Positions 1-64,000 of a DNA stretch of 64,000 nucleotides are shown here, one piece after another; positions within the stretch are counted from its first letter, which is position 1, and each line of letters starts with the position of its first letter. The notes below the pieces were generated by a model that made no database searches, had not been told where the DNA came from, and saw nothing but the letters and a program-made list of their open reading frames with translations. The position numbers were made by a program, and so were the translations under genes. Source of the stretch: a virus; IMG/VR virus record IMGVR_UViG_3300006224_000008, positions 1-64,000 of that record; one strand, given 5' to 3'.

Positions 1-1
1 A

Positions 2-688
2 GCCGGGACCAGCGGCACTAGCGGAGAAGCTGGAACCAGCGGTACCAGTGGTGCAGCCGGTACTAGCGGCACTTCAGGCGAGTCCGGAACATCTGGTACC
101 TCTGGCACTACCGGTACGTCTGGGACCAGCGGAACGACAGGAACTTCAGGAACATCAGGAACGACGGGGACTTCAGGTACCTCCGGTGAAAGTGGCACAA
201 GTGGTACTTCGGGTACGACGGGCACTTCGGGTACGAGTGGGACAACCGGGACCTCCGGAACCAGCGGAACGAGTGGCACTGCTTCCATGGCACTCACTGA
301 GGCTCCAGCCGACGAGGCTTATACGGGTCTCACGGTTGACCTGACTTGCGGTGAGGCAATCACCGCTGGATACGCGGTCTACTTCAAGTCGGATGGCAAG
401 ATCTGGCATAGCAACGCCGGGGCAATCGCCACGATGCCAGTTATCGGCATTGCGATGTCGGCGGGAACATCGGCTGGCAAAACCACAGTGCTGCTTCACG
501 GCATCTATCGCCATGATGACCTCTTTGCTTGGACGGTCGGAGGTTACATCTACGCTGCCGGAACGGCGGGATTGCTGAGCCAGACACAACCAGCCACCGC
601 AGACGGCGTGGTTCAAGTGGTAGGGATTGCCACGCACGCGGATAGGATGTACGTGAACCCCACGCTTTTGTACTTTACTCATGTCTGA
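2..688 (+). CDS. Collagen-like (Gly-Thr-Ser)n fibre protein with C-terminal globular domain (5' truncated)
   Basis: The frame is open from nt 2 and reads 31 uninterrupted Gly-X-Y triplets ([18 protein letters not shown]...) in frame into the 287..688 ORF. The C-terminal domain ([11 protein letters not shown]...WTVGGYIY...G.LSQTQP...VQVVGIA) resembles phage decoration/fibre domains. Confidence 0.85.
5..283 (+). repeat. Coding Gly-X-Y repeat, 31 triplets with higher-order period GTS-GTS-GXX
   Basis: Direct translation; synonymous codons vary between copies. Confidence 0.95.
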
Positions 689-722
689 CAAACACAGAAC
701 CAAAAACTGAAAGGACAGAATT

Positions 723-1136
723 ATGACCTACGAAGAATTCATGGCGACCTTCGCCCAACGCGTTCAGGCGGCTTTGAACAATCTGGCGACGCAACTGCGC
801 GGGGCCGGTGTGATCAACATCACAGTCGAAGAAGTCACCACGGAAGGCGTGAACGATCTACGCTATCGCATTGTGGCGACAAAAGGCAACCGAACGTTCA
901 CGGCGTATCTTGAAGTGACGGCGGCGGGTTTGGACGCGAACGGGCAGATGCTGATCCTCATCACGTTCTGGGTGGACGGGAACGGCAGCCAGATCGCGAC
1001 GAGCTTCACTCCGGGACAGGCGCAAGTCTACAACTCGATCGAAGGATTGGACGCCCTGCTCACGAAGTTGACGGAGTGCGAAGACATCACTCGCGGCGAG
1101 TTGCTCAGTGCGGCTCGCGCTTTTCTGAGAGTCTGA
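723..1136 (+). CDS. Hypothetical protein (137 aa)
   Basis: AAAGGA upstream of ATG; tightly packed with neighbours. Confidence 0.8.
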   Translation: MTYEEFMATFAQRVQAALNNLATQLRGAGVINITVEEVTTEGVNDLRYRIVATKGNRTFTAYLEVTAAGLDANGQMLILITFWVDGNGSQIATSFTPGQAQVYNSIEGLDALLTKLTECEDITRGELLSAARAFLRV

Positions 1137-1137
1137 G

Positions 1138-2349
1138 ATGACGCCGGTTTTCTGTTGCGGGTTCGAGTGTGGACAGATCGGCAGTGTTGGCCAACATTGG
1201 GCAACGTATGCTGGGACACCGACATTTTCCACAAGTACGGTGCGTTCCGGAGCACGGTCGTTGCAACTCGAAGGCGGGGATGGGGTGACTACGGAACTCG
1301 CGTCGGTCACCACACGCGTATCACGATTCTACATCTATTTCTCAACTCTGCCCACCGCTGATTGTATTCTGTTCTATTCTGGTACCGGAACTCAAGGTGT
1401 TTATTTCAAAGCGTCCGATTCCAGCATATATGCCGGAAACAGTTCTGCTGGTTTCCAGTTCGGCGCAACTGGGGTTGCAGTCACGACAGGGCAGTGGTAT
1501 TTGATTGACGTGATAACCAGAGGGTCATCACCAAGAGTTACCTCAGTGAGCGTGAACGGCACCGAGTGCGGAGACAGTACGCACGCTGGGGGAGCGTCAG
1601 CTACGACTACCCTAGTTTGTTATATGAGCGCGGATGGGGTCGCCTACTACGACGATCTTATAACTAGCCACAATGGAGCAGACTACCCCATCGGTCCCGG
1701 TTTCGTGAACCATTTCGTGCCAGTCTCCGACGGTACTCACAATGTCGCCGGGTCAAACGATTTTGAGCGCGGCACAACGGGCGTGGACATCGTAAACGCA
1801 ACGACGGACGCCTACACGCTGGTTGACGACGTGCCTTTACCAAGCGGCACACCGGATGATGATTCGATTGGGATTATCGCGCCACCAAACTCAACTGATT
1901 ACGTGGAATTGCTCTGTGGTCCAGCCCCAGGAATAGCAACGCCAACTACTGGCCCAAGGCTTACGGAGTGGATAACGACCCATCATGAGGGGGGAACGGG
2001 GACCCCTGATTGTTCAGTGGTCATTCGTAAGGCTGGCACTGCTTCCGTCATTGAGATATTCCGTATTTCCAGCGCCGGGGCTACGAGTTACCGATACGCA
2101 AGAACTCCCGCTTCGGCTGAGCCTGGGGGTGTTCCGTGGACTGCCGCCTCATTTTTGGCTGTTCTGGTACGCATTACTTACTGCTCGGATGCTAACCCTG
2201 ACGTTTTTATTGATGCGGTCATGATCGAAGCCGAATTCGCCCCAACGACGAACATCAAGACGTTGCAAGGCGTGACGTGGCCAACCAATGTGAAAACTCT
2301 TAACGGCCTCGTTGTGGCTTCAGTGAAGACGATCCAAGGGACTGCGTGA
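1138..2349 (+). CDS. Putative virion structural/carbohydrate-binding beta-sandwich protein
   Basis: G/S/T-rich beta-strand composition (FCCGFE, TGQWYLID, YYDDL); C-terminal IKTLQG/VKTLNG/VKTIQG repeats; stop overlaps the next start (GTGA). Confidence 0.65.
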   Translation: MTPVFCCGFECGQIGSVGQHWATYAGTPTFSTSTVRSGARSLQLEGGDGVTTELASVTTRVSRFYIYFSTLPTADCILFYSGTGTQGVYFKASDSSIYAGNSSAGFQFGATGVAVTTGQWYLIDVITRGSSPRVTSVSVNGTECGDSTHAGGASATTTLVCYMSADGVAYYDDLITSHNGADYPIGPGFVNHFVPVSDGTHNVAGSNDFERGTTGVDIVNATTDAYTLVDDVPLPSGTPDDDSIGIIAPPNSTDYVELLCGPAPGIATPTTGPRLTEWITTHHEGGTGTPDCSVVIRKAGTASVIEIFRISSAGATSYRYARTPASAEPGGVPWTAASFLAVLVRITYCSDANPDVFIDAVMIEAEFAPTTNIKTLQGVTWPTNVKTLNGLVVASVKTIQGTA

Positions 2350-5300
2350 GCAATTGCATTCAACTCAGTTTCGTAGACGGCCCGAAGGTCGAAGTAACCG
2401 GCGATGTGCCTTCGTCCTACCGGGTCCAGTTCATCGACGACGACACGGGCATCCAACATTACGAAGCCCGGATTGCGACCAACAACTGGTGCGCGGCCAA
2501 TCTCCGATATTTCGTCAACTGGCGGATCAAGGTCGAGGAAAATGGCGCGGAGGTCGTCGAACACGTCTTTCGCCCAAAGCGGACGCGAGTATTCATTCAA
2601 CTGGGCAGCAAATCACTGGGCGACACGGTAGCGTGGATGCCCTTCGTGGACGAATTCCGCAAGCTGCACGAGTGCGAGGTTCACGTGGCCACGCACTGGA
2701 ACAGCATCTTCAATTATCCAGACTTGAAGTTCATCGAGCCCGGCCAGGAACAGCTTGCCGATTACTACGCGGCATACCGCGTCAACGCCTATGACAACGA
2801 TCTCCGTCGCAATAAAAACAACTGGCGGCTGGTGCCTTTGCAGCAAGTCGCCGCCGACTATCTGGACATCGAATGCCTTCCACATCCGGCACGGCTAAAA
2901 TGTTCAACGGATGGTAGGCCCATGCACGAGCGTTACGCTGTGCTTTCCGAGTTCAGCACTTTCTACGGGAAACAGTGGAATCATCCCGGGGGATGGGACC
3001 GTGTCGTCGATTGGCTGCGCGGCATCGGTTACACCGTCTGTTCGGTGAGCAAGGAACCTACGGCGCTGAAGGATGTCGTCGCCTGGAACAACCGGCCTAT
3101 AATCGAGACTCTTCGCAACATCCAACACGCTGACCTTTGCGTTACGGTGAGCAACGGAATTGCGTGGCTGGCGTGGTCCCTGGGCGTGCCGACGGTCGTC
3201 ATCAGCGGCATGACAGATCCCTTTGTCGAAATGCCCGACTGCATTCGTGTCCACAACCCGGACATCTGCCATGGTTGCTACGGCGACGTGCGGTATCCCA
3301 TCGACCGCGGCAACTGGCTTTGGTGTCCGCGCTCGAAAAAATTCGAATGCTCACGCGGCATCACGCCGGAACAGGTCATTGCGGCCATCGATCCGCACAT
3401 TGATCGGAGCCTGGATGCCATTGCTCTACGCTGCGGAACAGACAAGGCGAGTACCCACCACAACTACTGCTTCCGATATGAGGGATTGTTCGCGGCATTC
3501 AAGGACCGACCCATTCGGCTCCTGGAGATTGGTGTAGACAAAGGCGCTTCGATTCGCACATGGCTGGAGTACCTGCCGCAAGCTGAGGTTTGGGGACTCG
3601 ACGTTGACGACTGCCAGTTCACTCATCCGCGCTTTCACTTCGTTAAAGGCGACCAGACAAACCCCGAACTGCTGGAGAGCCTTGGCGTGTTTGATGTCGT
3701 CATTGACGATGGGTCTCATCGCGCCGACGCGATCAAAGCGACCCTGGATATTCTGTTCCCGAAAACGCGGGAATTGTACGTCATCGAAGACGCGTTCGCC
3801 GTCTGGCATCCCGCCTTTGCTGGAGACAGCCCATTCCCTGACCTCGTGCGCAACTCCGCCACGGGCGCTATCGGCTCCGTCGCGTTCCAGCACGGTCTCT
3901 GCCTCATTCGGCCGCAGACAACAAATGCTTCGCCGAGATTTTCGCTTATCATGCCAACCAAGGATCGACCGGAGATGATCCAGCGCGCCGTGGCCAGCGT
4001 GATTGGGCAGGACTTCGCTGACTGGGAACTAATCATCAAAGATGGCGGCGAGAGTGTCCAAGACCTGCTGCCGGACGATCCCCGAATCCGCTATGAACAT
4101 TGCGATGGAGGTCCGTTCGAACGTTTCAATCGCGGCATGGCCGAGGCTCGCGGCGAAATCCTGAATTTCTGCGCCGATGACGACATTCTTTTCCCCGGTG
4201 CCTTGCGTCAGGTGCATGACCATATTGGCGCCGCCATGTGGTGCTACGGCGTGATCCGGCGCACCGACACAAAAGCAATTCAAGGTGAGGCGTGGGACCC
4301 CAAGAAACATGCGACACTGAACATTGTGCCGACCCCGGGGTTCTTCTGGCGCAAAGCGGCCTATGAACGCATCGGAGGATGGGATCCAAAACTCGTCTGC
4401 GCCGATTGGGACTACTCGCATCGGCTGGCGGCGCGCTGGGAGCCGGTGTTCATCCCGTACATCATGGCGACCTACACGGTTCACGACGGCCAGGATACAT
4501 GGCATCGCCAGGAGGCCATGCAGCGCGATGTGGTCAAAATCGTGCGGCGCGCCCAGGAAGGTCACTATCGGTCAAACCGGGTTCTCTTCATTGCGCCGCA
4601 TCTCTCAACTGGCGGCATGCCGCAGTACCTCCTCCGCAGAATCGAGGACATGGGCGGAAAAGCCAAAGTCAAAGTCATCGAGTGGAACAATATCAGCGAC
4701 GAATACACCGTACAGAAGAAGGCGATCCGGTCCCTTTGCGACATTACCACGCTGAACGGCGACAAAGCGGCGTCACTCAGGAAGGAAGTTGAAGACTGGG
4801 GTCCCTCGGTTGTGCATCTGCAAGAGTTCCCGGAGCTTTTCATGGGCTATTTGCCAGTCGAATGGCTTTATCGCAAGGATCGTCCTTACCGAATCATCGA
4901 GACCGGGCACAGCACGCGACTGCGCGTAGACCAGAAGAAAACGAGACCGGACGAGTTTGAGTTTGTCGGCGACTGGCACGCAAAGGAGTTCCAGAGCTAC
5001 GGCGTGCCGTTCCACATCGCTCGATACCCGGTGAGGCAGCGCAAGCGGCCAGAGAGATCGCAAGCACTTGGCAGGCTCGGTCTCAAACCAACTATGGGTC
5101 ATGTGCTCCAGGTTGGTCTCTTCGCGCCGTGGAAGAACCAAGCGTTCACAGTCAGGGTAGCCGCGTTGCTTCCAGAAGTGGCATTCCACTTCGTTGGGAA
5201 TATGGCTGAGAACTTTGCGGATTACTGGCGACCTCTGACCGATAGCCTGCCCGCCAATTGCTGGGTCTGGGGCGAGCGCGCCGATGTTGACGCCTTCTAC

Positions 5301-5522
5301 GCAGCGCTTGACGTGCTTCTTTTTCCAAGCACAGAAGAGTGCAGTCCACTCGTTCCAAAGGAGGCGATGGAGTGGGGAATGCCAGTCGTCATGCGTGACC
5401 TAGATACTTATTGCGGTGAATTCGACGGCAAAGTACACTACGCGACCAGCGTAGAAGAAGCAGCGACGCGTATCGTGGGGCTGATCGGCACTCCGCCTGT
5501 GAGCGCGCCAACAAAAGGCTAG
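2346..5522 (+). CDS. Multidomain TibC/Aah-like protein O-heptosyltransferase + SAM methyltransferase + GT2 + GT4 fusion
   Basis: SKSLGDTVAWMPFVDEFRK and the Cys motif CHGC..WLWCPR..FEC match the Aah/TibC family. LLEIGV..GAS and IDDGSH mark a methyltransferase; SLIMPTKDR..CADDD a GT2; APHLSTGG, VGLFAPWKNQ and ECSPLVPKEA a GT4. Confidence 0.88.
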   Translation: MSNCIQLSFVDGPKVEVTGDVPSSYRVQFIDDDTGIQHYEARIATNNWCAANLRYFVNWRIKVEENGAEVVEHVFRPKRTRVFIQLGSKSLGDTVAWMPFVDEFRKLHECEVHVATHWNSIFNYPDLKFIEPGQEQLADYYAAYRVNAYDNDLRRNKNNWRLVPLQQVAADYLDIECLPHPARLKCSTDGRPMHERYAVLSEFSTFYGKQWNHPGGWDRVVDWLRGIGYTVCSVSKEPTALKDVVAWNNRPIIETLRNIQHADLCVTVSNGIAWLAWSLGVPTVVISGMTDPFVEMPDCIRVHNPDICHGCYGDVRYPIDRGNWLWCPRSKKFECSRGITPEQVIAAIDPHIDRSLDAIALRCGTDKASTHHNYCFRYEGLFAAFKDRPIRLLEIGVDKGASIRTWLEYLPQAEVWGLDVDDCQFTHPRFHFVKGDQTNPELLESLGVFDVVIDDGSHRADAIKATLDILFPKTRELYVIEDAFAVWHPAFAGDSPFPDLVRNSATGAIGSVAFQHGLCLIRPQTTNASPRFSLIMPTKDRPEMIQRAVASVIGQDFADWELIIKDGGESVQDLLPDDPRIRYEHCDGGPFERFNRGMAEARGEILNFCADDDILFPGALRQVHDHIGAAMWCYGVIRRTDTKAIQGEAWDPKKHATLNIVPTPGFFWRKAAYERIGGWDPKLVCADWDYSHRLAARWEPVFIPYIMATYTVHDGQDTWHRQEAMQRDVVKIVRRAQEGHYRSNRVLFIAPHLSTGGMPQYLLRRIEDMGGKAKVKVIEWNNISDEYTVQKKAIRSLCDITTLNGDKAASLRKEVEDWGPSVVHLQEFPELFMGYLPVEWLYRKDRPYRIIETGHSTRLRVDQKKTRPDEFEFVGDWHAKEFQSYGVPFHIARYPVRQRKRPERSQALGRLGLKPTMGHVLQVGLFAPWKNQAFTVRVAALLPEVAFHFVGNMAENFADYWRPLTDSLPANCWVWGERADVDAFYAALDVLLFPSTEECSPLVPKEAMEWGMPVVMRDLDTYCGEFDGKVHYATSVEEAATRIVGLIGTPPVSAPTKG

Positions 5523-5525
5523 TCT

Positions 5526-6998
5526 ATGGCGATCAACTATCTGCCCTCACTCAATTACCCGGGATCATCTCGGTACGGCGTCACGCGGACATTTCCGCAA
5601 CGCCCGGAGCCCAACGTCCAGGACTACGGCGTCATCGACGCGGCCTCCGGCAAGGTGATCTCCCTGAAGACGGGACAGCCATGGACAGGTGTGGAACCGC
5701 GCACCGGCAAACAATACCTTGCGGGGTCCCCGGTACCTCAAACAGCCGTGCCAACCGTGGACCCGAACAATCCCAATGCCCGGTACAAGCCGGTGGACAT
5801 CGTCAAGTCGCCGACGATTGCCGCCGCCACAACCGATCTCCTTGACGCATTCAAGAAGTCGGCTGATGCCAGCCTCACAGATTTCAACGCGAACCTGAAA
5901 AACTTCACCGGCTCCTTGAACACGGCCATGGCCCGGGCCAATGCGGCAGCCGACATCGAGCCTTTCGCGGCGACTACGCGGGCAATGCAGAGTCGGTACG
6001 CTGGTGCCCTGGACACGAGCGCGGAAGAATACGCCCGGCTCAACGCCGAGAACGAAGCGCGGATGCGCGCCATCGAAGCGGAGGGGCGCGGTATCCTGCC
6101 CCAATATGACGCCGCCGCTGCCGCCATTGCCAACCGGCAGGAATCTGCACTGCGGAACCAGATCAACCGCTACAAAGCCGCGTCCGGCACGCCAACCAGC
6201 CTGGGAAGCGCTGAGGAGCGGATGCTGCTGCGTGGCGTGGCCGATATTCGGTTGCCGCTTGAGCAGGCCAAGATCGCCCGCCAGTATGACTTGCTCAGCA
6301 ACTTGTCGTTGCCGATCCAACGTGAATTGGCTGCACGCGAGACAGCGCGCATTTCGCAGTTCGAGCCATACGTGGCGGGCCAACAGTTCACAAGCGGCAC
6401 CGGGGTCGAGAACACGATCCAGAATCTCAAGATGCAGACGGCGAATATGAGCCTCATGCAGGCCGACGCGTACCTTCGGTCACTCGCGCTTCCGGAACAG
6501 ATTCGCCAGCAGATTCTCGGTGGACGCATCTCCGAACTTGGCGGCATCGCCGCGCTGGAGGAAGGGTCCAGGTATCGCGGCCTACAGGATGTCATCGGGG
6601 TAAACGTCTCGCAGCCGGAGTATTACTCTGTGGGAACTCCCGGGTATCCAACCACGCGCTATAACGTGCCAAACGTGATGGGCGGTGGTTTTCCAGTGAC
6701 CGCAAGCACGCCCTTGGCCAGCAATCCCGCCCGCGTTGTACGCCCAGCAACAGTCCCGGCGGGCGGGATCAACTACGACGCCAACGATTACGTTGAGAAC
6801 CCGGCTAACAACATAGCTGCGCCGACCGTGTACGCCGGGGGAGCGGACCAGGGATCGCGGTACGGCACGATGTCGTACGCCTATTACGACACTGTAACCG
6901 GCACGATACGCGACAACCGGACCGGCGAAGTGCTCCAGAACGTCGAAAACCCGGCACTCAACAATCCTGACTTCATCAATTCTCTGCGCTACACCTAA
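5526..6998 (+). CDS. Putative internal virion/ejection (pilot) protein
   Basis: Ala/Gln-rich helical 490-aa protein, first of a run ending in a giant gene; function inferred from position. Confidence 0.55.
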   Translation: MAINYLPSLNYPGSSRYGVTRTFPQRPEPNVQDYGVIDAASGKVISLKTGQPWTGVEPRTGKQYLAGSPVPQTAVPTVDPNNPNARYKPVDIVKSPTIAAATTDLLDAFKKSADASLTDFNANLKNFTGSLNTAMARANAAADIEPFAATTRAMQSRYAGALDTSAEEYARLNAENEARMRAIEAEGRGILPQYDAAAAAIANRQESALRNQINRYKAASGTPTSLGSAEERMLLRGVADIRLPLEQAKIARQYDLLSNLSLPIQRELAARETARISQFEPYVAGQQFTSGTGVENTIQNLKMQTANMSLMQADAYLRSLALPEQIRQQILGGRISELGGIAALEEGSRYRGLQDVIGVNVSQPEYYSVGTPGYPTTRYNVPNVMGGGFPVTASTPLASNPARVVRPATVPAGGINYDANDYVENPANNIAAPTVYAGGADQGSRYGTMSYAYYDTVTGTIRDNRTGEVLQNVENPALNNPDFINSLRYT

Positions 6999-7012
6999 TC
7001 CCGGAGGATACA

Positions 7013-8086
7013 ATGCCAAATCCAGCTTTCGAACCCATCATCGGCCGCGATTTTGGTGACATCGGCGCCCAACGGTTTGCCTGGGCGGGTTTCAACCGCG
7101 GCGTGGAAGCCGAAAACCTTGCCCGGCTGGCTGCGGCGGAGGCGGTGAGGAACAACTGGCTGCGCGAAATGAGCGATTTGCAGCGCAACGAAGCCTTGGG
7201 GCAAGCCACTCTCGAAGAGCGGGCACGCGATAGGGCGCTTCAGTTGGGTCTGTCCCGTGAAAGCACTGCGCTGGACCTCGGATTACGGAGAGAGGACGCA
7301 GCCAGACAGGAGAAACAGTTCGCACAAGACCTCGCTTTCAGGCGCGAAGCCCTCGCGGCACAGGGCGAACAGGCCGGTCAGAAGCTTGATTTGATGAAGG
7401 CGCAGCAAGAAGCTGCCATCGAGGAGGCTGGGAGGCATTTTGCGGAGAATTTCGGACTCGCAAAGAAGGCTGCTGATACGACAGAAGCCGCTTTGGAGGA
7501 TATTCAGCAGAGATTCGAAGAGCACAAGGCCGCAGTGGCGAAGATCACGGCCCAAAAGAAGCCTTCCCCAGAGGACACCGCGTTCCTGACAGATGCTCCA
7601 GCCGTTGAAACTGACCTCAAGAGACAACTGCGAGCTGCTCAGACAGCCGCAAATCGTGCCGGGGCGGCTTACGAGCGAATTCAGCAACAAATGGCAGCAT
7701 CGAATTTCAACCCGATTGAGGAACAGGGAATAATTCGCCATCGTTTGACGGGTAAAGAGTGGAATTTTAGCCAAGCCGTCAAAGAAGCTGTAGGAAATGC
7801 GCCCGGGGCACTCACACCAGCGCCTGTAGCGACCACGAGCGAGCCGGAAGTGCCGTTAGCGCCCACTACCAGCGCCCTTTTCGAGAAAAAACCGGGTTGG
7901 TCACCATTTTTTGGGCAACAACCGACCTATCCAACCAGTTTTGGGGGTCCCGAACCGATTTTCACGGGGACTGAGGTCAGTCCTAACCCAATTCCGGCGC
8001 CAGCACCTGCCCCAGAGCCCGTAAAGATACCAAATGCACGCTGGAAACGTGATGCCAGCGGAAAACTCGTCCTGGTGACGCAATAA
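7013..8086 (+). CDS. Putative internal virion/ejection protein, coiled-coil
   Basis: GGAGG RBS; long coiled coil, Pro-rich linker, short C-terminal RWKRDASGKLVLV motif. Confidence 0.6.
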   Translation: MPNPAFEPIIGRDFGDIGAQRFAWAGFNRGVEAENLARLAAAEAVRNNWLREMSDLQRNEALGQATLEERARDRALQLGLSRESTALDLGLRREDAARQEKQFAQDLAFRREALAAQGEQAGQKLDLMKAQQEAAIEEAGRHFAENFGLAKKAADTTEAALEDIQQRFEEHKAAVAKITAQKKPSPEDTAFLTDAPAVETDLKRQLRAAQTAANRAGAAYERIQQQMAASNFNPIEEQGIIRHRLTGKEWNFSQAVKEAVGNAPGALTPAPVATTSEPEVPLAPTTSALFEKKPGWSPFFGQQPTYPTSFGGPEPIFTGTEVSPNPIPAPAPAPEPVKIPNARWKRDASGKLVLVTQ

Positions 8087-8097
8087 TCGGAGGAAAT

Positions 8098-8946
8098 ATG
8101 GCGAAAATCGTCGATGCGGGAGCCCGGGGGGTCCACGAATTCCCCGATGACGCCACGCAAGAGGAAATTGATGCTGCAATCGCCTCTCTGAGTGCTCCGG
8201 CGAGCCCGGCAGCCCCTTTGCCGTCGCAAGTCGCGGAACCGAACCCGATTCGGCTCGATCCAAACGATGCCGCGAACTTTATACTGGCACCCGGACGTTA
8301 CGGAGCCCATTACGCGAGTGCGGTGGCTGGCAGCCCACTCGTTCGGGGTGCCGGTTACGTCGCTTCACTGCCTGCCAGGGCTGCATACGCCGCGGTAACA
8401 ACGCCGCCACGCCTCGCGATGCGGGCCGGGAACTATTTCGCGCAAAATCTCGTTGGCGCAACCCGTGCCGCTGCTCCTGTGGCCCGTGTGTTGGGCGAGT
8501 CCGGCAATTGGGTGACGCAAAACGCCCTTGCAGCCGCCCGCGACGTTGCCCCGGTGGCCCTTGAAGCCGCCCGGCATCTCCCCGGCACCAGCGATCTGAT
8601 GTCCGTGTACGACCGGCCAGAACCTTATCTCCGCGAAGCAAGGCGCGTGGCTGGCTGGGTTTCTGCGTTGCCTGCCAGGGTTCGCGAAAGCGCCCCAGTA
8701 CGTGCCTTGGTACGGGCCGGGAAAGCCACACGCGGCGCGATTGAAGACGCTATCACCCGGGAAGCCGATTACTGGCGTAACGTGCCCCCGGTTGAACCTC
8801 GCGGTGTCACGCCCCAAGTTGAACGCGCCCCGGCAGTAGAGACGGTGCCAGCGGACCGGCGGTTTTGGAAGACGAATCAAGTCTATCTGGTACCCGGCAA
8901 AGGACCAATGGTGTACATCGGGAATGACCAGTGGGTTGAACCATAG
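8098..8946 (+). CDS. Putative internal virion protein
   Basis: GGAGG RBS; the N-terminal HEFPDDATQEEIDAAI motif is of a type seen in phage DNA-transfer proteins. Confidence 0.6.
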   Translation: MAKIVDAGARGVHEFPDDATQEEIDAAIASLSAPASPAAPLPSQVAEPNPIRLDPNDAANFILAPGRYGAHYASAVAGSPLVRGAGYVASLPARAAYAAVTTPPRLAMRAGNYFAQNLVGATRAAAPVARVLGESGNWVTQNALAAARDVAPVALEAARHLPGTSDLMSVYDRPEPYLREARRVAGWVSALPARVRESAPVRALVRAGKATRGAIEDAITREADYWRNVPPVEPRGVTPQVERAPAVETVPADRRFWKTNQVYLVPGKGPMVYIGNDQWVEP

Positions 8947-8954
8947 GCACGCGT

Positions 8955-11900
8955 ATGCCCCAGGTTTTCACGTCCGAGGAACTTGGACTTCAGCCGGAAG
9001 CCAAGGGACCGGCCGTCTTCACAAGCGCGCAGCTTGGACTTGACCAGGAACCCACCGCACAAGCTCCGGCAGTTCTTACGCCGCAGCCCGAGATCGACAT
9101 CGGCGCGCCGATCAACATTCCCCCGGCGCCTAGTGCGCTTGGCGCCGTCGGCGAGACACTGATGAGCTTTCCCAAAGGTCTTGGGATGGCCGCCTCTCTT
9201 GCTGGTCCTCCGCTCAAGGCAGCCGTTGCTGACGTAGCCGCGCTCGCCGGTGCCGGTCAAGGTGGCAATCTTGCCGCATGGTCGGAGGGTGAGCAGATGC
9301 CGATGCAAAGGCCGGAATCGCCGTGGGTGAAATCACTGCCGCTGCGCGTCGCCGGTTCGTTGGTCGAGACAGCCCCGAAGATCGTCGGTATGGCTCTCGG
9401 ACCAAAGGGACTTATTGGATCCAGCCTGACTGCCGCCGCCCTGTTTGGCACTGACGAAGAAGGTAATTTCCATCCCACCGAAGCGCTGATTGCCGCTGGC
9501 ATTCCCGGAGTCATGCATCTGGCGAAGATCGGGATCAGTAAAGGCATCCTGAAGGCAATCCCGTCGGCTGAGATCGCCAGCAATCCCGTAGTCCAGAAAG
9601 CTACAGAATTTGTGGGCGAGCAGGCCGCGCTGAACGCGTACATGACGGCAACGGCGTCGCCGGAACTGATGCGCTTGTGGCGCGAGAACCCGGAAGAGGC
9701 CAAACGGCAGATCGCGGATATTGTCGGGGTGAACCTGGGCTTCGCGCTTCTAGGCATAGGCAACTGGCGCAGGAGAGTGCCGAGTCACACGGAACGTTAC
9801 CTCGCGGCGAACCAGAAGAGGTACGCGGACCTTACCGACATGCTGATTACGCGGGCAGCGGTCGGCCCCGAAGCGCAGCGTGAGATTGAAGCCACGATAA
9901 AAGCCCGCATGCTGCACTGGACCGGCGACATTGGCATCGGCCCGAGAACGACTCCGCCACCGTTGGTGGACAGAACCATCGAGGAAGCACAGAACGCACT
10001 TCTGCCGCCCGCACTAAGGCCGCAGGCGTTGCCTCCGGCATTGCCTCGCCCAGCGGTGCCGCCACGATTACCAGGGAATGAACCCCTGTTGACGCCGGAA
10101 CAGCAAGATCGCGTCGAGGCACGAATGCGTGCCGATGATGCTGCACGACAACAAGAGAAAGGACCTTATGCCCCTCCAGTCAGGATCGAGCCGCCAAGTG
10201 GTGTCCAGCAATATCCGGGAACTCCACAGCGGGAAAACGTACCGCCATACCCTCCGGAAGTTCGGCCGGAAGCGGGCGAACAAGCAGGCCGTGGCTATAG
10301 CATTGAACGAGGCGGGGCTGTCCCGCCGGAAGCGCCGCCACCTGAGCCTCAAATCCTGACATCTGAAAGCGCCAGATCCATCGACGAGTTTCCACCTAGC
10401 CAGCAGGAACTAGACGCGTTGCGTGAGAAGATAATGGCCGGAAGGCCGGAGGGCCTCACACCAAGAGAAAAGGAAGTACTCGATTGGCAGAAGCGACAAT
10501 CTGAAAATCTGCGGCTACTCTCCCCGGAAAACGCGGCCAAGCTTTCCGAGAAAGATTTTGAGCGATGGGCATACCCTAGGTGGACCGAAGAGCCGATCAG
10601 CGTCTCCGACGCAAAGGATGTATTTGAAATCCTGAGCGCGCTACTGATGAGAGGGGCTGATCGGATGAACATTAGGAAAGTTGCATCGATCCTAGCCTAC
10701 AATGTCCAGCGCGAGACTGATCCGGCCATACTGCGGAAAATGTTTGAAAGAAGCGGAGATCCGTACACCGAGGAAGAGATACAGAAAACCGCAGAGGCCA
10801 ACGAGGAACACAATCGGGCCACTGCTTCATATGTCGAGGCTGGCCGGGCCGCGCTCGCCGAAAAAGGCAAAACGCCCGCGCCGCCACCTGAGCCTCAGAT
10901 AAGAGGTCCGAAACGACCCGAGGACCTCACACCAGAGGACGGGATTCCGTACCTACTTAACCGACTTGGCAACGTTGAACGGTTGGTCAGTTTTGGCCCC
11001 AAGGCCGACCGCGATCTATTCGAGAAAGAACGGCAGAATATCCTGTGGGAATTATACTCACTCGACCGGCTGCCAGAAACCTACGTCAAGCAGGGCAACA
11101 GGTGGGTACAGGCGCGACCTGAGCCTCAGATAAAAGCCCCAGAATCTCCCGGCTTGATGCCGGAGTCAGCCAAGCCAATCGACTGGAAAGTCGAACTCCA
11201 GGCGACCATCGCGGACATGCGGAGACGAATTGCCACGCGTGAGGAAGTGTCTGGCGCAATTGCCCAGGTACGCCAGCCGTTGGTAGATGAGGCGTTCCGA
11301 AAAACAATCGAAGCGTGGGATGCGGTTGAGAAGGAACCGGATCCTTTCAAGAAAGTACAGTTGCAGAGTCTCGCACGGAAGGCCGACGACGATGCAGTCA
11401 AGTTCTTCTCCAAAGAGCAGAAGGAAACTGTTTTTCGCCGCATGATCGACGGGGAAGAACGTGTACAAGCTGCATGGGAGAAGTTCAATCTGGACTCCGT
11501 GCCAGAGAACGTTCGGGGAATCAGAATGCGGCCAACTGACCCCGAAAAAAGGTGGTTCTATCTCATCACGCCGTCCACCTATCCCGACCAGAAGGGGAAA
11601 TGGCAGGCAACGAGAATCGATGAGAGGGGACCATTCGGGCATTTCAACGCAGATACGCCTCAGGATGCTGTTGCGTCCTTGAGTGGTAGAACCGTTAAGG
11701 GAATTGGACCCCCTTGGGGATCCGTTGGAGAATGGGTAGTTGAGCGCGCAGAGCGCATACCGAAAGGTGGTGAAGCGTATGCCAAAGAAGAAAGGGTGCA
11801 AGGGCCGCAAGAAGTAGGCCCACAACCAGTGTTGCCCCCGGTCGAACCCGGAGGTAAAGTATTGCCGAGTCCAGAAGCGGTCCAACCTATCACCGTCCGC

Positions 11901-14900
11901 ACTGCTACCGGTGGCGAGATCTCCCAACCGCGCAGCACCGAAGGGGAAAAAGCTCCTGAAATGACGGTGGGCGAGGCCCCAGGTCAAGCTGTTCCTCGCA
12001 CCGCTTCTGAACTCGCTGCTCTCATAGCTGTCGCCAAGAGGGTTGAAAGCCGCGACCGCCAGCTCTACGAACAGATCAAGTTCTCCGGCAACCCCAGAGC
12101 CGCAGCAAAAGCGCGTGCCGCATGGCGCCAGACCAAACTCAATGTACGCGAACTCCAGCGGGAACTGAAAGCCCTCAAAGGCCCGAAAGGCATAGACATC
12201 AGCAAGCGCATGACGGCGGACGTTGGCGGGGAACGGATGCCCGACATCATTGATGACATCCTTGCCAATGTCGGCACGAAACTGTCTCTCGACTCCGCCA
12301 AGCAATACATGGAGGACATTGAGGAGAGGCTGAAGCGCGGTGGGGCCGCAGCCAAGTTGTTCACGCGAAAAGGCGGTCTCGCAATCGACGACGCCTTGGC
12401 CATGCTGATCGAGGCGAATCCGAATTACCGGCGACTGGAGACCGAGTACGATTTGCTGGATGCCATATTCGGCGCAGCCGAGAAACGGAAAGGCGCTAGG
12501 AAGGGCGAAGTTCGGGAAGAGCAAGTTCTGTCTGACAGGGAACGCCAGACGATAGATTTTGAAGAGGCCGCATTGCGCCAACGTGCCGACACTGAAGGAG
12601 TAAAAGCGGATACCCTCCTCATCGGCACCAAGTTCAAGTTGAGGGATGTTGAGTTTGAAGTGCAGGATCTGATCTTCGATGACAACGAGAACCTGCTCTT
12701 TGTCGTAGTTGAAGATGGCAAACGGTTTGGCACGCAACGCGTCGGCGCCGACTGGTACATTTTCCCGGACAAAGGCTCCCTTGAAAGGAAGGAGGCAGAA
12801 GTTGAATTCGTCTCGCCAGAGGAAGCGGCGGCACCGGAGGGGCCAACCCCTGAGTGGCGACGCCTTTTTGATGAGGAAAAGATAACCGGAGCCCAGGCGA
12901 AGACATTGCGGGCCATCGAGGCGGATACAGAATCAATCCGCCAGATACCAGTCGGAGGAGAGACCGAAACTTATGTCCGATTCAAAAACGGTGTCATAAA
13001 GTGGGTCACGAAAACGGGGGAACTCGCGGAGACCAGCCGGGCAGATGAGGCGTTCCCATCGGAAGAAGGGGCAACGACCCCGCCCGTATCCGTTTCTAGG
13101 GCGAATCTGATCTGGAATGCTGTCGCGGCATATCTCGAATCGATTCGCGCAATCGGCGCGCCATCCGACGCTGTAATTCAAGGTGTCATGGAAATAACCG
13201 GACTGGACAGGGGTGAGGTCGAGCCCGCGTTGGAAACGTTGAAATATGAAGGCAAAATCGAATGGCAAAAGAGGTTGCCGCAGCAAATCAATCTCATCCA
13301 AAGACCCCCTCCCGCCCCTGCCGCCGAACAGCCCCCTGTGGAAGGTGTTCCAGAGAGAGGACCAGCTCCGCCAGTTGCGCCTCCATCCCCGCCTAAACCA
13401 GCAGGCCCGGCACTGGACCTGTTCGGTCAACCTATAGCCCCAGAGAAACCGGCCGCGCCCGAACCGCCGAAGGGTCCGCAAGAGATCCAAGGCGGACTTG
13501 AAATCGGAACGGTGCCCTCCGGGGAACCTGCGGTAAAAGAGCGCCCCCTGACAGCGGCAGAGAAAAAGGAATTTCGGGCTCTCAGTCTCAAGCTCAGGGC
13601 CAACCGCGAAGAAGGCGGTGAGGCGCTGACAACTGAAGAGGCCCAGCGCTATGAGTACCTCGGAGCATTGGCGGGACAGAAGACGCTTGGAATCGATGTC
13701 CAGGTTGGGCTAAAGGGCAAACTAAAAGCGCTTGTGGCCCAGCTTGCATCACTTGACCAGCGGAAGCCGCAGTCCAGAGGTAAACGTTATGACAAGTGGG
13801 CACTCGACCGCAGCGACATCGAACGCCAGATAAAGAAGATTCGCAGTCAACTCACCGAAGGCCAGGGCGAAGATCTGGGCACTTCCGGACCACCAGAAGA
13901 AATGCCCAACGGCATGTTCATGCAGAGGCGCCGACGCGTCCGACAGATGACCGACGAGGAAGTACGCGAACGCTGGCCTGACCCCGGAGAGCGCTTGGAC
14001 GTGTTTCGCCTCTATGGAGAGCGACCATGGGTGGCTGAGTCCAGAACGATGGAGTTCTCGGATGCGTTCGGAACGCAACTGGAGGAAACCGGTGACTGGT
14101 ACATTGCCGCCTGGGGTAAGAGTCGCGATGAAGCGATAACTGAGGCGCAGCGGCAGAAGCGGAAAGGTTGGGAGAATCTGCCGGAGAAGAAGCCGGAACC
14201 GCCGCCTGCCATCTGGGCTAAGGAGCTATGGCAACTGACACGAAAGGAACTTGGCGACAACCGCGAGTTGCTTAGGCCGAAACTGGGCGTTGTCAGCGAC
14301 ACGATGCACCGGGATGCTGTTGCGCAGGCCATTCGAGACGGCAAGCCGGTACCGCCCGAGGTCCTGGCTGATTTCCCTGAACTCGCGCCCAAGCCCGAGG
14401 CTCCGCCACCAGCTCCAGCAGCCCCGGCAAAACCCGAGTTCGCTGGTGGCGCCCCAGAAGGTGCCCGTGTGGGCAATTACCTCAAGAAAGATGGCCGCTG
14501 GTACCGTGTCGATGCCGAGGGGAACCTTGGCAAGATCCCGACCAACAAAAAGCAGCACGACCAGCTTGAGCAGGAGTTCGCCTCGCCAACCCCTGCGGAC
14601 ACGCGCACGCCGATTGAGATTCTCGCCCAGGCAAAGCGCGTCAGCGTGAAGTTGCCCGAGGGTGCCACTGTGTTGCGCGGGTATGACGCGAAGGGCCGGA
14701 AGTCGGACATTTTCATCGCCAACATCAACAAGGGCGACAACATTTTCCGTGACGCTGGCATCGTTCGCGTCGAAGCCGGGTTCATCAACAAGGACAAGCA
14801 GTTTAAGCCAATCAAGGGCGACATCAAAGTTTCCGAACGCAAGCCAGCGAGGGAGGGAATGCTGCCGGAGACTGAGCGGCAAGCGCTACCGGAGAAGCCC

Positions 14901-17900
14901 CCTGGCGCTCCTATCCAGATGAGCGGCAACGACGGGTTTCTGATCCCGCCGCTGGAGACTGGGCCGCGTGAGGGGCTGCCCGCGTTCCACGGCACACCGC
15001 ATGAGGTGGACAGATTTCAATTGAAGTACCTGGGTACCGGCGAAGGTGCGCAGGTCTTTGGATGGGGACTCTATTTTGCAGAGGCGAGAGAAGTTGCTGA
15101 GAGATACAAACAGTCTCTGAGCGGTGGGGAACCGAGGTCATCCTATCGGTTCAATGGAAGGGAGGCATGGGAATGGCAGCGTGATTTTGAAAAGGCGATG
15201 GAGTATGACAAAGCATCGGTGTGGGAGAGGATACAACTGCACCATCCAAAGAACGCAATACGTGTAGCTGCTAGGGCTATCATCACGGACGATGCTGAAA
15301 GCGCTGCCAAACTGCTAAAGTACATCGAGACACTCCCGGATAGTTTATTCGCCAAAGAACGGGGCAACATCTACACCGTTGACATCGCCGAGGATTCCAT
15401 ACTGCTCGACTGGGATAGGCCGCTTCGAGAGCAGCCGCAAGCCGTGCGCGCCGCGCTGGCAAGACTGGAAGAGCAGGGCGATCCACAGGGGACATTACAC
15501 GCTCTGAAAGCTGTTCTTGCAGAGCACCTGACTGGTTCAGACTTTTACCGCCGCCTCGAAGCTCTGCGCGGGGCCAAGTGGGCGAGCGAAGCGCTCCAGT
15601 CCGTAGGCATCAACGGCATTCGATACCTAGACCAGAAAAGCAGGGATTTTATAGTCCAACACAGACCATCAGACGGAAAATGGTACGTCCTTAGCGGCAA
15701 GCCGTCCCCCGGTTTCGCTACAGAACGCGAAGCGCGTGATTGGGGATATGAACAGAGTTCGCGCAACTACGTTATCTGGGACGAGTCGAAGATCCGCATC
15801 ACTGAAAAGAACGGCAAGCCAGTTTCCCTCGATGAGTTTCGACAGGCCATGCCCCCCCGCGAAGGCGAAGCGGTTCCTAGCCGCGACGTGATTCTCGCCC
15901 AGGCCGATTCTCCTGAGCAGTTGCTGGCGCACGTTGACCGCCCGGAGCTTCAGATTCCGGCCGAGATGAAAGCGCTGGTCAAAGCGCTTCTCAGTCATCC
16001 CGTCGCCAAGAAAATACAGGGATTACGCTGGGCGATTGCTGATGTGCTTGCCGGTGGATTCGAGGGCGACTTTGATCCTCATGGCCGTCTGGCGCGCTTC
16101 TCGCGCTGGGCTGAAGTTAAGGCGCCTGTTCACGAGTTTCTCCATGACCTCTGGTACTTTCTGCAACCGGGCGAGCGCGGCGAGTTCATGGCCATGCGCG
16201 TTGAAGAGATTCGCAAGGCCCTGAAAGACCTTCCGCGTAACGCAGCGGAGATCGCCGCTCTGGAAAAGCTGCTGGAAGCACCTGTGACATCCGAGGAGTT
16301 CCTCGCACTGAAAATGCCGCGGTCACTTTACTGGCTGGCAAACGAACGCGAGTTCTTCGTGAGTGCGATGCAGGAACCCCTCGTGAAACGTCTCACGACG
16401 CCGGAAGCGCAAGGTGCGATTGCCAAGGTCCGCGAGTACATCAAAGGCTTGTGGGATGCATTCAAGGATTGGACGAAACTATCCCCCAAAACCGAGAGAC
16501 TCTTCCGCCAGATTTTCGAAGGCAAATACGAGTTCACACCGGAACAAGGGGCGGCGGCAGAGGCACGGGAGGGGGCGTTGCCCACGAGTCCTGAGGAGTT
16601 CAGAAAACAGAAGCGCCTTCTGGAACCGAACGTTGCTGGCAGAACGCTGGCAGGTTTCGCTGAGCCAGCGAAGATGAAAATGGAGCTGGCCGACCAGTTC
16701 AACCTGTCACCGCGGGCGCGCCGGATGATACGGCTGCCGCGTGAGGCGGAGATGTACAGCATCGCGGCGGGCGAATTGACCGGTATCGAAAATTATGTCC
16801 AGGCCAGAGACGCAGTTCCGAAGGATAACCCACATCTGCGTTGGGGAGTGACGCATGATGCCATAACGGGTATTGATTTTCAGGAGCACCTTGGCAGGAC
16901 TCTTACGGCCACATACGAGCGGCAGTTAGCCAAGGTGGATTCACCAGCTTTCCAACAGAAGATCTTCCGCGAAGCACAGCTTGCACTCAGGTCCGACCTC
17001 GCCGCCGAGAAAGAGGAAACCTTCCGGAACATCATCGCTGGGAAGGCCGCTGCACTGGAAGCGCAAATCCGCAATGCCGCCGGTGACGACGCACGCATCG
17101 AGACGCTTCGGGAGGACCTACGATTGACGCGTCCGCTGATGGACTGGGCCATGGCTGTGTCCCAGCAGATGGACAACATCGTCAATCGCGTGTACCGCGA
17201 GTACACGGAGTTCGGTCGCGCAGGTTACTGGACGCGCTGGCGGGAGAATGCGACGGGGCCGAAAAACGCAGAAGAGTTCTTCCGCCTCTATCAGCGTGCA
17301 CGAGCGGCCGAAGGCAATCCCCTCGTCGAACGCCAGGAAGTGGCCCTTGCGCGTCTTGCATCCGAAATCCTGGGGATCAACTTCGGACTAGCGGACAGGT
17401 TGCTTTGGGCGGAACGGTGGCGCCGCGAGCCCGACTTTGCCAAGGCAGTGAACGAACTGGGGGAAAAGTTCGTAAAGGATCTGCGCACGGACCCGGCCAA
17501 AGCCATTCGGGGCATGATAACTCGCGAAGGCACGCTCGCCACAAGAGCGTGGCAGGCGAAGACAGCCTACCTCGCCATCAATCGGGACGTGATGCGGGAA
17601 CTGGAACTCCTTGGCGATCTGGAACAAGCCGCGACGGTGATGAAACGCCTCCGCGATTCGGATCAATGGAAGCAACTCGTCAACACCGTCATCACTGACG
17701 CGGAAGGCGAAGGCGTTCCTGCTGTGGTCGTCGATGCGATGCGCGCCGGAAAGTATTCCTCCGCTTTTAACGAAGGGACCGGTAAACAAGTCTGGGTCGA
17801 TCCGAAAGGTGGGTTCCACGAGGTTGATCTGAACTGGACCCCGGACAAGGCTGTTGAAGCGCAAAAGAAAATAGACGGCTTCCTGACAGCCGTGAACGAC

Positions 17901-20900
17901 TGGATCTACGACGATGCCAACGCGAACAGCCCCGAGCTGGCGTATTGGCGGCAACAAGCTGACTGGGTGCGCGCAGTCTACAAGACGGCCTCGGTATTCG
18001 CTCCGAGCGCGGTGAAAAGTTTGTTCGTCCAGCATTCGCTGACCATGCTTTCCCCGTTCTTCCGGCAAGCCAAACTACCAGCAGTGAAGGTCTTGCAGGA
18101 CATGGCGGAGAACTATGAGCGTGCGCAGAATATCGGCAAGCAATGGTCTGTTGGCTTCGACCAGGACAACATGGACAAGGCTAGGCGCGCCGCGGAGGCG
18201 CACGGTTTCCATCCTATCTCGGAACTCCCGCTGTATCGTTCAAACATTTTTGATTCGCTGGCGTGGCATTATCGGCACGGCATCGCCATCAAGCCCGGGC
18301 AGAAACTGTATGGCGTGACGGTGCTCAAGGAAGACATCGACCTGCTGAAACACCAGGGCGGTGGCCTGTTCAATCTGATAAAGCGGGCACTGCCGATTGG
18401 GCGCAAAGGCCGAGAAGCGAAGATGCAGGAGGCGCGCTTGGTTGACCAATACCTGAAGACCGCTTTCCTGATGCGTCCCCCTCAGGAGTTCGGCGCCGAG
18501 CCAGGAACAACCGTGATGCGCGACTTCAGCACGCGTGGTGGCGGATTTGCGGATGCCGTCGGGAAAAACGCGATAGACGTCAAGCAGGAGGTCAAAGGCG
18601 GAAAGACTGTCGAGACCAGGGAAGTCAATCTGGATAAGTTCATGCAACTAGCCAACCTGCCGCAGTACTTCGAGCCTGTGGTGTGGCGATGGATTTCCGA
18701 ACGATCGAGGCAGTATAACGATGACACCGGATTCGAACCGTTGCTGAACAAACTGCGTGATCGGATTCACGAAGGAACAAATCCACCGAGGAGTGTTGAA
18801 GACGTTCTCGATTACATCACACGCAATTCTGAGGCTTCCCCCGAAGAGGTCAAAAAGGCCATTGTCGGCAACATGGCCAAGGAAACGTTTTCGTATTACA
18901 GGAATTTCATCGAAAAGCCGAGTGGAAGATCACTGACCGTTCGCGCCCTTCGTGCCACGTCACAAGGACCATTCAACACCGCGTTCGACCACGACATTGG
19001 CAGTTCCTTTTTCTACGACTACGGCATGTTCAGCACTCAGGAGGTCCGGGCTGCCGCCGTGGATGCCACCATGTTTTACCTGGAACGCGTCGAGGCTGCC
19101 ATGCGCAGTACTCTCGATGTGTACGATGAGGCCCTCAGGCAATTTCGGGAAACGAGATCTGGCAGTCCAGAGCGCAAAGCTTTGATGCAGCAAAATCGGG
19201 CACTGTTCAGGTCCGGTGATGATTTCCGGGATTATTCGGCTTTACGCGGCCAGCGCGATGAACTCCAGTGGTTCATGGAAAATCTTCCCATCTGGTCTAA
19301 GCAAAATATCTCCCGAAACGAAGGGTTGAACACCCTGTACCGGGTCATCGGAGATTCGGTCGTCAGCAAGCTGGCTGGATGGAAAACTGTGTCTCGCGTG
19401 TTTACTGGGTCTGCGGTGAAACAGGGGTTCGTGTTCAGCGCGATTGACCGGTTATACGGCACGTCCTACCTGAAATCGGCACTGTCAATGGCATTGAGCG
19501 CATACGACATCGCACTCAAAGGCCCGGCCATGTATCTGGCACGCAGGGCTGGATTGGCTGAGAAGCGGAAAGAAAAGTTCAGCGGCGTTGCCGAAGAGAT
19601 CTTCCGGGAAGGTAAATTCTTCGATCCGCTCTACGACTTGGGCATGGGCACAAAAACGCCCTTGTTGAATACCATAAAGAACAACCTCGCCATGCCATAC
19701 ACGCATGGCCGTGGTTATGACCCCAAGTTCTCAACCAATGCTGGCATCGCCCTGCTTCAAAAGGGTGCCTATCGGCTGTTATCGGGGGCCGAAACACCAC
19801 TGGAAGTTTTGCGGACTATCTTCCCGACCCTCGGCTATTCAGTTGCATACGACTCCGTCGCACGTCAGGCGTTCAACGCAATCAGCGTTATAGAGCGTCA
19901 AGCCCGCAGGTCGTTCGAACTGCACGAAGAAGCTGGCACCCTGGGCCGGTTCGACCTCAACGACCCGCGCAATCCGAAAAATGTACTGCCCGCATCTGAC
20001 ATTCTACCTCGTGGCCTGTTTCCAAAGACGCAGACGCAGTTAGCGCAGGCTCGTGAATTGTTCAAGCGAGGTACTGACGGAGATCTGAACGATTTCGTGA
20101 TGGAATTTTGGGCCAAACTCGCCAGAACGCCAAAAGACCAACGGGGCGAGGTCCATCTTCTCAGCGCAGACGCAAAAACACCAGAGGAAGCCGCCCGCCT
20201 TCAAACCAACCGCAGTCTGGGGATTGCGGCAATTGGACTTCTGGACATCCACCATGCCGGTTTCACAAACCGCATGTGGGTGATGCGTGGGTCTTCGATG
20301 TGGCGCCTGATGCAGCCAATCGCTGGTTGGACGTTCCAATCTACGAGGCAGTTATTTGAGTTGTTTGGGAAAAGCGCCACTGATCCCGCTTTGCGCCCCG
20401 CTGTCGCTACCGCTCTTACGGCGATCATGGTTCTGGCTGGCCTCGCTGCCATGGGCATTGGCGGTGACCTTGAGAAGCGGCTGTTTGATGAACTGGAGTG
20501 GATCATCAACAAGCGAGTCGATCCAGTCCGCTATTTCGGCATGGGCCGAGACTGGAAGGAGAACACGATCATCGCCTTAACCGGCATCTTCACGTATATC
20601 ACGGTTCTCTCCGGGTACTTGGAACGGTTGATGAGCGAGAAGGGAAATCGAACCAGTGTAACGGACCAAATGTTCGTGCTTTCTCTGGCGAACTCCATGG
20701 TCAGGTACGTCAGCGGAGTTATTCACACGAAGGATCCGAACTACGGTCTGGCTGGATTCGTGACCCGGGAAATTCCATCCCTGAAGCCCCTAATCCGACG
20801 GACGAGCGCCAACGAAGGGCTGACCAATGTTGAAAATGCGATAACGGCGATACAACGTTTCGCGCCGAAAGACCTCATACGACAGACTACGGGCGGTTTC

Positions 20901-21587
20901 GGAATGCCCACTCCGACCGAACTGAGCGTTCCAAAGAACAAACTCAAAAACGCGATCTACGCGGGCGATTCTGAAGGTGTCATCAAGTACTTCGCCGAAC
21001 TGCGCAATAAGGCCGTCGAACTCAAGCGCACAGAACCGTTGCGACTCGCGGCTGACATCATGCGCAGCCTCAACCCGTACACGTTGGCACTCATCGGCCA
21101 TCCTACCGAAGTGCAACGTCAGGAATTGCTGGGCAGATTGAGCGACCGTGAGCGTCAGGTCATTCTGGATGCCGAAACCAACTATCTGGCTGCCGCGCAG
21201 TTGGTTGGTGTGCAGTCCCGAATGACCCGCCAGCCTCCTGGTGGCGGCGGTGAGGCCGTCTCAGCGGCCCCTGCGTTTGGCGGCGGTTACGCCGTTGGCG
21301 GCGGTGGTGGCGCCGGGTTGCGCGGTATTACGACCGGCTACGGCGGCGCCGGTGGATTCCCTTCGGTCAGGCGAATCTCGCTTGGCCGCGCTGGTGGAGT
21401 TCCAACCGCTTTCAGGCGTATCTCAACGCGCCGGGGTCCAACCACACGGTTGCGACTCGGTGGCCGCATTGGCAGGCCCCGCCGTTACACCACGGGAAGG
21501 ATAAAACTCCGGCCGCGAAGACTCGGAATGCGGCTTCGGCAGAGGGTTACGTTGCCTCGGACCCGGAGACTGACACTGAGAGTCTGA
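8955..21587 (+). CDS. Giant polyvalent internal virion protein (4210 aa) with ADP-ribosyltransferase-like domain, HExxH zincin-like motif and Arg-rich C-terminus
   Basis: Uninterrupted 12.6-kb ORF. AFHGTPH..F..LGTGEGAQVFGWGLYFAE...GI.Y.D...NYVIWDE (~14980-15800) is ART-PolyVal-like; VHEFLH lies at ~16130; a hydrophobic segment lies near 20400-20460. Confidence 0.85.
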   Translation: MPQVFTSEELGLQPEAKGPAVFTSAQLGLDQEPTAQAPAVLTPQPEIDIGAPINIPPAPSALGAVGETLMSFPKGLGMAASLAGPPLKAAVADVAALAGAGQGGNLAAWSEGEQMPMQRPESPWVKSLPLRVAGSLVETAPKIVGMALGPKGLIGSSLTAAALFGTDEEGNFHPTEALIAAGIPGVMHLAKIGISKGILKAIPSAEIASNPVVQKATEFVGEQAALNAYMTATASPELMRLWRENPEEAKRQIADIVGVNLGFALLGIGNWRRRVPSHTERYLAANQKRYADLTDMLITRAAVGPEAQREIEATIKARMLHWTGDIGIGPRTTPPPLVDRTIEEAQNALLPPALRPQALPPALPRPAVPPRLPGNEPLLTPEQQDRVEARMRADDAARQQEKGPYAPPVRIEPPSGVQQYPGTPQRENVPPYPPEVRPEAGEQAGRGYSIERGGAVPPEAPPPEPQILTSESARSIDEFPPSQQELDALREKIMAGRPEGLTPREKEVLDWQKRQSENLRLLSPENAAKLSEKDFERWAYPRWTEEPISVSDAKDVFEILSALLMRGADRMNIRKVASILAYNVQRETDPAILRKMFERSGDPYTEEEIQKTAEANEEHNRATASYVEAGRAALAEKGKTPAPPPEPQIRGPKRPEDLTPEDGIPYLLNRLGNVERLVSFGPKADRDLFEKERQNILWELYSLDRLPETYVKQGNRWVQARPEPQIKAPESPGLMPESAKPIDWKVELQATIADMRRRIATREEVSGAIAQVRQPLVDEAFRKTIEAWDAVEKEPDPFKKVQLQSLARKADDDAVKFFSKEQKETVFRRMIDGEERVQAAWEKFNLDSVPENVRGIRMRPTDPEKRWFYLITPSTYPDQKGKWQATRIDERGPFGHFNADTPQDAVASLSGRTVKGIGPPWGSVGEWVVERAERIPKGGEAYAKEERVQGPQEVGPQPVLPPVEPGGKVLPSPEAVQPITVRTATGGEISQPRSTEGEKAPEMTVGEAPGQAVPRTASELAALIAVAKRVESRDRQLYEQIKFSGNPRAAAKARAAWRQTKLNVRELQRELKALKGPKGIDISKRMTADVGGERMPDIIDDILANVGTKLSLDSAKQYMEDIEERLKRGGAAAKLFTRKGGLAIDDALAMLIEANPNYRRLETEYDLLDAIFGAAEKRKGARKGEVREEQVLSDRERQTIDFEEAALRQRADTEGVKADTLLIGTKFKLRDVEFEVQDLIFDDNENLLFVVVEDGKRFGTQRVGADWYIFPDKGSLERKEAEVEFVSPEEAAAPEGPTPEWRRLFDEEKITGAQAKTLRAIEADTESIRQIPVGGETETYVRFKNGVIKWVTKTGELAETSRADEAFPSEEGATTPPVSVSRANLIWNAVAAYLESIRAIGAPSDAVIQGVMEITGLDRGEVEPALETLKYEGKIEWQKRLPQQINLIQRPPPAPAAEQPPVEGVPERGPAPPVAPPSPPKPAGPALDLFGQPIAPEKPAAPEPPKGPQEIQGGLEIGTVPSGEPAVKERPLTAAEKKEFRALSLKLRANREEGGEALTTEEAQRYEYLGALAGQKTLGIDVQVGLKGKLKALVAQLASLDQRKPQSRGKRYDKWALDRSDIERQIKKIRSQLTEGQGEDLGTSGPPEEMPNGMFMQRRRRVRQMTDEEVRERWPDPGERLDVFRLYGERPWVAESRTMEFSDAFGTQLEETGDWYIAAWGKSRDEAITEAQRQKRKGWENLPEKKPEPPPAIWAKELWQLTRKELGDNRELLRPKLGVVSDTMHRDAVAQAIRDGKPVPPEVLADFPELAPKPEAPPPAPAAPAKPEFAGGAPEGARVGNYLKKDGRWYRVDAEGNLGKIPTNKKQHDQLEQEFASPTPADTRTPIEILAQAKRVSVKLPEGATVLRGYDAKGRKSDIFIANINKGDNIFRDAGIVRVEAGFINKDKQFKPIKGDIKVSERKPAREGMLPETERQALPEKPPGAPIQMSGNDGFLIPPLETGPREGLPAFHGTPHEVDRFQLKYLGTGEGAQVFGWGLYFAEAREVAERYKQSLSGGEPRSSYRFNGREAWEWQRDFEKAMEYDKASVWERIQLHHPKNAIRVAARAIITDDAESAAKLLKYIETLPDSLFAKERGNIYTVDIAEDSILLDWDRPLREQPQAVRAALARLEEQGDPQGTLHALKAVLAEHLTGSDFYRRLEALRGAKWASEALQSVGINGIRYLDQKSRDFIVQHRPSDGKWYVLSGKPSPGFATEREARDWGYEQSSRNYVIWDESKIRITEKNGKPVSLDEFRQAMPPREGEAVPSRDVILAQADSPEQLLAHVDRPELQIPAEMKALVKALLSHPVAKKIQGLRWAIADVLAGGFEGDFDPHGRLARFSRWAEVKAPVHEFLHDLWYFLQPGERGEFMAMRVEEIRKALKDLPRNAAEIAALEKLLEAPVTSEEFLALKMPRSLYWLANEREFFVSAMQEPLVKRLTTPEAQGAIAKVREYIKGLWDAFKDWTKLSPKTERLFRQIFEGKYEFTPEQGAAAEAREGALPTSPEEFRKQKRLLEPNVAGRTLAGFAEPAKMKMELADQFNLSPRARRMIRLPREAEMYSIAAGELTGIENYVQARDAVPKDNPHLRWGVTHDAITGIDFQEHLGRTLTATYERQLAKVDSPAFQQKIFREAQLALRSDLAAEKEETFRNIIAGKAAALEAQIRNAAGDDARIETLREDLRLTRPLMDWAMAVSQQMDNIVNRVYREYTEFGRAGYWTRWRENATGPKNAEEFFRLYQRARAAEGNPLVERQEVALARLASEILGINFGLADRLLWAERWRREPDFAKAVNELGEKFVKDLRTDPAKAIRGMITREGTLATRAWQAKTAYLAINRDVMRELELLGDLEQAATVMKRLRDSDQWKQLVNTVITDAEGEGVPAVVVDAMRAGKYSSAFNEGTGKQVWVDPKGGFHEVDLNWTPDKAVEAQKKIDGFLTAVNDWIYDDANANSPELAYWRQQADWVRAVYKTASVFAPSAVKSLFVQHSLTMLSPFFRQAKLPAVKVLQDMAENYERAQNIGKQWSVGFDQDNMDKARRAAEAHGFHPISELPLYRSNIFDSLAWHYRHGIAIKPGQKLYGVTVLKEDIDLLKHQGGGLFNLIKRALPIGRKGREAKMQEARLVDQYLKTAFLMRPPQEFGAEPGTTVMRDFSTRGGGFADAVGKNAIDVKQEVKGGKTVETREVNLDKFMQLANLPQYFEPVVWRWISERSRQYNDDTGFEPLLNKLRDRIHEGTNPPRSVEDVLDYITRNSEASPEEVKKAIVGNMAKETFSYYRNFIEKPSGRSLTVRALRATSQGPFNTAFDHDIGSSFFYDYGMFSTQEVRAAAVDATMFYLERVEAAMRSTLDVYDEALRQFRETRSGSPERKALMQQNRALFRSGDDFRDYSALRGQRDELQWFMENLPIWSKQNISRNEGLNTLYRVIGDSVVSKLAGWKTVSRVFTGSAVKQGFVFSAIDRLYGTSYLKSALSMALSAYDIALKGPAMYLARRAGLAEKRKEKFSGVAEEIFREGKFFDPLYDLGMGTKTPLLNTIKNNLAMPYTHGRGYDPKFSTNAGIALLQKGAYRLLSGAETPLEVLRTIFPTLGYSVAYDSVARQAFNAISVIERQARRSFELHEEAGTLGRFDLNDPRNPKNVLPASDILPRGLFPKTQTQLAQARELFKRGTDGDLNDFVMEFWAKLARTPKDQRGEVHLLSADAKTPEEAARLQTNRSLGIAAIGLLDIHHAGFTNRMWVMRGSSMWRLMQPIAGWTFQSTRQLFELFGKSATDPALRPAVATALTAIMVLAGLAAMGIGGDLEKRLFDELEWIINKRVDPVRYFGMGRDWKENTIIALTGIFTYITVLSGYLERLMSEKGNRTSVTDQMFVLSLANSMVRYVSGVIHTKDPNYGLAGFVTREIPSLKPLIRRTSANEGLTNVENAITAIQRFAPKDLIRQTTGGFGMPTPTELSVPKNKLKNAIYAGDSEGVIKYFAELRNKAVELKRTEPLRLAADIMRSLNPYTLALIGHPTEVQRQELLGRLSDRERQVILDAETNYLAAAQLVGVQSRMTRQPPGGGGEAVSAAPAFGGGYAVGGGGGAGLRGITTGYGGAGGFPSVRRISLGRAGGVPTAFRRISTRRGPTTRLRLGGRIGRPRRYTTGRIKLRPRRLGMRLRQRVTLPRTRRLTLRV
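10168..10359 (+). CDS. Small basic phage protein overprinted in the +1 frame of the giant gene (MPLQSGSSRQVVSSNIREL...KQAVAIALNEAG)
   Basis: AAAGGA 4 nt before ATG; matches the recurrent phage small-protein pattern MPL..G.S...(I/V)S.NIRE....KQAVAIAL..A. Confidence 0.75.
   Translation: MPLQSGSSRQVVSSNIRELHSGKTYRHTLRKFGRKRANKQAVAIALNEAGLSRRKRRHLSLKS
10332..11133 (+). repeat. Three dispersed direct repeats encoding PEPQI
   Basis: gcgccgccacctgagcctca is identical at 10332-10351 and 10878-10897; acctgagcctcagataa is identical at 10886-10902 and 11117-11133. Confidence 0.9.
11779..11817 (+). CDS. Candidate overprinted micropeptide MPKKKGCKGRKK (+1 frame)
   Basis: SD-like GAAAGGTGGTGA upstream; 7 of 12 residues are basic; TAG stop. 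Confidence 0.4.
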   Translation: MPKKKGCKGRKK

Positions 21588-21624
21588 CCTCCTCTGCTTC
21601 TACATGCCTGAATACTGAAAGCTT

Positions 21625-21661
21625 TTGACTCGCGGCCAGTTGTGGCTGCAAACTGGCTGCC
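21625..21661 (+). promoter_or_regulatory. Putative sigma70-like promoter with overlapping inverted repeat; leaderless start
   Basis: TTGACT-18 nt-CAAACT-7 nt-ATG; inverted repeat gcggccagtt/aactggctgc. Confidence 0.4.
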
Positions 21662-22081
21662 ATGAGCGGGCCAAGCCCTGAGTTCCTCCGTCACATGAAG
21701 GGGATGCTGCCGTCCTTCATCAAAGGCATCGCCGAAAAGGTGGCTATCGGCCGCGGCATCAAAGCACCCAAACGCTTATCACCAAAGAAGGTCTGCACAC
21801 TCTGTACCAAGCTGTTCGACAAGGTCGAAGTCGATGCTGGCAAGGAACCGCCCCTGGAGATGGGGAGATGTCCGGAGTGCGAGGAGAAACTCAAGGACGG
21901 TTTCGTCGCGGTGGTAGCGCCGAACAAACTCGCCTTCGTAAAATCGGAACGGCTAAAGGATCTTGCCGGTAACACCGTCCAGGTGTCAGCCGAGAATTTC
22001 CTCCGAATTCAACAGGAGTACCTCAACAACTGGGCACCCGAAAATGCACACGCCAACAAACCTGCTGGGCCTGCTCGATAA
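21662..22081 (+). CDS. Hypothetical protein with two CxxC pairs (putative Zn ribbon)
   Basis: CTLC and CPEC motifs. Confidence 0.7.
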   Translation: MSGPSPEFLRHMKGMLPSFIKGIAEKVAIGRGIKAPKRLSPKKVCTLCTKLFDKVEVDAGKEPPLEMGRCPECEEKLKDGFVAVVAPNKLAFVKSERLKDLAGNTVQVSAENFLRIQQEYLNNWAPENAHANKPAGPAR

Positions 22082-22442
22082 GTGCCCGCCGTTCCTCGTT
22101 TTCGCACTGGCCAGACGTGGTACCGATAAACGACCGAAATTTGATGACATCGTGAAGGCATCCGGCCTGTCGGAGCGCACGTTCATCCGAATCGCATGTC
22201 GTTTTTCGTGGCGCGAGGTCAAGGTGAAGCACATTGACGGCTTTTGCCGGGCGTGCGGGGTAGACCCCTTCAATCTCGAACCGCACCTGGGGTTCCTGAG
22301 ACGGTCACTGACATCGGACAAACCTTTCGCCTACATGACCTCGCAGCAACTGGCGAGGTTCAATGACCATTGTAGTCGGATTGCCGATTTCGCGAGGGCT
22401 ACGGTTTCTGGAGCGCCATCGCGTCAAAGTCAATCTTCATGA
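22044..22442 (+). CDS. Putative Cro/CI-type helix-turn-helix protein
   Basis: FDDIVKASGLSERTFIRI...IDGFCRACGVDP resembles an XRE HTH; start set at MHTPTN. Confidence 0.6.
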   Translation: MHTPTNLLGLLDKCPPFLVFALARRGTDKRPKFDDIVKASGLSERTFIRIACRFSWREVKVKHIDGFCRACGVDPFNLEPHLGFLRRSLTSDKPFAYMTSQQLARFNDHCSRIADFARATVSGAPSRQSQSS

Positions 22443-24234
22443 GGTAAGCACTCCCACCAACTGCCGCAGTCCCGGTCGAACTGGAAATCATGATCTCGAA
22501 ATAGATGTGCCGACCCTCCACGTACATCGGCCATTCGCACCCTTCCGACTGCCTTAACTTCTGGGATGTCAAATTTGTATTGGTGAATTCCTCCTCGCAG
22601 CGAAGGTCCTTGTTTTCGTAATCGTTCCACTGGGGAGAACACTTTGGAGCCGTGCTATTGGGGTCTGTCCTGTTCCATGAGTGCCCAAGGCGCAGCCGGA
22701 TCACTGGCGGCGTGGTTTCCTCGATGGTCTCACGGTCAACGTACACCTGTTGCACTCGTTTCTCCCGGTCGTAAAAGCCTAATGGCGCTTCCGCCCGGAG
22801 AATCGATACGTAACCATCGCTGCGGTACAGGGTACCGATTAGGGCGTCAACCGGCAGGTCCACCGTGACGTTCGACATATCGTCGATGATCAGGAACTCG
22901 CGGTAGTAGGAGCCCCCGATGTTTTTGATTGCGTAATCCACGCCGCTCGCACCAAAGAAATACTGGGTCTCGTTGCACACGCCCGCGGCCGTAGGCGTAT
23001 CCCGGAAGTTCGTAAAGGCCGTAAAACCGGTGTCAACCACGTCCGCCGTCTTTTGCTTAATGTTCGCAACCATCGTCCAGTTGTTGACGGAGAGAGTCCC
23101 GCTGGGCCAGCTAAACCAGATCTCATCCTTGCTGGGCAGGAGTGCTGCGACAGGTGCGTAGCAGTGCGTGCCACCCATGGCTGTTGCTTGGTCGGTAAAC
23201 ATCACGCCGGTTGACAGGTGCAGCCAATCGACGCGTTCCGGTTTTGGAATGTAGGGATCGAATCGGTACACGCCTTCCCGGCTGCAATACCAGTGCTCAG
23301 AGCCGGTGCTTACGAGTGTCTCCGGGTAGAAGAGGCAACCTACCTGATTCTGCGGCTCGCTATAGATCCGAGTGAACGTGAAAACCTCGTCAGCAGTGAG
23401 CGTGCTTGGCGTCATCTTCCAGATGCTGCGCCGCGTGTAGATGTAGACGTCTCGTAGAATGTGCGCGGCGCCAAGAATGTCGTCGCCGTAGGGCAAGTCC
23501 TGAGTCCCGCAAAGCGGCTCGACCTCCGGTGGATCGGCATCGGGATCGAAGTAAGGGTCCCACGCCATTCCGTCGTTAATGTCCGACCACGCGATACGTG
23601 TTGGCTGCGCCACCCCATCCTGCACCACGTTCATCAGGACGAGAAATCCGTTAAACTCGATGGCGATTTTCGCCGCTGTGATTTTGATCGTGGTTTTTAG
23701 CTCACTAACCTCGGTTGTGGTGCCTGCCGCGAGGTCGTGTGCCAGAATGTTGTTCACACCATTCGTGAAGTACAACACGTTCTGGAGTTGGGCGGCCTTC
23801 CATCGGCTTCCGTACGCACCGTAAGCAACATCAGGAAGTTGAATGTCGGTCCAATGTCCCGTTGTGGTGTTCAGCTTCGAAAGCCTGCTCTGCGTGCCGT
23901 CAAACAGGATGCGTTGCCCGCTGTCGGTCGTGCATTCGTGGAGAAACGTTATCGGTTCGCGTGTGGCACCCTGGGCATGATGGTCGTGATTGTGGTAATA
24001 CCACCCGCTGCGGTCATCACTTTGCTCAATCGGAACACCCCACTGGTCGTACAATTTCGAGGCAAATGGATGCTCAAAACCGGCACGTCGTTTCAACCTG
24101 CCGTCGCTGGTGGCCTCCATGTTGAGTTTCCAGCGCCACGCCCCCGGTTGAACCTCGGTGGGGTCCGACCGCACGTCCAGCGGGCCGGTCAGCGGATGGA
24201 GCGAGATCGTTGACCAAACATCTTTCTTAGCCAT
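22399..24234 (-). CDS. Putative tail nozzle/hub protein (P22 gp10 / T7 gp12-like position), beta-propeller
   Basis: 611 aa with the N-terminal LNM...GRLKRRAG motif and RIAWSDIND typical of podophage stabilisation/tubular-B proteins. Confidence 0.6.
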   Translation of the reverse strand: MAKKDVWSTISLHPLTGPLDVRSDPTEVQPGAWRWKLNMEATSDGRLKRRAGFEHPFASKLYDQWGVPIEQSDDRSGWYYHNHDHHAQGATREPITFLHECTTDSGQRILFDGTQSRLSKLNTTTGHWTDIQLPDVAYGAYGSRWKAAQLQNVLYFTNGVNNILAHDLAAGTTTEVSELKTTIKITAAKIAIEFNGFLVLMNVVQDGVAQPTRIAWSDINDGMAWDPYFDPDADPPEVEPLCGTQDLPYGDDILGAAHILRDVYIYTRRSIWKMTPSTLTADEVFTFTRIYSEPQNQVGCLFYPETLVSTGSEHWYCSREGVYRFDPYIPKPERVDWLHLSTGVMFTDQATAMGGTHCYAPVAALLPSKDEIWFSWPSGTLSVNNWTMVANIKQKTADVVDTGFTAFTNFRDTPTAAGVCNETQYFFGASGVDYAIKNIGGSYYREFLIIDDMSNVTVDLPVDALIGTLYRSDGYVSILRAEAPLGFYDREKRVQQVYVDRETIEETTPPVIRLRLGHSWNRTDPNSTAPKCSPQWNDYENKDLRCEEEFTNTNLTSQKLRQSEGCEWPMYVEGRHIYFEIMISSSTGTAAVGGSAYLMKIDFDAMALQKP

Positions 24235-24268
24235 AACGGGTCACCTGTCTTGCCGGAATACCCGGAGA

Positions 24269-25216
24269 CTACCCCTTATCGCCGGGCAGTGGAATATCAA
24301 AACGTCGGACGTACTCCATGAAATCAATCTGGAAAATCGACGCGTTGCGCGTTCGTTCATACTCAACCAGATACCAGTTCTCCTTGATCATCTCCGTTGC
24401 CCTGATGCACTCCGTATGGTCGTAGACCAGTCGCATTCGGGCAATCAAGGTCTCCGCCAGATCAGGCGCCAGCAGTGTGTGACAGGCGAACATCTTGTTG
24501 TACAACGTGTACCCGGCTCGCACCGTAAACCCCTGTTTTTCGCCGGGACTCCAGAACCGGTGCCCAATGGCGATGTCCTCAAGCATCTGGATTTTGCCAC
24601 CGGCGAGGTAAGTCTTGATGGAGATCATGGCTTCATCGCAGCCCCAGTACCGGAGGAAGCGCAGGGGGGAGATAAGGTCGAACCACGATTTTGCAATCAA
24701 GTAGCCTGCCCCCATCAGACACGGGACCGATCCGCCTTCGAATGTGGATGGCCTTTTGCTCCAGTTGACCTCGAACACCTGTTTCTGCTTTGGGTGTACA
24801 GGGTCTGGGCCATACAGGTTCAAGGTCGCGCCGTAGCGATACACCGCCTTGGCGCTGGCCAGGGTCGGATGGAACTTGTCCAGGGCAGCGCACGCGCAGC
24901 AGTAGACCGTCTCGTGCGGTTGGCCGCTGAGCATGGGCAGAAGTCGATCATACCATCCGGCCGGGAACCGCATGTGCCCGTCCACCAAGAGAATCCAGGG
25001 CCTTTTGGCGTAGAGAACGCCGATATTCCGCGACGGGCCGCAGCCGCACCGGAACCGATTGTGCACAACGCCGGTCGCGCCTTTTACATGGACTTTCGTC
25101 GAACTGCAATCGTCCACCACGATGATTTCAACATGGTCCCCGGCAGTCTCCCGAATCGAATCGACCGTATTCTGAAGGTCGGGCTCGTTGACGGCGGCAA
25201 TGATGATCGAGATCAT
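24269..25216 (-). CDS. GT-A glycosyltransferase, polypeptide GalNAc-transferase-like
   Basis: SIIIAAVNE; EIIVVDDCS; RNIG; DGH (DxH); PCLMGAGYLI; WGCDE..IS.KTYLAGG; IGHRF. These motifs parallel the GT27 catalytic domain. Confidence 0.85.
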   Translation of the reverse strand: MISIIIAAVNEPDLQNTVDSIRETAGDHVEIIVVDDCSSTKVHVKGATGVVHNRFRCGCGPSRNIGVLYAKRPWILLVDGHMRFPAGWYDRLLPMLSGQPHETVYCCACAALDKFHPTLASAKAVYRYGATLNLYGPDPVHPKQKQVFEVNWSKRPSTFEGGSVPCLMGAGYLIAKSWFDLISPLRFLRYWGCDEAMISIKTYLAGGKIQMLEDIAIGHRFWSPGEKQGFTVRAGYTLYNKMFACHTLLAPDLAETLIARMRLVYDHTECIRATEMIKENWYLVEYERTRNASIFQIDFMEYVRRFDIPLPGDKG

Positions 25217-26019
25217 AATTTGGTCACCATTGCGCGCTCATCTGCCCAATGGAAAAACGGCTGAAGCCTAGTCGGCCATGGCCCCTGGTATGCCTGTAAA
25301 CGTTCCCAGCGCTTCACAGCGTCCGCGTACCCGTAGTATTGTTCCTTCTGCTCCACTTGCCAGCGGAACGCATAGCTGTAGTGGTCGAACCCAATGCCCC
25401 ACTGCGCGCAGAAGTCTCTCTCCGCGCACTTCTCCTTCGGCCCGTTCGCGCCCGTCAGGAAAGGAGGTTCGTGTGACGTGAAGGTCATCCCTGGTTCGTA
25501 CCGCCATGCCCTGAGCCACTCCCCCGGATTTGCCCCGTAGCAGTTCCTGCCAACCGTGATCAGGCGCGGGCCAACGAAGAATCGGCAATGGAATCTGGCG
25601 CACGTGTAGCCTTCAGCCGGGTCGGAGAGCATCGCACAGACCGCCTCGATGTTGCCCGGCATCCAGATTTCGTCCGCGTCAATCTGCATCAGGATGCAGG
25701 GTTCCTTCAGGCGCCTCAGAACGCAATTATACATCGACACTTTGCCGGGCCAAAGCGCCTGGGTTGTGTGATGAACGCGCCGGTGGGATTTTGCTAGACC
25801 AGCCAGGAACTCAGTGGTGCCATCCACACTCAACCGCGGCTTTGGCTTCTGGCACCAAGCGGTGCACTTCACGTTATCAGCGGCGCCCTCAACGATCCAC
25901 CAGTGCCAATCGACCTCTGGCGGCAAAGCGTTGAAGCAAAACAACTGCGCCGGGAGAAACGGCATTGCATCGAGTGCAATCGTAATTATGTTCAAATTCA
26001 TACTCTGGTGGCCCAGCAT
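25213..26019 (-). CDS. GT-A fold glycosyltransferase-like protein
   Basis: WWIVEG, SVDGTTEFL, MQIDADEIW (DxD), FDHYSY; exact start uncertain. Confidence 0.75.
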   Translation of the reverse strand: MLGHQSMNLNIITIALDAMPFLPAQLFCFNALPPEVDWHWWIVEGAADNVKCTAWCQKPKPRLSVDGTTEFLAGLAKSHRRVHHTTQALWPGKVSMYNCVLRRLKEPCILMQIDADEIWMPGNIEAVCAMLSDPAEGYTCARFHCRFFVGPRLITVGRNCYGANPGEWLRAWRYEPGMTFTSHEPPFLTGANGPKEKCAERDFCAQWGIGFDHYSYAFRWQVEQKEQYYGYADAVKRWERLQAYQGPWPTRLQPFFHWADERAMVTKL

Positions 26020-26534
26020 TGAAACGATGTCTTCTGCGCCTCCGGCAGCAGCTCATCGACAGCCTGTTTGACCCCTGGGTACGTGTCACCGTAATCGTGC
26101 CCCGCCAGGAACCCTCCGGGCCGGATCTTTGGCTTCCAACAGCGGATGTCATCCTTCACGGAAGCGTAATCATGGGCAGCGTCGATAAAAACAGCGCCCA
26201 GTCCATTCTGCACCAAACGTGCCGCTGTGACTGAGGAGCACCGCAGCGGAATGACAAGGTCATCCAGTTTCATCTCGTGGACGTTGGCTGAGAAGGTACC
26301 AAACGGATTTACCACCGTAAGGCCATCGTCGCGCTCATAAATGTCTGGCCACAGGTCAACACAGAGGAGTTTTATATCTTTGCCGGACGCACGGATTCTT
26401 TCACCAAGATAGCAGGCCGATTTTCCAAGGTAAGAACCGACCTCTACGATGTTGTCGCCGGGCGCGAGCAGTTCGACGAACTTATCGTACACGTCCGGGA
26501 AGTCGAAGAAGCCATCGATGTCTGCCCATGTCAT
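25998..26534 (-). CDS. Class I SAM methyltransferase (Methyltransf_24-like)
   Basis: VEVGSYLGKS, VFIDAAHDY, PGGFLAGHDY. Confidence 0.9.
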   Translation of the reverse strand: MTWADIDGFFDFPDVYDKFVELLAPGDNIVEVGSYLGKSACYLGERIRASGKDIKLLCVDLWPDIYERDDGLTVVNPFGTFSANVHEMKLDDLVIPLRCSSVTAARLVQNGLGAVFIDAAHDYASVKDDIRCWKPKIRPGGFLAGHDYGDTYPGVKQAVDELLPEAQKTSFQCWATRV

Positions 26535-26547
26535 ATTGCGATTTTGG

Positions 26548-27264
26548 TTAATGGTTCGAGAAGACCGCCACGTTGTTCGGCATCCCTTCGAGCGTGATCA
26601 GGTCGTGCGTCCTCAGGTCAATCAGTTCGGCGGGAGTGAGTTTTTGCAGATAGAACACTTCGTCCGTCAGTCGGTACGGCCGATCACGGTCATAACCAAA
26701 ACTGTATTCGGCATAGTCCTCCGGATTCATCGACATCATCCGCGCTATTTTCAGTTCGGGAACGCGACTGGGAACCGTCTCCGGCCCTTGCAGCAGGTAC
26801 GAGTAGACGAACTGGGGGATAAACTTATGGCGTACGAGAAAGATCGTGGTCGAACAATTGAATACCTTGTTCCGCCCGAAGATGGCGTTCTTGTTTCCCA
26901 TCTCGCGGTACATCCGATCCACAAAAGGTCCAAACACCAGCGCATCCTGCTCTACATAGAGAAAATCCATCTCGTTGGCATAGGCAATCCAAAGCCCAAT
27001 CATCCACATAGTCGCGCACCCAGACATAACGATCCCCGGTTTGCTGCCGTTCAGCAAGGAGCCCGATCCGCCAAGATTGCCGCTCAGGCAGATCCATTCG
27101 CCCTGACCGGCTGTTGCCACGCAATCGGCTGAAGCGATAATGAAGACGCGACGTGGTTGGGCATGACGCAGGTTTGTTCTCCACCACAGTCGGTGGAACC
27201 AGTCGGCACCCCTGCCGGTCTGCGAGTGATACCCAGAGACAATGATGTAGTGAGGGGTGGTCAT
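26548..27264 (-). CDS. Putative glycosyltransferase-like protein
   Basis: DFLYVEQDALVFG (DxD-like) within the glycosylation cluster. Confidence 0.55.
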   Translation of the reverse strand: MTTPHYIIVSGYHSQTGRGADWFHRLWWRTNLRHAQPRRVFIIASADCVATAGQGEWICLSGNLGGSGSLLNGSKPGIVMSGCATMWMIGLWIAYANEMDFLYVEQDALVFGPFVDRMYREMGNKNAIFGRNKVFNCSTTIFLVRHKFIPQFVYSYLLQGPETVPSRVPELKIARMMSMNPEDYAEYSFGYDRDRPYRLTDEVFYLQKLTPAELIDLRTHDLITLEGMPNNVAVFSNH

Positions 27265-28040
27265 ACGAAAAACTCTCTCATCTGGCTGCGTTCAAGGAAC
27301 CAGTATTCGGCGTTCTTAAATGGTCCCCAGCAATGCAAGGTGTTGGCCTTGATCTTCTGCTTGGTATTGCGCAGCACGAAATGCGGGTACCCGGCAATCC
27401 ACTCAATTCGTTTGCCAAGGTCGCCCATGACGAAACGGCCATCGTGGATTAACAGGTGATGGTCGAAAACGGTCCCGTCCTTAACCTCGAAGGTGTTTCC
27501 GACATTAAACCCGTGCAGCCCGGCAAGCTGAGTCCAGAACGTCATGTCGCTTACGGTCTCAACCGGTTGGTTCGCGAGGTCTACGCCGAGCAGACTCTCG
27601 ACGAAGCCGCAGAACGCCGTCAAAGGTTCGCGCCGACTGATGTAGTAAGGTGCCGTGCGAGCCTCGCCCATGAACGAGACCGAGAAATCGAACTGTGCGA
27701 ACGGCTCGAATGCCTTTTCAAGATTGCCGAACACCATGAAATCCGTGTCGGCGGTGAAGATTGGAAAATCCAGGGAGGTTGCTTCAGCGTATTCGTAAAT
27801 CGCGAACCATCGTGCGAGCGCGGGAGCGTGCAGGGTGCGAAATGGATCATGTAACAATTGATGGGAAATCCGTTCCAAAACGGCATTGCTCTTTCGGAGT
27901 TCGGCGATGTGCGTAAAAGACCCTATGTTGTAATCGTGTTCGCCCAGGACGTGGATAGGACAGCCGCAGTGGGCTTGCGCACACTGCAAAGCAGAGAGCA
28001 GGCCGTCGTATTTTCCCCAACTCGTGAATATCAGGTGCAT
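27261..28040 (-). CDS. Putative nucleotide-diphospho-sugar transferase
   Basis: LARWF, IFTADTDFMVF (DxD), SDMT, TLHCWG..K; start set at MHLIF. Confidence 0.65.
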   Translation of the reverse strand: MHLIFTSWGKYDGLLSALQCAQAHCGCPIHVLGEHDYNIGSFTHIAELRKSNAVLERISHQLLHDPFRTLHAPALARWFAIYEYAEATSLDFPIFTADTDFMVFGNLEKAFEPFAQFDFSVSFMGEARTAPYYISRREPLTAFCGFVESLLGVDLANQPVETVSDMTFWTQLAGLHGFNVGNTFEVKDGTVFDHHLLIHDGRFVMGDLGKRIEWIAGYPHFVLRNTKQKIKANTLHCWGPFKNAEYWFLERSQMREFFV

Positions 28041-28044
28041 AAAG

Positions 28045-28755
28045 TCATGGGCCATGGATTCCATCAGCGCGCCGTTCAAGGTCAAGTTTCTCTTCCGGAG
28101 ACGCTTCACGGTAAATGTCGCAGTGCCGGTCCCAAAGGATGCAGTTGGACTGGTCGCCACGTCGGAAGATGTTGTCCGGTTTGCGCCATTTGGAAATACT
28201 GTAAAAGCCGTCCCAGGTAACCAGTTTGCACGTTCCACCGTGCGTCTCGACAAGCACCGAGAACGCCTGTTCGAACTCGGAGCAATCCAGGTGCGTATTG
28301 ACCTTCTTGGGCCATAAGGATAGCAACGCCGGTGAGCACGCGATGCAGGAGGTCCTCAGGTGCGGCGTGTTCTCGTAGGAAGCCATCGGGCCGTACAATC
28401 CGGGTCCGTACAATGCCCATGCCAGCGCCAGTCGTTCGAGCCACCCTTCCCGCCAGAAGTAAACTGGCGTCGCCATGAACACCGCCATGTCGCAGTCCAA
28501 CCATCTAGCGATTTTCTGGTAGGTGCCGCAGTCCCAACCTGCCCCTTCATTCTTGATCGTGGCATTGCCAAAATACGGCGGCAGGATGGAAACGCCAATA
28601 CCGCAATTGACCACGTAAAGTTCGTGCCTTATAGTCGGAAAGAACCGGCGGTAAGTCTCCATGAAGCGTAGTTCTAACGGATGATAGAACTCCGAGTCCG
28701 GAGCGTCCGGTGTCGCCTTGCCGATGACGTTCAGGTAAACAAGCGCGATTTTCAT
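28045..28755 (-). CDS. Putative glycosyltransferase-like protein
   Basis: HELYVV, N.GWDCGTY, GLYGPMAS, PHLRT; cluster context. Confidence 0.55.
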   Translation of the reverse strand: MKIALVYLNVIGKATPDAPDSEFYHPLELRFMETYRRFFPTIRHELYVVNCGIGVSILPPYFGNATIKNEGAGWDCGTYQKIARWLDCDMAVFMATPVYFWREGWLERLALAWALYGPGLYGPMASYENTPHLRTSCIACSPALLSLWPKKVNTHLDCSEFEQAFSVLVETHGGTCKLVTWDGFYSISKWRKPDNIFRRGDQSNCILWDRHCDIYREASPEEKLDLERRADGIHGP

Positions 28756-28759
28756 GCGG

Positions 28760-29263
28760 CTATGTTTTTTTGAAGGCTATCATTCCGTCGCGTTTCTCCG
28801 CGAGTTCATGGGGCAGGCCGTCGAAGAATGATTTTGGTTCCGGGTAATCCGAGTGATTGTAATCGTGAAACGCCAGGATTCCCCCAATGCTGACGTGAGG
28901 CCACATTACCTCGTAACACCTGACCGTGGTGTCAAGCCTGTGATTGTGATCGATAAATGCGAAAGCAATCGGACCATGGGGCCAAGTTTTGAGCGTATCC
29001 ATGATGTCACCCTTAACCGTATCCACCAACACTCCTTTCCCGATGAAAGGTGAGACGTTCTCCTTCCACTCGTCGAATGCATGGAAGAGGTCCAGGCAAT
29101 GCACTGCCTTCTGGGTAGTGTTCGCGGCCAGGATCGTCGCGGTGGACAGGCCAAGATGGCAACCGACCTCCAATAGGCATCCCGGGACTGTTAAAACCGA
29201 TTGTACCAGCCGCGTCAGCGACTGCGCATCGGCTTCACAGATGAGGCCGGGTATGTCTAACAT
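28760..29263 (-). CDS. Class I SAM methyltransferase
   Basis: LEVGCHLGLST, FAFIDHNH, GGILAFHDY; AAGGAG RBS before MLDIPG. Confidence 0.88.
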   Translation of the reverse strand: MLDIPGLICEADAQSLTRLVQSVLTVPGCLLEVGCHLGLSTATILAANTTQKAVHCLDLFHAFDEWKENVSPFIGKGVLVDTVKGDIMDTLKTWPHGPIAFAFIDHNHRLDTTVRCYEVMWPHVSIGGILAFHDYNHSDYPEPKSFFDGLPHELAEKRDGMIAFKKT

Positions 29264-30183
29264 CCGTACTCCTTCCGCATCCACGCCGCGGTCTTAGCCA
29301 TTCCCTCCTCCAGGCTCACAGTGACCTTGTGATCGAGATCCTGCACTGCAAGTGAAGTATCGGCCTGTTTGCGAGCTGCCGTCATGGCCTCCGGCAGGTC
29401 GCGGAAAAAGACCGGCACACTGACGCCCATGGCGACCTGGGCTGCTTCAGCCAGTTCCTCGATGTTGTGCTCCTTATCGCCCGCGATGTTGTAGACCGCC
29501 CAGGGCTTGAAATTGTCGATGATATTAGCCAGCGTCCGGACACAGTCCGAGACGTAGGTGGAGGTCCGCTTATGGCCTCTGTACACGGTCAATGGAAGTC
29601 CCGTCATTGCGCGGTACAGGAACTGGCAGTTGACTGACCGATAGGGACTGTAGTGTTCCCCCGGCCCATAGGTGTTAAAAAGCCTCACGACGACAATCTC
29701 GGAGCCATACATCCCCGCGTTCGCGCATTGCTGCTCATTGACCCACTTTGTCATGGCGTAGTCGTTGAGCAGGCGCGCCGGAACGAGATGCTCCTGAAGC
29801 GTTCCAGACGTGTCCCCGTAGACCTCCGATGAAGAAAAGTGAATCAACTGGAACGATTCGCGCTGTGCGAACCTGAGAATGTGCTTTGTCCCGATGCAGT
29901 TAGTCCGCCACAGATTCTCGTAGAAGTCTTCGCCGTTCCAGCGCCCGAATTCTGCGGCCAAGTGGTAAACAAAATCCGGTTTACTCCAGCCAACGACCCG
30001 CTCGACGTGACGGTAATCACCAACGTCGCACCGCATGTAATGCCCAGCCGTTGGGAAATGGTCGCCAGTTTCGTCTTCATTGTGGGAAATGTCGCAGCCA
30101 AAAACTTCGTGGCCGCGCTGCTCCAACTCGGGCACTAGGGCGCTCCCGATGGTTCCAAGTGATCCGGTAACGAGTATTCTCAT
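29257..30183 (-). CDS. NAD-dependent nucleotide-sugar epimerase/dehydratase (extended SDR)
   Basis: ILVTGSLGTIG, HLAA, FSSSEVYG, YAMTK (YxxxK), RLFNTYGPG. Confidence 0.93.
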   Translation of the reverse strand: MRILVTGSLGTIGSALVPELEQRGHEVFGCDISHNEDETGDHFPTAGHYMRCDVGDYRHVERVVGWSKPDFVYHLAAEFGRWNGEDFYENLWRTNCIGTKHILRFAQRESFQLIHFSSSEVYGDTSGTLQEHLVPARLLNDYAMTKWVNEQQCANAGMYGSEIVVVRLFNTYGPGEHYSPYRSVNCQFLYRAMTGLPLTVYRGHKRTSTYVSDCVRTLANIIDNFKPWAVYNIAGDKEHNIEELAEAAQVAMGVSVPVFFRDLPEAMTAARKQADTSLAVQDLDHKVTVSLEEGMAKTAAWMRKEYGC

Positions 30184-30653
30184 GTGATAGTGACCTCCAG
30201 AACGTTGCTCAGGTAAGAAGTGTGCGGCAGCAAAGTGCGGAAGTGCCGCTGGTGCTTAACGCGTTTCAAAAGCGGCTGCCAGTAGTCCCTCTCCGTGTCG
30301 TGTGCGACGATGCAGCAAGGTTTGTTCAGAAACATCTCCGCGCAGGCCACGCGGTCTTGTCCGAGATAACAGTCAATGAAAACGACGTCCCAATCGTCTT
30401 TGACCATCGCTGCCGCCCCAGCGACCATGTTGGACACGAGCCGCAGCTTATTGCCCGCGACTGGCCAGAGTGTCTCAACCCATGACCTGTCGGTCTCCAG
30501 CGTTACCACTGATGGGGAAATCGCGTGGAGCAGAGGAGTCGAGTAACCACCGGCACCAAGTTCAAGTACGCGAGGCCCAAACTTCATTACGGCCAGAGCC
30601 AATGCTGGCATGTGCGACGCGCAGGCTTCGCAAATGGTGAGGGATGTGTTCAA
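30180..30653 (-). CDS. Class I SAM methyltransferase-like protein
   Basis: VLELGAGGYST, WDVVFID, IVAHDT. Confidence 0.8.
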   Translation of the reverse strand: MNTSLTICEACASHMPALALAVMKFGPRVLELGAGGYSTPLLHAISPSVVTLETDRSWVETLWPVAGNKLRLVSNMVAGAAAMVKDDWDVVFIDCYLGQDRVACAEMFLNKPCCIVAHDTERDYWQPLLKRVKHQRHFRTLLPHTSYLSNVLEVTIT

Positions 30654-31345
30654 GGGACCTTCCTCCGGATTAAGGGCTGCATGCGTCTGACTTCATCGAC
30701 ACGCACCTGTAAAGGCAGGCTCGGCCAATGACAGACGAAATCGCCGGGCATCCACTGGCCCCGGTGACCGAAGTAGTCCAGTCCCTTTCGGGGCTCATTT
30801 CTGGTCGGATACATTTTAGCGAAGAAATGGTACTCATAGGAGTTGAGCATCCACTGGGGCAGGATTTTCACGGTGCCTTGGTAGTTCCCAAGCGTGTCAA
30901 TCATGGCGGCATTTTCGACCCATCTGTTGTCCTTGTACTTCGGATACAGGGCGAGCAGATCGTTCAGCCAGCCGATCCCCTGTGGCGTCGCCCGGACAAG
31001 AAACGAATCGGCCTGGATCGGCGCGCACCAATCGGCCGCCGCGACAACGTGGCAGTCGTCGTAGGTTCGGTCCTCCAGCCGAATGCCAAAGTTGGTAATG
31101 AGAACATCGGCCCCGGAGCACCACGCCCAATCCCACTCGCCGGAAACCAGGAGGTCCCGCAGAAACTTCAGCCGGTCCCAGGAAACCGGATGTGCAGCGG
31201 GCATCGCCCAGCCATCGGTCTTAACCTTCAGCGTGTATCCGTGCGCGGCGCAGTATTCCGCCCGATTCCCGTAAATCGTCAGCTTCGCCAACGCTGCGAA
31301 CGATGGCAGATGCGCTGCAACACAGACAATTCGTTGACTGGTCAT
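30650..31345 (-). CDS. GT34 (GMA12/MNN10-like) glycosyltransferase
   Basis: YCAAHGY, W.RL, DWAWCSGADVLITN, SFLVR, LNSY, W.PGDFVCHWP. Confidence 0.82.
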   Translation of the reverse strand: MTSQRIVCVAAHLPSFAALAKLTIYGNRAEYCAAHGYTLKVKTDGWAMPAAHPVSWDRLKFLRDLLVSGEWDWAWCSGADVLITNFGIRLEDRTYDDCHVVAAADWCAPIQADSFLVRATPQGIGWLNDLLALYPKYKDNRWVENAAMIDTLGNYQGTVKILPQWMLNSYEYHFFAKMYPTRNEPRKGLDYFGHRGQWMPGDFVCHWPSLPLQVRVDEVRRMQPLIRRKVP

Positions 31346-31866
31346 GTTGGGGTCGAGGTATTCTGAGTAACAGAGTCGGAGGGGGTCCCAACTACAGCCT
31401 CAACCCTAACAAAGTCGAGCGGGACCTCATAGAATTCTCGTTCGCGGTGTTTCGCGGTATCCAGTTTTCTCACGCGGACCCAGTGTTTGAAGGTCGAACA
31501 ATAGACCACGAATGCGACGGTCATCTCTCGATTGAGGATGATGTACGCGTAGGGTTTTGGTCTGGCCCGGTCATAGGCGTGACAGACGTCTACAATGAGG
31601 GTCCTAAAAGGAAAATCCTCCTTGCAGGTGAAGGTTAGACGGGGCCGGTGCTTTACCTCTACGCGTTGCATGATCTCCAGGTCGCCACTATCCCCATACT
31701 CCCCCATCTGAGCGACATCTGGCCGTTCGAAAGTTGGCCGGATGACCACCGGGTACCCGCGGTCGGAGAGCCATGCCGCAGCGACGCGAACTGCAATCTT
31801 GCTCGCTCGAAGGTCCGAAATAAAGTTTGGATCATCCGCGTAATTGCTTATCAGTGGTAACTGCAT
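31342..31866 (-). CDS. Hypothetical protein, possible PD-(D/E)XK fold
   Basis: DSGDL...VEVKHR. Confidence 0.55.
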   Translation of the reverse strand: MQLPLISNYADDPNFISDLRASKIAVRVAAAWLSDRGYPVVIRPTFERPDVAQMGEYGDSGDLEIMQRVEVKHRPRLTFTCKEDFPFRTLIVDVCHAYDRARPKPYAYIILNREMTVAFVVYCSTFKHWVRVRKLDTAKHREREFYEVPLDFVRVEAVVGTPSDSVTQNTSTPT

Positions 31867-31903
31867 TAGTGGACCGCGTGGGATTGTCGAATGCGCAGAG
31901 GCT

Positions 31904-32140
31904 TCACGACTGGTTAGCGGAATTGGACGGAGTCGGTGGATTCAGGGCGTCGTTGATCAGCTTAGCGACCTCGTCTTTGCTGCCCTGGACAGTGCGTTCG
32001 GTTCCATCGCGCATGCCGATGAGACAACGGTCTCCGTAGGTGGTGTCATCATCATAGATGCTGCTGATTTGGGTGGGGTCAACCCAGATGGTCCGACCGC
32101 GATACACGTGGTCATTTGGCTGTGTGAATTTGAGTAGCAT
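31904..32140 (-). CDS. Small FlbD/SwrD-like protein
   Basis: LLKFT...IWVDPTQISSI...I.MRDG...V.GS.DEV..LI pattern. Confidence 0.5.
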   Translation of the reverse strand: MLLKFTQPNDHVYRGRTIWVDPTQISSIYDDDTTYGDRCLIGMRDGTERTVQGSKDEVAKLINDALNPPTPSNSANQS

Positions 32141-32152
32141 AGTTGTGTTTCC

Positions 32153-32404
32153 TTATTTCAGAAGTGCCAGCAGTTCCAAGAGTTGTGGTAATTCTGTGAC
32201 AGGTTTTATGTCCTTTGGATTGTCCGAAAATCCATCGCAGAAATCCAACCACACGGGGTCGAAATTTAACGGCCACATGAACCATCCATGCTCGATGCCG
32301 TGGCGACTGCCCGTCACGTTCGCCGCGTGATTGTTGCACCTTGAGTGAGCATCGCCAGGAATGTCTAAGCGGTGAACGCACCTATAGCAGATGATATCTT
32401 TCAT
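32153..32404 (-). CDS. Small Cys/His-rich hypothetical protein
   Basis: AAGGAG RBS; ATGA overlap with the upstream gene; CYRCVH..HSRC..WPLNFDP.W...C.GF. Confidence 0.75.
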   Translation of the reverse strand: MKDIICYRCVHRLDIPGDAHSRCNNHAANVTGSRHGIEHGWFMWPLNFDPVWLDFCDGFSDNPKDIKPVTELPQLLELLALLK

Positions 32405-32976
32405 GTCTCCTTAACAAAAAGTAACTGGTATCCCTCCGCGACAAGCTTCCAGCCGCGTCCCAACAGGAACAACTTTGACAGGGCGGTCTTGCCGCCGTGA
32501 GGGGGGAAACAATCATCCATGAGGATCGCGCACGGCCTCCGCAGCAGGCAATAGACAGCCCCCACTTCCGCCAACTGATGCAACTGCGAGGGAAGCCAGT
32601 TGCCCTCTTCGTAGTCGTAAGAATCCAGGTAAACGAAATCGATATGGTCAAGGCATCTAACCGTTTCGACGCTGTCTCCGGGAACCAGCCAGACATCCTT
32701 GTCTCTCGCCAGTCCAAACTTCGCGAGATGCGTAACCGCCTGTTCAATGTGGTTCGGGTTCAATTCAAAGCTGCTGAACTTCGCGCCGATGTGCCGTGCC
32801 AGTTTCGCCAGGATGATCGTGCTTTGGCCATCCTGCGGAATGCCCCGGTAACAGCCGGTCTCGGCCAGATACTTGCATTCGTTGGCCATAATCCACTCAG
32901 CGGCAGCGCGGAAAGTCTTTGCCCGAAGCCCGCCCGCCAACTGCTCGATCTCTTTCAGCAAGGGTTCGTCGATCAT
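32401..32976 (-). CDS. Class I SAM methyltransferase-like protein
   Basis: AETGC.R, DGQST, GDSV, IDFVYLDS, ILMDD, GGK; start MIDEP overlaps the upstream stop (ATGA). Confidence 0.8.
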   Translation of the reverse strand: MIDEPLLKEIEQLAGGLRAKTFRAAAEWIMANECKYLAETGCYRGIPQDGQSTIILAKLARHIGAKFSSFELNPNHIEQAVTHLAKFGLARDKDVWLVPGDSVETVRCLDHIDFVYLDSYDYEEGNWLPSQLHQLAEVGAVYCLLRRPCAILMDDCFPPHGGKTALSKLFLLGRGWKLVAEGYQLLFVKET

Positions 32977-35306
32977 ATCGTTAAGATTGGGGTGAATTTG
33001 AGGCTGGGCAGATGTTTCTGAGCCCATTCGTAGAAGAGTTTCCGGTTGTGTTTCTGGCTGGGCGCGCTGTCGGTGTTCTCCGGCCTGTTCCAAAACGGCA
33101 TGTGGAATTGATGCGAAACGAAACCCTTCGGAAGCTCGCACGGCCAGAGTACTTCGCCCAGGTTTAGCCGGTCTGACTGGATGCCTTTTTCGACGCGGAT
33201 CATGGCGGCAAGGCACAGGTCGAACTCGGATGCGCCCAGGATAAAATCAGGGATGTCCCCCCAGTGATGCAGCAACCATGCTTTCGTGAAGGCAAAGAGG
33301 TCTCGGCCTATGTGTTTTAGGCTGGATGCAGCGGCAATTACGTGCGGATCGGATGCCTGTGATGGGACCGGACAGTTCTGGAACTCGCATCGATGCGAAC
33401 TGACGGCGTCGTAAATGGAGACGTAGAACCTGAGCAGTTCCGGCAGCAAGGCATGGAGATGGTTGTCGTCATTCGTCCACATGATGATGTCCGAGGGTTC
33501 CGCCTTTAGCATGGCCGCCCAGAGGACGTCTTTCAGGTAAGGCAGTCTGCGCCGGTCGCCAATGCGCCTCGCGTCACGGGGGTATTGTGAGAAGTGGCAA
33601 GGAACGACGGCCTTATCGTAGAGCACTTTCCAGGTCTGCTGGGCTGCGGCTTTCCGCTTGCGTTCGGCGTCGTTGCCAGCCTCGTGGCGTTCTACTGCAT
33701 GGAAAATTCTCCGAGTTGGCGGGGATGCCAGCGGCGGATGCGGGATTTGCCGTCTCGCGACTGCGCGGTCCATCAGTAGCTTAAGGCCGGGTCGTAATTC
33801 CCGCGCAATATCCTTGCCCACTGAGTCATAGTCGGTGATGGCAGCGTACGGAGCACACGGGCGCGGCGCCGTTCCCAACCAGGGTTTCGAGTTTCGAATC
33901 ACGATGGTCGGCACGCCGCAGGCTGTCGCAAAATGGATGGGCGCCGTGTCGATTGACACCACTCCGGCGGCGCGGTCCATCAGACCCAGCAAATCGTAGA
34001 TGCGATGCAGTTTCAACGCGGAGATGTCGAGAACGCCCAACCGCCCGGATACTTCTTGCCGAATCCATTGGAGAACTTTTGCACCATGAGGCCACGGCGA
34101 CGAGTGGCTCGTCATGACGTTGACGAGTAGTGTGTTCGGCCCGACGCGCAGCTTGGCGGCTGCCGTCTGCTCGCGCTCAGTGTTACGCTGGTCGAATATC
34201 GGTGCCCAGGTCGGATCGTCAAACTTGTGCAGGAACCCAAGCAAGCGCCAGCTCTCACGATTGAAAGCATCACACTGTCGCGGCATTTCGAACCGAGTGC
34301 CCCACACCTGCCCTTGAAGGACAAAACCGAAGTTCTGCCGCCCGATGGCGAGCGCATCGTTAATCTGGTCATGCGTCAGGTCCACCGGGTAAGGTTCGAC
34401 GTAGGAGACACCATCCAGAATGTCGGCGAACTGCTTGCTAACCACGAGATAAGGTTTTGCGTAGCGTTCGCAGACGTGCCTGCAAATCGGGAGGATGTTG
34501 ACGATGTCGCCATAACGGCCAAGCTCCACGATGCATACCGAAGTCTTGAGTGGCGCATCCGGAAGCGTTGATGTGAACTGCTTGGATTTGTTCGCCCAGT
34601 TGACATCGAAGTGCGGCTTCAGCACGTTCACGCCGGTCTTCACCAGACGCGCATTGATGCGGCGCTGCAAGTCCTTCGCAATCCGCTCGTGGCTGGTCTC
34701 CCTGCCCGGTTTGTCGTCTCCTTCGCCGCTCATGTGGTACACGCCATTGGCCCACCGGTAAACAAATGAGATTCGGTCACGCGGAATGTTGATACGCTCG
34801 CCCTTGCATTGCTCCGTTACTTTCGCGATGAAGGCGCGGTCCTCTCCACAACCCATGTGCGGGTATCCGCCAACTTTCACCCAGGCGCTCTTCTTGAAGC
34901 TGAACAACGGGCAGGATCCGGGCGAGATTTCCACGATGTCAGTGCCCCGGGCGGAGAACTGTTTGTCGATCCAAATCCATTCGTTGTCCTTAAAGACGTT
35001 CCCGATGTTTTCCAGATGATGCGGCAGGTAAACGTCGTCGTCATCCCAAGTGACGATCACTGAATCCGGTAAAGCCTGAGTAATGGCGTAGTTCCGCGCT
35101 TCGCCAAGGGATGCAGGCCGCGTCTTGCAGTTGATGATCCGGACGTTCTGAAACTCGCCTTGCAGGATCTGCCCGGGGAATGTGTTGTAGACGATGAGTT
35201 CATGCGCAGCCGGGTACTGCTGCGTGTTGAAACAGGCGAGGGCGACCTCCAACTGTTTGACTCGCCCAAATGTGCAGCAGATCGCGGTTATGCGCGGCAA
35301 TGTCAT
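32973..35306 (-). CDS. Three-domain glycosyltransferase fusion (GT2 + GT9-like + GT-A-like)
   Basis: CCTFGR..TWDDDD..GED (GT2); LGRYGDIVNILP..VSIDTAPIHFA (GT9); LPYLKD..MWTNDD..GRDLFAF (third domain). Confidence 0.85.
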   Translation of the reverse strand: MTLPRITAICCTFGRVKQLEVALACFNTQQYPAAHELIVYNTFPGQILQGEFQNVRIINCKTRPASLGEARNYAITQALPDSVIVTWDDDDVYLPHHLENIGNVFKDNEWIWIDKQFSARGTDIVEISPGSCPLFSFKKSAWVKVGGYPHMGCGEDRAFIAKVTEQCKGERINIPRDRISFVYRWANGVYHMSGEGDDKPGRETSHERIAKDLQRRINARLVKTGVNVLKPHFDVNWANKSKQFTSTLPDAPLKTSVCIVELGRYGDIVNILPICRHVCERYAKPYLVVSKQFADILDGVSYVEPYPVDLTHDQINDALAIGRQNFGFVLQGQVWGTRFEMPRQCDAFNRESWRLLGFLHKFDDPTWAPIFDQRNTEREQTAAAKLRVGPNTLLVNVMTSHSSPWPHGAKVLQWIRQEVSGRLGVLDISALKLHRIYDLLGLMDRAAGVVSIDTAPIHFATACGVPTIVIRNSKPWLGTAPRPCAPYAAITDYDSVGKDIARELRPGLKLLMDRAVARRQIPHPPLASPPTRRIFHAVERHEAGNDAERKRKAAAQQTWKVLYDKAVVPCHFSQYPRDARRIGDRRRLPYLKDVLWAAMLKAEPSDIIMWTNDDNHLHALLPELLRFYVSIYDAVSSHRCEFQNCPVPSQASDPHVIAAASSLKHIGRDLFAFTKAWLLHHWGDIPDFILGASEFDLCLAAMIRVEKGIQSDRLNLGEVLWPCELPKGFVSHQFHMPFWNRPENTDSAPSQKHNRKLFYEWAQKHLPSLKFTPILTI

Positions 35307-35399
35307 CGCTCAAAGGATTTCTGCTGGTGATTCATGAATGGTACAACAGTTTGAAGACCACCTTCCGGCACATCTCCGGACAGTACGCCCCGCAGAAAC

Positions 35400-35715
35400 A
35401 TTTAAGGGAGCGCGGACAGGGCTATCCTCACGCAGCGTTGACGTGGTTACCGAACCTAAACACGCCCAAAGCGGTTTACTTTTACCCCGTCCTTTCGGCG
35501 GGTTCAGACCGCCGCCGCTCCCCAAAGGATTGCCGTCCGCCGCGAGAGTCCGCTGTAAGGTTCGGCTTGCAGCCCTCCCAAGGGCGTGTCGCTCAGTAGT
35601 GCCCCCTCGCGCTTCTCCGTCCAACCGTTCCACGTTTTGGTGCGGATAGTCCGGCACAGGAACGGACGGCAACGATACTTTCCCCCCGCCGTTCTGCCAC
35701 ACGGCAGACGGAAAA
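35400..35715 (-). ncRNA. Candidate structured non-coding RNA (strand tentative)
   Basis: Perfect 10-bp helix 35530-35539/35663-35672 encloses nested helices (35541-46/35606-11, 35552-59/35566-73, 35572-76/35581-85); flanking hairpins; no convincing ORF. Confidence 0.4.
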
Positions 35716-35762
35716 CCGGTGTTCATCCTGAGCATTGGATTCTGAAACATAAGCTCTCCGGC

Positions 35763-36038
35763 TTAACAGGGGGAAATTGATTCGTATAACACGGGTTTTC
35801 GTCCGGAGCGCTTAGCCAGTCCAAAAACGACCAATTCTTGCAAACGCCCGTTCCAAGCCGTGATCGATACTTTGCGGTCGCTCCGCAACCAAAGTTCCGG
35901 CGCCGTGACCTTGCCTTTCGCGTGCTGCAAGGCCACCAGGGCTTGAAACTGTGGCGGGCTGAGTGTTTGCTTGCCCGAACCGCCGCACTTCGAGCAGTTG
36001 ACCTCCGGAATGGCATTGTGACGGCTCACGGTTCTCAT
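35763..36038 (-). CDS. Small winged-helix-like DNA-binding protein with CxxCxGxG motif
   Basis: CSKCGGSG; TAPEL...AWNGRLQELVVFGLAKR. Confidence 0.6.
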   Translation of the reverse strand: MRTVSRHNAIPEVNCSKCGGSGKQTLSPPQFQALVALQHAKGKVTAPELWLRSDRKVSITAWNGRLQELVVFGLAKRSGRKPVLYESISPC

Positions 36039-36073
36039 CTAAGCAGGAAAGGTGAGAACTGTCCAGAACTATT

Positions 36074-39000
36074 TTACACGCTGATCGTGACCTGTGAGCC
36101 CGCAATCACGTTCCCGTTGGTCCCGACAAAGCAGATGGACAGTGAGGACTCCGTGAGAATCAGCCGCAGCAGCGCGTTGTTGCTGACGGCGTACTCGACG
36201 GCTGGAGTGTACGCGCCGTTTATCGCGTAAAGATTGGAGGAGCCGCCGCCGCAGATGATCTGAGTGCAGCCGGTGACATCCGGCGTCCCGTCGCCAGCCC
36301 TTGCAGTATGGATTTGACTCGTGTGTTCATGGCCGCTGATCCACGCGATGGCCCCCTGGCTAACGGCTAACTGCCAAAGTGAGTCAAACGTGGCATCATC
36401 GCCGTGAGTGGTCCCCGCCGACCAGCGCGGCATGTGGCCGACAAGCACGTACTGGTAACCGACTTCGGTGAGTTCGCTTGCGATCCAGTCGTACGCGGTG
36501 CCCCCGGGCTCGAACGTGTTTGGTTCGGAGTCAGTCTCCGCCGAGTTGAACACGATGAATTTCCAGATGCCGAACTTGGCAGTGTATCGGAAGTCCACGG
36601 GGTCAGTTACCAACACAGTAGCAGGGAAAGCACCACCATAGACCGCTGCGTATGAACCATCCCAAAAGGACCGGGTCGCAGCTTGTTCGGCAGCACTTTC
36701 CCCAAGCCAATCGTGGTTTCCAGGTGCGTACAGAGTCTCTGCAACCAGCGCTGAAAACCCGAAATCCCAGAAGTTTTGCCAGTCTTCCTCGGGGTCCAGC
36801 AGAGCGGGGGTGCCCATGATGTCGCCCGGACAGATGAAACCATTCGCGACCGCTGGAACATGCGTGAGCATGAGTTCAACAAGCGCTTCGTCAACCGTGC
36901 GCGCAGTGTCCGAGAAACCGTACAGGAGGTAGGGTTCTGCGGTTTCGGTTGTAAGGGTCAGGTCCCAACTGTCGATTGTCCCCGTGTTGAGCGTTGCGCG
37001 GTCAATGACCCATAGGGACCAAGCGCCATTCGGATCCAGCGGAGTGCCGACACATGCCGCTGCAAGATTTGGCAGGTAAGGCCCGGCTTCGAGTGGCGCC
37101 GGGAAATCCATCGCAACGCCGAAGTGCGTTGGGGCATAGGTGCCGGACGAGATCTCGGTCGCATCAGGAAGCGAGGCCCCGGCTTCATCGTCAAACACGA
37201 GGTCAACTCCGCTAACGGCGACGGCGCCGCCGCAGGATCGCATGAGTTCAACACGGCGCCCGTCAGGCGTGCGCAAGACGACCAGAACGTCATCCGGATA
37301 GGTGTGGGTGAAGCCGTTGATGGAGACGACAATCTTCGTGACGACCCCGGTCTCATCCTCAACGTATTTCGTGGTTGGGTAAGGCGTAGCTGCGGAGGCG
37401 GCGCCCGTCACGGCGTCATTGATCGTAATCTTCTGCGTGTTCGTGCTGAGTGTGCAGTCGAGGGCGGCTTGTGCTAGGGCCGTGGCTGCCGCCAATGCTG
37501 CATCATCGGCCTCCTGCTGAGAATTGTAACTTGTCGCAGTGGCGGAACGCGTCACGTTGGCGCCTGACTCGCCAATTGGACACTTTGCCGTATAGGACTG
37601 GGTTGATGTGTATACGAACTCGCAGTGTAGCAGCGCGTGCGCGGCAGCGAGAGCGGCATCGTAAGCTTTCGTATCCGCATCCGCCTGTGAAATGGTGCTG
37701 GTCGCAGTAGCGGTTGCAGTTGCCGTTTCCGTGACCGCGCCGGTCTCGGTCGATCCGAACAAGGCGATATTCGAGAGCGTGAAGAAAATTCCCGTCGTGG
37801 TGACGTCGTAATTCGTGCCCTTCGTGAACCGAAACCGATAGTACAGATACGCCGTCGCGTTGATGAATTCGAAACGCTTTGTTCCGGCGTCCGACCATGG
37901 AAGGATGTTCGCACGCGAATCGAGTTGGGTGAAATTCGTCCCGTCGTTCGAACCTTCAAAGATCCACGATTGAGGTACCGTCAACCGCGATCCGCAAGTG
38001 ATTTCGTACGCATCAATGGTTTTCGCCGCTGCGAATTGGTATTTGACCCATGGATTGGCAGCGCCGTAAACCGATGTCCCCCACTGGTAATCCAGGCTCT
38101 TGGTGCCCTTGAACGCATAGAATGCCGCCAAGGAAGCGGGCATTCCGGCAATGTAGGTCTGTTCCCACAGACTGATTGCCGTCACGTCCGGGGAAGCGCT
38201 GACAACACCTGACGGGGCCGTGTTGCTCGTCATGGCGGGCACGAGATTCGTGGTATTCGGATTGGTGCTCCCGGTCGGGCAAGAGGCCGTCGCTGATTTC
38301 GTGCTCGTGTACGTTATTGTCGGCGGAGGCGGAGTAGTCCCGGATTCGATGTCGGGCAGTGGGCTGGGGTCCTCCGCCTGGATCGGCGGGGGCGTATCGA
38401 GGCAATCACCCCCATAGCAGTACGTGCCGATGATGTATCCGTAACCCGCAACCTCTGAAATCCAGACCGAAATGGTTCCCGTACCACACTTCGGCGGCAC
38501 GTAGGTCAGATTCTCCGTGTCGAAATCGTCATCGATCAACGTGGTGAGGTTCGTGATGTCCTCAAATTTAACCGAGTTCAGCAACAGGCCGACGCGGAGA
38601 TCCGCGTCATCGGGAATGTCGAGTTGTTCGACCGACACATACACGTCATGGGCGCCCGCGGCTGTGAAACTGTAAGCGAAATTCTGGAAATCCTGAGTGT
38701 AGTCATCAATGGTGACCGTCTGGCTGAGGAGGTAAATCGGCGTGTGCTCGGAGTCGTCATTCAAGTAGAAGACTCGGATGCGAGCCGTGTACGGAGTTGC
38801 ATCGATGATTTGGTTACCAGCCAGTCCGACCGTGACACGGTACACGTGTCCCGCCGTCAGCGTGAATGCCGTTTTGGATTCGAGGCGCCCCTTGTTGTCG
38901 AGTGCCGGATCCTGTGTTCCGCTCACGAGGTCAACGTACAGACCGTTACCCGGGAGATAGTCAAAGAACCCATTGCCCTGGAGATCCACCGCCCCATTGA

Positions 39001-40030
39001 CAACATCCCAGTTAGCGAAGGCCGTATAGTTCAGAACACCCTTGTACTGGTACTCGTCACCGTCAGGCCGACAATTCCCAGCGCAGAGGTAGCCTTTGAT
39101 GCCAGCAAAGTAGTCGAGGGCGTCTGACGCGTTGGTTGCGTAGGCGTTTATGAAGAAACCGCCCGTCGCAAGGGAACTGAGCAGCCGGTACCCCTTCCCG
39201 GCTGCTCTCGTACCTAGACACATCACGATGCCACCACCGTTCCTGAAATCAGTAGCCAACGCGATTGGGTTGTTCGCGTCGTTGTAGCTCGGGGTCAGAT
39301 CTTCACCGTCCGAAATAATCGCCAAAACCTTCTGGTCAGCCGACACTGAGGCAAGTTGCGCGATGGCGTCGTTCAGCGCATCGTAGAACGCCGTCAACTG
39401 TGCAGTCTGCGTTATGCCCGCCACCAGGGTCTCCACCGCTGCGGTATCTGATGTTGGCGTAGCCAGCGCGACGGTTTCAGCCGCATTGAACGTCATCAAT
39501 CCGATGAGGTCCTTTGTGCCATCAACCTCTCCGGAGAATCGAACGCCAGCCGCTTTGGCAAAGGCAAGGCGTGACGCGTAATCCGCGTTGAAGAGCTGCG
39601 ACATGGATTTGGATGTATCGATGAGCAGCAGCATCGCGACGGTTTGCTGCGAGCAGCAATTGTCCCCGGCAATAACCGTGACCTCAGAGTAAGCGGTTGT
39701 GCCTTCGTACGTGGCGGAAATCGACGCGGAACCGACCCCGGTGCCTGTGGCGTTTCCCGACATCGCGCCAATCATGGCGACATCGAGATTCGAACTCGCA
39801 AAAACGGCTTCGCCGGTGACATCGGTCTCAACCCCGTTGTTGACTGAGTACGCCTTGAATTGGATCGAGCCGAAAGGGCAGGTAAGCGCCATGCCGGGCT
39901 TGATGAGCAGAGTGGTCGGAGTTGGGCAAAGCGTTGGATTGGCCAGTGCAAACGCCGGATCGGAACACCGAGGGTCGGTTGGTGCCACAGTGTTGACGCA
40001 ATCGGCAGTGAATATATTTCCGAAGCGCAT
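36074..40030 (-). CDS. Multidomain virion protein: Ig-like + vWA + discoidin(F5/8)-like + DUF5977-like repeats + P-domain-like + calcineurin-like metallophosphoesterase
   Basis: TDVT..A.F.SSN..VA (Ig); IDTSKSM MIDAS and ISDG (vWA); PQSWIFEGSNDG..F..LD..YLYYR (discoidin); HTYPDD..L..PDG..NGAWSL.V.D...G.IDSW.L (P-domain); SD, GD, GNHD, H and GHEH (phosphoesterase). Confidence 0.85.
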   Translation of the reverse strand: MRFGNIFTADCVNTVAPTDPRCSDPAFALANPTLCPTPTTLLIKPGMALTCPFGSIQFKAYSVNNGVETDVTGEAVFASSNLDVAMIGAMSGNATGTGVGSASISATYEGTTAYSEVTVIAGDNCCSQQTVAMLLLIDTSKSMSQLFNADYASRLAFAKAAGVRFSGEVDGTKDLIGLMTFNAAETVALATPTSDTAAVETLVAGITQTAQLTAFYDALNDAIAQLASVSADQKVLAIISDGEDLTPSYNDANNPIALATDFRNGGGIVMCLGTRAAGKGYRLLSSLATGGFFINAYATNASDALDYFAGIKGYLCAGNCRPDGDEYQYKGVLNYTAFANWDVVNGAVDLQGNGFFDYLPGNGLYVDLVSGTQDPALDNKGRLESKTAFTLTAGHVYRVTVGLAGNQIIDATPYTARIRVFYLNDDSEHTPIYLLSQTVTIDDYTQDFQNFAYSFTAAGAHDVYVSVEQLDIPDDADLRVGLLLNSVKFEDITNLTTLIDDDFDTENLTYVPPKCGTGTISVWISEVAGYGYIIGTYCYGGDCLDTPPPIQAEDPSPLPDIESGTTPPPPTITYTSTKSATASCPTGSTNPNTTNLVPAMTSNTAPSGVVSASPDVTAISLWEQTYIAGMPASLAAFYAFKGTKSLDYQWGTSVYGAANPWVKYQFAAAKTIDAYEITCGSRLTVPQSWIFEGSNDGTNFTQLDSRANILPWSDAGTKRFEFINATAYLYYRFRFTKGTNYDVTTTGIFFTLSNIALFGSTETGAVTETATATATATSTISQADADTKAYDAALAAAHALLHCEFVYTSTQSYTAKCPIGESGANVTRSATATSYNSQQEADDAALAAATALAQAALDCTLSTNTQKITINDAVTGAASAATPYPTTKYVEDETGVVTKIVVSINGFTHTYPDDVLVVLRTPDGRRVELMRSCGGAVAVSGVDLVFDDEAGASLPDATEISSGTYAPTHFGVAMDFPAPLEAGPYLPNLAAACVGTPLDPNGAWSLWVIDRATLNTGTIDSWDLTLTTETAEPYLLYGFSDTARTVDEALVELMLTHVPAVANGFICPGDIMGTPALLDPEEDWQNFWDFGFSALVAETLYAPGNHDWLGESAAEQAATRSFWDGSYAAVYGGAFPATVLVTDPVDFRYTAKFGIWKFIVFNSAETDSEPNTFEPGGTAYDWIASELTEVGYQYVLVGHMPRWSAGTTHGDDATFDSLWQLAVSQGAIAWISGHEHTSQIHTARAGDGTPDVTGCTQIICGGGSSNLYAINGAYTPAVEYAVSNNALLRLILTESSLSICFVGTNGNVIAGSQVTISV

Positions 40031-40036
40031 AGGCGA

Positions 40037-41719
40037 TTATGGTTGGCCCCAGACGTAGCTGAAGATTCCGCACTGCCGTTCAGCCACCAGGACTTCGAGC
40101 CGCATGGTAGCCAGTTGATACCCCATCGAATCTGCCATTTGGTTGGCAAGCGACTGAGACGTGGCTGAGACTTCGTGTGCTTCGACCGTGACATTGACGA
40201 TGCACTGGCAGCTAAATGGCCAGACAGTCAACGGCACAATCGATTGCCGTGTGATGGTCCGTGCCTCATTCCAATAGACCTGCACATCGGGACACGTTCC
40301 AGCGTCGATCAGCGCTTGGTTTGCCAGATTCTGAGCCTGCGTAGCGGCTTCGGCATCCGCCTCAGCCTGGGAATGAGTGGACGAATACTCGTGTTCGGCC
40401 ACAGTCGCCTCTTCCGAGATTCCCGGGTCAGTCGCGCAAACTGCCGACCGACTGACTGTGCGATTCCAGTAGACACACGTGAGTTGGGCACCCGCCTGCT
40501 GCAACGCCAAAGCCATTGCCTGCTCGTTTGCGTCCGCCTTAGAGATAGTTGACGTGACCGTTCCGGCCGGGATTGTCACCGTGACAGGGTCACCTTCGGG
40601 AACCGGAGCGCCTGCTGAATGTTCGCAAGCCGCCGTTGCGGTCTGGGCGTCATTAAAATAAGTGACTGCCTCCACCGTGCAAACTAACTGAGCCTGAGCC
40701 TGCCGTTCGGCTTCGTCTTGAGCTTTTTGATTCGCGTCGGCGACGGAGATGGAGGAACCAACCGTCCCCGCCGGGATCGTAACCGTGACAGGGTTGCCAG
40801 TGTACCCGTCCGGACAATGCGCAGTGGCTGTCTGTGCGGAATTGTGGTAGAGCGTGACAAGGCTCTGAGGGCTGCCGCGTGCCCGAGACGGCTCACATTC
40901 CCTGAGTCTATTCTCTTCCGTGCATTGATGCATGAGCATCGCTCTGGCTTCGTTGTAACCCGCGAGCGCCCTCGCCGCTTCGTCCGCATCATGCCCGTAC
41001 TTGTCTTGATGATCCCACCGCACCCACGCTTCGACGGCCCTCGTAAGTAGCGGATCTTCATCCACCAAGTCGGCGTCTGTCCAGATGCGCTTGATACCAT
41101 CCCATTTGATGACCACGGACTCTGTGCTCTGAATCCAGGGGGCGATGTAGAGTTTTCCGCGCTCGATAGCCCACCGACCGGCCAGCGCACGGCTGATGGT
41201 CGAATCCGTTGACGTTTGCGGATAGTGGTACCCAAGGGGCAACAGCGGCAGGCCAGCGGGCACGCCTTCATCCGTCGGTACCGGGTAACACGCCTTTGTG
41301 CAGGCGTCGCCACTGAGGGCAAAATAGGCGGGAATACTAAGGCAACATCCCGCGGCGGAACTTTGGTACAGGAACCGTTTCACCGAGCAAAAATCGACTG
41401 GGGTATAGACGATCTCCGAGCACCAATCGTCTTCGGCATCGGCATCTTCCAGCCCGGTTTCTGGATCGATCTTGTCGATGACGGATACGGATTGGATGTT
41501 CCCCCTGGGCGCGTCGAGTACGGTGAGCCCGCAGTTGTAGAATGTGGCGCAGTGGGGGATGACGTCCGTATTATCCTGTTGAAGGCAGTCCACCCAGGTC
41601 TGAAGGTCAATCAGGGCGTCTACGAAGGCTTTGTTGTGGGCCGCGACAAGACTGCTTGCTTCACCGCCAGGAAAGACTCGCTGGCGAACATCGGTCTTTA
41701 ACTGGCCGAAAGTGTACAC
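40037..41719 (-). CDS. Putative head-tail adaptor with C-terminal DUF5977-like repeats
   Basis: N-terminal TFGQLK..V adaptor-like start; repeats Y.N..QTATA.C...VTVTIPAG...S.IS.ADAN..A; located downstream of the capsid gene. Confidence 0.6.
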   Translation of the reverse strand: MYTFGQLKTDVRQRVFPGGEASSLVAAHNKAFVDALIDLQTWVDCLQQDNTDVIPHCATFYNCGLTVLDAPRGNIQSVSVIDKIDPETGLEDADAEDDWCSEIVYTPVDFCSVKRFLYQSSAAGCCLSIPAYFALSGDACTKACYPVPTDEGVPAGLPLLPLGYHYPQTSTDSTISRALAGRWAIERGKLYIAPWIQSTESVVIKWDGIKRIWTDADLVDEDPLLTRAVEAWVRWDHQDKYGHDADEAARALAGYNEARAMLMHQCTEENRLRECEPSRARGSPQSLVTLYHNSAQTATAHCPDGYTGNPVTVTIPAGTVGSSISVADANQKAQDEAERQAQAQLVCTVEAVTYFNDAQTATAACEHSAGAPVPEGDPVTVTIPAGTVTSTISKADANEQAMALALQQAGAQLTCVYWNRTVSRSAVCATDPGISEEATVAEHEYSSTHSQAEADAEAATQAQNLANQALIDAGTCPDVQVYWNEARTITRQSIVPLTVWPFSCQCIVNVTVEAHEVSATSQSLANQMADSMGYQLATMRLEVLVAERQCGIFSYVWGQP

Positions 41720-41722
41720 AGG

Positions 41723-42211
41723 TTAGTCGCCTTCTCCGACTGCTTCCCGGCGACTGATACGCCGCGTAGTCGGGCGAAACTTGGGCGGTTCCTGGTTCAG
41801 TGCGATCTGGGCCTCTCCATTCTGGGGAGCTGGTGCTGTCTGTTGCACTGGCGGGGTTGGCTTAGCCGCAAGAGGGGTTGGCCGGTTACCCGCAACTGCG
41901 GCAACCGGATTGAACACGGCTGGCCTGATGGAAGGCGGCAAGGCGCGCAGCATGTCTTTTTTCAAGCGCGGCGCGGATGGATTGAACGGATGGAGCGCTT
42001 TTTTTTTCCGGTACTCGTCGGCAGTGATCTTGATGATGCCTCCCCGGTGCTTCGCCGCAGCGGCATTCAACCCGGCGACAAGGTCAGGTTGGTGTTCCGG
42101 GTCAATTTCGAGCACGCCGCGATTCCCGTCCAGGGTCTCCCATTCCACCACCTTGCCAGCAATCATGATGGGGTTTGAGATGAGTTCCTTTGAAAAGTAT
42201 TGGAGGTCCAT
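41723..42211 (-). CDS. Hypothetical protein
   Basis: Fills the gap after the capsid gene, same strand as neighbours. Confidence 0.75.
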   Translation of the reverse strand: MDLQYFSKELISNPIMIAGKVVEWETLDGNRGVLEIDPEHQPDLVAGLNAAAAKHRGGIIKITADEYRKKKALHPFNPSAPRLKKDMLRALPPSIRPAVFNPVAAVAGNRPTPLAAKPTPPVQQTAPAPQNGEAQIALNQEPPKFRPTTRRISRREAVGEGD

Positions 42212-42229
42212 AATATCCGCCGCTAATCA

Positions 42230-42265
42230 GAACGGCGGATCGACTTTGGGGTCAACCCGCCGTTC
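42230..42265 (-). terminator. Stem-loop downstream of major capsid gene (attenuator/stabiliser)
   Basis: On the minus strand GAACGGCGGGTTGAC-cccaaa-GTCGATCCGCCGTTC forms a 15-bp stem with G-U pairs; weak U-tract. Confidence 0.6.
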
Positions 42266-42291
42266 ATGTCAAATCAAACCGTTCGCACGGC

Positions 42292-44010
42292 TTACTGTGG
42301 AGCCGTGGTGGTTGTGGTCGTCGTCAGGGTGCCAGGATACGTACCCACCAACGTCGCGTGTTCGGGAATTTCGCTGCTGAAATTCTCGATGATGAGATTG
42401 GCCGACGGGCATTCCACGATCATCGTCCAGGTAACGCTGGTAAGCGTCTGCTGCTGCGTGTTCACCGCCATGACGCAGGCATAGTCGGCGTTGATCTTGG
42501 CCAGTGTTTCCAGGTCGCCGGTGCGGTGCACCTTGCGATTGGAGGCGAGGATACCCGGGTAGATTCCGGCAAAATCCAATATCCAGAGCACCCTCGCCGT
42601 GTCCGCCTGACCGGCAGCCGTTGCCGCCGTCAGGTAATCGTCGAAATAGTAGTGGGTCACGACGTTGAATTCCACGCCTTGCGGCCAGAATAACGGGTAG
42701 GTGCGGAAGCTGAACCCGAAGTTCGCTCTCTTGGCTTTGCCGAACGTCTCCACCGGGACCATCAGCCGGGCCATGCCATCGGATTTGCTGTTGTAGTACT
42801 TGATCATGGCCTGATTGATGAGTTCGGCCGTGACCCCGTCCGTGAAGACGTCGAAAACCTTTGGATTCGGGTGATTGCGGCCCTCGCGGACACGCATCAT
42901 GTTGTAGAACGCCTGGAACAGCGCTGGGAGGTTGAGCTGGGTGCCCTGGGAATCATGAACCCGACCGCACTCGGCCATCAGTTCGTAGATCCCGATGGCG
43001 TTCGCTCGCTTGCCAACACAGGTGCCGCCATCCACGCCCAGGAGTGTCGAGGCAATATCGAATGCGGGGATGTCCTCCAGATCGGCGTAATCAGTCGCAT
43101 TCTGGTTCGCCAGGGCTTTGCCCCAGAACATCTGATCCACAAACCGGCGCTGCCAGTCGTTCGCGATCTGTTTGTTCTTCTCGATCTCGTCGAGATCGAA
43201 GAACTCCTTGTACAGGGCGTTGTCGGCCATGACCAGTTCTCGCCACTTGTCGTACTGGTCGCTCTTGCACATGCTGTTGCGGACGGTTTCCACCCAGAAC
43301 GGAACGTTCTTCCAGTTCAGGTAGGCGGGCATTTCGGCGCACCATTTCTCGAAATCGTTCACGTTGGGCGTGCCGCGCCGGGCGAGGCCGGTCACTGGAC
43401 TGCCCAGTTTATCGGCGTCGAGGAATGACCCCGTGTTCTCCTGCGTCAAATTGAGCGTGAGCGTGTCATCGCCGTTATCGGTCACCGCGGCGACTTTCCA
43501 TGCTGTCTTCGTGGAGCTTCCGCCCTCCGAAACGCCATCGATGAAAATACGCAACCCAACGGGGAAGGAACGGACGTCGGCTGGAATGTTCGTGCTGGAT
43601 GCGACGATGATCTGCCAGTCAATGCCTTCGAGAGCGGGATCGTTGCCGCCGGTAACCAGCCAATACGCGTTGTTGATTGGGGAATACTGGCGGGCGAGAA
43701 TGAATGGCGCGATTTCCAGGAGGCCACCGGGCAGCCGCCGGGTCTGCATCGTTTTATGAACGGCGACCTTGTTCGCCATGAAGAAGTCGTACAAACCGTT
43801 CTGGACGGCCTCGCACATCTTGATCTCCATGTCGTGATGGAAAAGCGCTTCCATCACGCGGAACTCACCGGTTTTCATATAGGCGCTGGTGAGATCGCCT
43901 TCGGTCATCGGTTTGGCGCTACAAATCGTTACCGATCCGCACTGCTTGATGTTGGTCGAGATCGCGGGAGCGCACTTCGCGAATGCATTGGCATTGAGAG
44001 CAAAACTCAT
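42292..44010 (-). CDS. Putative major capsid protein with C-terminal poly-Thr tail
   Basis: Synteny portal-small-scaffold-this gene-hairpin-adaptor; MFWGK...RANAIGI resembles an HK97-fold segment; ends TLTTTTTTTAPQ. Confidence 0.72.
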   Translation of the reverse strand: MSFALNANAFAKCAPAISTNIKQCGSVTICSAKPMTEGDLTSAYMKTGEFRVMEALFHHDMEIKMCEAVQNGLYDFFMANKVAVHKTMQTRRLPGGLLEIAPFILARQYSPINNAYWLVTGGNDPALEGIDWQIIVASSTNIPADVRSFPVGLRIFIDGVSEGGSSTKTAWKVAAVTDNGDDTLTLNLTQENTGSFLDADKLGSPVTGLARRGTPNVNDFEKWCAEMPAYLNWKNVPFWVETVRNSMCKSDQYDKWRELVMADNALYKEFFDLDEIEKNKQIANDWQRRFVDQMFWGKALANQNATDYADLEDIPAFDIASTLLGVDGGTCVGKRANAIGIYELMAECGRVHDSQGTQLNLPALFQAFYNMMRVREGRNHPNPKVFDVFTDGVTAELINQAMIKYYNSKSDGMARLMVPVETFGKAKRANFGFSFRTYPLFWPQGVEFNVVTHYYFDDYLTAATAAGQADTARVLWILDFAGIYPGILASNRKVHRTGDLETLAKINADYACVMAVNTQQQTLTSVTWTMIVECPSANLIIENFSSEIPEHATLVGTYPGTLTTTTTTTAPQ

Positions 44011-44013
44011 ATT

Positions 44014-44058
44014 CGTTAGTTGGTTGTGCGGCTACTGCCGCGTTACACCCAACTAACG
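44014..44058 (-). promoter_or_regulatory. Long hairpin spanning scaffold stop and capsid translation-initiation region
   Basis: CGTTAGTTGG (44014-23)/CCAACTAACG (44049-58) form a perfect 10-bp stem, with an inner GCGGC/GCCGC stem. Confidence 0.7.
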
Positions 44059-45525
44059 TTTACCAAGAAAGCGCTCGCCAAAAGCTCTAAGTGGATTTGG
44101 GTCGTTGTTCGCAGCGGCCTTTGCTGTCGCAGCCACAATTGACTCCGCGCCGACGGTCGGTGAAAGCGGTTTCCCATCGGTTTCATCGAGTTCTCCTGCA
44201 CCTTCGCCAGATTCGCCGGGACCCTTATCTGCGCTGTTTTCGGCAAGTTTGATCCCCCGCGCTTCAGCCCACCGCCGGTGTTTTGCCTCCTCTTTTTCGA
44301 TATTTTCCTTGGCAGTTTTCACTCTATCCGCTGCCCGAAGAGCCGCGAGGTCGGCCACGGACAGCGTCCAGTAGTAGCGTTCCCGCTCGGCTTTGGGGAC
44401 TTTATAGTAGTCAGCGGCCGGTAAAAATGCCCTTCCTTTGGCGTCGAGTTTTTCCTGGTCCGGCAAGGCCGCGATGCGCATTTCCTCTTTTTCAGCAAAC
44501 TGGCCAAGCTCAACGTGCATCTCATTCTTGGGGTCGTATTCCGTCAAGCCGTTGAGAAGTTTGTACAGTTCTGCGGTCTCGTTTTCGAGAGCCACAGCGC
44601 TCTGAACCTGTAATTCGAACCCAGTTGGATCGGCCTTTTGCAGCGCCTCCAGCTTAGCCTGATCCACAACACCCCGTTCATTCACGAGGTCTTTATATGC
44701 ATCGCCCAGGCGAGACCAGAATTGCCGGGCTGCTGACACTTGCTCCTGATTTATGATTGGTGTCGCTTCACGCAGTCGTTCTTTGGTCTCCAGCTTCGAG
44801 AGCTTTTCAGAGAGTGGTTTACGTTCAGCCTCCAGGCGCTTGTCGGTCCGGATGTCTGCCAGAGCTTCCGTGTAATCGTCGTCATCCCATTCGATGTCGT
44901 TCTCAGCGAAAAACTCCTCGTGTTCCTCGGCGGATTCATCGAATTCTTTCCCTGGATTTTCCTTCTCCCAGTTCGCGGCGTACTCGCGCAGTTTACGGAC
45001 GGAGGTTCGATATTTGTCGGCCAGACCGGTGTACTTCTCCGCATAGAGCTTCTCCATCCTCGTAAGGACTGCCACCTTACGTTCCTCTTGCGGTGTGGGC
45101 TCGTCTGGCTTCGGTCCCGATTCGGGTCCGGTCTGTCTACCCAGGGCTTTCGCTACTCCCGCTGCGGCCGCTTCGGCGATCTTTTCGCCTGTCAGGGGTT
45201 CGGCTTCACGTTTGGGCGGGACAACGGGGGTTACCTTGGGGCGCGACTGGGCTTTGGGTTTTCCCGTTGCTGCACCAGCCTCAGGCTTCCCCAATTTTTT
45301 TTCGTCTTTCTTGGACGGCTCGATCTTGATGCCCAAATGCCGGGACATAAACGCCTCAACTCCGGAGAGATCAGCGGGTTTTTTGTCGGCCGGTTCCTTT
45401 GGTGCGGCTGGTGCCCCTTCGCCACCTGCTGGCGGCGCCGGTGCTGCCGCGGCCGGGGGAGTTGCCACCGCAGCCCCTGCCCCTGGATCATCCGGGCTAA
45501 GTAAGATGTTGGATTTGAGCAACAT
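44053..45525 (-). CDS. Putative capsid scaffolding protein
   Basis: Charged helical protein with Pro/Ala-rich N-terminus, immediately upstream of the putative capsid gene. Confidence 0.65.
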   Translation of the reverse strand: MLLKSNILLSPDDPGAGAAVATPPAAAAPAPPAGGEGAPAAPKEPADKKPADLSGVEAFMSRHLGIKIEPSKKDEKKLGKPEAGAATGKPKAQSRPKVTPVVPPKREAEPLTGEKIAEAAAAGVAKALGRQTGPESGPKPDEPTPQEERKVAVLTRMEKLYAEKYTGLADKYRTSVRKLREYAANWEKENPGKEFDESAEEHEEFFAENDIEWDDDDYTEALADIRTDKRLEAERKPLSEKLSKLETKERLREATPIINQEQVSAARQFWSRLGDAYKDLVNERGVVDQAKLEALQKADPTGFELQVQSAVALENETAELYKLLNGLTEYDPKNEMHVELGQFAEKEEMRIAALPDQEKLDAKGRAFLPAADYYKVPKAERERYYWTLSVADLAALRAADRVKTAKENIEKEEAKHRRWAEARGIKLAENSADKGPGESGEGAGELDETDGKPLSPTVGAESIVAATAKAAANNDPNPLRAFGERFLGKR

Positions 45526-45533
45526 AGTCGGGT

Positions 45534-45818
45534 CTAGGTCAATTTAACGGTCTGGAATATCTCCCGCTGTTCCAACATTTCGTTGAGGACGTCGAGGCAG
45601 ATCTGGTAGCGCTGGGCCACACGTAACTTCGCATTCGCGGCATCGAGTTTCGCTCCATATTCCTTGGAATCAACGGCATCGTGTAGTGCTTCAGCCTGGA
45701 AACGTTTGACCTGGGAGGCAACGACGCGGGCAAAAACCTCGCGGGCAGGTTGCCGCAGCCATGCTCGGAGGGCTCGATCAGCCTCGGCTGACAACGGTTC
45801 TAGCTGGCAGTCGATCAT
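45534..45818 (-). CDS. Small helical protein between portal and scaffold
   Basis: 94 aa; position is typical of podophage head modules. Confidence 0.7.
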   Translation of the reverse strand: MIDCQLEPLSAEADRALRAWLRQPAREVFARVVASQVKRFQAEALHDAVDSKEYGAKLDAANAKLRVAQRYQICLDVLNEMLEQREIFQTVKLT

Positions 45819-45875
45819 GTGGACGTTAAACCTGTCACCGCCACATTTGGCAAGTATAATCGTCCAACGGGTAGG

Positions 45876-48338
45876 TTAGTCGGCTTTGGGAGATTTCGCC
45901 GCAATGGCCTGTTTTGTGGCGGCTTCCTCTTTCGCAATCGCCTGATCTGTTCGGCTTTCGACTGTTTTGATCTGCATGTCGAGTGCCGCTTCCTCGGACT
46001 TGAGCTGCATGTCGAGGGCGTGTTTTTCCTGCTTGCGCCGCGCTTCGGCCTGGGCTTCGCTCTCGCGGATCTGTTCCTTGGTGGCAGCTTCCCGGGCGGC
46101 GATGGCGTTCTTATCCTGCGTCTGCGCCGCGACTTCGTAAATCTTCATGAGCTGCTTAACAGCCGCTTCCAACTCCGCGATCTTCTGCTTGTCTTCGGCA
46201 ACCGCTTCCGCTGCCGGTTGGCCGACCTTCTCCTGAACGGCCTGAAGGGTCGCTTGCTGGGCCTGTTGTATGGCTTGTGTGATCATCGGTGTAAGACCGC
46301 CACCTTGCCCTTCGCCCTGCTGCATCGTTTGAAGTTTGAAGTCTTTCGGCGCGCCGCCCATGATGGCCGCTTGTTCGAGCAGAGAGATAAGCGCTTTCGG
46401 ACCAATCTCCTGCACGAGCAACGGCTGCCCGGCAATGGCGCCGACCACCTGGAAAATGATCTGCGCTACCTCGGCGCTCTTATTGCGCTCAGGCCCCTGG
46501 TTGCTGGCGGCAAAACCTTCGAGTCGGAGGCCGCTTTTCTTGCCGTGCACAAGGAGTTTTTCTTCTCCGGGCCGATGGTTGAAGTCGAAGCCAAGCTCTT
46601 CAAGTATCTGATGGACATTCGGTATTGTCGTGGAGACCTGGGCCATGAAATTCGGATCTGCATAGGCCATTCCAGCGTCATAGAGCTGAGCTTTCCACGC
46701 GTCGATTCCTTCATCGACATAAGAGCACGTGAACGCAACGCGGTTGGTACCGGCGTTACCGGTTTGGAGCACTTCCGCTTTGCTTTGCTGGTGTGACGCC
46801 GCGGCGCCTGCCTCTTGCGCGCTGATTTGAAGAACGCGCTCCATCATGTTCAGTACGATCGGCAGCGCCTGGAGTAGTTCGACGATGCTCTGCTTGGCCA
46901 GATCGAGCGGCGCAAAGGCGTCTTTCGGGTTCAGTCCCTGGCGCGCCCATTTCATCGAGTCGAAAGGGAGGTATTGGCGAGAGCGATACCGCAGTTCACC
47001 GAGATTTTTCATTTTCTCGATCTCGGTCGAGGCGATCATGTTGGTATCGTAGAACGTGACGTTTTCGAGGTTTTGTTTCGCTGTCAGGATGATCTGCGAG
47101 AGGATGTTGCCGATGTGATCCTGCCACGGGATCAATTCCAGAGCCATCGACGACGTGCGCGCCGTCATTTCATCGTAGTCGTACCCCATGAACCAGAGCG
47201 GACTGTAAGCGCACGGCGCACACCACATGACTGTGTCATCGCCAGCAATGGTGAACCTGTGCCAGACCGGATGGCTGTACTCCGCAAGACCCCACTGCGA
47301 CGGCACGAGCTTCATGAAATAGTCAGTCACGAACACGGCTTTGTCTCGGTCGCCGGTGCCATAGAGAACACGGTCCTCGCGCTTGCCAACCGTCGGGCCG
47401 ATCTCGGGATACGACATCGCGCACGGATAGATCTCCTTGAAGTAATTACCAGCGAGCGGATGGTCGAACCAGTTGGTGCCGGACACGATCTTCTTACGGT
47501 TCCACAGGTCCCGGTTGTCCAGAACATCGCCGTAGGAGAGGACGTGCCAGTTCAAAGCCCATTCGCAACCGGTATTTGAATTGAGGCTCGTCAGCGGGTA
47601 CCGGAGGTCGAATCCCATGCGAGTCGGGTGCGGATGGGTGTAGCGGATGCCTTCGCGCATCGTGACCTTTTCGACTGTCCCATTGGCATTTTCGACTTCC
47701 TGGCGTTCGCAATACCATTCCTCGCGTGGGAACGCGACCGAGATCCCATACTTGAGCATCTGCTGGATGCTCTGCCGAAGGACGGCCGGGTACCCCATCC
47801 ACATCGAGATCGTGTTGACGAACTCCGTGATGAGTTCGCACAGAACACGGTTCCGCTGGGTGTTGATCCGGGGGTTGTAGGTCAGCAAGGGGGAAAGGTT
47901 CCGTTCGTTGAAGATCTTGGCCAACCGAACAGTGCAGTACGCCTTCGTGATCGGAATGAAGATCTGGTAGAAGACGGGAGGGTTAATCTGTAACATTTCC
48001 CTCCCGTCAGGCAGGGCTACACTAAGGAACAACTCCTCCTTCTTGAGCCCAAGCGCCTCCAATTCCTTTAGAGTTTCTTCAGCGGTCAGGTGCCTGGACA
48101 GCAGGTGATTGATGAACGTCGGTGTGGTCTGGGAGAACGGCGTCTCGTAGGCGATGTCGATGGCATGGAAGGCGCGATGATCGCGCAGACACAGTGCGTA
48201 CGTGTCTTTCATCCGCGCCGAAATCAGGTTGATGAGGTCCCGTATCCGCCGGGGATACTCCGCGGGTTCAAGCGTGAAAATCTTCTTGTAGGGGCCTGAG
48301 TGGACCCCTCTCTTTTTGAGGTACTTGGGATCGATCAT
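45876..48338 (-). CDS. Putative portal protein
   Basis: 820 aa; QMLKYG, SMALELIPWQD..N and a Gln-rich coiled-coil C-terminus resemble P22-type portals; synteny. Confidence 0.75.
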   Translation of the reverse strand: MIDPKYLKKRGVHSGPYKKIFTLEPAEYPRRIRDLINLISARMKDTYALCLRDHRAFHAIDIAYETPFSQTTPTFINHLLSRHLTAEETLKELEALGLKKEELFLSVALPDGREMLQINPPVFYQIFIPITKAYCTVRLAKIFNERNLSPLLTYNPRINTQRNRVLCELITEFVNTISMWMGYPAVLRQSIQQMLKYGISVAFPREEWYCERQEVENANGTVEKVTMREGIRYTHPHPTRMGFDLRYPLTSLNSNTGCEWALNWHVLSYGDVLDNRDLWNRKKIVSGTNWFDHPLAGNYFKEIYPCAMSYPEIGPTVGKREDRVLYGTGDRDKAVFVTDYFMKLVPSQWGLAEYSHPVWHRFTIAGDDTVMWCAPCAYSPLWFMGYDYDEMTARTSSMALELIPWQDHIGNILSQIILTAKQNLENVTFYDTNMIASTEIEKMKNLGELRYRSRQYLPFDSMKWARQGLNPKDAFAPLDLAKQSIVELLQALPIVLNMMERVLQISAQEAGAAASHQQSKAEVLQTGNAGTNRVAFTCSYVDEGIDAWKAQLYDAGMAYADPNFMAQVSTTIPNVHQILEELGFDFNHRPGEEKLLVHGKKSGLRLEGFAASNQGPERNKSAEVAQIIFQVVGAIAGQPLLVQEIGPKALISLLEQAAIMGGAPKDFKLQTMQQGEGQGGGLTPMITQAIQQAQQATLQAVQEKVGQPAAEAVAEDKQKIAELEAAVKQLMKIYEVAAQTQDKNAIAAREAATKEQIRESEAQAEARRKQEKHALDMQLKSEEAALDMQIKTVESRTDQAIAKEEAATKQAIAAKSPKAD

Positions 48339-48347
48339 AAGCGACCC

Positions 48348-48656
48348 CTAGCGCTTCCTCATGAGCCGTTCTATCGCGGGGTTCGGGTAGTTCCCGGCAA
48401 CTTCCTGTTCGGGCGCCACAGCTTCCGAGTCGCCAACTTCCCCTTCTTCCTGCCCGCCTTCGGCTTCGGCCGTCGGGCCTTCACCGGGGGTTGCACTCAA
48501 AACCTCGAATTCGCCGGGGCTAACTTGACGAACGGTGACCTCGGAGAAGGTGTACTTCTTGCCGTCCTCCCAGTCCTCCACACCGAACTGCGAAGGAACA
48601 AGACTCAGCCGGTTATCGGCAGCGCCAGCCTCATTTTCCATTGCCATTCCATCCAT
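48348..48656 (-). CDS. Small acidic hypothetical protein
   Basis: Start set at MDGMAMENE to avoid overlapping the terminase gene. Confidence 0.7.
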   Translation of the reverse strand: MDGMAMENEAGAADNRLSLVPSQFGVEDWEDGKKYTFSEVTVRQVSPGEFEVLSATPGEGPTAEAEGGQEEGEVGDSEAVAPEQEVAGNYPNPAIERLMRKR

Positions 48657-48749
48657 ACGATTGTCAGGTTGAATGTTCTTTTCGGCCTGCCGGGGTACCG
48701 TTACAGTGCCACGTAAGACTTGTTCGCGTGAAACTTCAAGCGAAATCGT

Positions 48750-50273
48750 ATGCCCGTTGACGCTGAGGGCAGATGGGCACCCGGGCTTTTCCCAAAGCAG
48801 TGGGAGACCATGCGAGCGTGCCAGCCATCCTTCCAAAACCTCATTCTCTTGAGTGGACCTCGGTGGAGTGGAAAGACCCTTGCAGCGTTGAATACGATAG
48901 CCCAGCACGCATGGAACACGGACCGGGGAAACATCGTGGTACTGACCCTTACGCAATCCGTCGGCCTGGACTCAGGGGTCTGGATCGATCTGATTGAGAC
49001 GATTTTACCGGAATGGATCGACGGAAATTTTGGCATGGAGTGGGTCAAAAAGCCCTATGTCCAGAACGTCACCAAGAAGCCTGCCTGTTCAGTGCTCAAC
49101 AAGTTCGGTAACGAGAGCCGCATCCAGTTGGATTCGCTGAAGAACGAAGACGAGGTCGAAGGCCGCTACAAAGGCAAGCGGTATTCCATGATCTTCATCA
49201 ACGAACTGTCGAAGTTCAAATCCCGGAACACGTTCGACGCGATGAAACAGTGCCTCCGGATGCTGCATCTCAGGGAAGAAGACCATCTGCTCCTGTGCGA
49301 CACGAATCCATCCGATGAGGGAACAGAATCCTGGATCTACGAATTGTGGTACGAGTTCCGGACGGCACGCGATGTGGATGCGTCGCTCTTGCCCCTGCAA
49401 AAGGCCCTGAAGCTGATTGAGTACACCGTTGATGACAATTTCGCGATGTCGCCCGATAAAAAGGCCAGCTTGATGGCGGATTTCTCACACGATGAGGATC
49501 TCCTGGCCCGCTATTTCTATGGGAAGTGGGTAACAGCCTCGGCCGACGCGATCTTTCATCGCGTCTTCAGACCGGCTTACCACGTTGTCGGTGAAGAAGA
49601 GACCCCAACCAACACGGATCCAGAGATGATGTTTCCGGAGGCGGATTGCATCGAACTTTACACCGGGTGGGACCCTGGCGGGACAAACTCGGCCGCGGTC
49701 ATCATGGAGAAATTCTTCCCCAGGCTGCCGGAATACAACGGCTTACCGGCGTTCAAGGTGCTCGATGAGTTGGCTGTAATCGGGGAAGATGTTGACCTTA
49801 AAGAGTTTGTCAACGCAATGCTGCGGAAGATGGATTTTTGGGAGGGAATGGTGGGGAAGCATGTTGGCTGGAAGCACTGGAGCGACCGCAGTGTGTTCGA
49901 CATGAAGGATTTGGAATCGCACAAGTACTACGTCCAACTCATTCACGAGATGAGCGACGGCCGGATACGGCTTGAAGGCGCTGAACGTTCGCCCGGCAGC
50001 GTCAGGGCCGGTGTGGATTTGATGCGGAGGTTGCTATGGGAGGATCGTCTGTTCCTAAACCGAGCCCGATGCCCGATCTGCATCAACGCCATCAAGAGCG
50101 TGAAACGCGGTAAATCGGAGTTGGCAGTGATTCAGAAGGGTAGCCCGCACAAGCACCCTATCGATGCGATGCGGTACGTGCTCCAGTCAGAGTGCTATTT
50201 TGAACTCAACAAACAGGTCTTCATGAACGTGCGAAAGAAACGTGAAAGCGCGATTGTCTCAGTGCCGTATTAA
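48750..50273 (+). CDS. terL: Terminase large subunit
   Basis: LFPKQ (adenine-binding Q motif), GPRWSGKT Walker A, IFINE Walker B variant, DTNP motif III, RYFYGKW, GWDPG and HPIDAMRY nuclease motifs. Confidence 0.92.
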   Translation: MPVDAEGRWAPGLFPKQWETMRACQPSFQNLILLSGPRWSGKTLAALNTIAQHAWNTDRGNIVVLTLTQSVGLDSGVWIDLIETILPEWIDGNFGMEWVKKPYVQNVTKKPACSVLNKFGNESRIQLDSLKNEDEVEGRYKGKRYSMIFINELSKFKSRNTFDAMKQCLRMLHLREEDHLLLCDTNPSDEGTESWIYELWYEFRTARDVDASLLPLQKALKLIEYTVDDNFAMSPDKKASLMADFSHDEDLLARYFYGKWVTASADAIFHRVFRPAYHVVGEEETPTNTDPEMMFPEADCIELYTGWDPGGTNSAAVIMEKFFPRLPEYNGLPAFKVLDELAVIGEDVDLKEFVNAMLRKMDFWEGMVGKHVGWKHWSDRSVFDMKDLESHKYYVQLIHEMSDGRIRLEGAERSPGSVRAGVDLMRRLLWEDRLFLNRARCPICINAIKSVKRGKSELAVIQKGSPHKHPIDAMRYVLQSECYFELNKQVFMNVRKKRESAIVSVPY

Positions 50274-50646
50274 GGTGGCCGAATGGAGCGGCCTGTTCGT
50301 CGCGCTGGTCGTGGCGGCGGCGTTCTCGGACGTCACGTCAAACGCGGCCTGGAAACGCATCTGGCGGGCCTTTACCCTGTGGTTGGACATCTGGCGTACA
50401 CCAGACCCGACAGTCCCTGCCGATGTACGGGAAGCCCGCCTTGAGGCGTGCCGGGCCTGTCCCGTGTACTACGCGAAGCTCCGCACCTGTGGCACGCCGA
50501 TGGTAAAGGAATTGCGCGACATGGGATGCTGGTGCTTTTTGCCTTCCAAAAGCCGCTATAGTGCGGCAACTTGCTGGTTAGAAGACGAACTTGGCGAAGA
50601 GGCGCCACACGGATGGAAGAAGATACTACAGCACAGCCAGAAGTGA
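50242..50646 (+). CDS. Cys-rich hypothetical protein
   Basis: RLEACRACP..CG..GCWCF..K...ATCW; start uncertain. Confidence 0.65.
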   Translation: MKARLSQCRIKVAEWSGLFVALVVAAAFSDVTSNAAWKRIWRAFTLWLDIWRTPDPTVPADVREARLEACRACPVYYAKLRTCGTPMVKELRDMGCWCFLPSKSRYSAATCWLEDELGEEAPHGWKKILQHSQK

Positions 50647-51278
50647 CTGCCCCGGTTCCAGGCGAGCCCGATGCGCCGGAAGAGTTCGTGGGCAAACCAA
50701 TCCCGCTTGCGAAACGGGTTCAGCAACTGGAAGCAAAATATCGGGCATCAACGCAAGGTCCGCCGATCACATTCGGCGATGTTGACATCCTCGACGCGTC
50801 TGCCACCGACCCCGTGGAGGCACCGAGCCGCATCGTTACCCGGGCCATTAAGACTCTCGGTTTGCGAAAAGAAGGCTGGAGCTTGGCAAAGCTGCGAGCG
50901 GCCCAGGAATTCGGGCGATTCCTGAACATGAGAATCACCGGCCGCATCCTGCTGGTGCGGAGTTTCAACTGCATCGAACAAGTTGAAAAGGCGATGGAAG
51001 TTGTCGGCAAGATTGCGGAGGACGAGAAGGTACCCGCTGAAGATCGCGTCTCGGCTGTCGGCATGATGGCCAAAGCGGCCGAAGCTTACGCGAAGCTGTC
51101 CGATCAGATGATGACGCTGGCGGAGAAGACGGCGCCGAAGATTTCGACGGAAAAGCCTCGGAATTTACCGCCGACGCTCGCCGTCCAGGTGAATGTCGCG
51201 GGACCCCAGACGACACCGGGGTCACCAGCCACTTCTGGCGGTGAGGTCCAGGTTACCGCTTCGCCAGAAGGGAGTTGA
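50613..51278 (+). CDS. Hypothetical helical protein, possible terminase small subunit
   Basis: Helical core and C-terminal LAVQVNV strand near terL; function is inference only. Confidence 0.5.
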   Translation: MEEDTTAQPEVTAPVPGEPDAPEEFVGKPIPLAKRVQQLEAKYRASTQGPPITFGDVDILDASATDPVEAPSRIVTRAIKTLGLRKEGWSLAKLRAAQEFGRFLNMRITGRILLVRSFNCIEQVEKAMEVVGKIAEDEKVPAEDRVSAVGMMAKAAEAYAKLSDQMMTLAEKTAPKISTEKPRNLPPTLAVQVNVAGPQTTPGSPATSGGEVQVTASPEGS

Positions 51279-51309
51279 CGTGTTTGCTCTCAGTGCGGCT
51301 TCGTTCGCG

Positions 51310-51325
51310 TGCTACGCTTGCGACC
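51310..51325 (+). promoter_or_regulatory. Putative extended -10 promoter, leaderless
   Basis: TGcTACGCT followed by 7 nt and then the GTG start. Confidence 0.45.
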
Positions 51326-51505
51326 GTGAGCGGACGTTACTGGATCAAATCGGCAATCAAACACCCGGGCGCCCTGCGAGCGTCGATGCACGTCAAGAAA
51401 GGCAAGCGCATCCCCGGGGACCGGCTACGGGCGGCAGCGCGCAAAGGCGGAGTGACTGGGCGCCGAGCGCGTTTGGCATTGACTTTGCGCGGGTTCCGCC
51501 ACTGA
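51326..51505 (+). CDS. Small basic phage protein (WIKSAIKHPGALR...RARLALTL)
   Basis: Matches the recurrent phage pattern WI..AIKHPGAL...G.KIP...L..AA......RARLA.TL. Confidence 0.8.
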   Translation: MSGRYWIKSAIKHPGALRASMHVKKGKRIPGDRLRAAARKGGVTGRRARLALTLRGFRH

Positions 51506-51524
51506 TTCAAAGAAAGGCCACGAT

Positions 51525-51818
51525 ATGTTAATTGGCAAGGCATCACCTATCGCAACCAGCGTCGGCCAACTGGGCGCCGACTTCATCAACGACATCGCCG
51601 CCCACGAAGGGTCCTGGGGTGTCATCTATTGTATTACCACGTGCAGTTTCACGGTATTGACGGCTGGTAACCGCCTGAGCCCGACGGGCGTTGATACGGG
51701 AGTGCCCATGATGAGTGGCACCCTCAATGGGATCACGATGCTGCCGGGCATGAGCATCTACGGATACTTTACGGCGATCACTTTGGCGAGTGGGTCGGTT
51801 GTCGCTTACGTGGTATGA
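51525..51818 (+). CDS. Small beta-rich putative virion protein
   Basis: GAAAGG RBS; ends G.SIYG.FTAITLASGSVVAY; ATGA overlap. Confidence 0.75.
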   Translation: MLIGKASPIATSVGQLGADFINDIAAHEGSWGVIYCITTCSFTVLTAGNRLSPTGVDTGVPMMSGTLNGITMLPGMSIYGYFTAITLASGSVVAYVV

Positions 51819-53533
51819 GGATTGCCCTCGGCTACGCGCTGGATTTGATCCACCTGGAGAATCCCAGGTCTGGCGAGGCAGACGTCACCACCATGAGTCT
51901 GGAGGGCGGATGCTCCACTTGTGCGGATGAGCCGTACGAGAGCGTTGTTAATGTGACCGGAACGGCACCACCCTACATGGTCATCTGGGAGGCAGGAGTG
52001 ATGCCGCCTGGGTTGACCTTGTCTGGGAACGTCATCAGTGGAACGCCGACGACCCCAGGGCGTTACGCGCCGGTTTTCCGGGTTATTGATGCGACTGGCG
52101 CCTACCTTCTGATTCCTTTCTACATCAACGTCGTTGGCATCACGACAGAAGCGCTCGACCCATTTGTCGTTGGAACGCCGTATTCGTTCCAAATGGAAGC
52201 CGAAGGGGGAATGGGAACCTACGCATGGACGATGCCGGGCGGAACACTGCCTCTTGGGCTGTCAATGAGTGAAAGCGGACTCATTAGCGGAACGCCCAGC
52301 GAAGGCGGTGAAAGAGAACTCACCTTTCGAGTGACTGACACCGCATGCGGAGCTGTTATTCCAGAAGGCAACCCGCGGGCGGAAAGCCTCACGTGCGTTT
52401 CGACCACGCGCCTCGCCACGCGACATGGTCTTCCCGGGTTCTTAGACACGAACCGGCTGTTTCGCGAGGTCACGTACGAGGGGACGGCCGAACAGCGCCT
52501 TTTCGTGCGATTCCCCGACAGTGACGCCTACTATTACTGGAAGCCAGATTGGCCACCGCTGACACGCTGGTACGAAGGCCGCGACATTCCGACGTACGCC
52601 ACCGATAATTTCTGCACGGCTGTCCGATGCGCCCAAGCAAAGTACATCTGGTCAGGCACGACCATCATTGATGACGACGGCAACGTCACCCAGATGCATG
52701 CGAAGAACCTGTACGGTTTGTGTCCGAGCGACCTGAATGACCCAGCCTTCTACACGTACCAAGGCTATTGGAACGATGAGGGGGAACCGGTATTCATGCT
52801 CAGCAATTACAGTCTGATTGGGTACTGCTGGGAGCTGGACCCACTCAGTTGCACGCCTTGCATGGACGACAACGGCGGCAATCCGGCGCTGAATCTGATT
52901 CGAGACGAGGCGGTGGTGACGAACCTTGATTGGCCATCCAAGTTCGTGCCGTGGGGCCTGCAATCCGTGGCCACAACGGACACAACGCAGCACATCACTG
53001 GAACACCCGACCCGCTTGAGGAGCCATGGTCCGCCTATCGGAGACTCTACGACGCCGTCACCCATGAATTGATACGCGACACTCAACTGCCCAGGTCACC
53101 TTACCTATGGTATGACTGGGACGACCTTGCCTTGGCGGTAATTGAAGTAGCTGGAGAACAGGATTTCACGGTGACGTTGGCCAATGAGTACACCTACGCT
53201 CAGGCACTCGCCAACGCGGTCGAGTTCGTATCGAACAGCGACACGGCTGTTACGCTCACGGACAATCTTACCTGGGGGGCTGCGGCGAACGGGTTAAAGC
53301 ACGTACAAAGCCGCTATACCAGTGTCGATTTCACAATTCACGTCATCGACTTATTGGTTGGTTTTGATTACATCGTGAGTTACGACCTGCTTGACACGCT
53401 TACATCTGTGACGACGGTCGTGGACGTTCCGCTGACGGCGACTGACACAGAGATGGACGTACTCGGGAGCGTTCCTACTCCGGCTGAGGGCCATTCAATC
53501 AAAGTCCGCAACGCACGAGTCCGATTTGCGTAG
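51815..53533 (+). CDS. Putative Ig (He_PIG)-domain virion protein
   Basis: Two repeats: MPPGLTLSGNVISGTPT and LPLGLSMSESGLISGTPS. Confidence 0.8.
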   Translation: MRIALGYALDLIHLENPRSGEADVTTMSLEGGCSTCADEPYESVVNVTGTAPPYMVIWEAGVMPPGLTLSGNVISGTPTTPGRYAPVFRVIDATGAYLLIPFYINVVGITTEALDPFVVGTPYSFQMEAEGGMGTYAWTMPGGTLPLGLSMSESGLISGTPSEGGERELTFRVTDTACGAVIPEGNPRAESLTCVSTTRLATRHGLPGFLDTNRLFREVTYEGTAEQRLFVRFPDSDAYYYWKPDWPPLTRWYEGRDIPTYATDNFCTAVRCAQAKYIWSGTTIIDDDGNVTQMHAKNLYGLCPSDLNDPAFYTYQGYWNDEGEPVFMLSNYSLIGYCWELDPLSCTPCMDDNGGNPALNLIRDEAVVTNLDWPSKFVPWGLQSVATTDTTQHITGTPDPLEEPWSAYRRLYDAVTHELIRDTQLPRSPYLWYDWDDLALAVIEVAGEQDFTVTLANEYTYAQALANAVEFVSNSDTAVTLTDNLTWGAAANGLKHVQSRYTSVDFTIHVIDLLVGFDYIVSYDLLDTLTSVTTVVDVPLTATDTEMDVLGSVPTPAEGHSIKVRNARVRFA

Positions 53534-53538
53534 AACCT

Positions 53539-54540
53539 ATGGGCTGCCAAAAGACATTTACTCTCACACAGGGCGAGGCCGTGGGTTTCACTCCTCTCCA
53601 TACGGCGGTTTACGTGGCGTCCAGCGATAAGATCCTGGGAACATCAATGGATCACATCATCGAGTTCAACGCCAGCACCGGCGCGTACATCCGTGACGTC
53701 CAGACCCCGTGGCCAATGGTTGGATCTATGCATCTTGGGCTAGTTGACGCGCTGCCTTACGCCGCCGGACACAACAACCCTGCGGCACGCGATCCTGAAG
53801 ATAGTAATTATCACGAGGGGTACGACATTTACCCCATAGACCCAACGACGCTGGACTTAGGAGCTGGATTGGAGGTCTACAAAACGAACCTTGGCGGATA
53901 CCCAATGCTCAACCAGAACGGGCCGTACCAGTTCATCCAGGTGGCCAACAAAGTGTTCTATGTGCTGCCCGGAGATGGCGAGGGCGTCAACATTGTTTGG
54001 GTCAAGAAAACCGGGTTTGGCGCTGGAGTTTATGGGACAGACTGGAGATACGCGTCGGCAACCAGTGGAATATGGGTGGAACAGATTTCCTCGGATGGCA
54101 CTTCCATTTTCGTCGCCGATAATTACTATCCTCGCGTTAGAAGTAGAAACCTCACAACTATGGCTTCGACTGGTTACGGGGCTGCCACTTACTTTTCCTC
54201 TTCGACTGAATATGCGGCGAACGCAGCCAAGGTTTTCGCGGTTGGAGACAGCAAATGGCTGGAGCGCATCGACGACTTTGCTGCCCACACATCCACAGGC
54301 TTCGATTTGGACGCGTTGGTTTCTCAGACCGGTCTAAAGCCGATTCGGTTGCGCTATCGTTCTTCCGACGGCAAACTCTATATTCCCTGCCAGAATAAGG
54401 ATGGCATCGTGGTGTTTGATCCAATCGCTGAGACTGCGGTCTGGAAAAGCGGATTTGACTCTCCCGTTGATATTGTGTTTACCGCGTCGAAGGCGTTTGC
54501 AGTTCAATCCAGCCTTGTTGGGCTGAAGGAGATCGTCTAA
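53539..54540 (+). CDS. Beta-propeller-like protein, paralogue 1
   Basis: Beta-rich; DGKLYIPCQ...GFDSPVDIVFT..KAFAVQS is shared with the next gene. Confidence 0.75.
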   Translation: MGCQKTFTLTQGEAVGFTPLHTAVYVASSDKILGTSMDHIIEFNASTGAYIRDVQTPWPMVGSMHLGLVDALPYAAGHNNPAARDPEDSNYHEGYDIYPIDPTTLDLGAGLEVYKTNLGGYPMLNQNGPYQFIQVANKVFYVLPGDGEGVNIVWVKKTGFGAGVYGTDWRYASATSGIWVEQISSDGTSIFVADNYYPRVRSRNLTTMASTGYGAATYFSSSTEYAANAAKVFAVGDSKWLERIDDFAAHTSTGFDLDALVSQTGLKPIRLRYRSSDGKLYIPCQNKDGIVVFDPIAETAVWKSGFDSPVDIVFTASKAFAVQSSLVGLKEIV

Positions 54541-55538
54541 TGGGAATGAATCAAGCATGTTACCTGCCCGACCCCATCGATAAGATCTTTGGCACCATCG
54601 AAAATTACATCGTCCGATTCAACGCGACGACTGGAGCCAAGGAAGCCCACGGCAAGATTGCTGCTCCCCTTTACGGTCCTTGCACCTGTTGTGCTGGCAA
54701 TGGAGTTGTCTACGTTGGATTGATCCACGATTACTCTTGGTGCAGCGATTACGATCCCGGAGTAGCGAACAAGTTCATCTGGACCGTAGACCCAGATACG
54801 CTTGTGGCCACAGACGCTTTCGCTCTGAATGCGTTCTTTGAGGATTATTGGAGTACCGCTTCGGACGGTTATGCGCATGAGGGAGTTGGTCACATGAAGG
54901 TCTACGGTGATTATCTCTACTTCGAGGGCGCACGGGGGGGCGGCAGCACTCCTGGTCGAGTGAAGTTGACAGACCCAACGGATAATACCCTTGACGACTT
55001 TGGAGACCCCTGGGGTGATTCCGGATTTCGTCCAGAATCAGTTGAAGTTGCCAACTTTGATGGCAACGACAATATGTTCCACATAGATATGGGTGGCCAA
55101 GCCTTCGATTCTAGGATTATCACACCCGGCCCACTTGACCCCACTGTTTCTCCATGGGACCTTTCCATTACCGACTACGAGGTTACTCCTGATTTTCCCG
55201 CCGCTTTAGTATTCAATCCCACGGACACATCAGTTTACATCGTGTGCGGCAATGGAAATCTCCACAAGCGCGATGCCATAACAGGGGGCGCCATTGACGT
55301 GTTCAACTTGGAGATTGTTTACGCTGATGTGAAACCATTCCGTATCACACTGAGTCCGCTTGACGGAAAGCTCTACATTCCTTGCCAGCACAAAAATGCA
55401 GTTATCGTCTGGAATCCTTCCACGGATACTGGAGTCGCTGTCGAGGGATTCAACTCGCCCATCGACATCGTATTTACCGACGCGAAGGCGTTTGCTGTGC
55501 AGTCCGGAGTTACCCCGTTGAAGGAAATCGAACTATGA
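54540..55538 (+). CDS. Beta-propeller-like protein, paralogue 2
   Basis: DGKLYIPCQ...GFNSPIDIVFT..KAFAVQS; TAATG coupling with paralogue 1. Confidence 0.75.
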   Translation: MGMNQACYLPDPIDKIFGTIENYIVRFNATTGAKEAHGKIAAPLYGPCTCCAGNGVVYVGLIHDYSWCSDYDPGVANKFIWTVDPDTLVATDAFALNAFFEDYWSTASDGYAHEGVGHMKVYGDYLYFEGARGGGSTPGRVKLTDPTDNTLDDFGDPWGDSGFRPESVEVANFDGNDNMFHIDMGGQAFDSRIITPGPLDPTVSPWDLSITDYEVTPDFPAALVFNPTDTSVYIVCGNGNLHKRDAITGGAIDVFNLEIVYADVKPFRITLSPLDGKLYIPCQHKNAVIVWNPSTDTGVAVEGFNSPIDIVFTDAKAFAVQSGVTPLKEIEL

Positions 55539-55729
55539 GGCATATCACTCACGAAGATAGCGTGGTCCTGGACGGTATCCTGGATGAATTGCACCAGGAA
55601 TTTCGCAAAGATAAACTTTACCTTAAATCTCTGTTCTTCGGACTGGCGCATCAATCTGACGCCGAGACCAAAACCAGGATGGATGCCCTGGTTGAGAAAC
55701 ATCGCAAACTGAACTCAAAGCCGAAATAA
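55535..55729 (+). CDS. Small hypothetical protein (MRHITHED...)
   Basis: ATGA overlap with the upstream stop; fills the gap. Confidence 0.6.
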   Translation: MRHITHEDSVVLDGILDELHQEFRKDKLYLKSLFFGLAHQSDAETKTRMDALVEKHRKLNSKPK

Positions 55730-55738
55730 GAAAACGTC

Positions 55739-56110
55739 ATGAAAACAATAAAAAAACTACTCGCAATCGCAGTCCTCGCGGTCGTCTGCCTTGTGGCATT
55801 CTCGGTGAATGCCGCTGGCACAGTGCCAATCACAGTCGGCTGGTCGTGCGCGCAAGCCGACGGTCCGACGAATTACGTGTTCAAGGTGTACACGAGCCCT
55901 GACGCAACGCCGCCCGGCACTGTCCTCACGACCGTAACCGGAGTCACGAATGCCACCTTGACCGTCAATCGACCCTCGGATCAGTACCTCTACGTGACGG
56001 TCACTGACCCGCGCAGCAATCCCACGAACTACATCGCGGAAAGCGAACCGTCGAATATCATCAGGGTCCGCGTGCTCGGCAACGGGCAACTCAAAGTGAC
56101 TTCGCCGTGA
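55739..56110 (+). CDS. Signal-peptide-bearing FN3-like protein
   Basis: MKTIKKLLAIAVLAVVCLVAFSVNA signal peptide; ITVGW..FKVY..LYVTV..ESEPSN. Confidence 0.75.
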   Translation: MKTIKKLLAIAVLAVVCLVAFSVNAAGTVPITVGWSCAQADGPTNYVFKVYTSPDATPPGTVLTTVTGVTNATLTVNRPSDQYLYVTVTDPRSNPTNYIAESEPSNIIRVRVLGNGQLKVTSP

Positions 56111-56940
56111 CCCGATGGCTGACATTACCCTTCGCGCTAATCGCGTTTGCCGTTGTCGCCCAGCAGGGCACCAATAGCGTGACGTTGGCATGGGACCCGT
56201 CGCCTGGACCGGACATTGCGGGATACAGTATCTATTACGGAACAGCGAGTGGCTCTTACGGAGCGGGCAAGGTCACAGTTGGCAACGTCACGAATGCTGT
56301 GGTTACCGGGCTAACAAATGGCGTCACGTACTACTTCGTCGCCACTGCAACTGACACTTCCGGTCTCGAATCTGATCTGTCCAATGAAGTCAGCTACACA
56401 GTGCCCGGTGAACCGCCGCCACCTGTGCCTTGCACGCAGACGAATTGGATTACGAGTTTCATCCCGGGGACGCTCCGCACGAATTACAGCGGCTGGGTTG
56501 GATTGAAGTTCCGGGTTGGCGCAAGGCCGTTGGACGTGCGTGGCCTTGGTAGGGTCCACATTGATGGGAACACGAATCCACATACGCTCCGGCTCGTGCG
56601 AGTCTCGGATGGAGTAATCATCGCTGATGCCGCCTGGGTGCCTGCCGGAGAAACGAATCAGATTTCCTACGCCCAGGTGGATTCCGTCATTCTCCAGCCG
56701 AACACGGAATACATTCTAGCCTCGCAGGAAGTCACCGGGGGCGATGCGTGGTACAGCTATGAGACGGCAATTACCACGACTGACAAAGCCGCTGCCGTCT
56801 CACCAGTTTATAGCAACACGGGGACCGCTTGGGTGAACTACGGCACTCCGGGGAACTTTACTTACGGCCCAGTCGGTCTACTCTATTGCCTTTCGGGTGC
56901 GCCGCCAGGACCACGCAATTTGCGGGTGCTGACGCAATGA
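56107..56940 (+). CDS. Signal-peptide-bearing FN3 + beta-sandwich protein
   Basis: SVTLAWDPS..IAGYSIYYGTASGSY..GLTNGVTYYFVATA..GLESDLSNEVSY; second domain begins NYSGWVGLKF.V. Confidence 0.82.
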   Translation: MTRWLTLPFALIAFAVVAQQGTNSVTLAWDPSPGPDIAGYSIYYGTASGSYGAGKVTVGNVTNAVVTGLTNGVTYYFVATATDTSGLESDLSNEVSYTVPGEPPPPVPCTQTNWITSFIPGTLRTNYSGWVGLKFRVGARPLDVRGLGRVHIDGNTNPHTLRLVRVSDGVIIADAAWVPAGETNQISYAQVDSVILQPNTEYILASQEVTGGDAWYSYETAITTTDKAAAVSPVYSNTGTAWVNYGTPGNFTYGPVGLLYCLSGAPPGPRNLRVLTQ

Positions 56941-57305
56941 AATCAGAACCGGACAATTGCATGAATGATGTAACCCTGAAGGAATACGTTGAATCAGTGG
57001 TGGGCCAAGAGCGCGAATTGCGCTTGCTTCAGTTCAAAGATACTGAAAGAGCACTCGATCTGGCGCGGCGTACTATGGAATCGCGCTTGGACTCAATGAA
57101 TGAGTTGCGGGCTCAAATAAATTCTGAGAGAGGCATGTTTCCCAGCCGCGACCTGTGTGACCGAATGATGAACACGATGGAAGCACGAGTGCGTGCGTTG
57201 GAAAACTTCAAATCCAACATCGAGGGGCGCATCTTGGTTATTGGCGGCTCGTTGTTGCTGCTGCAAATCATCATTGCCGCCGCCACTCTCTTGCTAAAGA
57301 AGTAG
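56937..57305 (+). CDS. Coiled-coil protein with C-terminal transmembrane helix (lysis-region)
   Basis: VTLKEY...RLDSMNELR pattern and hydrophobic C-terminus. Confidence 0.7.
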   Translation: MKSEPDNCMNDVTLKEYVESVVGQERELRLLQFKDTERALDLARRTMESRLDSMNELRAQINSERGMFPSRDLCDRMMNTMEARVRALENFKSNIEGRILVIGGSLLLLQIIIAAATLLLKK

Positions 57306-57325
57306 AACTAAGTGAAAGGAATCAA

Positions 57326-57574
57326 ATGAAAAAGTCGCTTGTGGACATGATAAGCTCAGCGGATGGCAGCATCAGCCTTATGCGCGTGTGCACTCTGCTC
57401 GTGGTACTGGCGGTCCTGTTCAACTGGTGCTGGCTCACTGTCAAAACCGGTGTGAAACAACCGCTGGATTGGGATGAAGTCGTAATGGTCATCGGCGCTC
57501 TCACAGCCAAGGCGATCCAACGCCCCTTCGAAACCAAGCCAACCGCACCGGTGGTTACCGGAACAACGCCGTGA
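57326..57574 (+). CDS. Putative holin (2 transmembrane helices)
   Basis: GAAAGGA RBS; ISLMRV motif; two hydrophobic helices; KAIQ..FE. Confidence 0.6.
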   Translation: MKKSLVDMISSADGSISLMRVCTLLVVLAVLFNWCWLTVKTGVKQPLDWDEVVMVIGALTAKAIQRPFETKPTAPVVTGTTP

Positions 57575-57882
57575 AAACGCTATTCTCACTTCTGGTAGCG
57601 TTCGCCCTCTGTGGGTGCGCTCGCTTCAGCACGAAACAAACGGACGTCAGCTATGACAACGGCAATACGAACAACCCGTCTCGGGAGATTACCACGAAAG
57701 CAGCGGCTTGGACGTTCTTCTCGGGCAAGTCGGCCCTCACGAACTGGAAGGCAACCCAGACCGACAAGACCCAAGGCGCAACCGTAGGGTCGCTTGTACA
57801 GGAGGGCGGGCAGACGAATCAGGTGTCGGACATTGTGGCTGCTGCGGTCGGCGCTGCCGTCAAGGCGACGATGAAGCCGTAG
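57571..57882 (+). CDS. Lipoprotein (possible spanin-like)
   Basis: Lipobox ALCG-C after a hydrophobic leader; Ala/Val-rich C-terminus. Confidence 0.7.
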   Translation: MKTLFSLLVAFALCGCARFSTKQTDVSYDNGNTNNPSREITTKAAAWTFFSGKSALTNWKATQTDKTQGATVGSLVQEGGQTNQVSDIVAAAVGAAVKATMKP

Positions 57883-58246
57883 GATGCGCGAGGGCGAGGT
57901 ACTCGGTCTTGCTGCGGATGCAGTGGACTGTGTGGCCCTTCAATTCGAGCTGGATTGAGAATCCAAGTTGAGCCGGGCGCAGCTTCCCGGTGCGCGACTT
58001 GCATTCAATCACGAGGACCCGGCCGCGGTCCGCAAAAATAATGAAGTCTGCGGCGCCCTCGTTGATCGTGGATTTCTTGTCCATCCTGGAATGGATATAC
58101 CCCCAGCCGTTAGCGCGGCAATCGGCCATGATGAACTCGTGCAGGTCGCTTTCCTCTTCAACACCATCATCTGGAATGTTCTCAGGCCGGGCGTTGCCCT
58201 TTAAGCGGGCAAGCATCCTCAGGTATTCTGCTTCGGTGATGATCAT
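57860..58246 (-). CDS. VRR-NUC nuclease
   Basis: EESDL..GAADF..VIECKS.TGKLRPAQ; ATGA coupling. Confidence 0.85.
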   Translation of the reverse strand: MIITEAEYLRMLARLKGNARPENIPDDGVEEESDLHEFIMADCRANGWGYIHSRMDKKSTINEGAADFIIFADRGRVLVIECKSRTGKLRPAQLGFSIQLELKGHTVHCIRSKTEYLALAHPTASSSP

Positions 58247-58470
58247 TGTTCCACGTGGAACTCCCGGGCACGTTTGAGCGCGTATATTGCACGAAAGATT
58301 TCGTCCAAGTCCAAAGGCCCAACCGGTAGTGGCCCACAGTTGTCTAGCATCCACAGAATGCCTCTGTTTGACCTGACCCAACCATTGGGCGCCGCTGGAA
58401 GAAAGATTCCCCCGGTGGACAGCACCAGCGAAGCGCCGAGGATTTGTCTCAGGAAATACCGTCTCTTCAT
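58243..58470 (-). CDS. Small protein with twin-arginine-like leader
   Basis: MKRRYFL followed by a hydrophobic stretch; coupled to both neighbours. Confidence 0.65.
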   Translation of the reverse strand: MKRRYFLRQILGASLVLSTGGIFLPAAPNGWVRSNRGILWMLDNCGPLPVGPLDLDEIFRAIYALKRAREFHVEQ

Positions 58471-58757
58471 CAGCCCCTTTCCAGTCCGCCGAACACCATG
58501 CCCTTTTCATTGGCGTAGCTCACGTAGATAGTGACCCCGTTGAAGAAGAGAACGCCGGGCTTGCATCGTGCCATGGCTCCCGCCTGCATGGCGTTTGGTG
58601 TCGGAGCTAGTGAATACATCGCCTCCAGACAGCCGCAGAAAGCTTCAAAGTCCTGGTGTCCCATGATACAGACGCACGGGAGAGGTTGACCAGAGGCCCG
58701 CTGTTCAGCGTATTGCCCCTGCTGAAACTCGGTAATGAGGTCACGCGCTTCGCTCAT
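58470..58757 (-). CDS. Hypothetical protein
   Basis: Operon packing. Confidence 0.65.
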   Translation of the reverse strand: MSEARDLITEFQQGQYAEQRASGQPLPCVCIMGHQDFEAFCGCLEAMYSLAPTPNAMQAGAMARCKPGVLFFNGVTIYVSYANEKGMVFGGLERG

Positions 58758-58959
58758 GAGGTTTGGACTTCACCTTCAACTGAACCGGTTGGCCGTCGAT
58801 GGAGAATGTGACGGTGCTAACGTCGTCTTTAACGACGCGCAATAATCTGACCCACTGCGACAGGCCGAGGTGCACCACGTTACCGTCCCGTCGAACGCGT
58901 CTGAACGGCATCTGAAGCGCCTGCCCGTTTCCCAAATTAACGAGAATTGTGGTCGTCAC
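58741..58959 (-). CDS. Hypothetical protein
   Basis: GAGGAG RBS; GTGA overlap. Confidence 0.6.
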   Translation of the reverse strand: MTTTILVNLGNGQALQMPFRRVRRDGNVVHLGLSQWVRLLRVVKDDVSTVTFSIDGQPVQLKVKSKPHERSA

Positions 58960-60107
58960 AACTCCTCGATGCTCCCCGCACTTTCTTTGGGCTCAATGAA
59001 TCCATCCAGCGCCTTCCGAACCCATTCCTTCGCTGCCTTCTCTGATGACAGGTTCTTCTGCACTCGCACGAACTTCGCCAGATCCTCTTTGCCCATGGAC
59101 AGACAGGCCCAAAGACCGTCCTCCTCGAATCCGTCGCCTTTCAGGAATTCGAATGCTTCCTTGACCAGCACGATTGGATCCAGTGCCCGGCCCTTTCCGA
59201 CTTTGAGTCCAAGGGCGGCGAGTTCTTCTGGTGGCATCTTCTTCAAGCGCGAGACAACGGCGTCCAGAATCTTTTCCACGATGCTCTTGGATTGCCAGAG
59301 GCGCTTCAGGTCTGCGCCAACCATCCTGTCAACAGCCGCTTCGATGTCGGCCTTCTTCACTGCGCCATCGGCAATGACCGACGGCAGAAGCGAGTACGCG
59401 CCCGCGCTCCGGCAGTAGCTTTTGCCTGGGCAATAGTTGCAGTGCGGCCCGGGGATCAGCGGCGCGTCCTCCTGCTCCATCTGCCACAGGTGGTACATGA
59501 TATGCCGGTCTGCGTTCTCCAGGTCGTTCAGAGTGTAATCGCAATAGTCCCCTGCGCCGACCTTCAACCGGGCCTTGCAGTGCGCCACACGGAGGCGCCG
59601 AATCTCGGGACGTTCTTTCCAGAGGCAAACGCCCTGCACGCGCAGTTGTGTCGAGCGCGGCGAAGGCACGAGTTTCTTCACCCAACCGCTCTTCAGATCC
59701 ACGATCAACGCCGCATCCTGAGAACAGAAATGCCGGTCCAGTTTGGCACTGGTCAGCGGTTCGAGTGTGTCAGGGTGCCGGTACCATAGCCTTTCTTCGC
59801 GTGGCCCTTCCTCGCAATCGGGCAGGTTGTAATCCCGCATCCAGCCCTGGACGAGTTGGTCGAGGAACTTAAGACCCTGGTTGTAGACCTCCAGTTGTTC
59901 CTCGGACAACGGCAGCGTGTTACCGGTCTCGAAGGCTTGGTGGATCAGCGTGCCTTCGTCAGCGTCCGGCCCGGCCGGGGAAGACAATACCTCGGCGGGG
60001 AGGGTCGCACACAGCTTTTTCTTGCCGGGACAGGACCAGCCTGCGTTATCGCTGGCAGAGATTAGTCCCAGGCGTTCGTCGTCTTGGTCGAGGGGCTGTC
60101 GGTTCAT
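58956..60107 (-). CDS. PD-(D/E)XK Cas4-like/DUF2800-like exonuclease
   Basis: SAS...CPG, EGT.IH, KLD, IVDLKSG, QL, PGPHCNYCP..C. Confidence 0.85.
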   Translation of the reverse strand: MNRQPLDQDDERLGLISASDNAGWSCPGKKKLCATLPAEVLSSPAGPDADEGTLIHQAFETGNTLPLSEEQLEVYNQGLKFLDQLVQGWMRDYNLPDCEEGPREERLWYRHPDTLEPLTSAKLDRHFCSQDAALIVDLKSGWVKKLVPSPRSTQLRVQGVCLWKERPEIRRLRVAHCKARLKVGAGDYCDYTLNDLENADRHIMYHLWQMEQEDAPLIPGPHCNYCPGKSYCRSAGAYSLLPSVIADGAVKKADIEAAVDRMVGADLKRLWQSKSIVEKILDAVVSRLKKMPPEELAALGLKVGKGRALDPIVLVKEAFEFLKGDGFEEDGLWACLSMGKEDLAKFVRVQKNLSSEKAAKEWVRKALDGFIEPKESAGSIEEL

Positions 60108-60108
60108 T

Positions 60109-60327
60109 TTAGATCTCGTATTCAGGTTCTTGGGCTACAAGGTCGTATGCCCTGTGGATGGCGCGGACGAGTTCATCAAGGGTAGCGCCTGAGTCCCGGA
60201 GGGAGACGTGCTCCCGGATCAGTCGTCGCTGCGTTTGAAAGGGCAGTCGGACGTGCAGATCGGCATGCGCCTGCAACGCATCGGTGATGCGCGCAGTGTC
60301 CGGATCCCGATAGGCCAGCAGATTCAT
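60109..60327 (-). CDS. Hypothetical protein
   Basis: Operon packing. Confidence 0.6.
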   Translation of the reverse strand: MNLLAYRDPDTARITDALQAHADLHVRLPFQTQRRLIREHVSLRDSGATLDELVRAIHRAYDLVAQEPEYEI

Positions 60328-60345
60328 GGTTTGGTTTCGGGCGGT

Positions 60346-61257
60346 TCACGTTGACCCAAGCAGTATGCGATTCGCTGGCGGGAGCCAGAATGGATACAAA
60401 GCCTGAAAACCGCACGCGCCCCTATGCCCGCCTCCACCGTACTTCACTGCAATGGCGGACAGGTCCAGATCGGTGCGGTGGCGGGCATGGTAGAGACTCA
60501 CAATCCATTCCTTGCCGTTGAAGAAGAAACCCATCAGCGCGTCATGCCCAGTCTCCGGCACATCCCTTGCCGCGAACGCCAGAGAGTTGCAACGTGCCGT
60601 GTTCAGGGCCAGGAACTTTAGCCCTTCAAACTCGATGATAAACGAACGCGTTGTGACAATGGAAGCGTCAACGTTCTGCGCGTAACGCTGGGCAATCTCA
60701 CCTTCTTTAACGAGGGCATCCGTGTACCCGGTGTTCTGTGACAGCAGCATATCCCATGCGATGTCCTTTTGAATGCGCAATCCATACTGGAACGTTTCTG
60801 CCCGCGGGTCGCTCCGGTCCCACACGTCGTACTCCCCGGCGAGTTGCACCGCGAGGGGTTCATCGACTTCGCATGCAAGATATTTCTCCTTGCGCGGCAA
60901 TTCCTGGTCCTGTGGAACCGAATTTATTGTGAACCACTGCCACGCCAGACGGCACGCGGCCACGCCGTCGATGCGATAGCCAACAAGGTCCGGTGGGTGC
61001 GACTTGATAGCGCTGGCGTGGTGATCGATCCACACCAGCCGCCGATGGTTCAGTAAGTAGATCAATGGCATGGGCCAGCCAAAAGGTTTGTCAGTTGGCA
61101 GGTCCATAACGTAAACGTCACCCTCGGTCGGGATTGGAATTGGAGGATCTCCATAGTTCCACCCAATGAACGTGGTGTCCTCTGGCAAAAACTTGCGGGC
61201 AATCTCACGGCAGAAAATGCCGTCGTAATCGGCGCTGTGGAAAATCACGGTTGTCAT
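60346..61257 (-). CDS. DHH/DHHA1 phosphoesterase
   Basis: HSADYDG, VMD, WIDHH, YDVW, YGGGGHRGACGF. Confidence 0.9.
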   Translation of the reverse strand: MTTVIFHSADYDGIFCREIARKFLPEDTTFIGWNYGDPPIPIPTEGDVYVMDLPTDKPFGWPMPLIYLLNHRRLVWIDHHASAIKSHPPDLVGYRIDGVAACRLAWQWFTINSVPQDQELPRKEKYLACEVDEPLAVQLAGEYDVWDRSDPRAETFQYGLRIQKDIAWDMLLSQNTGYTDALVKEGEIAQRYAQNVDASIVTTRSFIIEFEGLKFLALNTARCNSLAFAARDVPETGHDALMGFFFNGKEWIVSLYHARHRTDLDLSAIAVKYGGGGHRGACGFQALYPFWLPPANRILLGST

Positions 61258-61321
61258 GGTGAGAGAAGGAGAATTGGGAAGCCCGGCCATTCCTAGGAGA
61301 CCGGGCTCCCCTTGTTCATAG

Positions 61322-61625
61322 TACGCGAAAGGGTCAGAACTCAGTTGTTGGAGTCGATGTGCCTGATGCTGGCGATGCTGGTGATCATCGTTTCCTTGGG
61401 TTGTTCATTCCAAGGGTTTGTCTTCGGCTTAAGTTCAGCGAAAGTCCAGTTGGGTTTGATGTCCGCCCACGACCACGCTTCTTTCCCGTCCACATGAAGA
61501 TGGAATAGCGGTTTCTCTTTAGGCATTTCCGGGTGATCGAGTGATAATAGTAGCTTCTCGATTTCTGCCGCAATGCGCTGTTTTTCTGTTAGACTGAACA
61601 TAAAGATACGCGAAAGGGTTAGAAC
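61322..61625. repeat. 19-bp direct repeats (1 mismatch) flanking one small gene
   Basis: tacgcgaaagggtcagaac (61322-40) and tacgcgaaagggttagaac (61607-25). Confidence 0.85.
61341..61601 (-). CDS. Small phage hypothetical protein (MFSLTEKQRIA...HPEMP...WSWADI.PN)
   Basis: Fits exactly between the two direct repeats. Confidence 0.75.
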   Translation of the reverse strand: MFSLTEKQRIAAEIEKLLLSLDHPEMPKEKPLFHLHVDGKEAWSWADIKPNWTFAELKPKTNPWNEQPKETMITSIASIRHIDSNN

Positions 61626-62905
61626 GCTGGTTGTTCCTTGATTTTCGGCAGGATATTCGGCCACGTCTTCAGCATCTGGTTGTACTTCGCCGTGCTTAGT
61701 TCAGTCAGCTTCCGCTGTTCCGGCTTGGCCAGCTTCACTTCATGCGCCCAGTTCATGACCTGGGGTTCGCTTACGCCGTTCTTGTGCATCATCAAGCGGA
61801 CGTTTTGCAGCTCATCACTCTCGTTCGAGTTCGGCACGAATGGCGCAGCCGGTTCTGACTGTGTGGCAGGTTCAGCCGGTGCCGGTGTCGGGACTTGCAT
61901 TGTTATTGTTGTCGTAGTTGTGGTCTGCGTTTGCGATGCTGGCGCAAGACCCGCGGCGGCTTCAGCTTCCTCGTCGGAGGGTTCGACCTTCTCTTTAGCG
62001 CTATTGTCCTGTGGCGCATTGGTGGATGGCTGCTGTGCTGGTGGTGTTGTGGATGTCACGACAGCGGGCGCCGTTTTTTTCGTCTCCTGAGTCGGCGGCT
62101 TCGGTTGTCCGGGAATCTCCGGGGCTTTGGTTGCGGGCCTCACGGGCGCAAAAATCTCCTCGATGGAACACCCTTCCTGCCCGTCCTTGATGGCCGTAAA
62201 CAGGCCAAAAAGAACCTCAAGATCCGAGAGTTCAATCTCTTCCACTGTTTTCTTCTCCACCTTAGCGAGTAGTTGTTCGGTGGTGACCCCGATCTTGCTG
62301 AACTTTTCGATGGCCCGGGCACGCCGTTGCACAAGAGATTTGGCCGTTCCGATGGCCACAGCTTTGGCCTGTTCGAACACAGGCTTGATTAGGGCCAGCG
62401 GGACGATCTTGTAAATAGCGTCGCGAAAGGCGATTGCACTGCAAGCGTTGGTAGCAAGATTGATGTCGTCCTCGTCGATGGCGAGTTTGCTCTTCTTTTT
62501 TGTGATACGGCGCCGTTTCTCCATGCTGACCGTGATGTTGTTCTCAAGGTCGGTAGCGATTGCCTGGACAACCACGTGCGGGTTCTCACCGTTGACCACG
62601 GATTGAATGATACGCGAACCTGCCCGGAGATTGCCGTAGCACGATGCCGCAATCTCAGCCAGCCGGACGCTTGGTCCCTGGATTAACTTCCCGCCTCTGG
62701 GCAGAGAGTAGAAGCAGGACTCTGCGGTCTCTTCATCCAAAGTGGCGAAGCTCATCATCTTGGCCTTTACTCGGGCCAGTTCGCGGGGGTATTTGCGTGC
62801 GGTAGCGATGGAAATGTCTACCTCTGCGCGGGTGACTGCCTCAACCGCTGATGGGGCGAGGACTTCGAGGGGCGCCTCACTACTGCCCATGCTTTGGTCG
62901 TTCAT
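61619..62905 (-). CDS. Phage protein, possible ssDNA-annealing/recombination protein
   Basis: IATARKYPR..CFYSLPRGGK.IQGPSVRLAE N-terminal domain, disordered linker, small C-terminal domain; near the exonuclease gene. Confidence 0.6.
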   Translation of the reverse strand: MNDQSMGSSEAPLEVLAPSAVEAVTRAEVDISIATARKYPRELARVKAKMMSFATLDEETAESCFYSLPRGGKLIQGPSVRLAEIAASCYGNLRAGSRIIQSVVNGENPHVVVQAIATDLENNITVSMEKRRRITKKKSKLAIDEDDINLATNACSAIAFRDAIYKIVPLALIKPVFEQAKAVAIGTAKSLVQRRARAIEKFSKIGVTTEQLLAKVEKKTVEEIELSDLEVLFGLFTAIKDGQEGCSIEEIFAPVRPATKAPEIPGQPKPPTQETKKTAPAVVTSTTPPAQQPSTNAPQDNSAKEKVEPSDEEAEAAAGLAPASQTQTTTTTTITMQVPTPAPAEPATQSEPAAPFVPNSNESDELQNVRLMMHKNGVSEPQVMNWAHEVKLAKPEQRKLTELSTAKYNQMLKTWPNILPKIKEQPAF

Positions 62906-63147
62906 GCCGGATTATTGTTGGATGTTGTTACTGGTGTTGATGTTGTTGCTTGTGTATTTCTGTCGTTTGGTGCTGATTCGGGGGGTGGCAGAAAAACTCC
63001 TGCTTTTTCGGCCAGCTTTTTGTGCATGGCGCGAATGCCTGCTTTGCCTGCTTTAGATTTCTGTTCTCGGGTGCCGCGTTTGCCGCCTTTGCGGCCCCAC
63101 TGGACGAAATAAGCGCGGACTTCAGGTGGAAGATTGGATTTGTTCAT
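62902..63147 (-). CDS. Small basic protein with GRKGG motif
   Basis: YFVQWGRKGGKR; ATGA overlaps at both ends. Confidence 0.7.
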   Translation of the reverse strand: MNKSNLPPEVRAYFVQWGRKGGKRGTREQKSKAGKAGIRAMHKKLAEKAGVFLPPPESAPNDRNTQATTSTPVTTSNNNPA

Positions 63148-63467
63148 TTAGTCCCTTGTTGGGTACGGAGGGTCGCGAGGGCGTCTCTACCTCTACTCCG
63201 TATGGCTTCTCTCTGAGACGCACTAAGATTTGCCCATCTGCGCTGCGCAGCAGCTTCATTTGGGGTTAATCCGAGGAGTGGCAAAGCGTCTGCGTACTGG
63301 GATCCGATTCTGGCCCGTATCGTTTTTGCCAAGGTGCATTTTTGTTCTTTGTCGCCCGTATCGGCCAATCGTTCACCTTGCCTGGGATCCAGCGGGCAAT
63401 GATTCACGGAGCAATGGTCCCAACGCGGGCATTCTTTGTAGGGTGTGACGTCAAGAACTGTGGCCAC
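63144..63467 (-). CDS. Cys-rich hypothetical protein (CPRW..CS.N.CPLDP)
   Basis: GTG start 7 nt downstream of a -10 box. Confidence 0.7.
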   Translation of the reverse strand: MATVLDVTPYKECPRWDHCSVNHCPLDPRQGERLADTGDKEQKCTLAKTIRARIGSQYADALPLLGLTPNEAAAQRRWANLSASQREAIRSRGRDALATLRTQQGTK

Positions 63468-63474
63468 GACCGCG

Positions 63475-63502
63475 ATGCTACCAGAACCCAACAGCCTGTC
63501 AA
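63475..63502 (-). promoter_or_regulatory. Sigma70-type promoter, leaderless
   Basis: TTGACA-16 nt-TAGCAT with extended TG, then 7 nt to GTG. Confidence 0.7.
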
Positions 63503-63524
63503 TACATCAATCTGGTTGAGAGAT

Positions 63525-63606
63525 TGCAGGACACCCAGCCAGGATCCCCGGGGGAAACCAAAGCCCCGGTGGCGGGTACCAGCCGCCAAGAGCCGGGTGC
63601 CCTGCA
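63525..63606 (-). ncRNA. Candidate three-way-junction RNA
   Basis: GCAGGGCACCCGGC/GCTGGGTGTCCTGC 14-bp closing stem (2 G-U pairs, minus strand only) encloses GGCGG/CCGCC and CCGGGG/CCCCGG hairpins. Confidence 0.55.
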
Positions 63607-63611
63607 CAAAG

Positions 63612-63806
63612 TTACTTCTGTTTTTCCCAGATCGCTTTGCTGTCCTCGGTCCGAACCCAACGGTAACCTTGGCAGATGGCTTTTTCGAGGAGTCTAGCCG
63701 GTTGGTCGCTGGCAAGGTAAGCATCCGGGTTTTCTTCTGCGTCATGCGCAAACATGGCGTAACAAATCTCTGCGTCGATGACGATGTAGTCGTAGTGAGG
63801 CGTCAT
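63612..63806 (-). CDS. Small hypothetical protein
   Basis: GAGG RBS; ATGA overlap. Confidence 0.65.
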   Translation of the reverse strand: MTPHYDYIVIDAEICYAMFAHDAEENPDAYLASDQPARLLEKAICQGYRWVRTEDSKAIWEKQK

Positions 63807-64000
63807 ATCGGCCTCTGTTTTGATTTGCCTACAGTCACACTGCCGTCGTTGACCAGCCGTTCAGTGAACCCAAACGGGAAACGGTATGCCGGATCCGAAA
63901 CACACCAGAGCCAATACTGGTTGCTTGAGTCCACCAACCGGGACTCCGCCGGGTACAACTGCACTGCTTCGCACTCCGGCCCGACCAGTTGATTCTTGAT
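63803..64000 (-). CDS. Phage hypothetical protein, partial (IKNQLVGPECEAVQLYPAESRLVDSSNQYWLW...)
   Basis: Open frame from the window end to TGA at 63803; recurrent phage motif IKN.LVG....A...YP.ESRLVD..NQY.LW. Confidence 0.8.
   Translation of the reverse strand: MKNQLVGPECEAVQLYPAESRLVDSSNQYWLWCVSDPAYRFPFGFTERLVNDGSVTVGKSKQRPI

What the first reader, a model, noticed from the sequence alone, without database searches (positions are those of the whole stretch)
10168..10359. Recognisable small phage gene overprinted in the +1 frame of the 4210-aa gene
The 63-aa basic ORF has its own AAAGGA RBS and matches a pattern I recognise from stand-alone small phage proteins (MPL..G.S...SSNIRE...KQAVAIAL.EAG). 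It lies in a Pro-rich, probably disordered linker of the host ORF, where dual coding is tolerated. Gene callers would miss it. Inference: a neighbouring gene was engulfed by the giant ORF and may still be expressed.
Basis: partly seen in the sequence, partly recalled or inferred. Interest (0 to 1): 0.75.

Follow-up and report, generated by a model that had tools for sequence, protein, structure and literature searches.

The report
Small phage gene nested in giant gene
A complete 63-codon gene for a widespread small basic phage protein lies one base out of frame inside a 4210-codon phage virion gene, which reads the same DNA as a flexible linker, so one stretch appears to encode two proteins and gene callers would miss the small one.

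Summary
Observation confirmed. Window 10168-10359 (+) is an intact ATG-to-TGA ORF of 63 codons in the +1 frame of the 4210-codon ORF 8955-21587. It is a true member of a small basic phage protein family: phrog_2423 E 4.8e-10, and 21 called proteins of 54-70 aa at 58-76% identity, E down to 1.4e-16. Pfam DUF6496 matches below its cut-off.

The nesting recurs. Of 128 distinct copies in the window plus 153 viral and metagenome loci, 16 lie inside a large same-strand ORF. All 16 have the same +1 offset, across G+C 0.36-0.64.

In nested copies, changes pile up at third positions of the small frame. Small proteins stay 68-84% identical while the host proteins have diverged to 25-45%. Selection therefore protects the small frame.

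Elsewhere the same domain stands alone in head-gene modules or forms the in-frame N-terminus of polyvalent (ART-PolyVal, LPD23) and DUF2213 head proteins.

Expression, function and the route of capture in this lineage are untested. This scan already reported the same family nested in giant phage genes on at least three other genomes. I found nothing in print.

The parts
10168..10359 (+). Nested small gene, 63 codons plus TGA. It belongs to the small basic 'MPL...KQAVAIAL' phage protein family (phrog_2423, DUF6496-like).
   Evidence: AF2 model of three helices, pLDDT 89.8.
10158..10163 (+). SD-like AAAGGA, 4 nt upstream of the ATG. Modest strength.
   Evidence: -5.3 kcal/mol, and 20% of in-ORF positions are as strong.
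8955..21587 (+). Host ORF of 4210 codons, a giant polyvalent-type virion-module protein. It reads the small gene in the -1 frame relative to it.
   Evidence: Relative P0174 (4171 aa) has the N part contiguous with the rest.
9930..10358 (+). Approximate Pro-rich, low-complexity linker of the giant protein (about aa 326-468) that contains the overlap.
   Evidence: translation. GC3 of the giant frame is lowest here.
10336..10374 (+). First copy of a 39-nt direct repeat family. The other copies are at 10882-10920 and 11113-11151. This copy encodes the non-conserved C-terminal tail and the stop of the small ORF.
   Evidence: The tail differs from those of the nearest homologues.
14979..15128 (+). 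ART-PolyVal-like region of the giant protein (aa 2009-2058), below the Pfam cut-off.
   Evidence: 19.6 bits against a cut-off of 31.2. The same region aligns with P0174 and with the L027 fusion protein, which scores 50.2 bits.

Best explanation
Window 10168-10359 is a real, selectively maintained gene for a small basic three-helix phage protein. It starts at its own ATG inside the mRNA of the 4210-codon virion gene, which reads the same DNA one base earlier as a Pro-rich linker. This is same-strand dual coding.

The small gene is the older layer and the giant frame was laid over it. The arrangement is one of three interchangeable layouts for this module: a free-standing gene in the head module, an in-frame N-terminal domain of polyvalent or head proteins, or a gene nested out of frame in a giant gene.

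Shown: family membership, recurrence of the nesting, and selection on the small frame in nested copies.

Inferred:
- Independent initiation at the internal ATG.
- The module needs a free N-terminus, which would explain why it is kept out of frame rather than fused mid-protein.
- It acts inside the head with packaged proteins or DNA, as a targeting or escort module or as a basic internal protein. I put this at about 35%.
For: Membership:
- phrog_2423 E 4.8e-10.
- 21 homologues at 58-76% identity.
- The window protein carries all 12 columns that are invariant across the 22-sequence alignment, which includes the window protein itself.

Recurrence:
- 16 of 128 distinct copies are nested, each with at least 100 host-frame codons open on both sides. 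All 16 are at offset +1, at G+C 0.36-0.64.
- In 43 free-standing genes the corresponding frame is open over the whole gene in only 4.

Selection (12 nested copies):
- Pairwise differences at small-frame codon positions 1/2/3 are 0.321/0.234/0.504.
- Amino-acid divergence is 0.354 in the small frame and 0.649 in the host frame.
- In six pairs with homologous host genes the small protein is 68-84% identical, while host flanks are 25-45%.

Window itself:
- In the overlap, GC3 is 0.81 in the small frame and 0.50 in the giant frame, among the lowest of the whole giant ORF.
- It is the only copy in the 73.6-kb record.

Initiation:
- The SD is in the strongest 4% of in-ORF positions in 10 of 16 nested loci.
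- By my count from the table, the domain starts within 5 residues of the N-terminus in 119 of 150 listed representatives.

Context:
- The gene follows a major head protein gene in L017 and phrog_3287 virion protein genes in L027 and L006.
- It forms the N-terminus of proteins with ART-PolyVal (L027, L091, P0037; P0093 below the cut-off) and LPD23 (P0044), and of the DUF2213 'head maturation protease' gp28 of phage AP22.
Against: - No expression data of any kind.
- The window's own SD is only modest.
- The one relative of the giant gene found, P0174 (about 32% identity in the N part), has a shorter linker at the matching site. The residues its +1 frame could encode do not fit the family, so it probably lacks an intact copy. 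Its DNA was not seen.
- One nested copy (L123) has a TAG at codon 10.
- Nested loci were found by similarity to the small protein, so decayed copies are under-sampled.
- The host genes of the nested loci are mostly not detectably homologous to the window's.
- The 50-column tree is unresolved. The window's nesting could therefore be recent and not yet tested by selection.
- Function rests on gene context and fusions only. Fold searches gave nothing above noise.
Confidence: 0.75

Rival explanations
1. Relic. The small ORF is a recently captured gene that is no longer translated. The DNA now serves only as linker-coding sequence of the giant gene and has not yet had time to decay.
For: - The SD in the window is modest.
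- P0174's linker looks like a decayed or shortened version.
- L123 carries a TAG.
- No close relatives are available to measure selection in this lineage.
Against: - Start intact, no stops, and all family-invariant columns kept.
- GC3 follows the small frame.
- It is the only copy of a widely kept family in this genome.
- In other lineages the nested copy outlasts divergence of the host protein to 25-45% identity.
Confidence: 0.14
2. Not really dual coding. The 4210-codon ORF is two genes, an N part and a C part starting downstream of 10359. The frame between them is open only by chance, so the small gene is effectively intergenic.
For: - The giant frame over the overlap is low-complexity and atypical in composition.
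- An in-frame ATG exists at 10434.
- The small gene is T-poor, which favours open alternative frames.
Against: - No stop codon exists, so ribosomes from 8955 must read through.
- The same frame is open in all 16 nested loci, including A+T-rich ones, but in only 4 of 43 free-standing genes.
- P0174 has the N part joined to the rest in one 4171-aa protein.
- No free-standing N-part homologue of 222-707 aa was found.
Confidence: 0.05
3. Programmed frameshift. The small domain is joined to the giant protein's C part by a -1 slip near its end (mimicking the in-frame fusions), or to the N part by a +1 slip, rather than being made alone.
For: - In-frame fusions of the domain to polyvalent proteins exist.
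- A -1 slip from the small frame would enter the giant frame.
Against: - No X XXY YYZ site lies in the last part of the small ORF in the window. Only 1 of 15 nested loci has one.
- The start MPL is conserved and the domain is N-terminal.
- The small frame is closed upstream of 10129.
Confidence: 0.03
4. Assembly or sequencing artefact. A spurious indel puts an in-frame domain out of frame.
For: Single metagenomic record. One related short contig (L136) does show a frameshifted version of L026.
Against: - Contigs from runs of 3 studies are identical over 8955-12500, though they may include the source.
- Two compensating errors would be needed.
- The same offset is seen in 15 other nested loci.
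- The ORF has its own Met start.
Confidence: 0.01

Closest known systems
phrog_2423 / Pfam DUF6496 (PF20106)-like small basic phage proteins. Examples seen here: Caulobacter phage Ccr10 gp080, and the N-terminus of Acinetobacter phage AP22 gp28.
   Same: Same sequence family and length. Same MPL start and KQAVAIAL motif, with a basic tail. The nearest BFVD structures are uncharacterised phage proteins of 43-101 aa.
   Different: Here the gene is not free-standing but lies wholly inside another gene, out of frame. The window protein scores below the DUF6496 cut-off (17.9 against 24 bits). No member has a tested function: a search for DUF6496 found 0 papers.
Embedded same-strand out-of-frame phage genes, such as lambda Rz1 inside Rz (recalled from my own knowledge, not from a call).
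   Same: A complete small gene with its own start lies inside a larger gene on the same strand in the +1 frame, and the layout is conserved across phages.
   Different: In Rz/Rz1 the two products are partners and the embedded gene is specific to that pair. Here the embedded gene is an old, widely free-standing family, the host is a giant multi-domain gene, and the host reads the overlap only as a linker. The overlapping frame is the younger layer.
Polyvalent proteins of phages and conjugative elements (Iyer et al. 2017, PMC5512222; abstract and found passages read).
   Same: The host ORF is a giant multi-domain protein in a virion gene block with an ART-PolyVal-like region. The in-frame fusion partners of the small domain carry ART-PolyVal or LPD23, and one nested host (L026) carries LPD1.
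   Different: The words 'overlapping' and 'frameshift' do not occur in that paper. No nested gene or DUF6496-like N-terminal module is described in the passages I saw.
T4 capsid-targeting sequences and internal head proteins (recalled; T4 Alt packaging is mentioned in PMC5512222).
   Same: An N-terminal element on proteins thought to be packaged in the head (ART effectors, prohead protease-like protein), and small basic proteins encoded in the head module.
   Different: No sequence relation was tested or claimed. The T4 sequences are short cleaved peptides, whereas this is a folded domain of about 50 residues. Packaging and cleavage are untested.

Membership tests
phrog_2423 small phage protein family | Significant match to the family profile | tested here: met
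   E 4.8e-10, 40.3 bits. The 76-aa GTG-extended form gives E 9.1e-10.
phrog_2423 small phage protein family | Close homologues that are called, free-standing proteins of 50-70 aa | tested here: met
   21 proteins of 54-70 aa at 58-76% identity. Free-standing copies sit in tightly packed same-strand gene arrays.
phrog_2423 small phage protein family | Conserved residues and N-terminal MPL start | tested here: met
   M1 P2 I16 E18 L19 G22 G33 A37 Q40 A43 I44 A45 are invariant in A1, which includes the window protein.
Pfam DUF6496 (PF20106) | Score at or above the curated gathering cut-off (24 bits) | tested here: not met
   17.9 bits, E 0.004. Relatives reach it: the L091 protein scores 24.4 bits and P0005 carries a precomputed PF20106 hit. 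I therefore call it DUF6496-like, not a filed member.
Embedded out-of-frame overlapping gene (Rz/Rz1-type architecture) | Whole ORF inside a larger ORF, same strand, different frame | tested here: met
   10168-10359 lies inside 8955-21587 at offset +1.
Embedded out-of-frame overlapping gene (Rz/Rz1-type architecture) | Both frames kept by selection in relatives | tested here: met
   The small frame has third-position-biased change and 68-84% identity. The host frame is open in 16 of 16 nested loci against 4 of 43 free-standing genes. This was shown for the class, not for close relatives of this window.
Embedded out-of-frame overlapping gene (Rz/Rz1-type architecture) | Both products made | not testable with these tools
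   No RNA holder was listed and no proteomics is available.
Polyvalent proteins (host ORF) | Recognised polyvalent-associated domain above the cut-off | tested here: inconclusive
   ART-PolyVal scores 19.6 bits against a cut-off of 31.2. The same region aligns at E 3.9e-9 with the L027 protein, which scores 50.2 bits.
Capsid-targeting / internal head protein (works-like only) | Presence in virions or proheads, and processing by the prohead protease | not testable with these tools
   Only context and fusions are available.

The most novel reading that the evidence does not exclude
The small module is an obligate partner of giant head-packaged effector proteins. It would act as an escort, capsid-targeting or DNA-binding adaptor that only works with a free N-terminus. 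Phages would solve the need to co-inherit and co-express it in three interchangeable ways: neighbouring gene, N-terminal fusion, or gene-within-gene. The nested form may arise repeatedly, by read-through or by cassette insertion at linker repeats. If so, polyvalent-protein linkers are a general hiding place for conserved unannotated genes.
Probability: 0.25. Interest if true: 0.8.

Novelty: new variant of a known kind. Interest (0 to 1): 0.6.

Why it matters
Gene callers forbid genes inside genes, so this conserved protein is missing from annotations of every phage that nests it. The case is unusual in direction: an old, widely distributed gene is overlaid by the reading frame of a giant gene, rather than a new gene arising inside an old one. 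It is also replicated across very different phages, which gives a natural test set for how two frames share one DNA. Finally, it ties an uncharacterised family (DUF6496-like, phrog_2423) to head-packaged polyvalent effectors, which gives a concrete place to look for its function.

Tried and rejected
- Close DNA relatives of the window's giant gene. None by blastn in phage records. None by peptide patterns in viral contigs or metagenome contigs. P0174 as query gave one locus (L157) that does not reach the N-terminal region.
- Split form of the N part. No protein of 222-707 aa at E <= 0.001.
- Direct fusion origin. Flanks of free-standing loci whose small genes are sister to nested ones share no similarity with the nested hosts' N or C parts, in 6 pairs at E <= 0.05.
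- A fixed [small]-[ART] layout downstream of nested copies. Of 10 host C parts (800 aa or less each), only L026 hit a polyvalent domain (LPD1). The other 9 hit nothing above cut-off.
- -1 frameshift fusion. A slippery site was found in 1 of 15 nested loci.
- Fold. Foldseek against PDB gave nothing at E <= 0.001. The VIA wide search gave 7wmp_A (phage KHP30 tail) as best, with Z 6.7, rmsd 2.8 and 53 residues aligned. That is inside the stated noise range for helical models, so it is a lead only. A paper search for KHP30 was not followed beyond the listing. A profile search against PDB sequences gave E 0.076 at best.
- NCBIfam: no family. The ESM Atlas returned only hypothetical proteins, some DUF6496.
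- Expression. No RNA holder was listed. The runs laid were contigs with no differences, so they gave no population variation to test.
- Second +1-frame peptide MPKKKGCKGRKK at 11779-11817. It is 12 aa with no family evidence, so I treat it as chance.
- Tree of 117 small proteins. It has too few columns and most forks are open. Only the lower bound of 4 label changes is used.
- Cultured-phage names. tblastn with P0018 found nothing at E <= 0.01 and only weak partial hits at E <= 2.
- Papers. For PMC5512222 I saw the search listing, the start of the abstract and 12 found passages. All other papers were seen as search listings only. Supplements were not opened.
- Not-in-print claim. It rests (DUF6496, 0 papers), 42, 66 and 72 only.
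Full report
WHAT IS THERE. The window is 64 kb of a 73.6-kb linear viral record. At 10168-10359 on the + strand there is an ATG-to-TGA ORF of 63 codons, reading MPLQSGSSRQVVSSNIRELHSGKTYRHTLRKFGRKRANKQAVAIALNEAGLSRRKRRHLSLKS. It has 16 K/R against 2 D/E. It lies at offset +1 inside the ORF 8955-21587, which is 4210 codons long. The giant frame reads the same DNA as a Pro-rich stretch...GPYAPPVRIEPPSGVQQYPGTPQRENVPPYPPEVRPEAGEQAGRGYSIERGGAVPPEAPPPEPQ.... AAAGGA lies 4 nt before the ATG.

IS IT MORE THAN CHANCE. Yes.
- The peptide matches phrog_2423 at E 4.8e-10.
- It matches Pfam DUF6496 only below the cut-off (17.9 against 24 bits) and nothing in NCBIfam.
- A search of 5.8 billion proteins gave 21 called proteins of 54-70 aa at 58-76% identity, with E from 1.4e-16 to 4.7e-7.
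- An exhaustive HMMER search of 1.84 billion representatives gave 176 clusters at E <= 1e-3 and 27 at E <= 1e-10.
- The 22-sequence alignment has 12 invariant columns, and the window protein is one of its rows.
- The two minus-strand ORFs over the same DNA and the giant-frame segment hit no PHROG family.
- It is the only copy in the record.

THE NESTING RECURS. With the alignment as query, 73 loci came from viral contigs and 80 from metagenome contigs. Together with the window these hold 128 distinct copies. In 16 of them, the window included, the small ORF lies inside a same-strand ORF in another frame with at least 100 open codons on each side. Many loci are short contigs where nesting cannot be judged, so 16 of 128 is a lower bound.
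- All 16 have the same offset (small = host +1), at G+C from 0.36 to 0.64.
- Host ORFs run from 771 to more than 4176 codons.
- The offset is not a by-product of composition. In 43 free-standing copies the corresponding frame is open over the whole gene in only 4.
- One nested copy (L123) has a TAG at codon 10 but is otherwise well conserved. The other 15 are intact.

SELECTION.
- Among 12 nested copies, pairwise nucleotide differences at small-frame codon positions 1/2/3 are 0.321/0.234/0.504. The least variable position is the host frame's third position. This is the opposite of what selection on the host frame alone would give.
- Amino-acid divergence is 0.354 in the small frame and 0.649 in the host frame. 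The 43 free-standing genes give much the same values, 0.373 and 0.728.
- In six pairs whose host genes are homologous, so that the nesting is most simply inherited, the small proteins are 68-84% identical. The host frame over the same bases is 42-52% identical and the host flanks 25-45%.
- In the window, the overlap has GC1/2/3 of 0.58/0.50/0.81 in the small frame and 0.81/0.58/0.50 in the giant frame. The giant ORF overall has GC3 0.64, and the 192-nt windows around the overlap are among the lowest of the whole ORF. The local sequence is therefore shaped like a normal gene in the small frame, and the giant frame is the later layer.

INITIATION.
- In 10 of 16 nested loci the SD-like site before the small start is among the strongest 4% of positions inside the host ORF. 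Three loci have none.
- The window's site is modest, at -5.3 kcal/mol, and 20% of positions are as strong.
- By my count from the table, the domain begins within 5 residues of the N-terminus in 119 of 150 listed representatives. In 29 it follows a short extension of 7-63 residues. The three I looked at contain an internal MPL or VPL and look like mis-called starts.
- Two are deep inside the protein. One of these (P0112) is an unrelated repeat protein. The other (P0171) is a real in-frame internal copy.
- The near-invariant MPL start and the N-terminal position suggest that the module needs a free N-terminus. That would explain why it is kept as a separate out-of-frame gene when it sits in the middle of a giant gene. 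This is inference.

THE HOST GENE.
- The giant protein has a sub-threshold ART-PolyVal match at aa 2009-2058.
- Its one relative found, P0174 (4171 aa), aligns over the N part (32% identity, residues 52-375), the ART-like region (35%) and several other blocks. The N part and the rest therefore belong to one protein in both.
- At the matching site P0174 has a shorter Pro-rich linker with a faint echo of the window's giant-frame sequence. The residues its +1 frame could encode do not fit the family at conserved positions. Most likely there is no intact copy there, but I did not see the DNA.
- The host proteins of the other nested loci fall into several groups that are barely or not alignable with each other or with the window.
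- The 50-column tree of small proteins is unresolved. Its well-supported branches force at least 4 changes between nested and not nested.
- Flanks of free-standing loci with sister small genes share nothing with the nested hosts.
- The module has therefore moved between contexts several times. I could not show the route (read-through after stop loss, or insertion into a linker).
- Two observations bear on the route. In L138 an upstream ORF reads through the whole small gene and stops 9 codons later. In the window, the non-conserved tail and stop of the small ORF are encoded by the first copy of a 39-nt repeat that recurs 546 and 777 nt further on in the giant gene.

WHAT IT MAY DO.
- AlphaFold2 with 85 sequences gives a confident three-helix model: pLDDT 89.8, helices at 9-20, 23-32 and 34-62.
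- Its best structural neighbours are uncharacterised phage proteins, apparently of the same family.
- Searches of solved structures give nothing above noise.
- Free-standing copies sit in head or virion modules. One lies directly after a major head protein gene in L017, and others lie after phrog_3287 virion protein genes in L027 and L006. The window's phrog_3287 homologue is at 22399-24234.
- In Acinetobacter phage AP22 the domain is the N-terminus of the 441-aa gp28. That protein is annotated as head maturation protease and matches DUF2213 at 134.6 bits. It lies just upstream of the minor head and capsid genes.
- Of 10 longer proteins scanned, the in-frame N-terminal fusions carry these domains:
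  - ART-PolyVal in L027 (50.2 bits), L091 (31.2) and P0037 (32.1).
  - ART-PolyVal in P0093 at 29.6 bits, below the cut-off.
  - LPD23 in P0044 (27.9 bits).
- One nested host (L026) carries LPD1.
- The polyvalent-protein paper states that phage versions are probably packaged in the capsid, and that T4 Alt, an ART, is packaged in the head and injected (passages seen).
- My best guess is therefore a head-interior role, either as a targeting or escort module for packaged proteins or as a basic internal protein. I hold this at about 35%. Nothing here tests it.

RIVALS. A silent relic (0.14), two genes with a chance-open bridge (0.05), programmed frameshifting (0.03) and an assembly artefact (0.01) are set out with their evidence in the Rival explanations section. 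The artefact reading is weakened by identical contigs from runs of three studies over 8955-12500, with the caveat that these may include the source sample.

KNOWN OR NEW. Out-of-frame embedded genes are known in phages (Rz1 in Rz, recalled). I found no paper on DUF6496 and none on a gene nested in a polyvalent gene. The polyvalent-protein paper does not contain the words 'overlapping' or 'frameshift'. This scan has already reported the same small family nested in giant phage genes on at least three other genomes (e1-6091801, e1-5965141, e1-6179615). My tests here were run independently and agree with them. I class it as a new variant of a known kind, and the window as one more instance of a recurrent, unannotated arrangement.

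VERDICT. Observation confirmed and first reading supported. Confidence is 0.75 that this is a maintained, separately translated gene. Interest is 0.6.

Noticed in passing
window 10336-10374, 10882-10920, 11113-11151: A 39-nt direct repeat family (62-100% identity to the reference copy) with spacings of 546 and 231 nt, both in frame. The first copy encodes the non-conserved tail and stop of the nested ORF. It is a possible module or recombination joint in the giant gene.
   Followed up: partly
L123 6001-6216: Nested copy with a single TAG at codon 10 of the small frame, otherwise well conserved, while the host frame stays open (641 codons upstream and 2038 downstream). It could be recent loss, a sequencing error or read-through.
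   Followed up: partly
L138 375-574: An upstream ORF in the host-like frame reads through the entire small gene and stops 9 codons after it. It looks like an intermediate between the free-standing and nested layouts.
   Followed up: no
L136 757-1110: A short contig nearly identical to L026 upstream of the small gene, but with a frameshift inside the small ORF that would also break the host ORF. It is either an assembly error or a broken variant.
   Followed up: no
protein P0171, residues 297-349 of 748: A rare in-frame internal copy of the domain, without the Met start, in the middle of a 748-aa protein. This is an exception to the N-terminal rule.
   Followed up: no
window 11779-11817: A 12-codon +1-frame ORF, MPKKKGCKGRKK, in the same frame as the nested gene. 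There is no family evidence, so it is probably chance.
   Followed up: partly
window 2346-5522 and 32973-35306: A large methyltransferase/glycosyltransferase fusion (phrog_21658, phrog_2170) and a GT2-containing 777-aa protein lie within the virion gene block. Earlier notes of the scan describe a glycan locus here.
   Followed up: no
window 36074-40030 (-): A 1318-aa protein with VWA, P-domain-like, F5/8 type C-like and calcineurin-like phosphoesterase matches. It may be a tail or adhesion protein.
   Followed up: no

Follow-up and report, generated by a model that had tools for sequence, protein, structure and literature searches.

The gene at positions 24269 to 25216 on the minus strand of the window (the whole stretch of 64,000 bases that was analysed) encodes a protein whose nearest solved relatives, by sequence and by predicted fold, are the eukaryotic polypeptide GalNAc-transferases (ppGalNAc-Ts, family GT27) and not the ordinary GT2 enzymes. 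The reading preferred here, which we judge to lie just on the probable side, is that this GT27-like protein is soluble, depends on Mn, lacks a lectin domain and initiates O-glycosylation of the capsid tail. The fold and the family are supported in this interpretation and the function is plausible. Judged from the sequence, this phage probably puts a coat of sugars on its own capsid. Mucin-type O-glycosylation, which is started by GT27 enzymes, is regarded as a eukaryotic Golgi process. To our knowledge, virion glycosylation of tailed phages has so far been documented for mycobacteriophages, with unrelated enzymes.

Phage record and the GT27-like gene

The IMG/VR phage record is linear, comprises 73,570 bases and has a CheckV completeness of 88%; the window is its first 64,000 bases. 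The stretch 23000-32000 is present in seven sequencing runs from three freshwater/wetland studies, which shows that it is a recurrent phage in nature. No RNA runs are among the sequencing runs listed for that stretch. No tRNA genes were found in the 64-kb window and no 16S rRNA was found in the phage record. The terminase of the window has no match in the GenBank phage records. The gene under study is as follows.

24269..25216, minus strand: GT27-like (ppGalNAc-T-like) soluble glycosyltransferase, 315 aa, catalytic domain only (identified by the ORF, PDB sequence matches and fold)

The ORF starts with ATG and its coordinates are exactly those given in the earlier note. Its start codon and the stop codon of the 268-aa gene upstream overlap in the sequence ATGA. 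The 283-aa version of the gene caller (P0001) would remove the first strand and helix, both of which are conserved in the homologues. The motif order that the earlier note had read was confirmed in the translation, with VVDDCS (D35-D36), RNIG (63-66), DGH (79-81) and LMGAGYLI (167-174) followed by WGCDE (191-195), GG (206-207) and IGHRF (217-221). The lectin domain is absent, as had also been claimed: the enzyme stops at residue 315 and its only Pfam match is Glycos_transf_2 (PF00535) on residues 3-107. The four NCBIfam matches are weak and all sub-threshold, and no PHROGs family is matched. The enzyme has neither a type II membrane anchor nor a stem, and there is no N-terminal extension, the model opening with a Rossmann strand at residues 2-8.

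Sequence relatives of the enzyme

The enzyme was compared by phmmer with 177,635 distinct PDB sequences. Sixteen sequences were matched at E<=1, and the top 13 are all polypeptide GalNAc-transferases, from the best match (E 3.1e-07) to the 13th, which is Toxoplasma GalNAc-T3 (8uhv). The HMMER alignment with ppGalNAc-T pairs DGH with DSH, WGCDE with WGGEN and IGHRF with VGHIF. In these sequence comparisons the likeness of the enzyme to ppGalNAc-T is well past chance.

Profile A1 was built on 25 relatives (283-365 aa, all metagenomic) that were drawn from 5.8 billion clustered proteins. This profile matched 16 GT27 sequences in the PDB with E-values from 3.9e-28 to 3.2e-21, the matches extending from position 4-5 to position 236-307. 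Outside GT27 the best enzyme is a chondroitin synthase, which reached an E-value of 6.4e-12 and matched positions 5-106 only. The phage enzyme thus has the C-terminal half that is specific to GT27 (Gal/GalNAc-T region), as both the profile span and the fold alignment indicate.

The family of the enzyme comprises 1348 representatives at the 50% identity level (E<=1e-3), and 109 of them are found at E<=1e-30. Conservation was counted in the best 150 of the 1348 representatives, where D36 is kept in 147/150, D79 and H81 in 145/150 each, E195 in 147/150 and H219 in 146/150. D79 and H81 (DxH) together with the distal H219 align with the GT27 ligands and are putative Mn2+ ligands. WGGEN(xE) is known as the Gal/GalNAc-T motif of GT27. 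In the WGCDE of the enzyme, W191, G192 and the acidic residue at 194 are kept, and the Asn position of WGGEN is occupied by the conserved E195. The sugar pocket would therefore be unlike that of GT27.

The enzyme and its relative P0023 had no tblastn match in 50,697 GenBank phage records. The search of genome contigs with profile A2 returned only generic N-terminal GT2 matches (the best at 25% identity over residues 1-216), and since the A2 search patterns are subfamily-specific, this result says little on bacteria. Longer relatives were also scanned for additional domains (n=26). Ten of the 26 are fused to a LanC-like domain, which is a peptide-modifying domain, two to PF11397, which is a protein GlcNAc-transferase domain and which we take to represent the GT60 protein alpha-GlcNAc-transferases of the Skp1 Gnt1 type, and one to a peptidase M3 domain. 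A lectin domain fusion was found in 0/26. The cluster look-up of 10 fused relatives returned metagenomic records only, with generic names.

Predicted fold

The AlphaFold2 model of the enzyme has a pLDDT of 95.0 and a pTM of 0.92. Among the Foldseek matches listed, ranks 1-49 are all ppGalNAc-Ts (E 1.5e-16 to 5.3e-14), and the ppGalNAc-T matches have TMq values of 0.60-0.77 and identities of 16-21%. The structural search against 48,161 representative chains placed GalNAc-T1 first (Z 26.9, rmsd 2.8, 282/315 residues aligned) and TgGalNAc-T3 second (Z 26.3, 273/315 residues aligned). The next chain after this GT27 pair is B4GALNT1 (Z 17.3), and the ordinary GT2 enzymes have Z-scores of at most 17.1. 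A structure closer to ordinary GT2 enzymes had been named in the earlier note as evidence that would speak against its proposal; the nearest chains are those of GT27, at 26.9 and 26.3 versus 17.3 or less, an outcome in favour of that proposal. In the BFVD fold search, the only matches were uncharacterised proteins from uncultured phages and from giant viruses, the best with an E-value of 1.5e-13.

Gene block around the enzyme

The gene of the enzyme is located in one late minus-strand block that runs from the capsid and tail genes through to the virion structural protein. The head and tail genes come first in the block, followed by the sugar cluster, and the virion structural protein at 22399-24234 is the last. 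The features of the head and tail part and its surroundings are as follows.

48750-50273, strand opposite to the block: terminase
45876-48338, minus strand: probable portal-sized ORF, start of the block
42292..44010, minus strand: major capsid protein (crAss/SU10-like), 572 aa (atlas feature and structure matches, SU10_MCP and Crass_capsid clusters)
42295..42333, minus strand: capsid C-terminal tail GTLTTTTTTTAPQ, the proposed acceptor
Head/tail part of the block, minus strand: DUF5977 protein and 1318-aa tail protein

The sugar cluster and the gene that follows it are as follows.

32973..35306, minus strand: 777-aa multi-domain glycosyltransferase (Pfam GT2 on residues 12-110)
30650..31345, minus strand: GT34-like (GMA12/MNN10-type) glycosyltransferase, accessory (PF05637, E 4e-08; in 1/10 relatives)
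29257..30183, minus strand: NAD-dependent nucleotide-sugar epimerase/dehydratase (SDR), accessory (Pfam Epimerase, E 2.9e-37; PHROG 540, E 6.7e-58; in 0/10 relatives)
28760..29284, minus strand: second Methyltransf_24 methyltransferase, accessory (Pfam E 1.3e-17; in 2/10 relatives)
26548-27264, 27261-28253 and 28045-28755, minus strand: three ORFs of the sugar block, family unassigned, patchy among relatives (no Pfam, NCBIfam or PHROG match)
25998..26534, minus strand: class I SAM methyltransferase (Methyltransf_24), variable accessory (Pfam E 2.3e-19; in 2/10 relatives)
25213..26019, minus strand: 268-aa GT-A-like protein, its stop overlapping the start of the GT27-like gene (Pfam GT2 E 2.7e-4, below the cut-off)
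22399..24234, minus strand: virion structural protein, directly downstream of the enzyme gene (PHROG 3287, E 4.5e-28; in 10/10 relatives)

The 777-aa protein has an N-terminal GT2-like part, a middle part that is faintly heptosyltransferase-I-like (TIGR02193 on residues 438-474, E 0.005) and a C-terminal part with a second DD motif, and alignment A4 shows conserved blocks in the protein. The fold that was predicted for it from a 5-row alignment is poor (pLDDT 61.6), and it has one weak match to the PDB sequences (E 0.021). The 268-aa protein has no relative among the PDB sequences, whether it was searched singly or as a profile.

Two further features of the window are located outside this cluster. 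A TibC/Aah-like domain at 2346-5522 was identified by TIGR04414 (E 8.8e-73, 245 bits versus a cut-off of 200), and this TibC-like protein is found in 0/10 related genomes. The other feature is a protein with an internal tract.

61619..62905, minus strand: 428-aa protein with an internal QTQTTTTTTITM tract (PHROG 3657, unknown function)

From its sequence, the QTQTTTTTTITM tract of this protein is a possible second acceptor. The rest of the phage genome has matches to DUF7694 and AAA only.

Poly-Thr tail of the capsid protein

The major capsid protein at 42292-44010 ends in the peptide GTLTTTTTTTAPQ, which the earlier note had named. The codons of its Thr run are mixed (ACG ACG ACC ACA ACC ACC ACG). 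Capsid homologues were collected at E<=1e-3 (375), and the tails were counted in the best 120 of these 375. A Ser/Thr tract is found within the last 130 residues in 117/120: it is placed in the last 20 residues in 105 and before a C-terminal extension in 12, and there is none in the other 3. In longer capsid homologues the poly-Thr stretch precedes a DUF5977 domain, as a linker. The composition of the tail is conserved and its exact sequence varies among the homologues, which is as expected of an acceptor that is read by its composition, although a flexible linker would look alike.

Co-occurrence of the enzyme and the Thr tract

The viral records collected for the capsid family number 38, 11 of which have the enzyme, and 28 further enzyme-bearing records were added, 9 of which have the capsid family. 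Only records that are at least 85% complete were counted for co-occurrence. The enzyme is present in 8/8 records with a Ser/Thr tract (G000, G001, G003, G006, G007, G019, G046, and G041) and in 0/5 records without a tract (G022, G024, G027, G033, and G036). In G036, which lacks the enzyme, a 619-aa ORF does contain a T5 tract. One record is discordant (L243/G052, 30% complete), since the enzyme is present and its capsid protein ends in VYTPTAEEEYYY, which is not Thr-rich. Distant family members (22-26% identity) are found in G058, G065, and G064, and no convincing poly-Thr partner was found in those genomes.

A tblastn matrix was constructed from 42 ORFs of the window and 10 related genomes, of which five bear the enzyme and five lack it. 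Besides the GT27-like gene itself, three genes match the pattern of enzyme presence exactly, namely those for the 268-aa and 777-aa proteins and a Cys-rich ORF of 139 aa. The 268-aa gene is found in 5/5 enzyme-bearing and 0/5 enzyme-lacking near-complete relatives; it is present in G046 and not in G041. The methyltransferase, SDR and GT34-like genes are patchy across the 10 genomes. In G041 the capsid tail has three Thr only, and a neighbouring 821-aa ORF has T9-S-T4-S-TT. This genome has kept the GT27-like gene, lacks the 268-aa gene and retains 26% of the 777-aa gene, and its gene content therefore favours the GT27-like enzyme as the tract's partner.

The capsid tree was constructed with the tail columns left out. 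The phages that lack both the tail and the enzyme form one clade, and G022 is placed inside the tailed clade, having lost the tail and all three transferases. Each trait changes twice on the capsid tree. With 1-2 independent pairs, the tree-aware sign test yields p = 1. The association of tail and enzyme is not statistically significant because there are two independent changes only, with which the test has no power.

Other loci with poly-Thr ORFs

The gene of the enzyme adjoins giant poly-Thr ORFs in other phages. Locus L020, on a record of 204 kb, has an ORF that contains Thr runs of 22, 8 and 50 and whose end is 300 bp ahead of the enzyme gene. At locus L030, about 200 bp separate the enzyme gene from the end of a preceding ORF that contains about 77 consecutive Thr. 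The 10-kb flanks of 34 GT27-like loci and 39 comparison loci were also compared. ORFs with T5 or longer runs show no enrichment (9/34 versus 13/39); those with T7 or longer runs are found at 6 GT27-like loci versus 3 comparison loci, and those with T10 or longer runs at 3 versus 0, a comparison for which the second set is not a clean negative control, since it consists of PF11397 GT60-type enzymes that have poly-Thr ORFs of their own. At these comparison loci the poly-Thr ORFs are located 2-6 kb downstream of the enzymes.

Comparison with known systems

The closest known enzymes, the eukaryotic ppGalNAc-Ts of GT27, include mouse GalNAc-T1 (8v9q), human T2 (2ffu and 4d0t), T4, T10, T12, Drosophila PGANT9, and Toxoplasma GalNAc-T3 (8uhv). 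The phage enzyme is similar to GT27 in the fold of the whole catalytic domain, in the DxH and distal His, in part in the WG..E motif and in the Ser/Thr-rich disordered acceptors that it probably has. In contrast, GT27 enzymes have a signal anchor, a stem and a ricin-type lectin domain, all three of which are absent from the phage enzyme. The phage enzyme also differs from GT27 in having WGCDE for WGGEN, in being phage-encoded and in that it would act in the bacterial cytoplasm and not in the Golgi. It is not filed here as a GT27 member, because two hallmarks of that family, the lectin domain and the membrane anchor, are lacking.

GT60 is a soluble, lectin-less, peptide-directed relative of GT27. 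The alignment of the phage members of PF11397 (L045 and others) with the profile covers the regions of the DxH and of the distal His (hhalign probability 96.7). L045 matches PF11397 at 4.6e-70, whereas the enzyme of the window has no match to it at E<=0.01. The ordinary GT2 enzymes (K4CP, TarS, SpsA, and AvpGT/PglI) have the GT-A fold and the PF00535 N-terminal half in common with the enzyme, but the sequence likeness ends at about residue 106 and the fold Z-scores are at most 17.1, compared with 26-27 for GT27.

According to PMC12619734, there are mycobacteriophages, Che8 among them, in which phage transferases glycosylate the C-termini of capsid and tail-tube subunits, a finding reported by Freeman et al. 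(2023, Cell Host Microbe). The enzymes of Che8 differ from the family described in this work. Che8 gp108-110 align with it with hhalign probabilities of 11.7, 1.9 and 0.1, sharing at most a generic GT-A N-terminal half. The capsid and tail-tube proteins of Che8 end in ...NKTGS and ...YSDGS and have no poly-Thr run, and its transferase genes are located at the extreme right of the genome, whereas the enzyme of the window is located inside the virion block. The open-access literature that was searched yielded no paper describing a GT27-like enzyme of a phage together with poly-Thr virion proteins.

Proposed function and alternatives

The enzyme would be a soluble cytoplasmic GT-A glycosyltransferase with a divalent metal of the Mn2+ type. 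It would be expressed late in infection, alongside the virion proteins, and would draw a nucleotide sugar from the host pool. The first sugar would be placed onto the threonine hydroxyls of the disordered capsid tail GTLTTTTTTTAPQ, and the chain would then be extended by two further transferases, the gene-coupled one of 268 aa and the multi-domain one of 777 aa. The variable methyltransferases, the SDR and the GT34-like enzyme may perform lineage-specific tailoring, giving a mucin-like coat on the capsid. The earlier note had proposed a GT27-like initiator on Thr-rich tracts. The catalytic-domain fold and the family bear out the first part of this proposal; for the acceptor the evidence is that of genomic context, and the initiating role is one that we infer, as we do the choice of the capsid tail, the sugar identity, the anomeric linkage and the role of the coat. 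Several observations weigh against this reading: the WGCDE motif in place of WGGEN, the discordant record L243/G052, the distant members in G058, G065 and G064, the T5 tract of G036, the missing enrichment of T5 ORFs in the flanks, and the fact that poly-Thr may serve simply as a flexible linker.

An alternative within the same pathway, and on the same virion poly-Thr target, is that the enzyme extends a glycan begun by another transferase, for which the candidates are the 268-aa protein, a domain of the 777-aa protein and the TibC/Aah-like domain at 2346-5522. This alternative is in our view unlikely. The TibC/Aah-like domain is a bona fide member of a protein O-heptosyltransferase family (TIGR04414), but its absence from all 10 related genomes argues against it as the starter. 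The 268-aa and 777-aa genes share a presence/absence pattern across those genomes, and the faint heptosyltransferase-like part of the 777-aa protein could start a chain; against this, both the GT27-like gene and a strong tract are retained in G041 without the 268-aa gene and with the same 26% of the 777-aa gene. The likeness to the GT27 fold alone leaves the acceptor unfixed, yet the nearest characterised relatives of the enzyme are all peptide-initiating, and the poly-Thr ORFs of L020 and L030 are located directly before the GT27-like gene.

It is likewise improbable that the acceptor is not a protein at all (a host envelope glycan, a lipid-linked sugar or a small molecule) and that the poly-Thr tail is an unrelated linker or spacer. 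Phage transferases that alter host surface sugars are well known, according to PMC12619734, and some relatives are annotated as 'glycosyltransferase involved in cell wall biosynthesis'; however, the enzyme has no membrane segment, its model opening directly with the first strand, its gene is among late virion genes and not in a lysogeny module, and relatives are fused to peptide-modifying domains. The lack of statistical significance in the co-occurrence, the distant members without a poly-Thr partner and the linker position of the tract before DUF5977 are consistent with such a non-protein acceptor, whereas the joint loss of enzyme and tract in G022 and the giant poly-Thr ORFs that adjoin the enzyme gene in other phages argue for the tract. 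Glycosylation of hypermodified bases in the phage DNA, as by T4-type glucosyltransferases, is very improbable. DNA glycosylation is presented as a classic role of phage transferases in PMC12619734, but no match to thymidylate-synthase/hydroxymethylase (PF00303) was found in the 88%-complete record, with controls positive in 10/14 genomes, and both the fold, which is nearest to peptide-directed enzymes, and the co-occurrence with a capsid feature point away from DNA.

Implications

Initiation of O-glycosylation on the capsid tail by the GT27-like enzyme is the reading carried forward here. A wider reading is offered tentatively and is doubtful when all of its parts are taken jointly. According to it, the enzyme would belong to a very large and so far unnamed family in prokaryotic viruses and bacteria, made up of soluble relatives of ppGalNAc-T that act on peptides and lack the lectin domain, and these enzymes would write mucin-like coats on poly-Thr tags. 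The tags would be carried by phage capsids and tail proteins, other members would act on ribosomal peptides (LanC-like fusions), and the capsid of the phage described in this work would bear a lineage-specific methylated glycan shield. Mucin-type initiation would then not be a eukaryotic invention and would have a common origin with a phage and bacterial system.

If a phage does pair a GT27 relative consisting of the catalytic domain only with a conserved poly-Thr capsid tag, that soluble enzyme could serve as a simple model of peptide O-glycosylation and possibly as a tool to add sugars to Thr tags in bacteria. Sugar-coated capsids would perhaps be common among freshwater phages, and the findings would bear on the origin of the GT27 fold.

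A second candidate for a protein-directed transferase

A further enzyme with four domain parts is encoded near the start of the window.

2346-5522, + strand: four-part enzyme of 1058 aa (TIGR04414 and further domains)

TIGR04414, the autotransporter O-heptosyltransferase family (Aah/TibC), covers residues 4-348 of this protein (E 8.8e-73; 245 bits vs a cut-off of 200). Beyond it lie three more parts: FtsJ-like methyltransferase, GT2, and GT1. The protein is a second candidate for a protein-directed transferase in the window. Its counterpart is present in none of the 10 related genomes that were searched.

Fibre, tail-module and DUF5977 proteins

2-688, + strand: collagen-like tail-fibre ORF, (GTS/GTT/GEA)n
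36074-40030, - strand: tail-module protein of 1318 aa
40037-41719, - strand: DUF5977 protein of 560 aa with three DUF5977 copies

The collagen-like ORF, which is incomplete as it is cut by the record start, matches Pfam Collagen (E 5.9e-15) and tail-fibre PHROGs. Its product was put forward in the earlier note as a candidate acceptor. In the tail-module protein, parts of VWA, F5/8 type C-like, and calcineurin-like phosphoesterase type were recognised, along with the linker TETATATATATST. The DUF5977 ORF is the second gene after the capsid gene. Homologues of the capsid protein (P0176, P0178, P0188, and others, of ~640-657 aa) exhibit DUF5977 fused at the capsid C-terminus, where it is positioned after the poly-Thr tract.

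ORFs without a clear family

8955-21587, + strand: single ORF of 4210 aa
21662-22081, + strand: ORF of 139 aa with two CxxC pairs

The Pfam search of the 4210-aa ORF, which is Pro-rich at its start and Gly/Arg-rich at its end, returned no match. Relatives match it only partially, as in the related genome G003 (41% identity across 26% of its length). Among 10 related genomes, the CxxC ORF, for which the family search gave no match, occurs in exactly the five that have the GT27-like gene. A search of G041 and G046, two further genomes that carry the GT27-like gene, did not find it.

Transferase genes and poly-Thr ORFs in other phages

L020:8408-9697: poly-Thr ORF of 430 aa, directly upstream of a GT27-like gene, Thr runs of 22, 8, and 50
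L030:3153-4160: poly-Thr ORF of 336 aa, directly upstream of a GT27-like gene, Thr run of ~77

The Pfam search assigned no family to either of these ORFs. A PF11397 enzyme (protein GlcNAc-transferase, GT60-type; 411-424 aa) was identified in six phage loci (L045, L048, L049, L051, L056, and L071), where ORFs with C-terminal runs such as PGPTTTTTTTIIPTTTTTTIIP start ~2-5 kb past the end of the enzyme gene.

LanC-like fusions among relatives of the GT27-like enzyme

Ten relatives of the GT27-like enzyme (P0115, P0117, P0124, P0126, P0135, P0137, P0145, P0158, P0163, and P0169; E 1e-26 to 5e-33 with the window enzyme as query) carry a C-terminal LanC-like domain. All members that were looked up are metagenomic and bear generic names. 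The presence of this domain suggests that ribosomal peptides are the glycosylation targets of these relatives.
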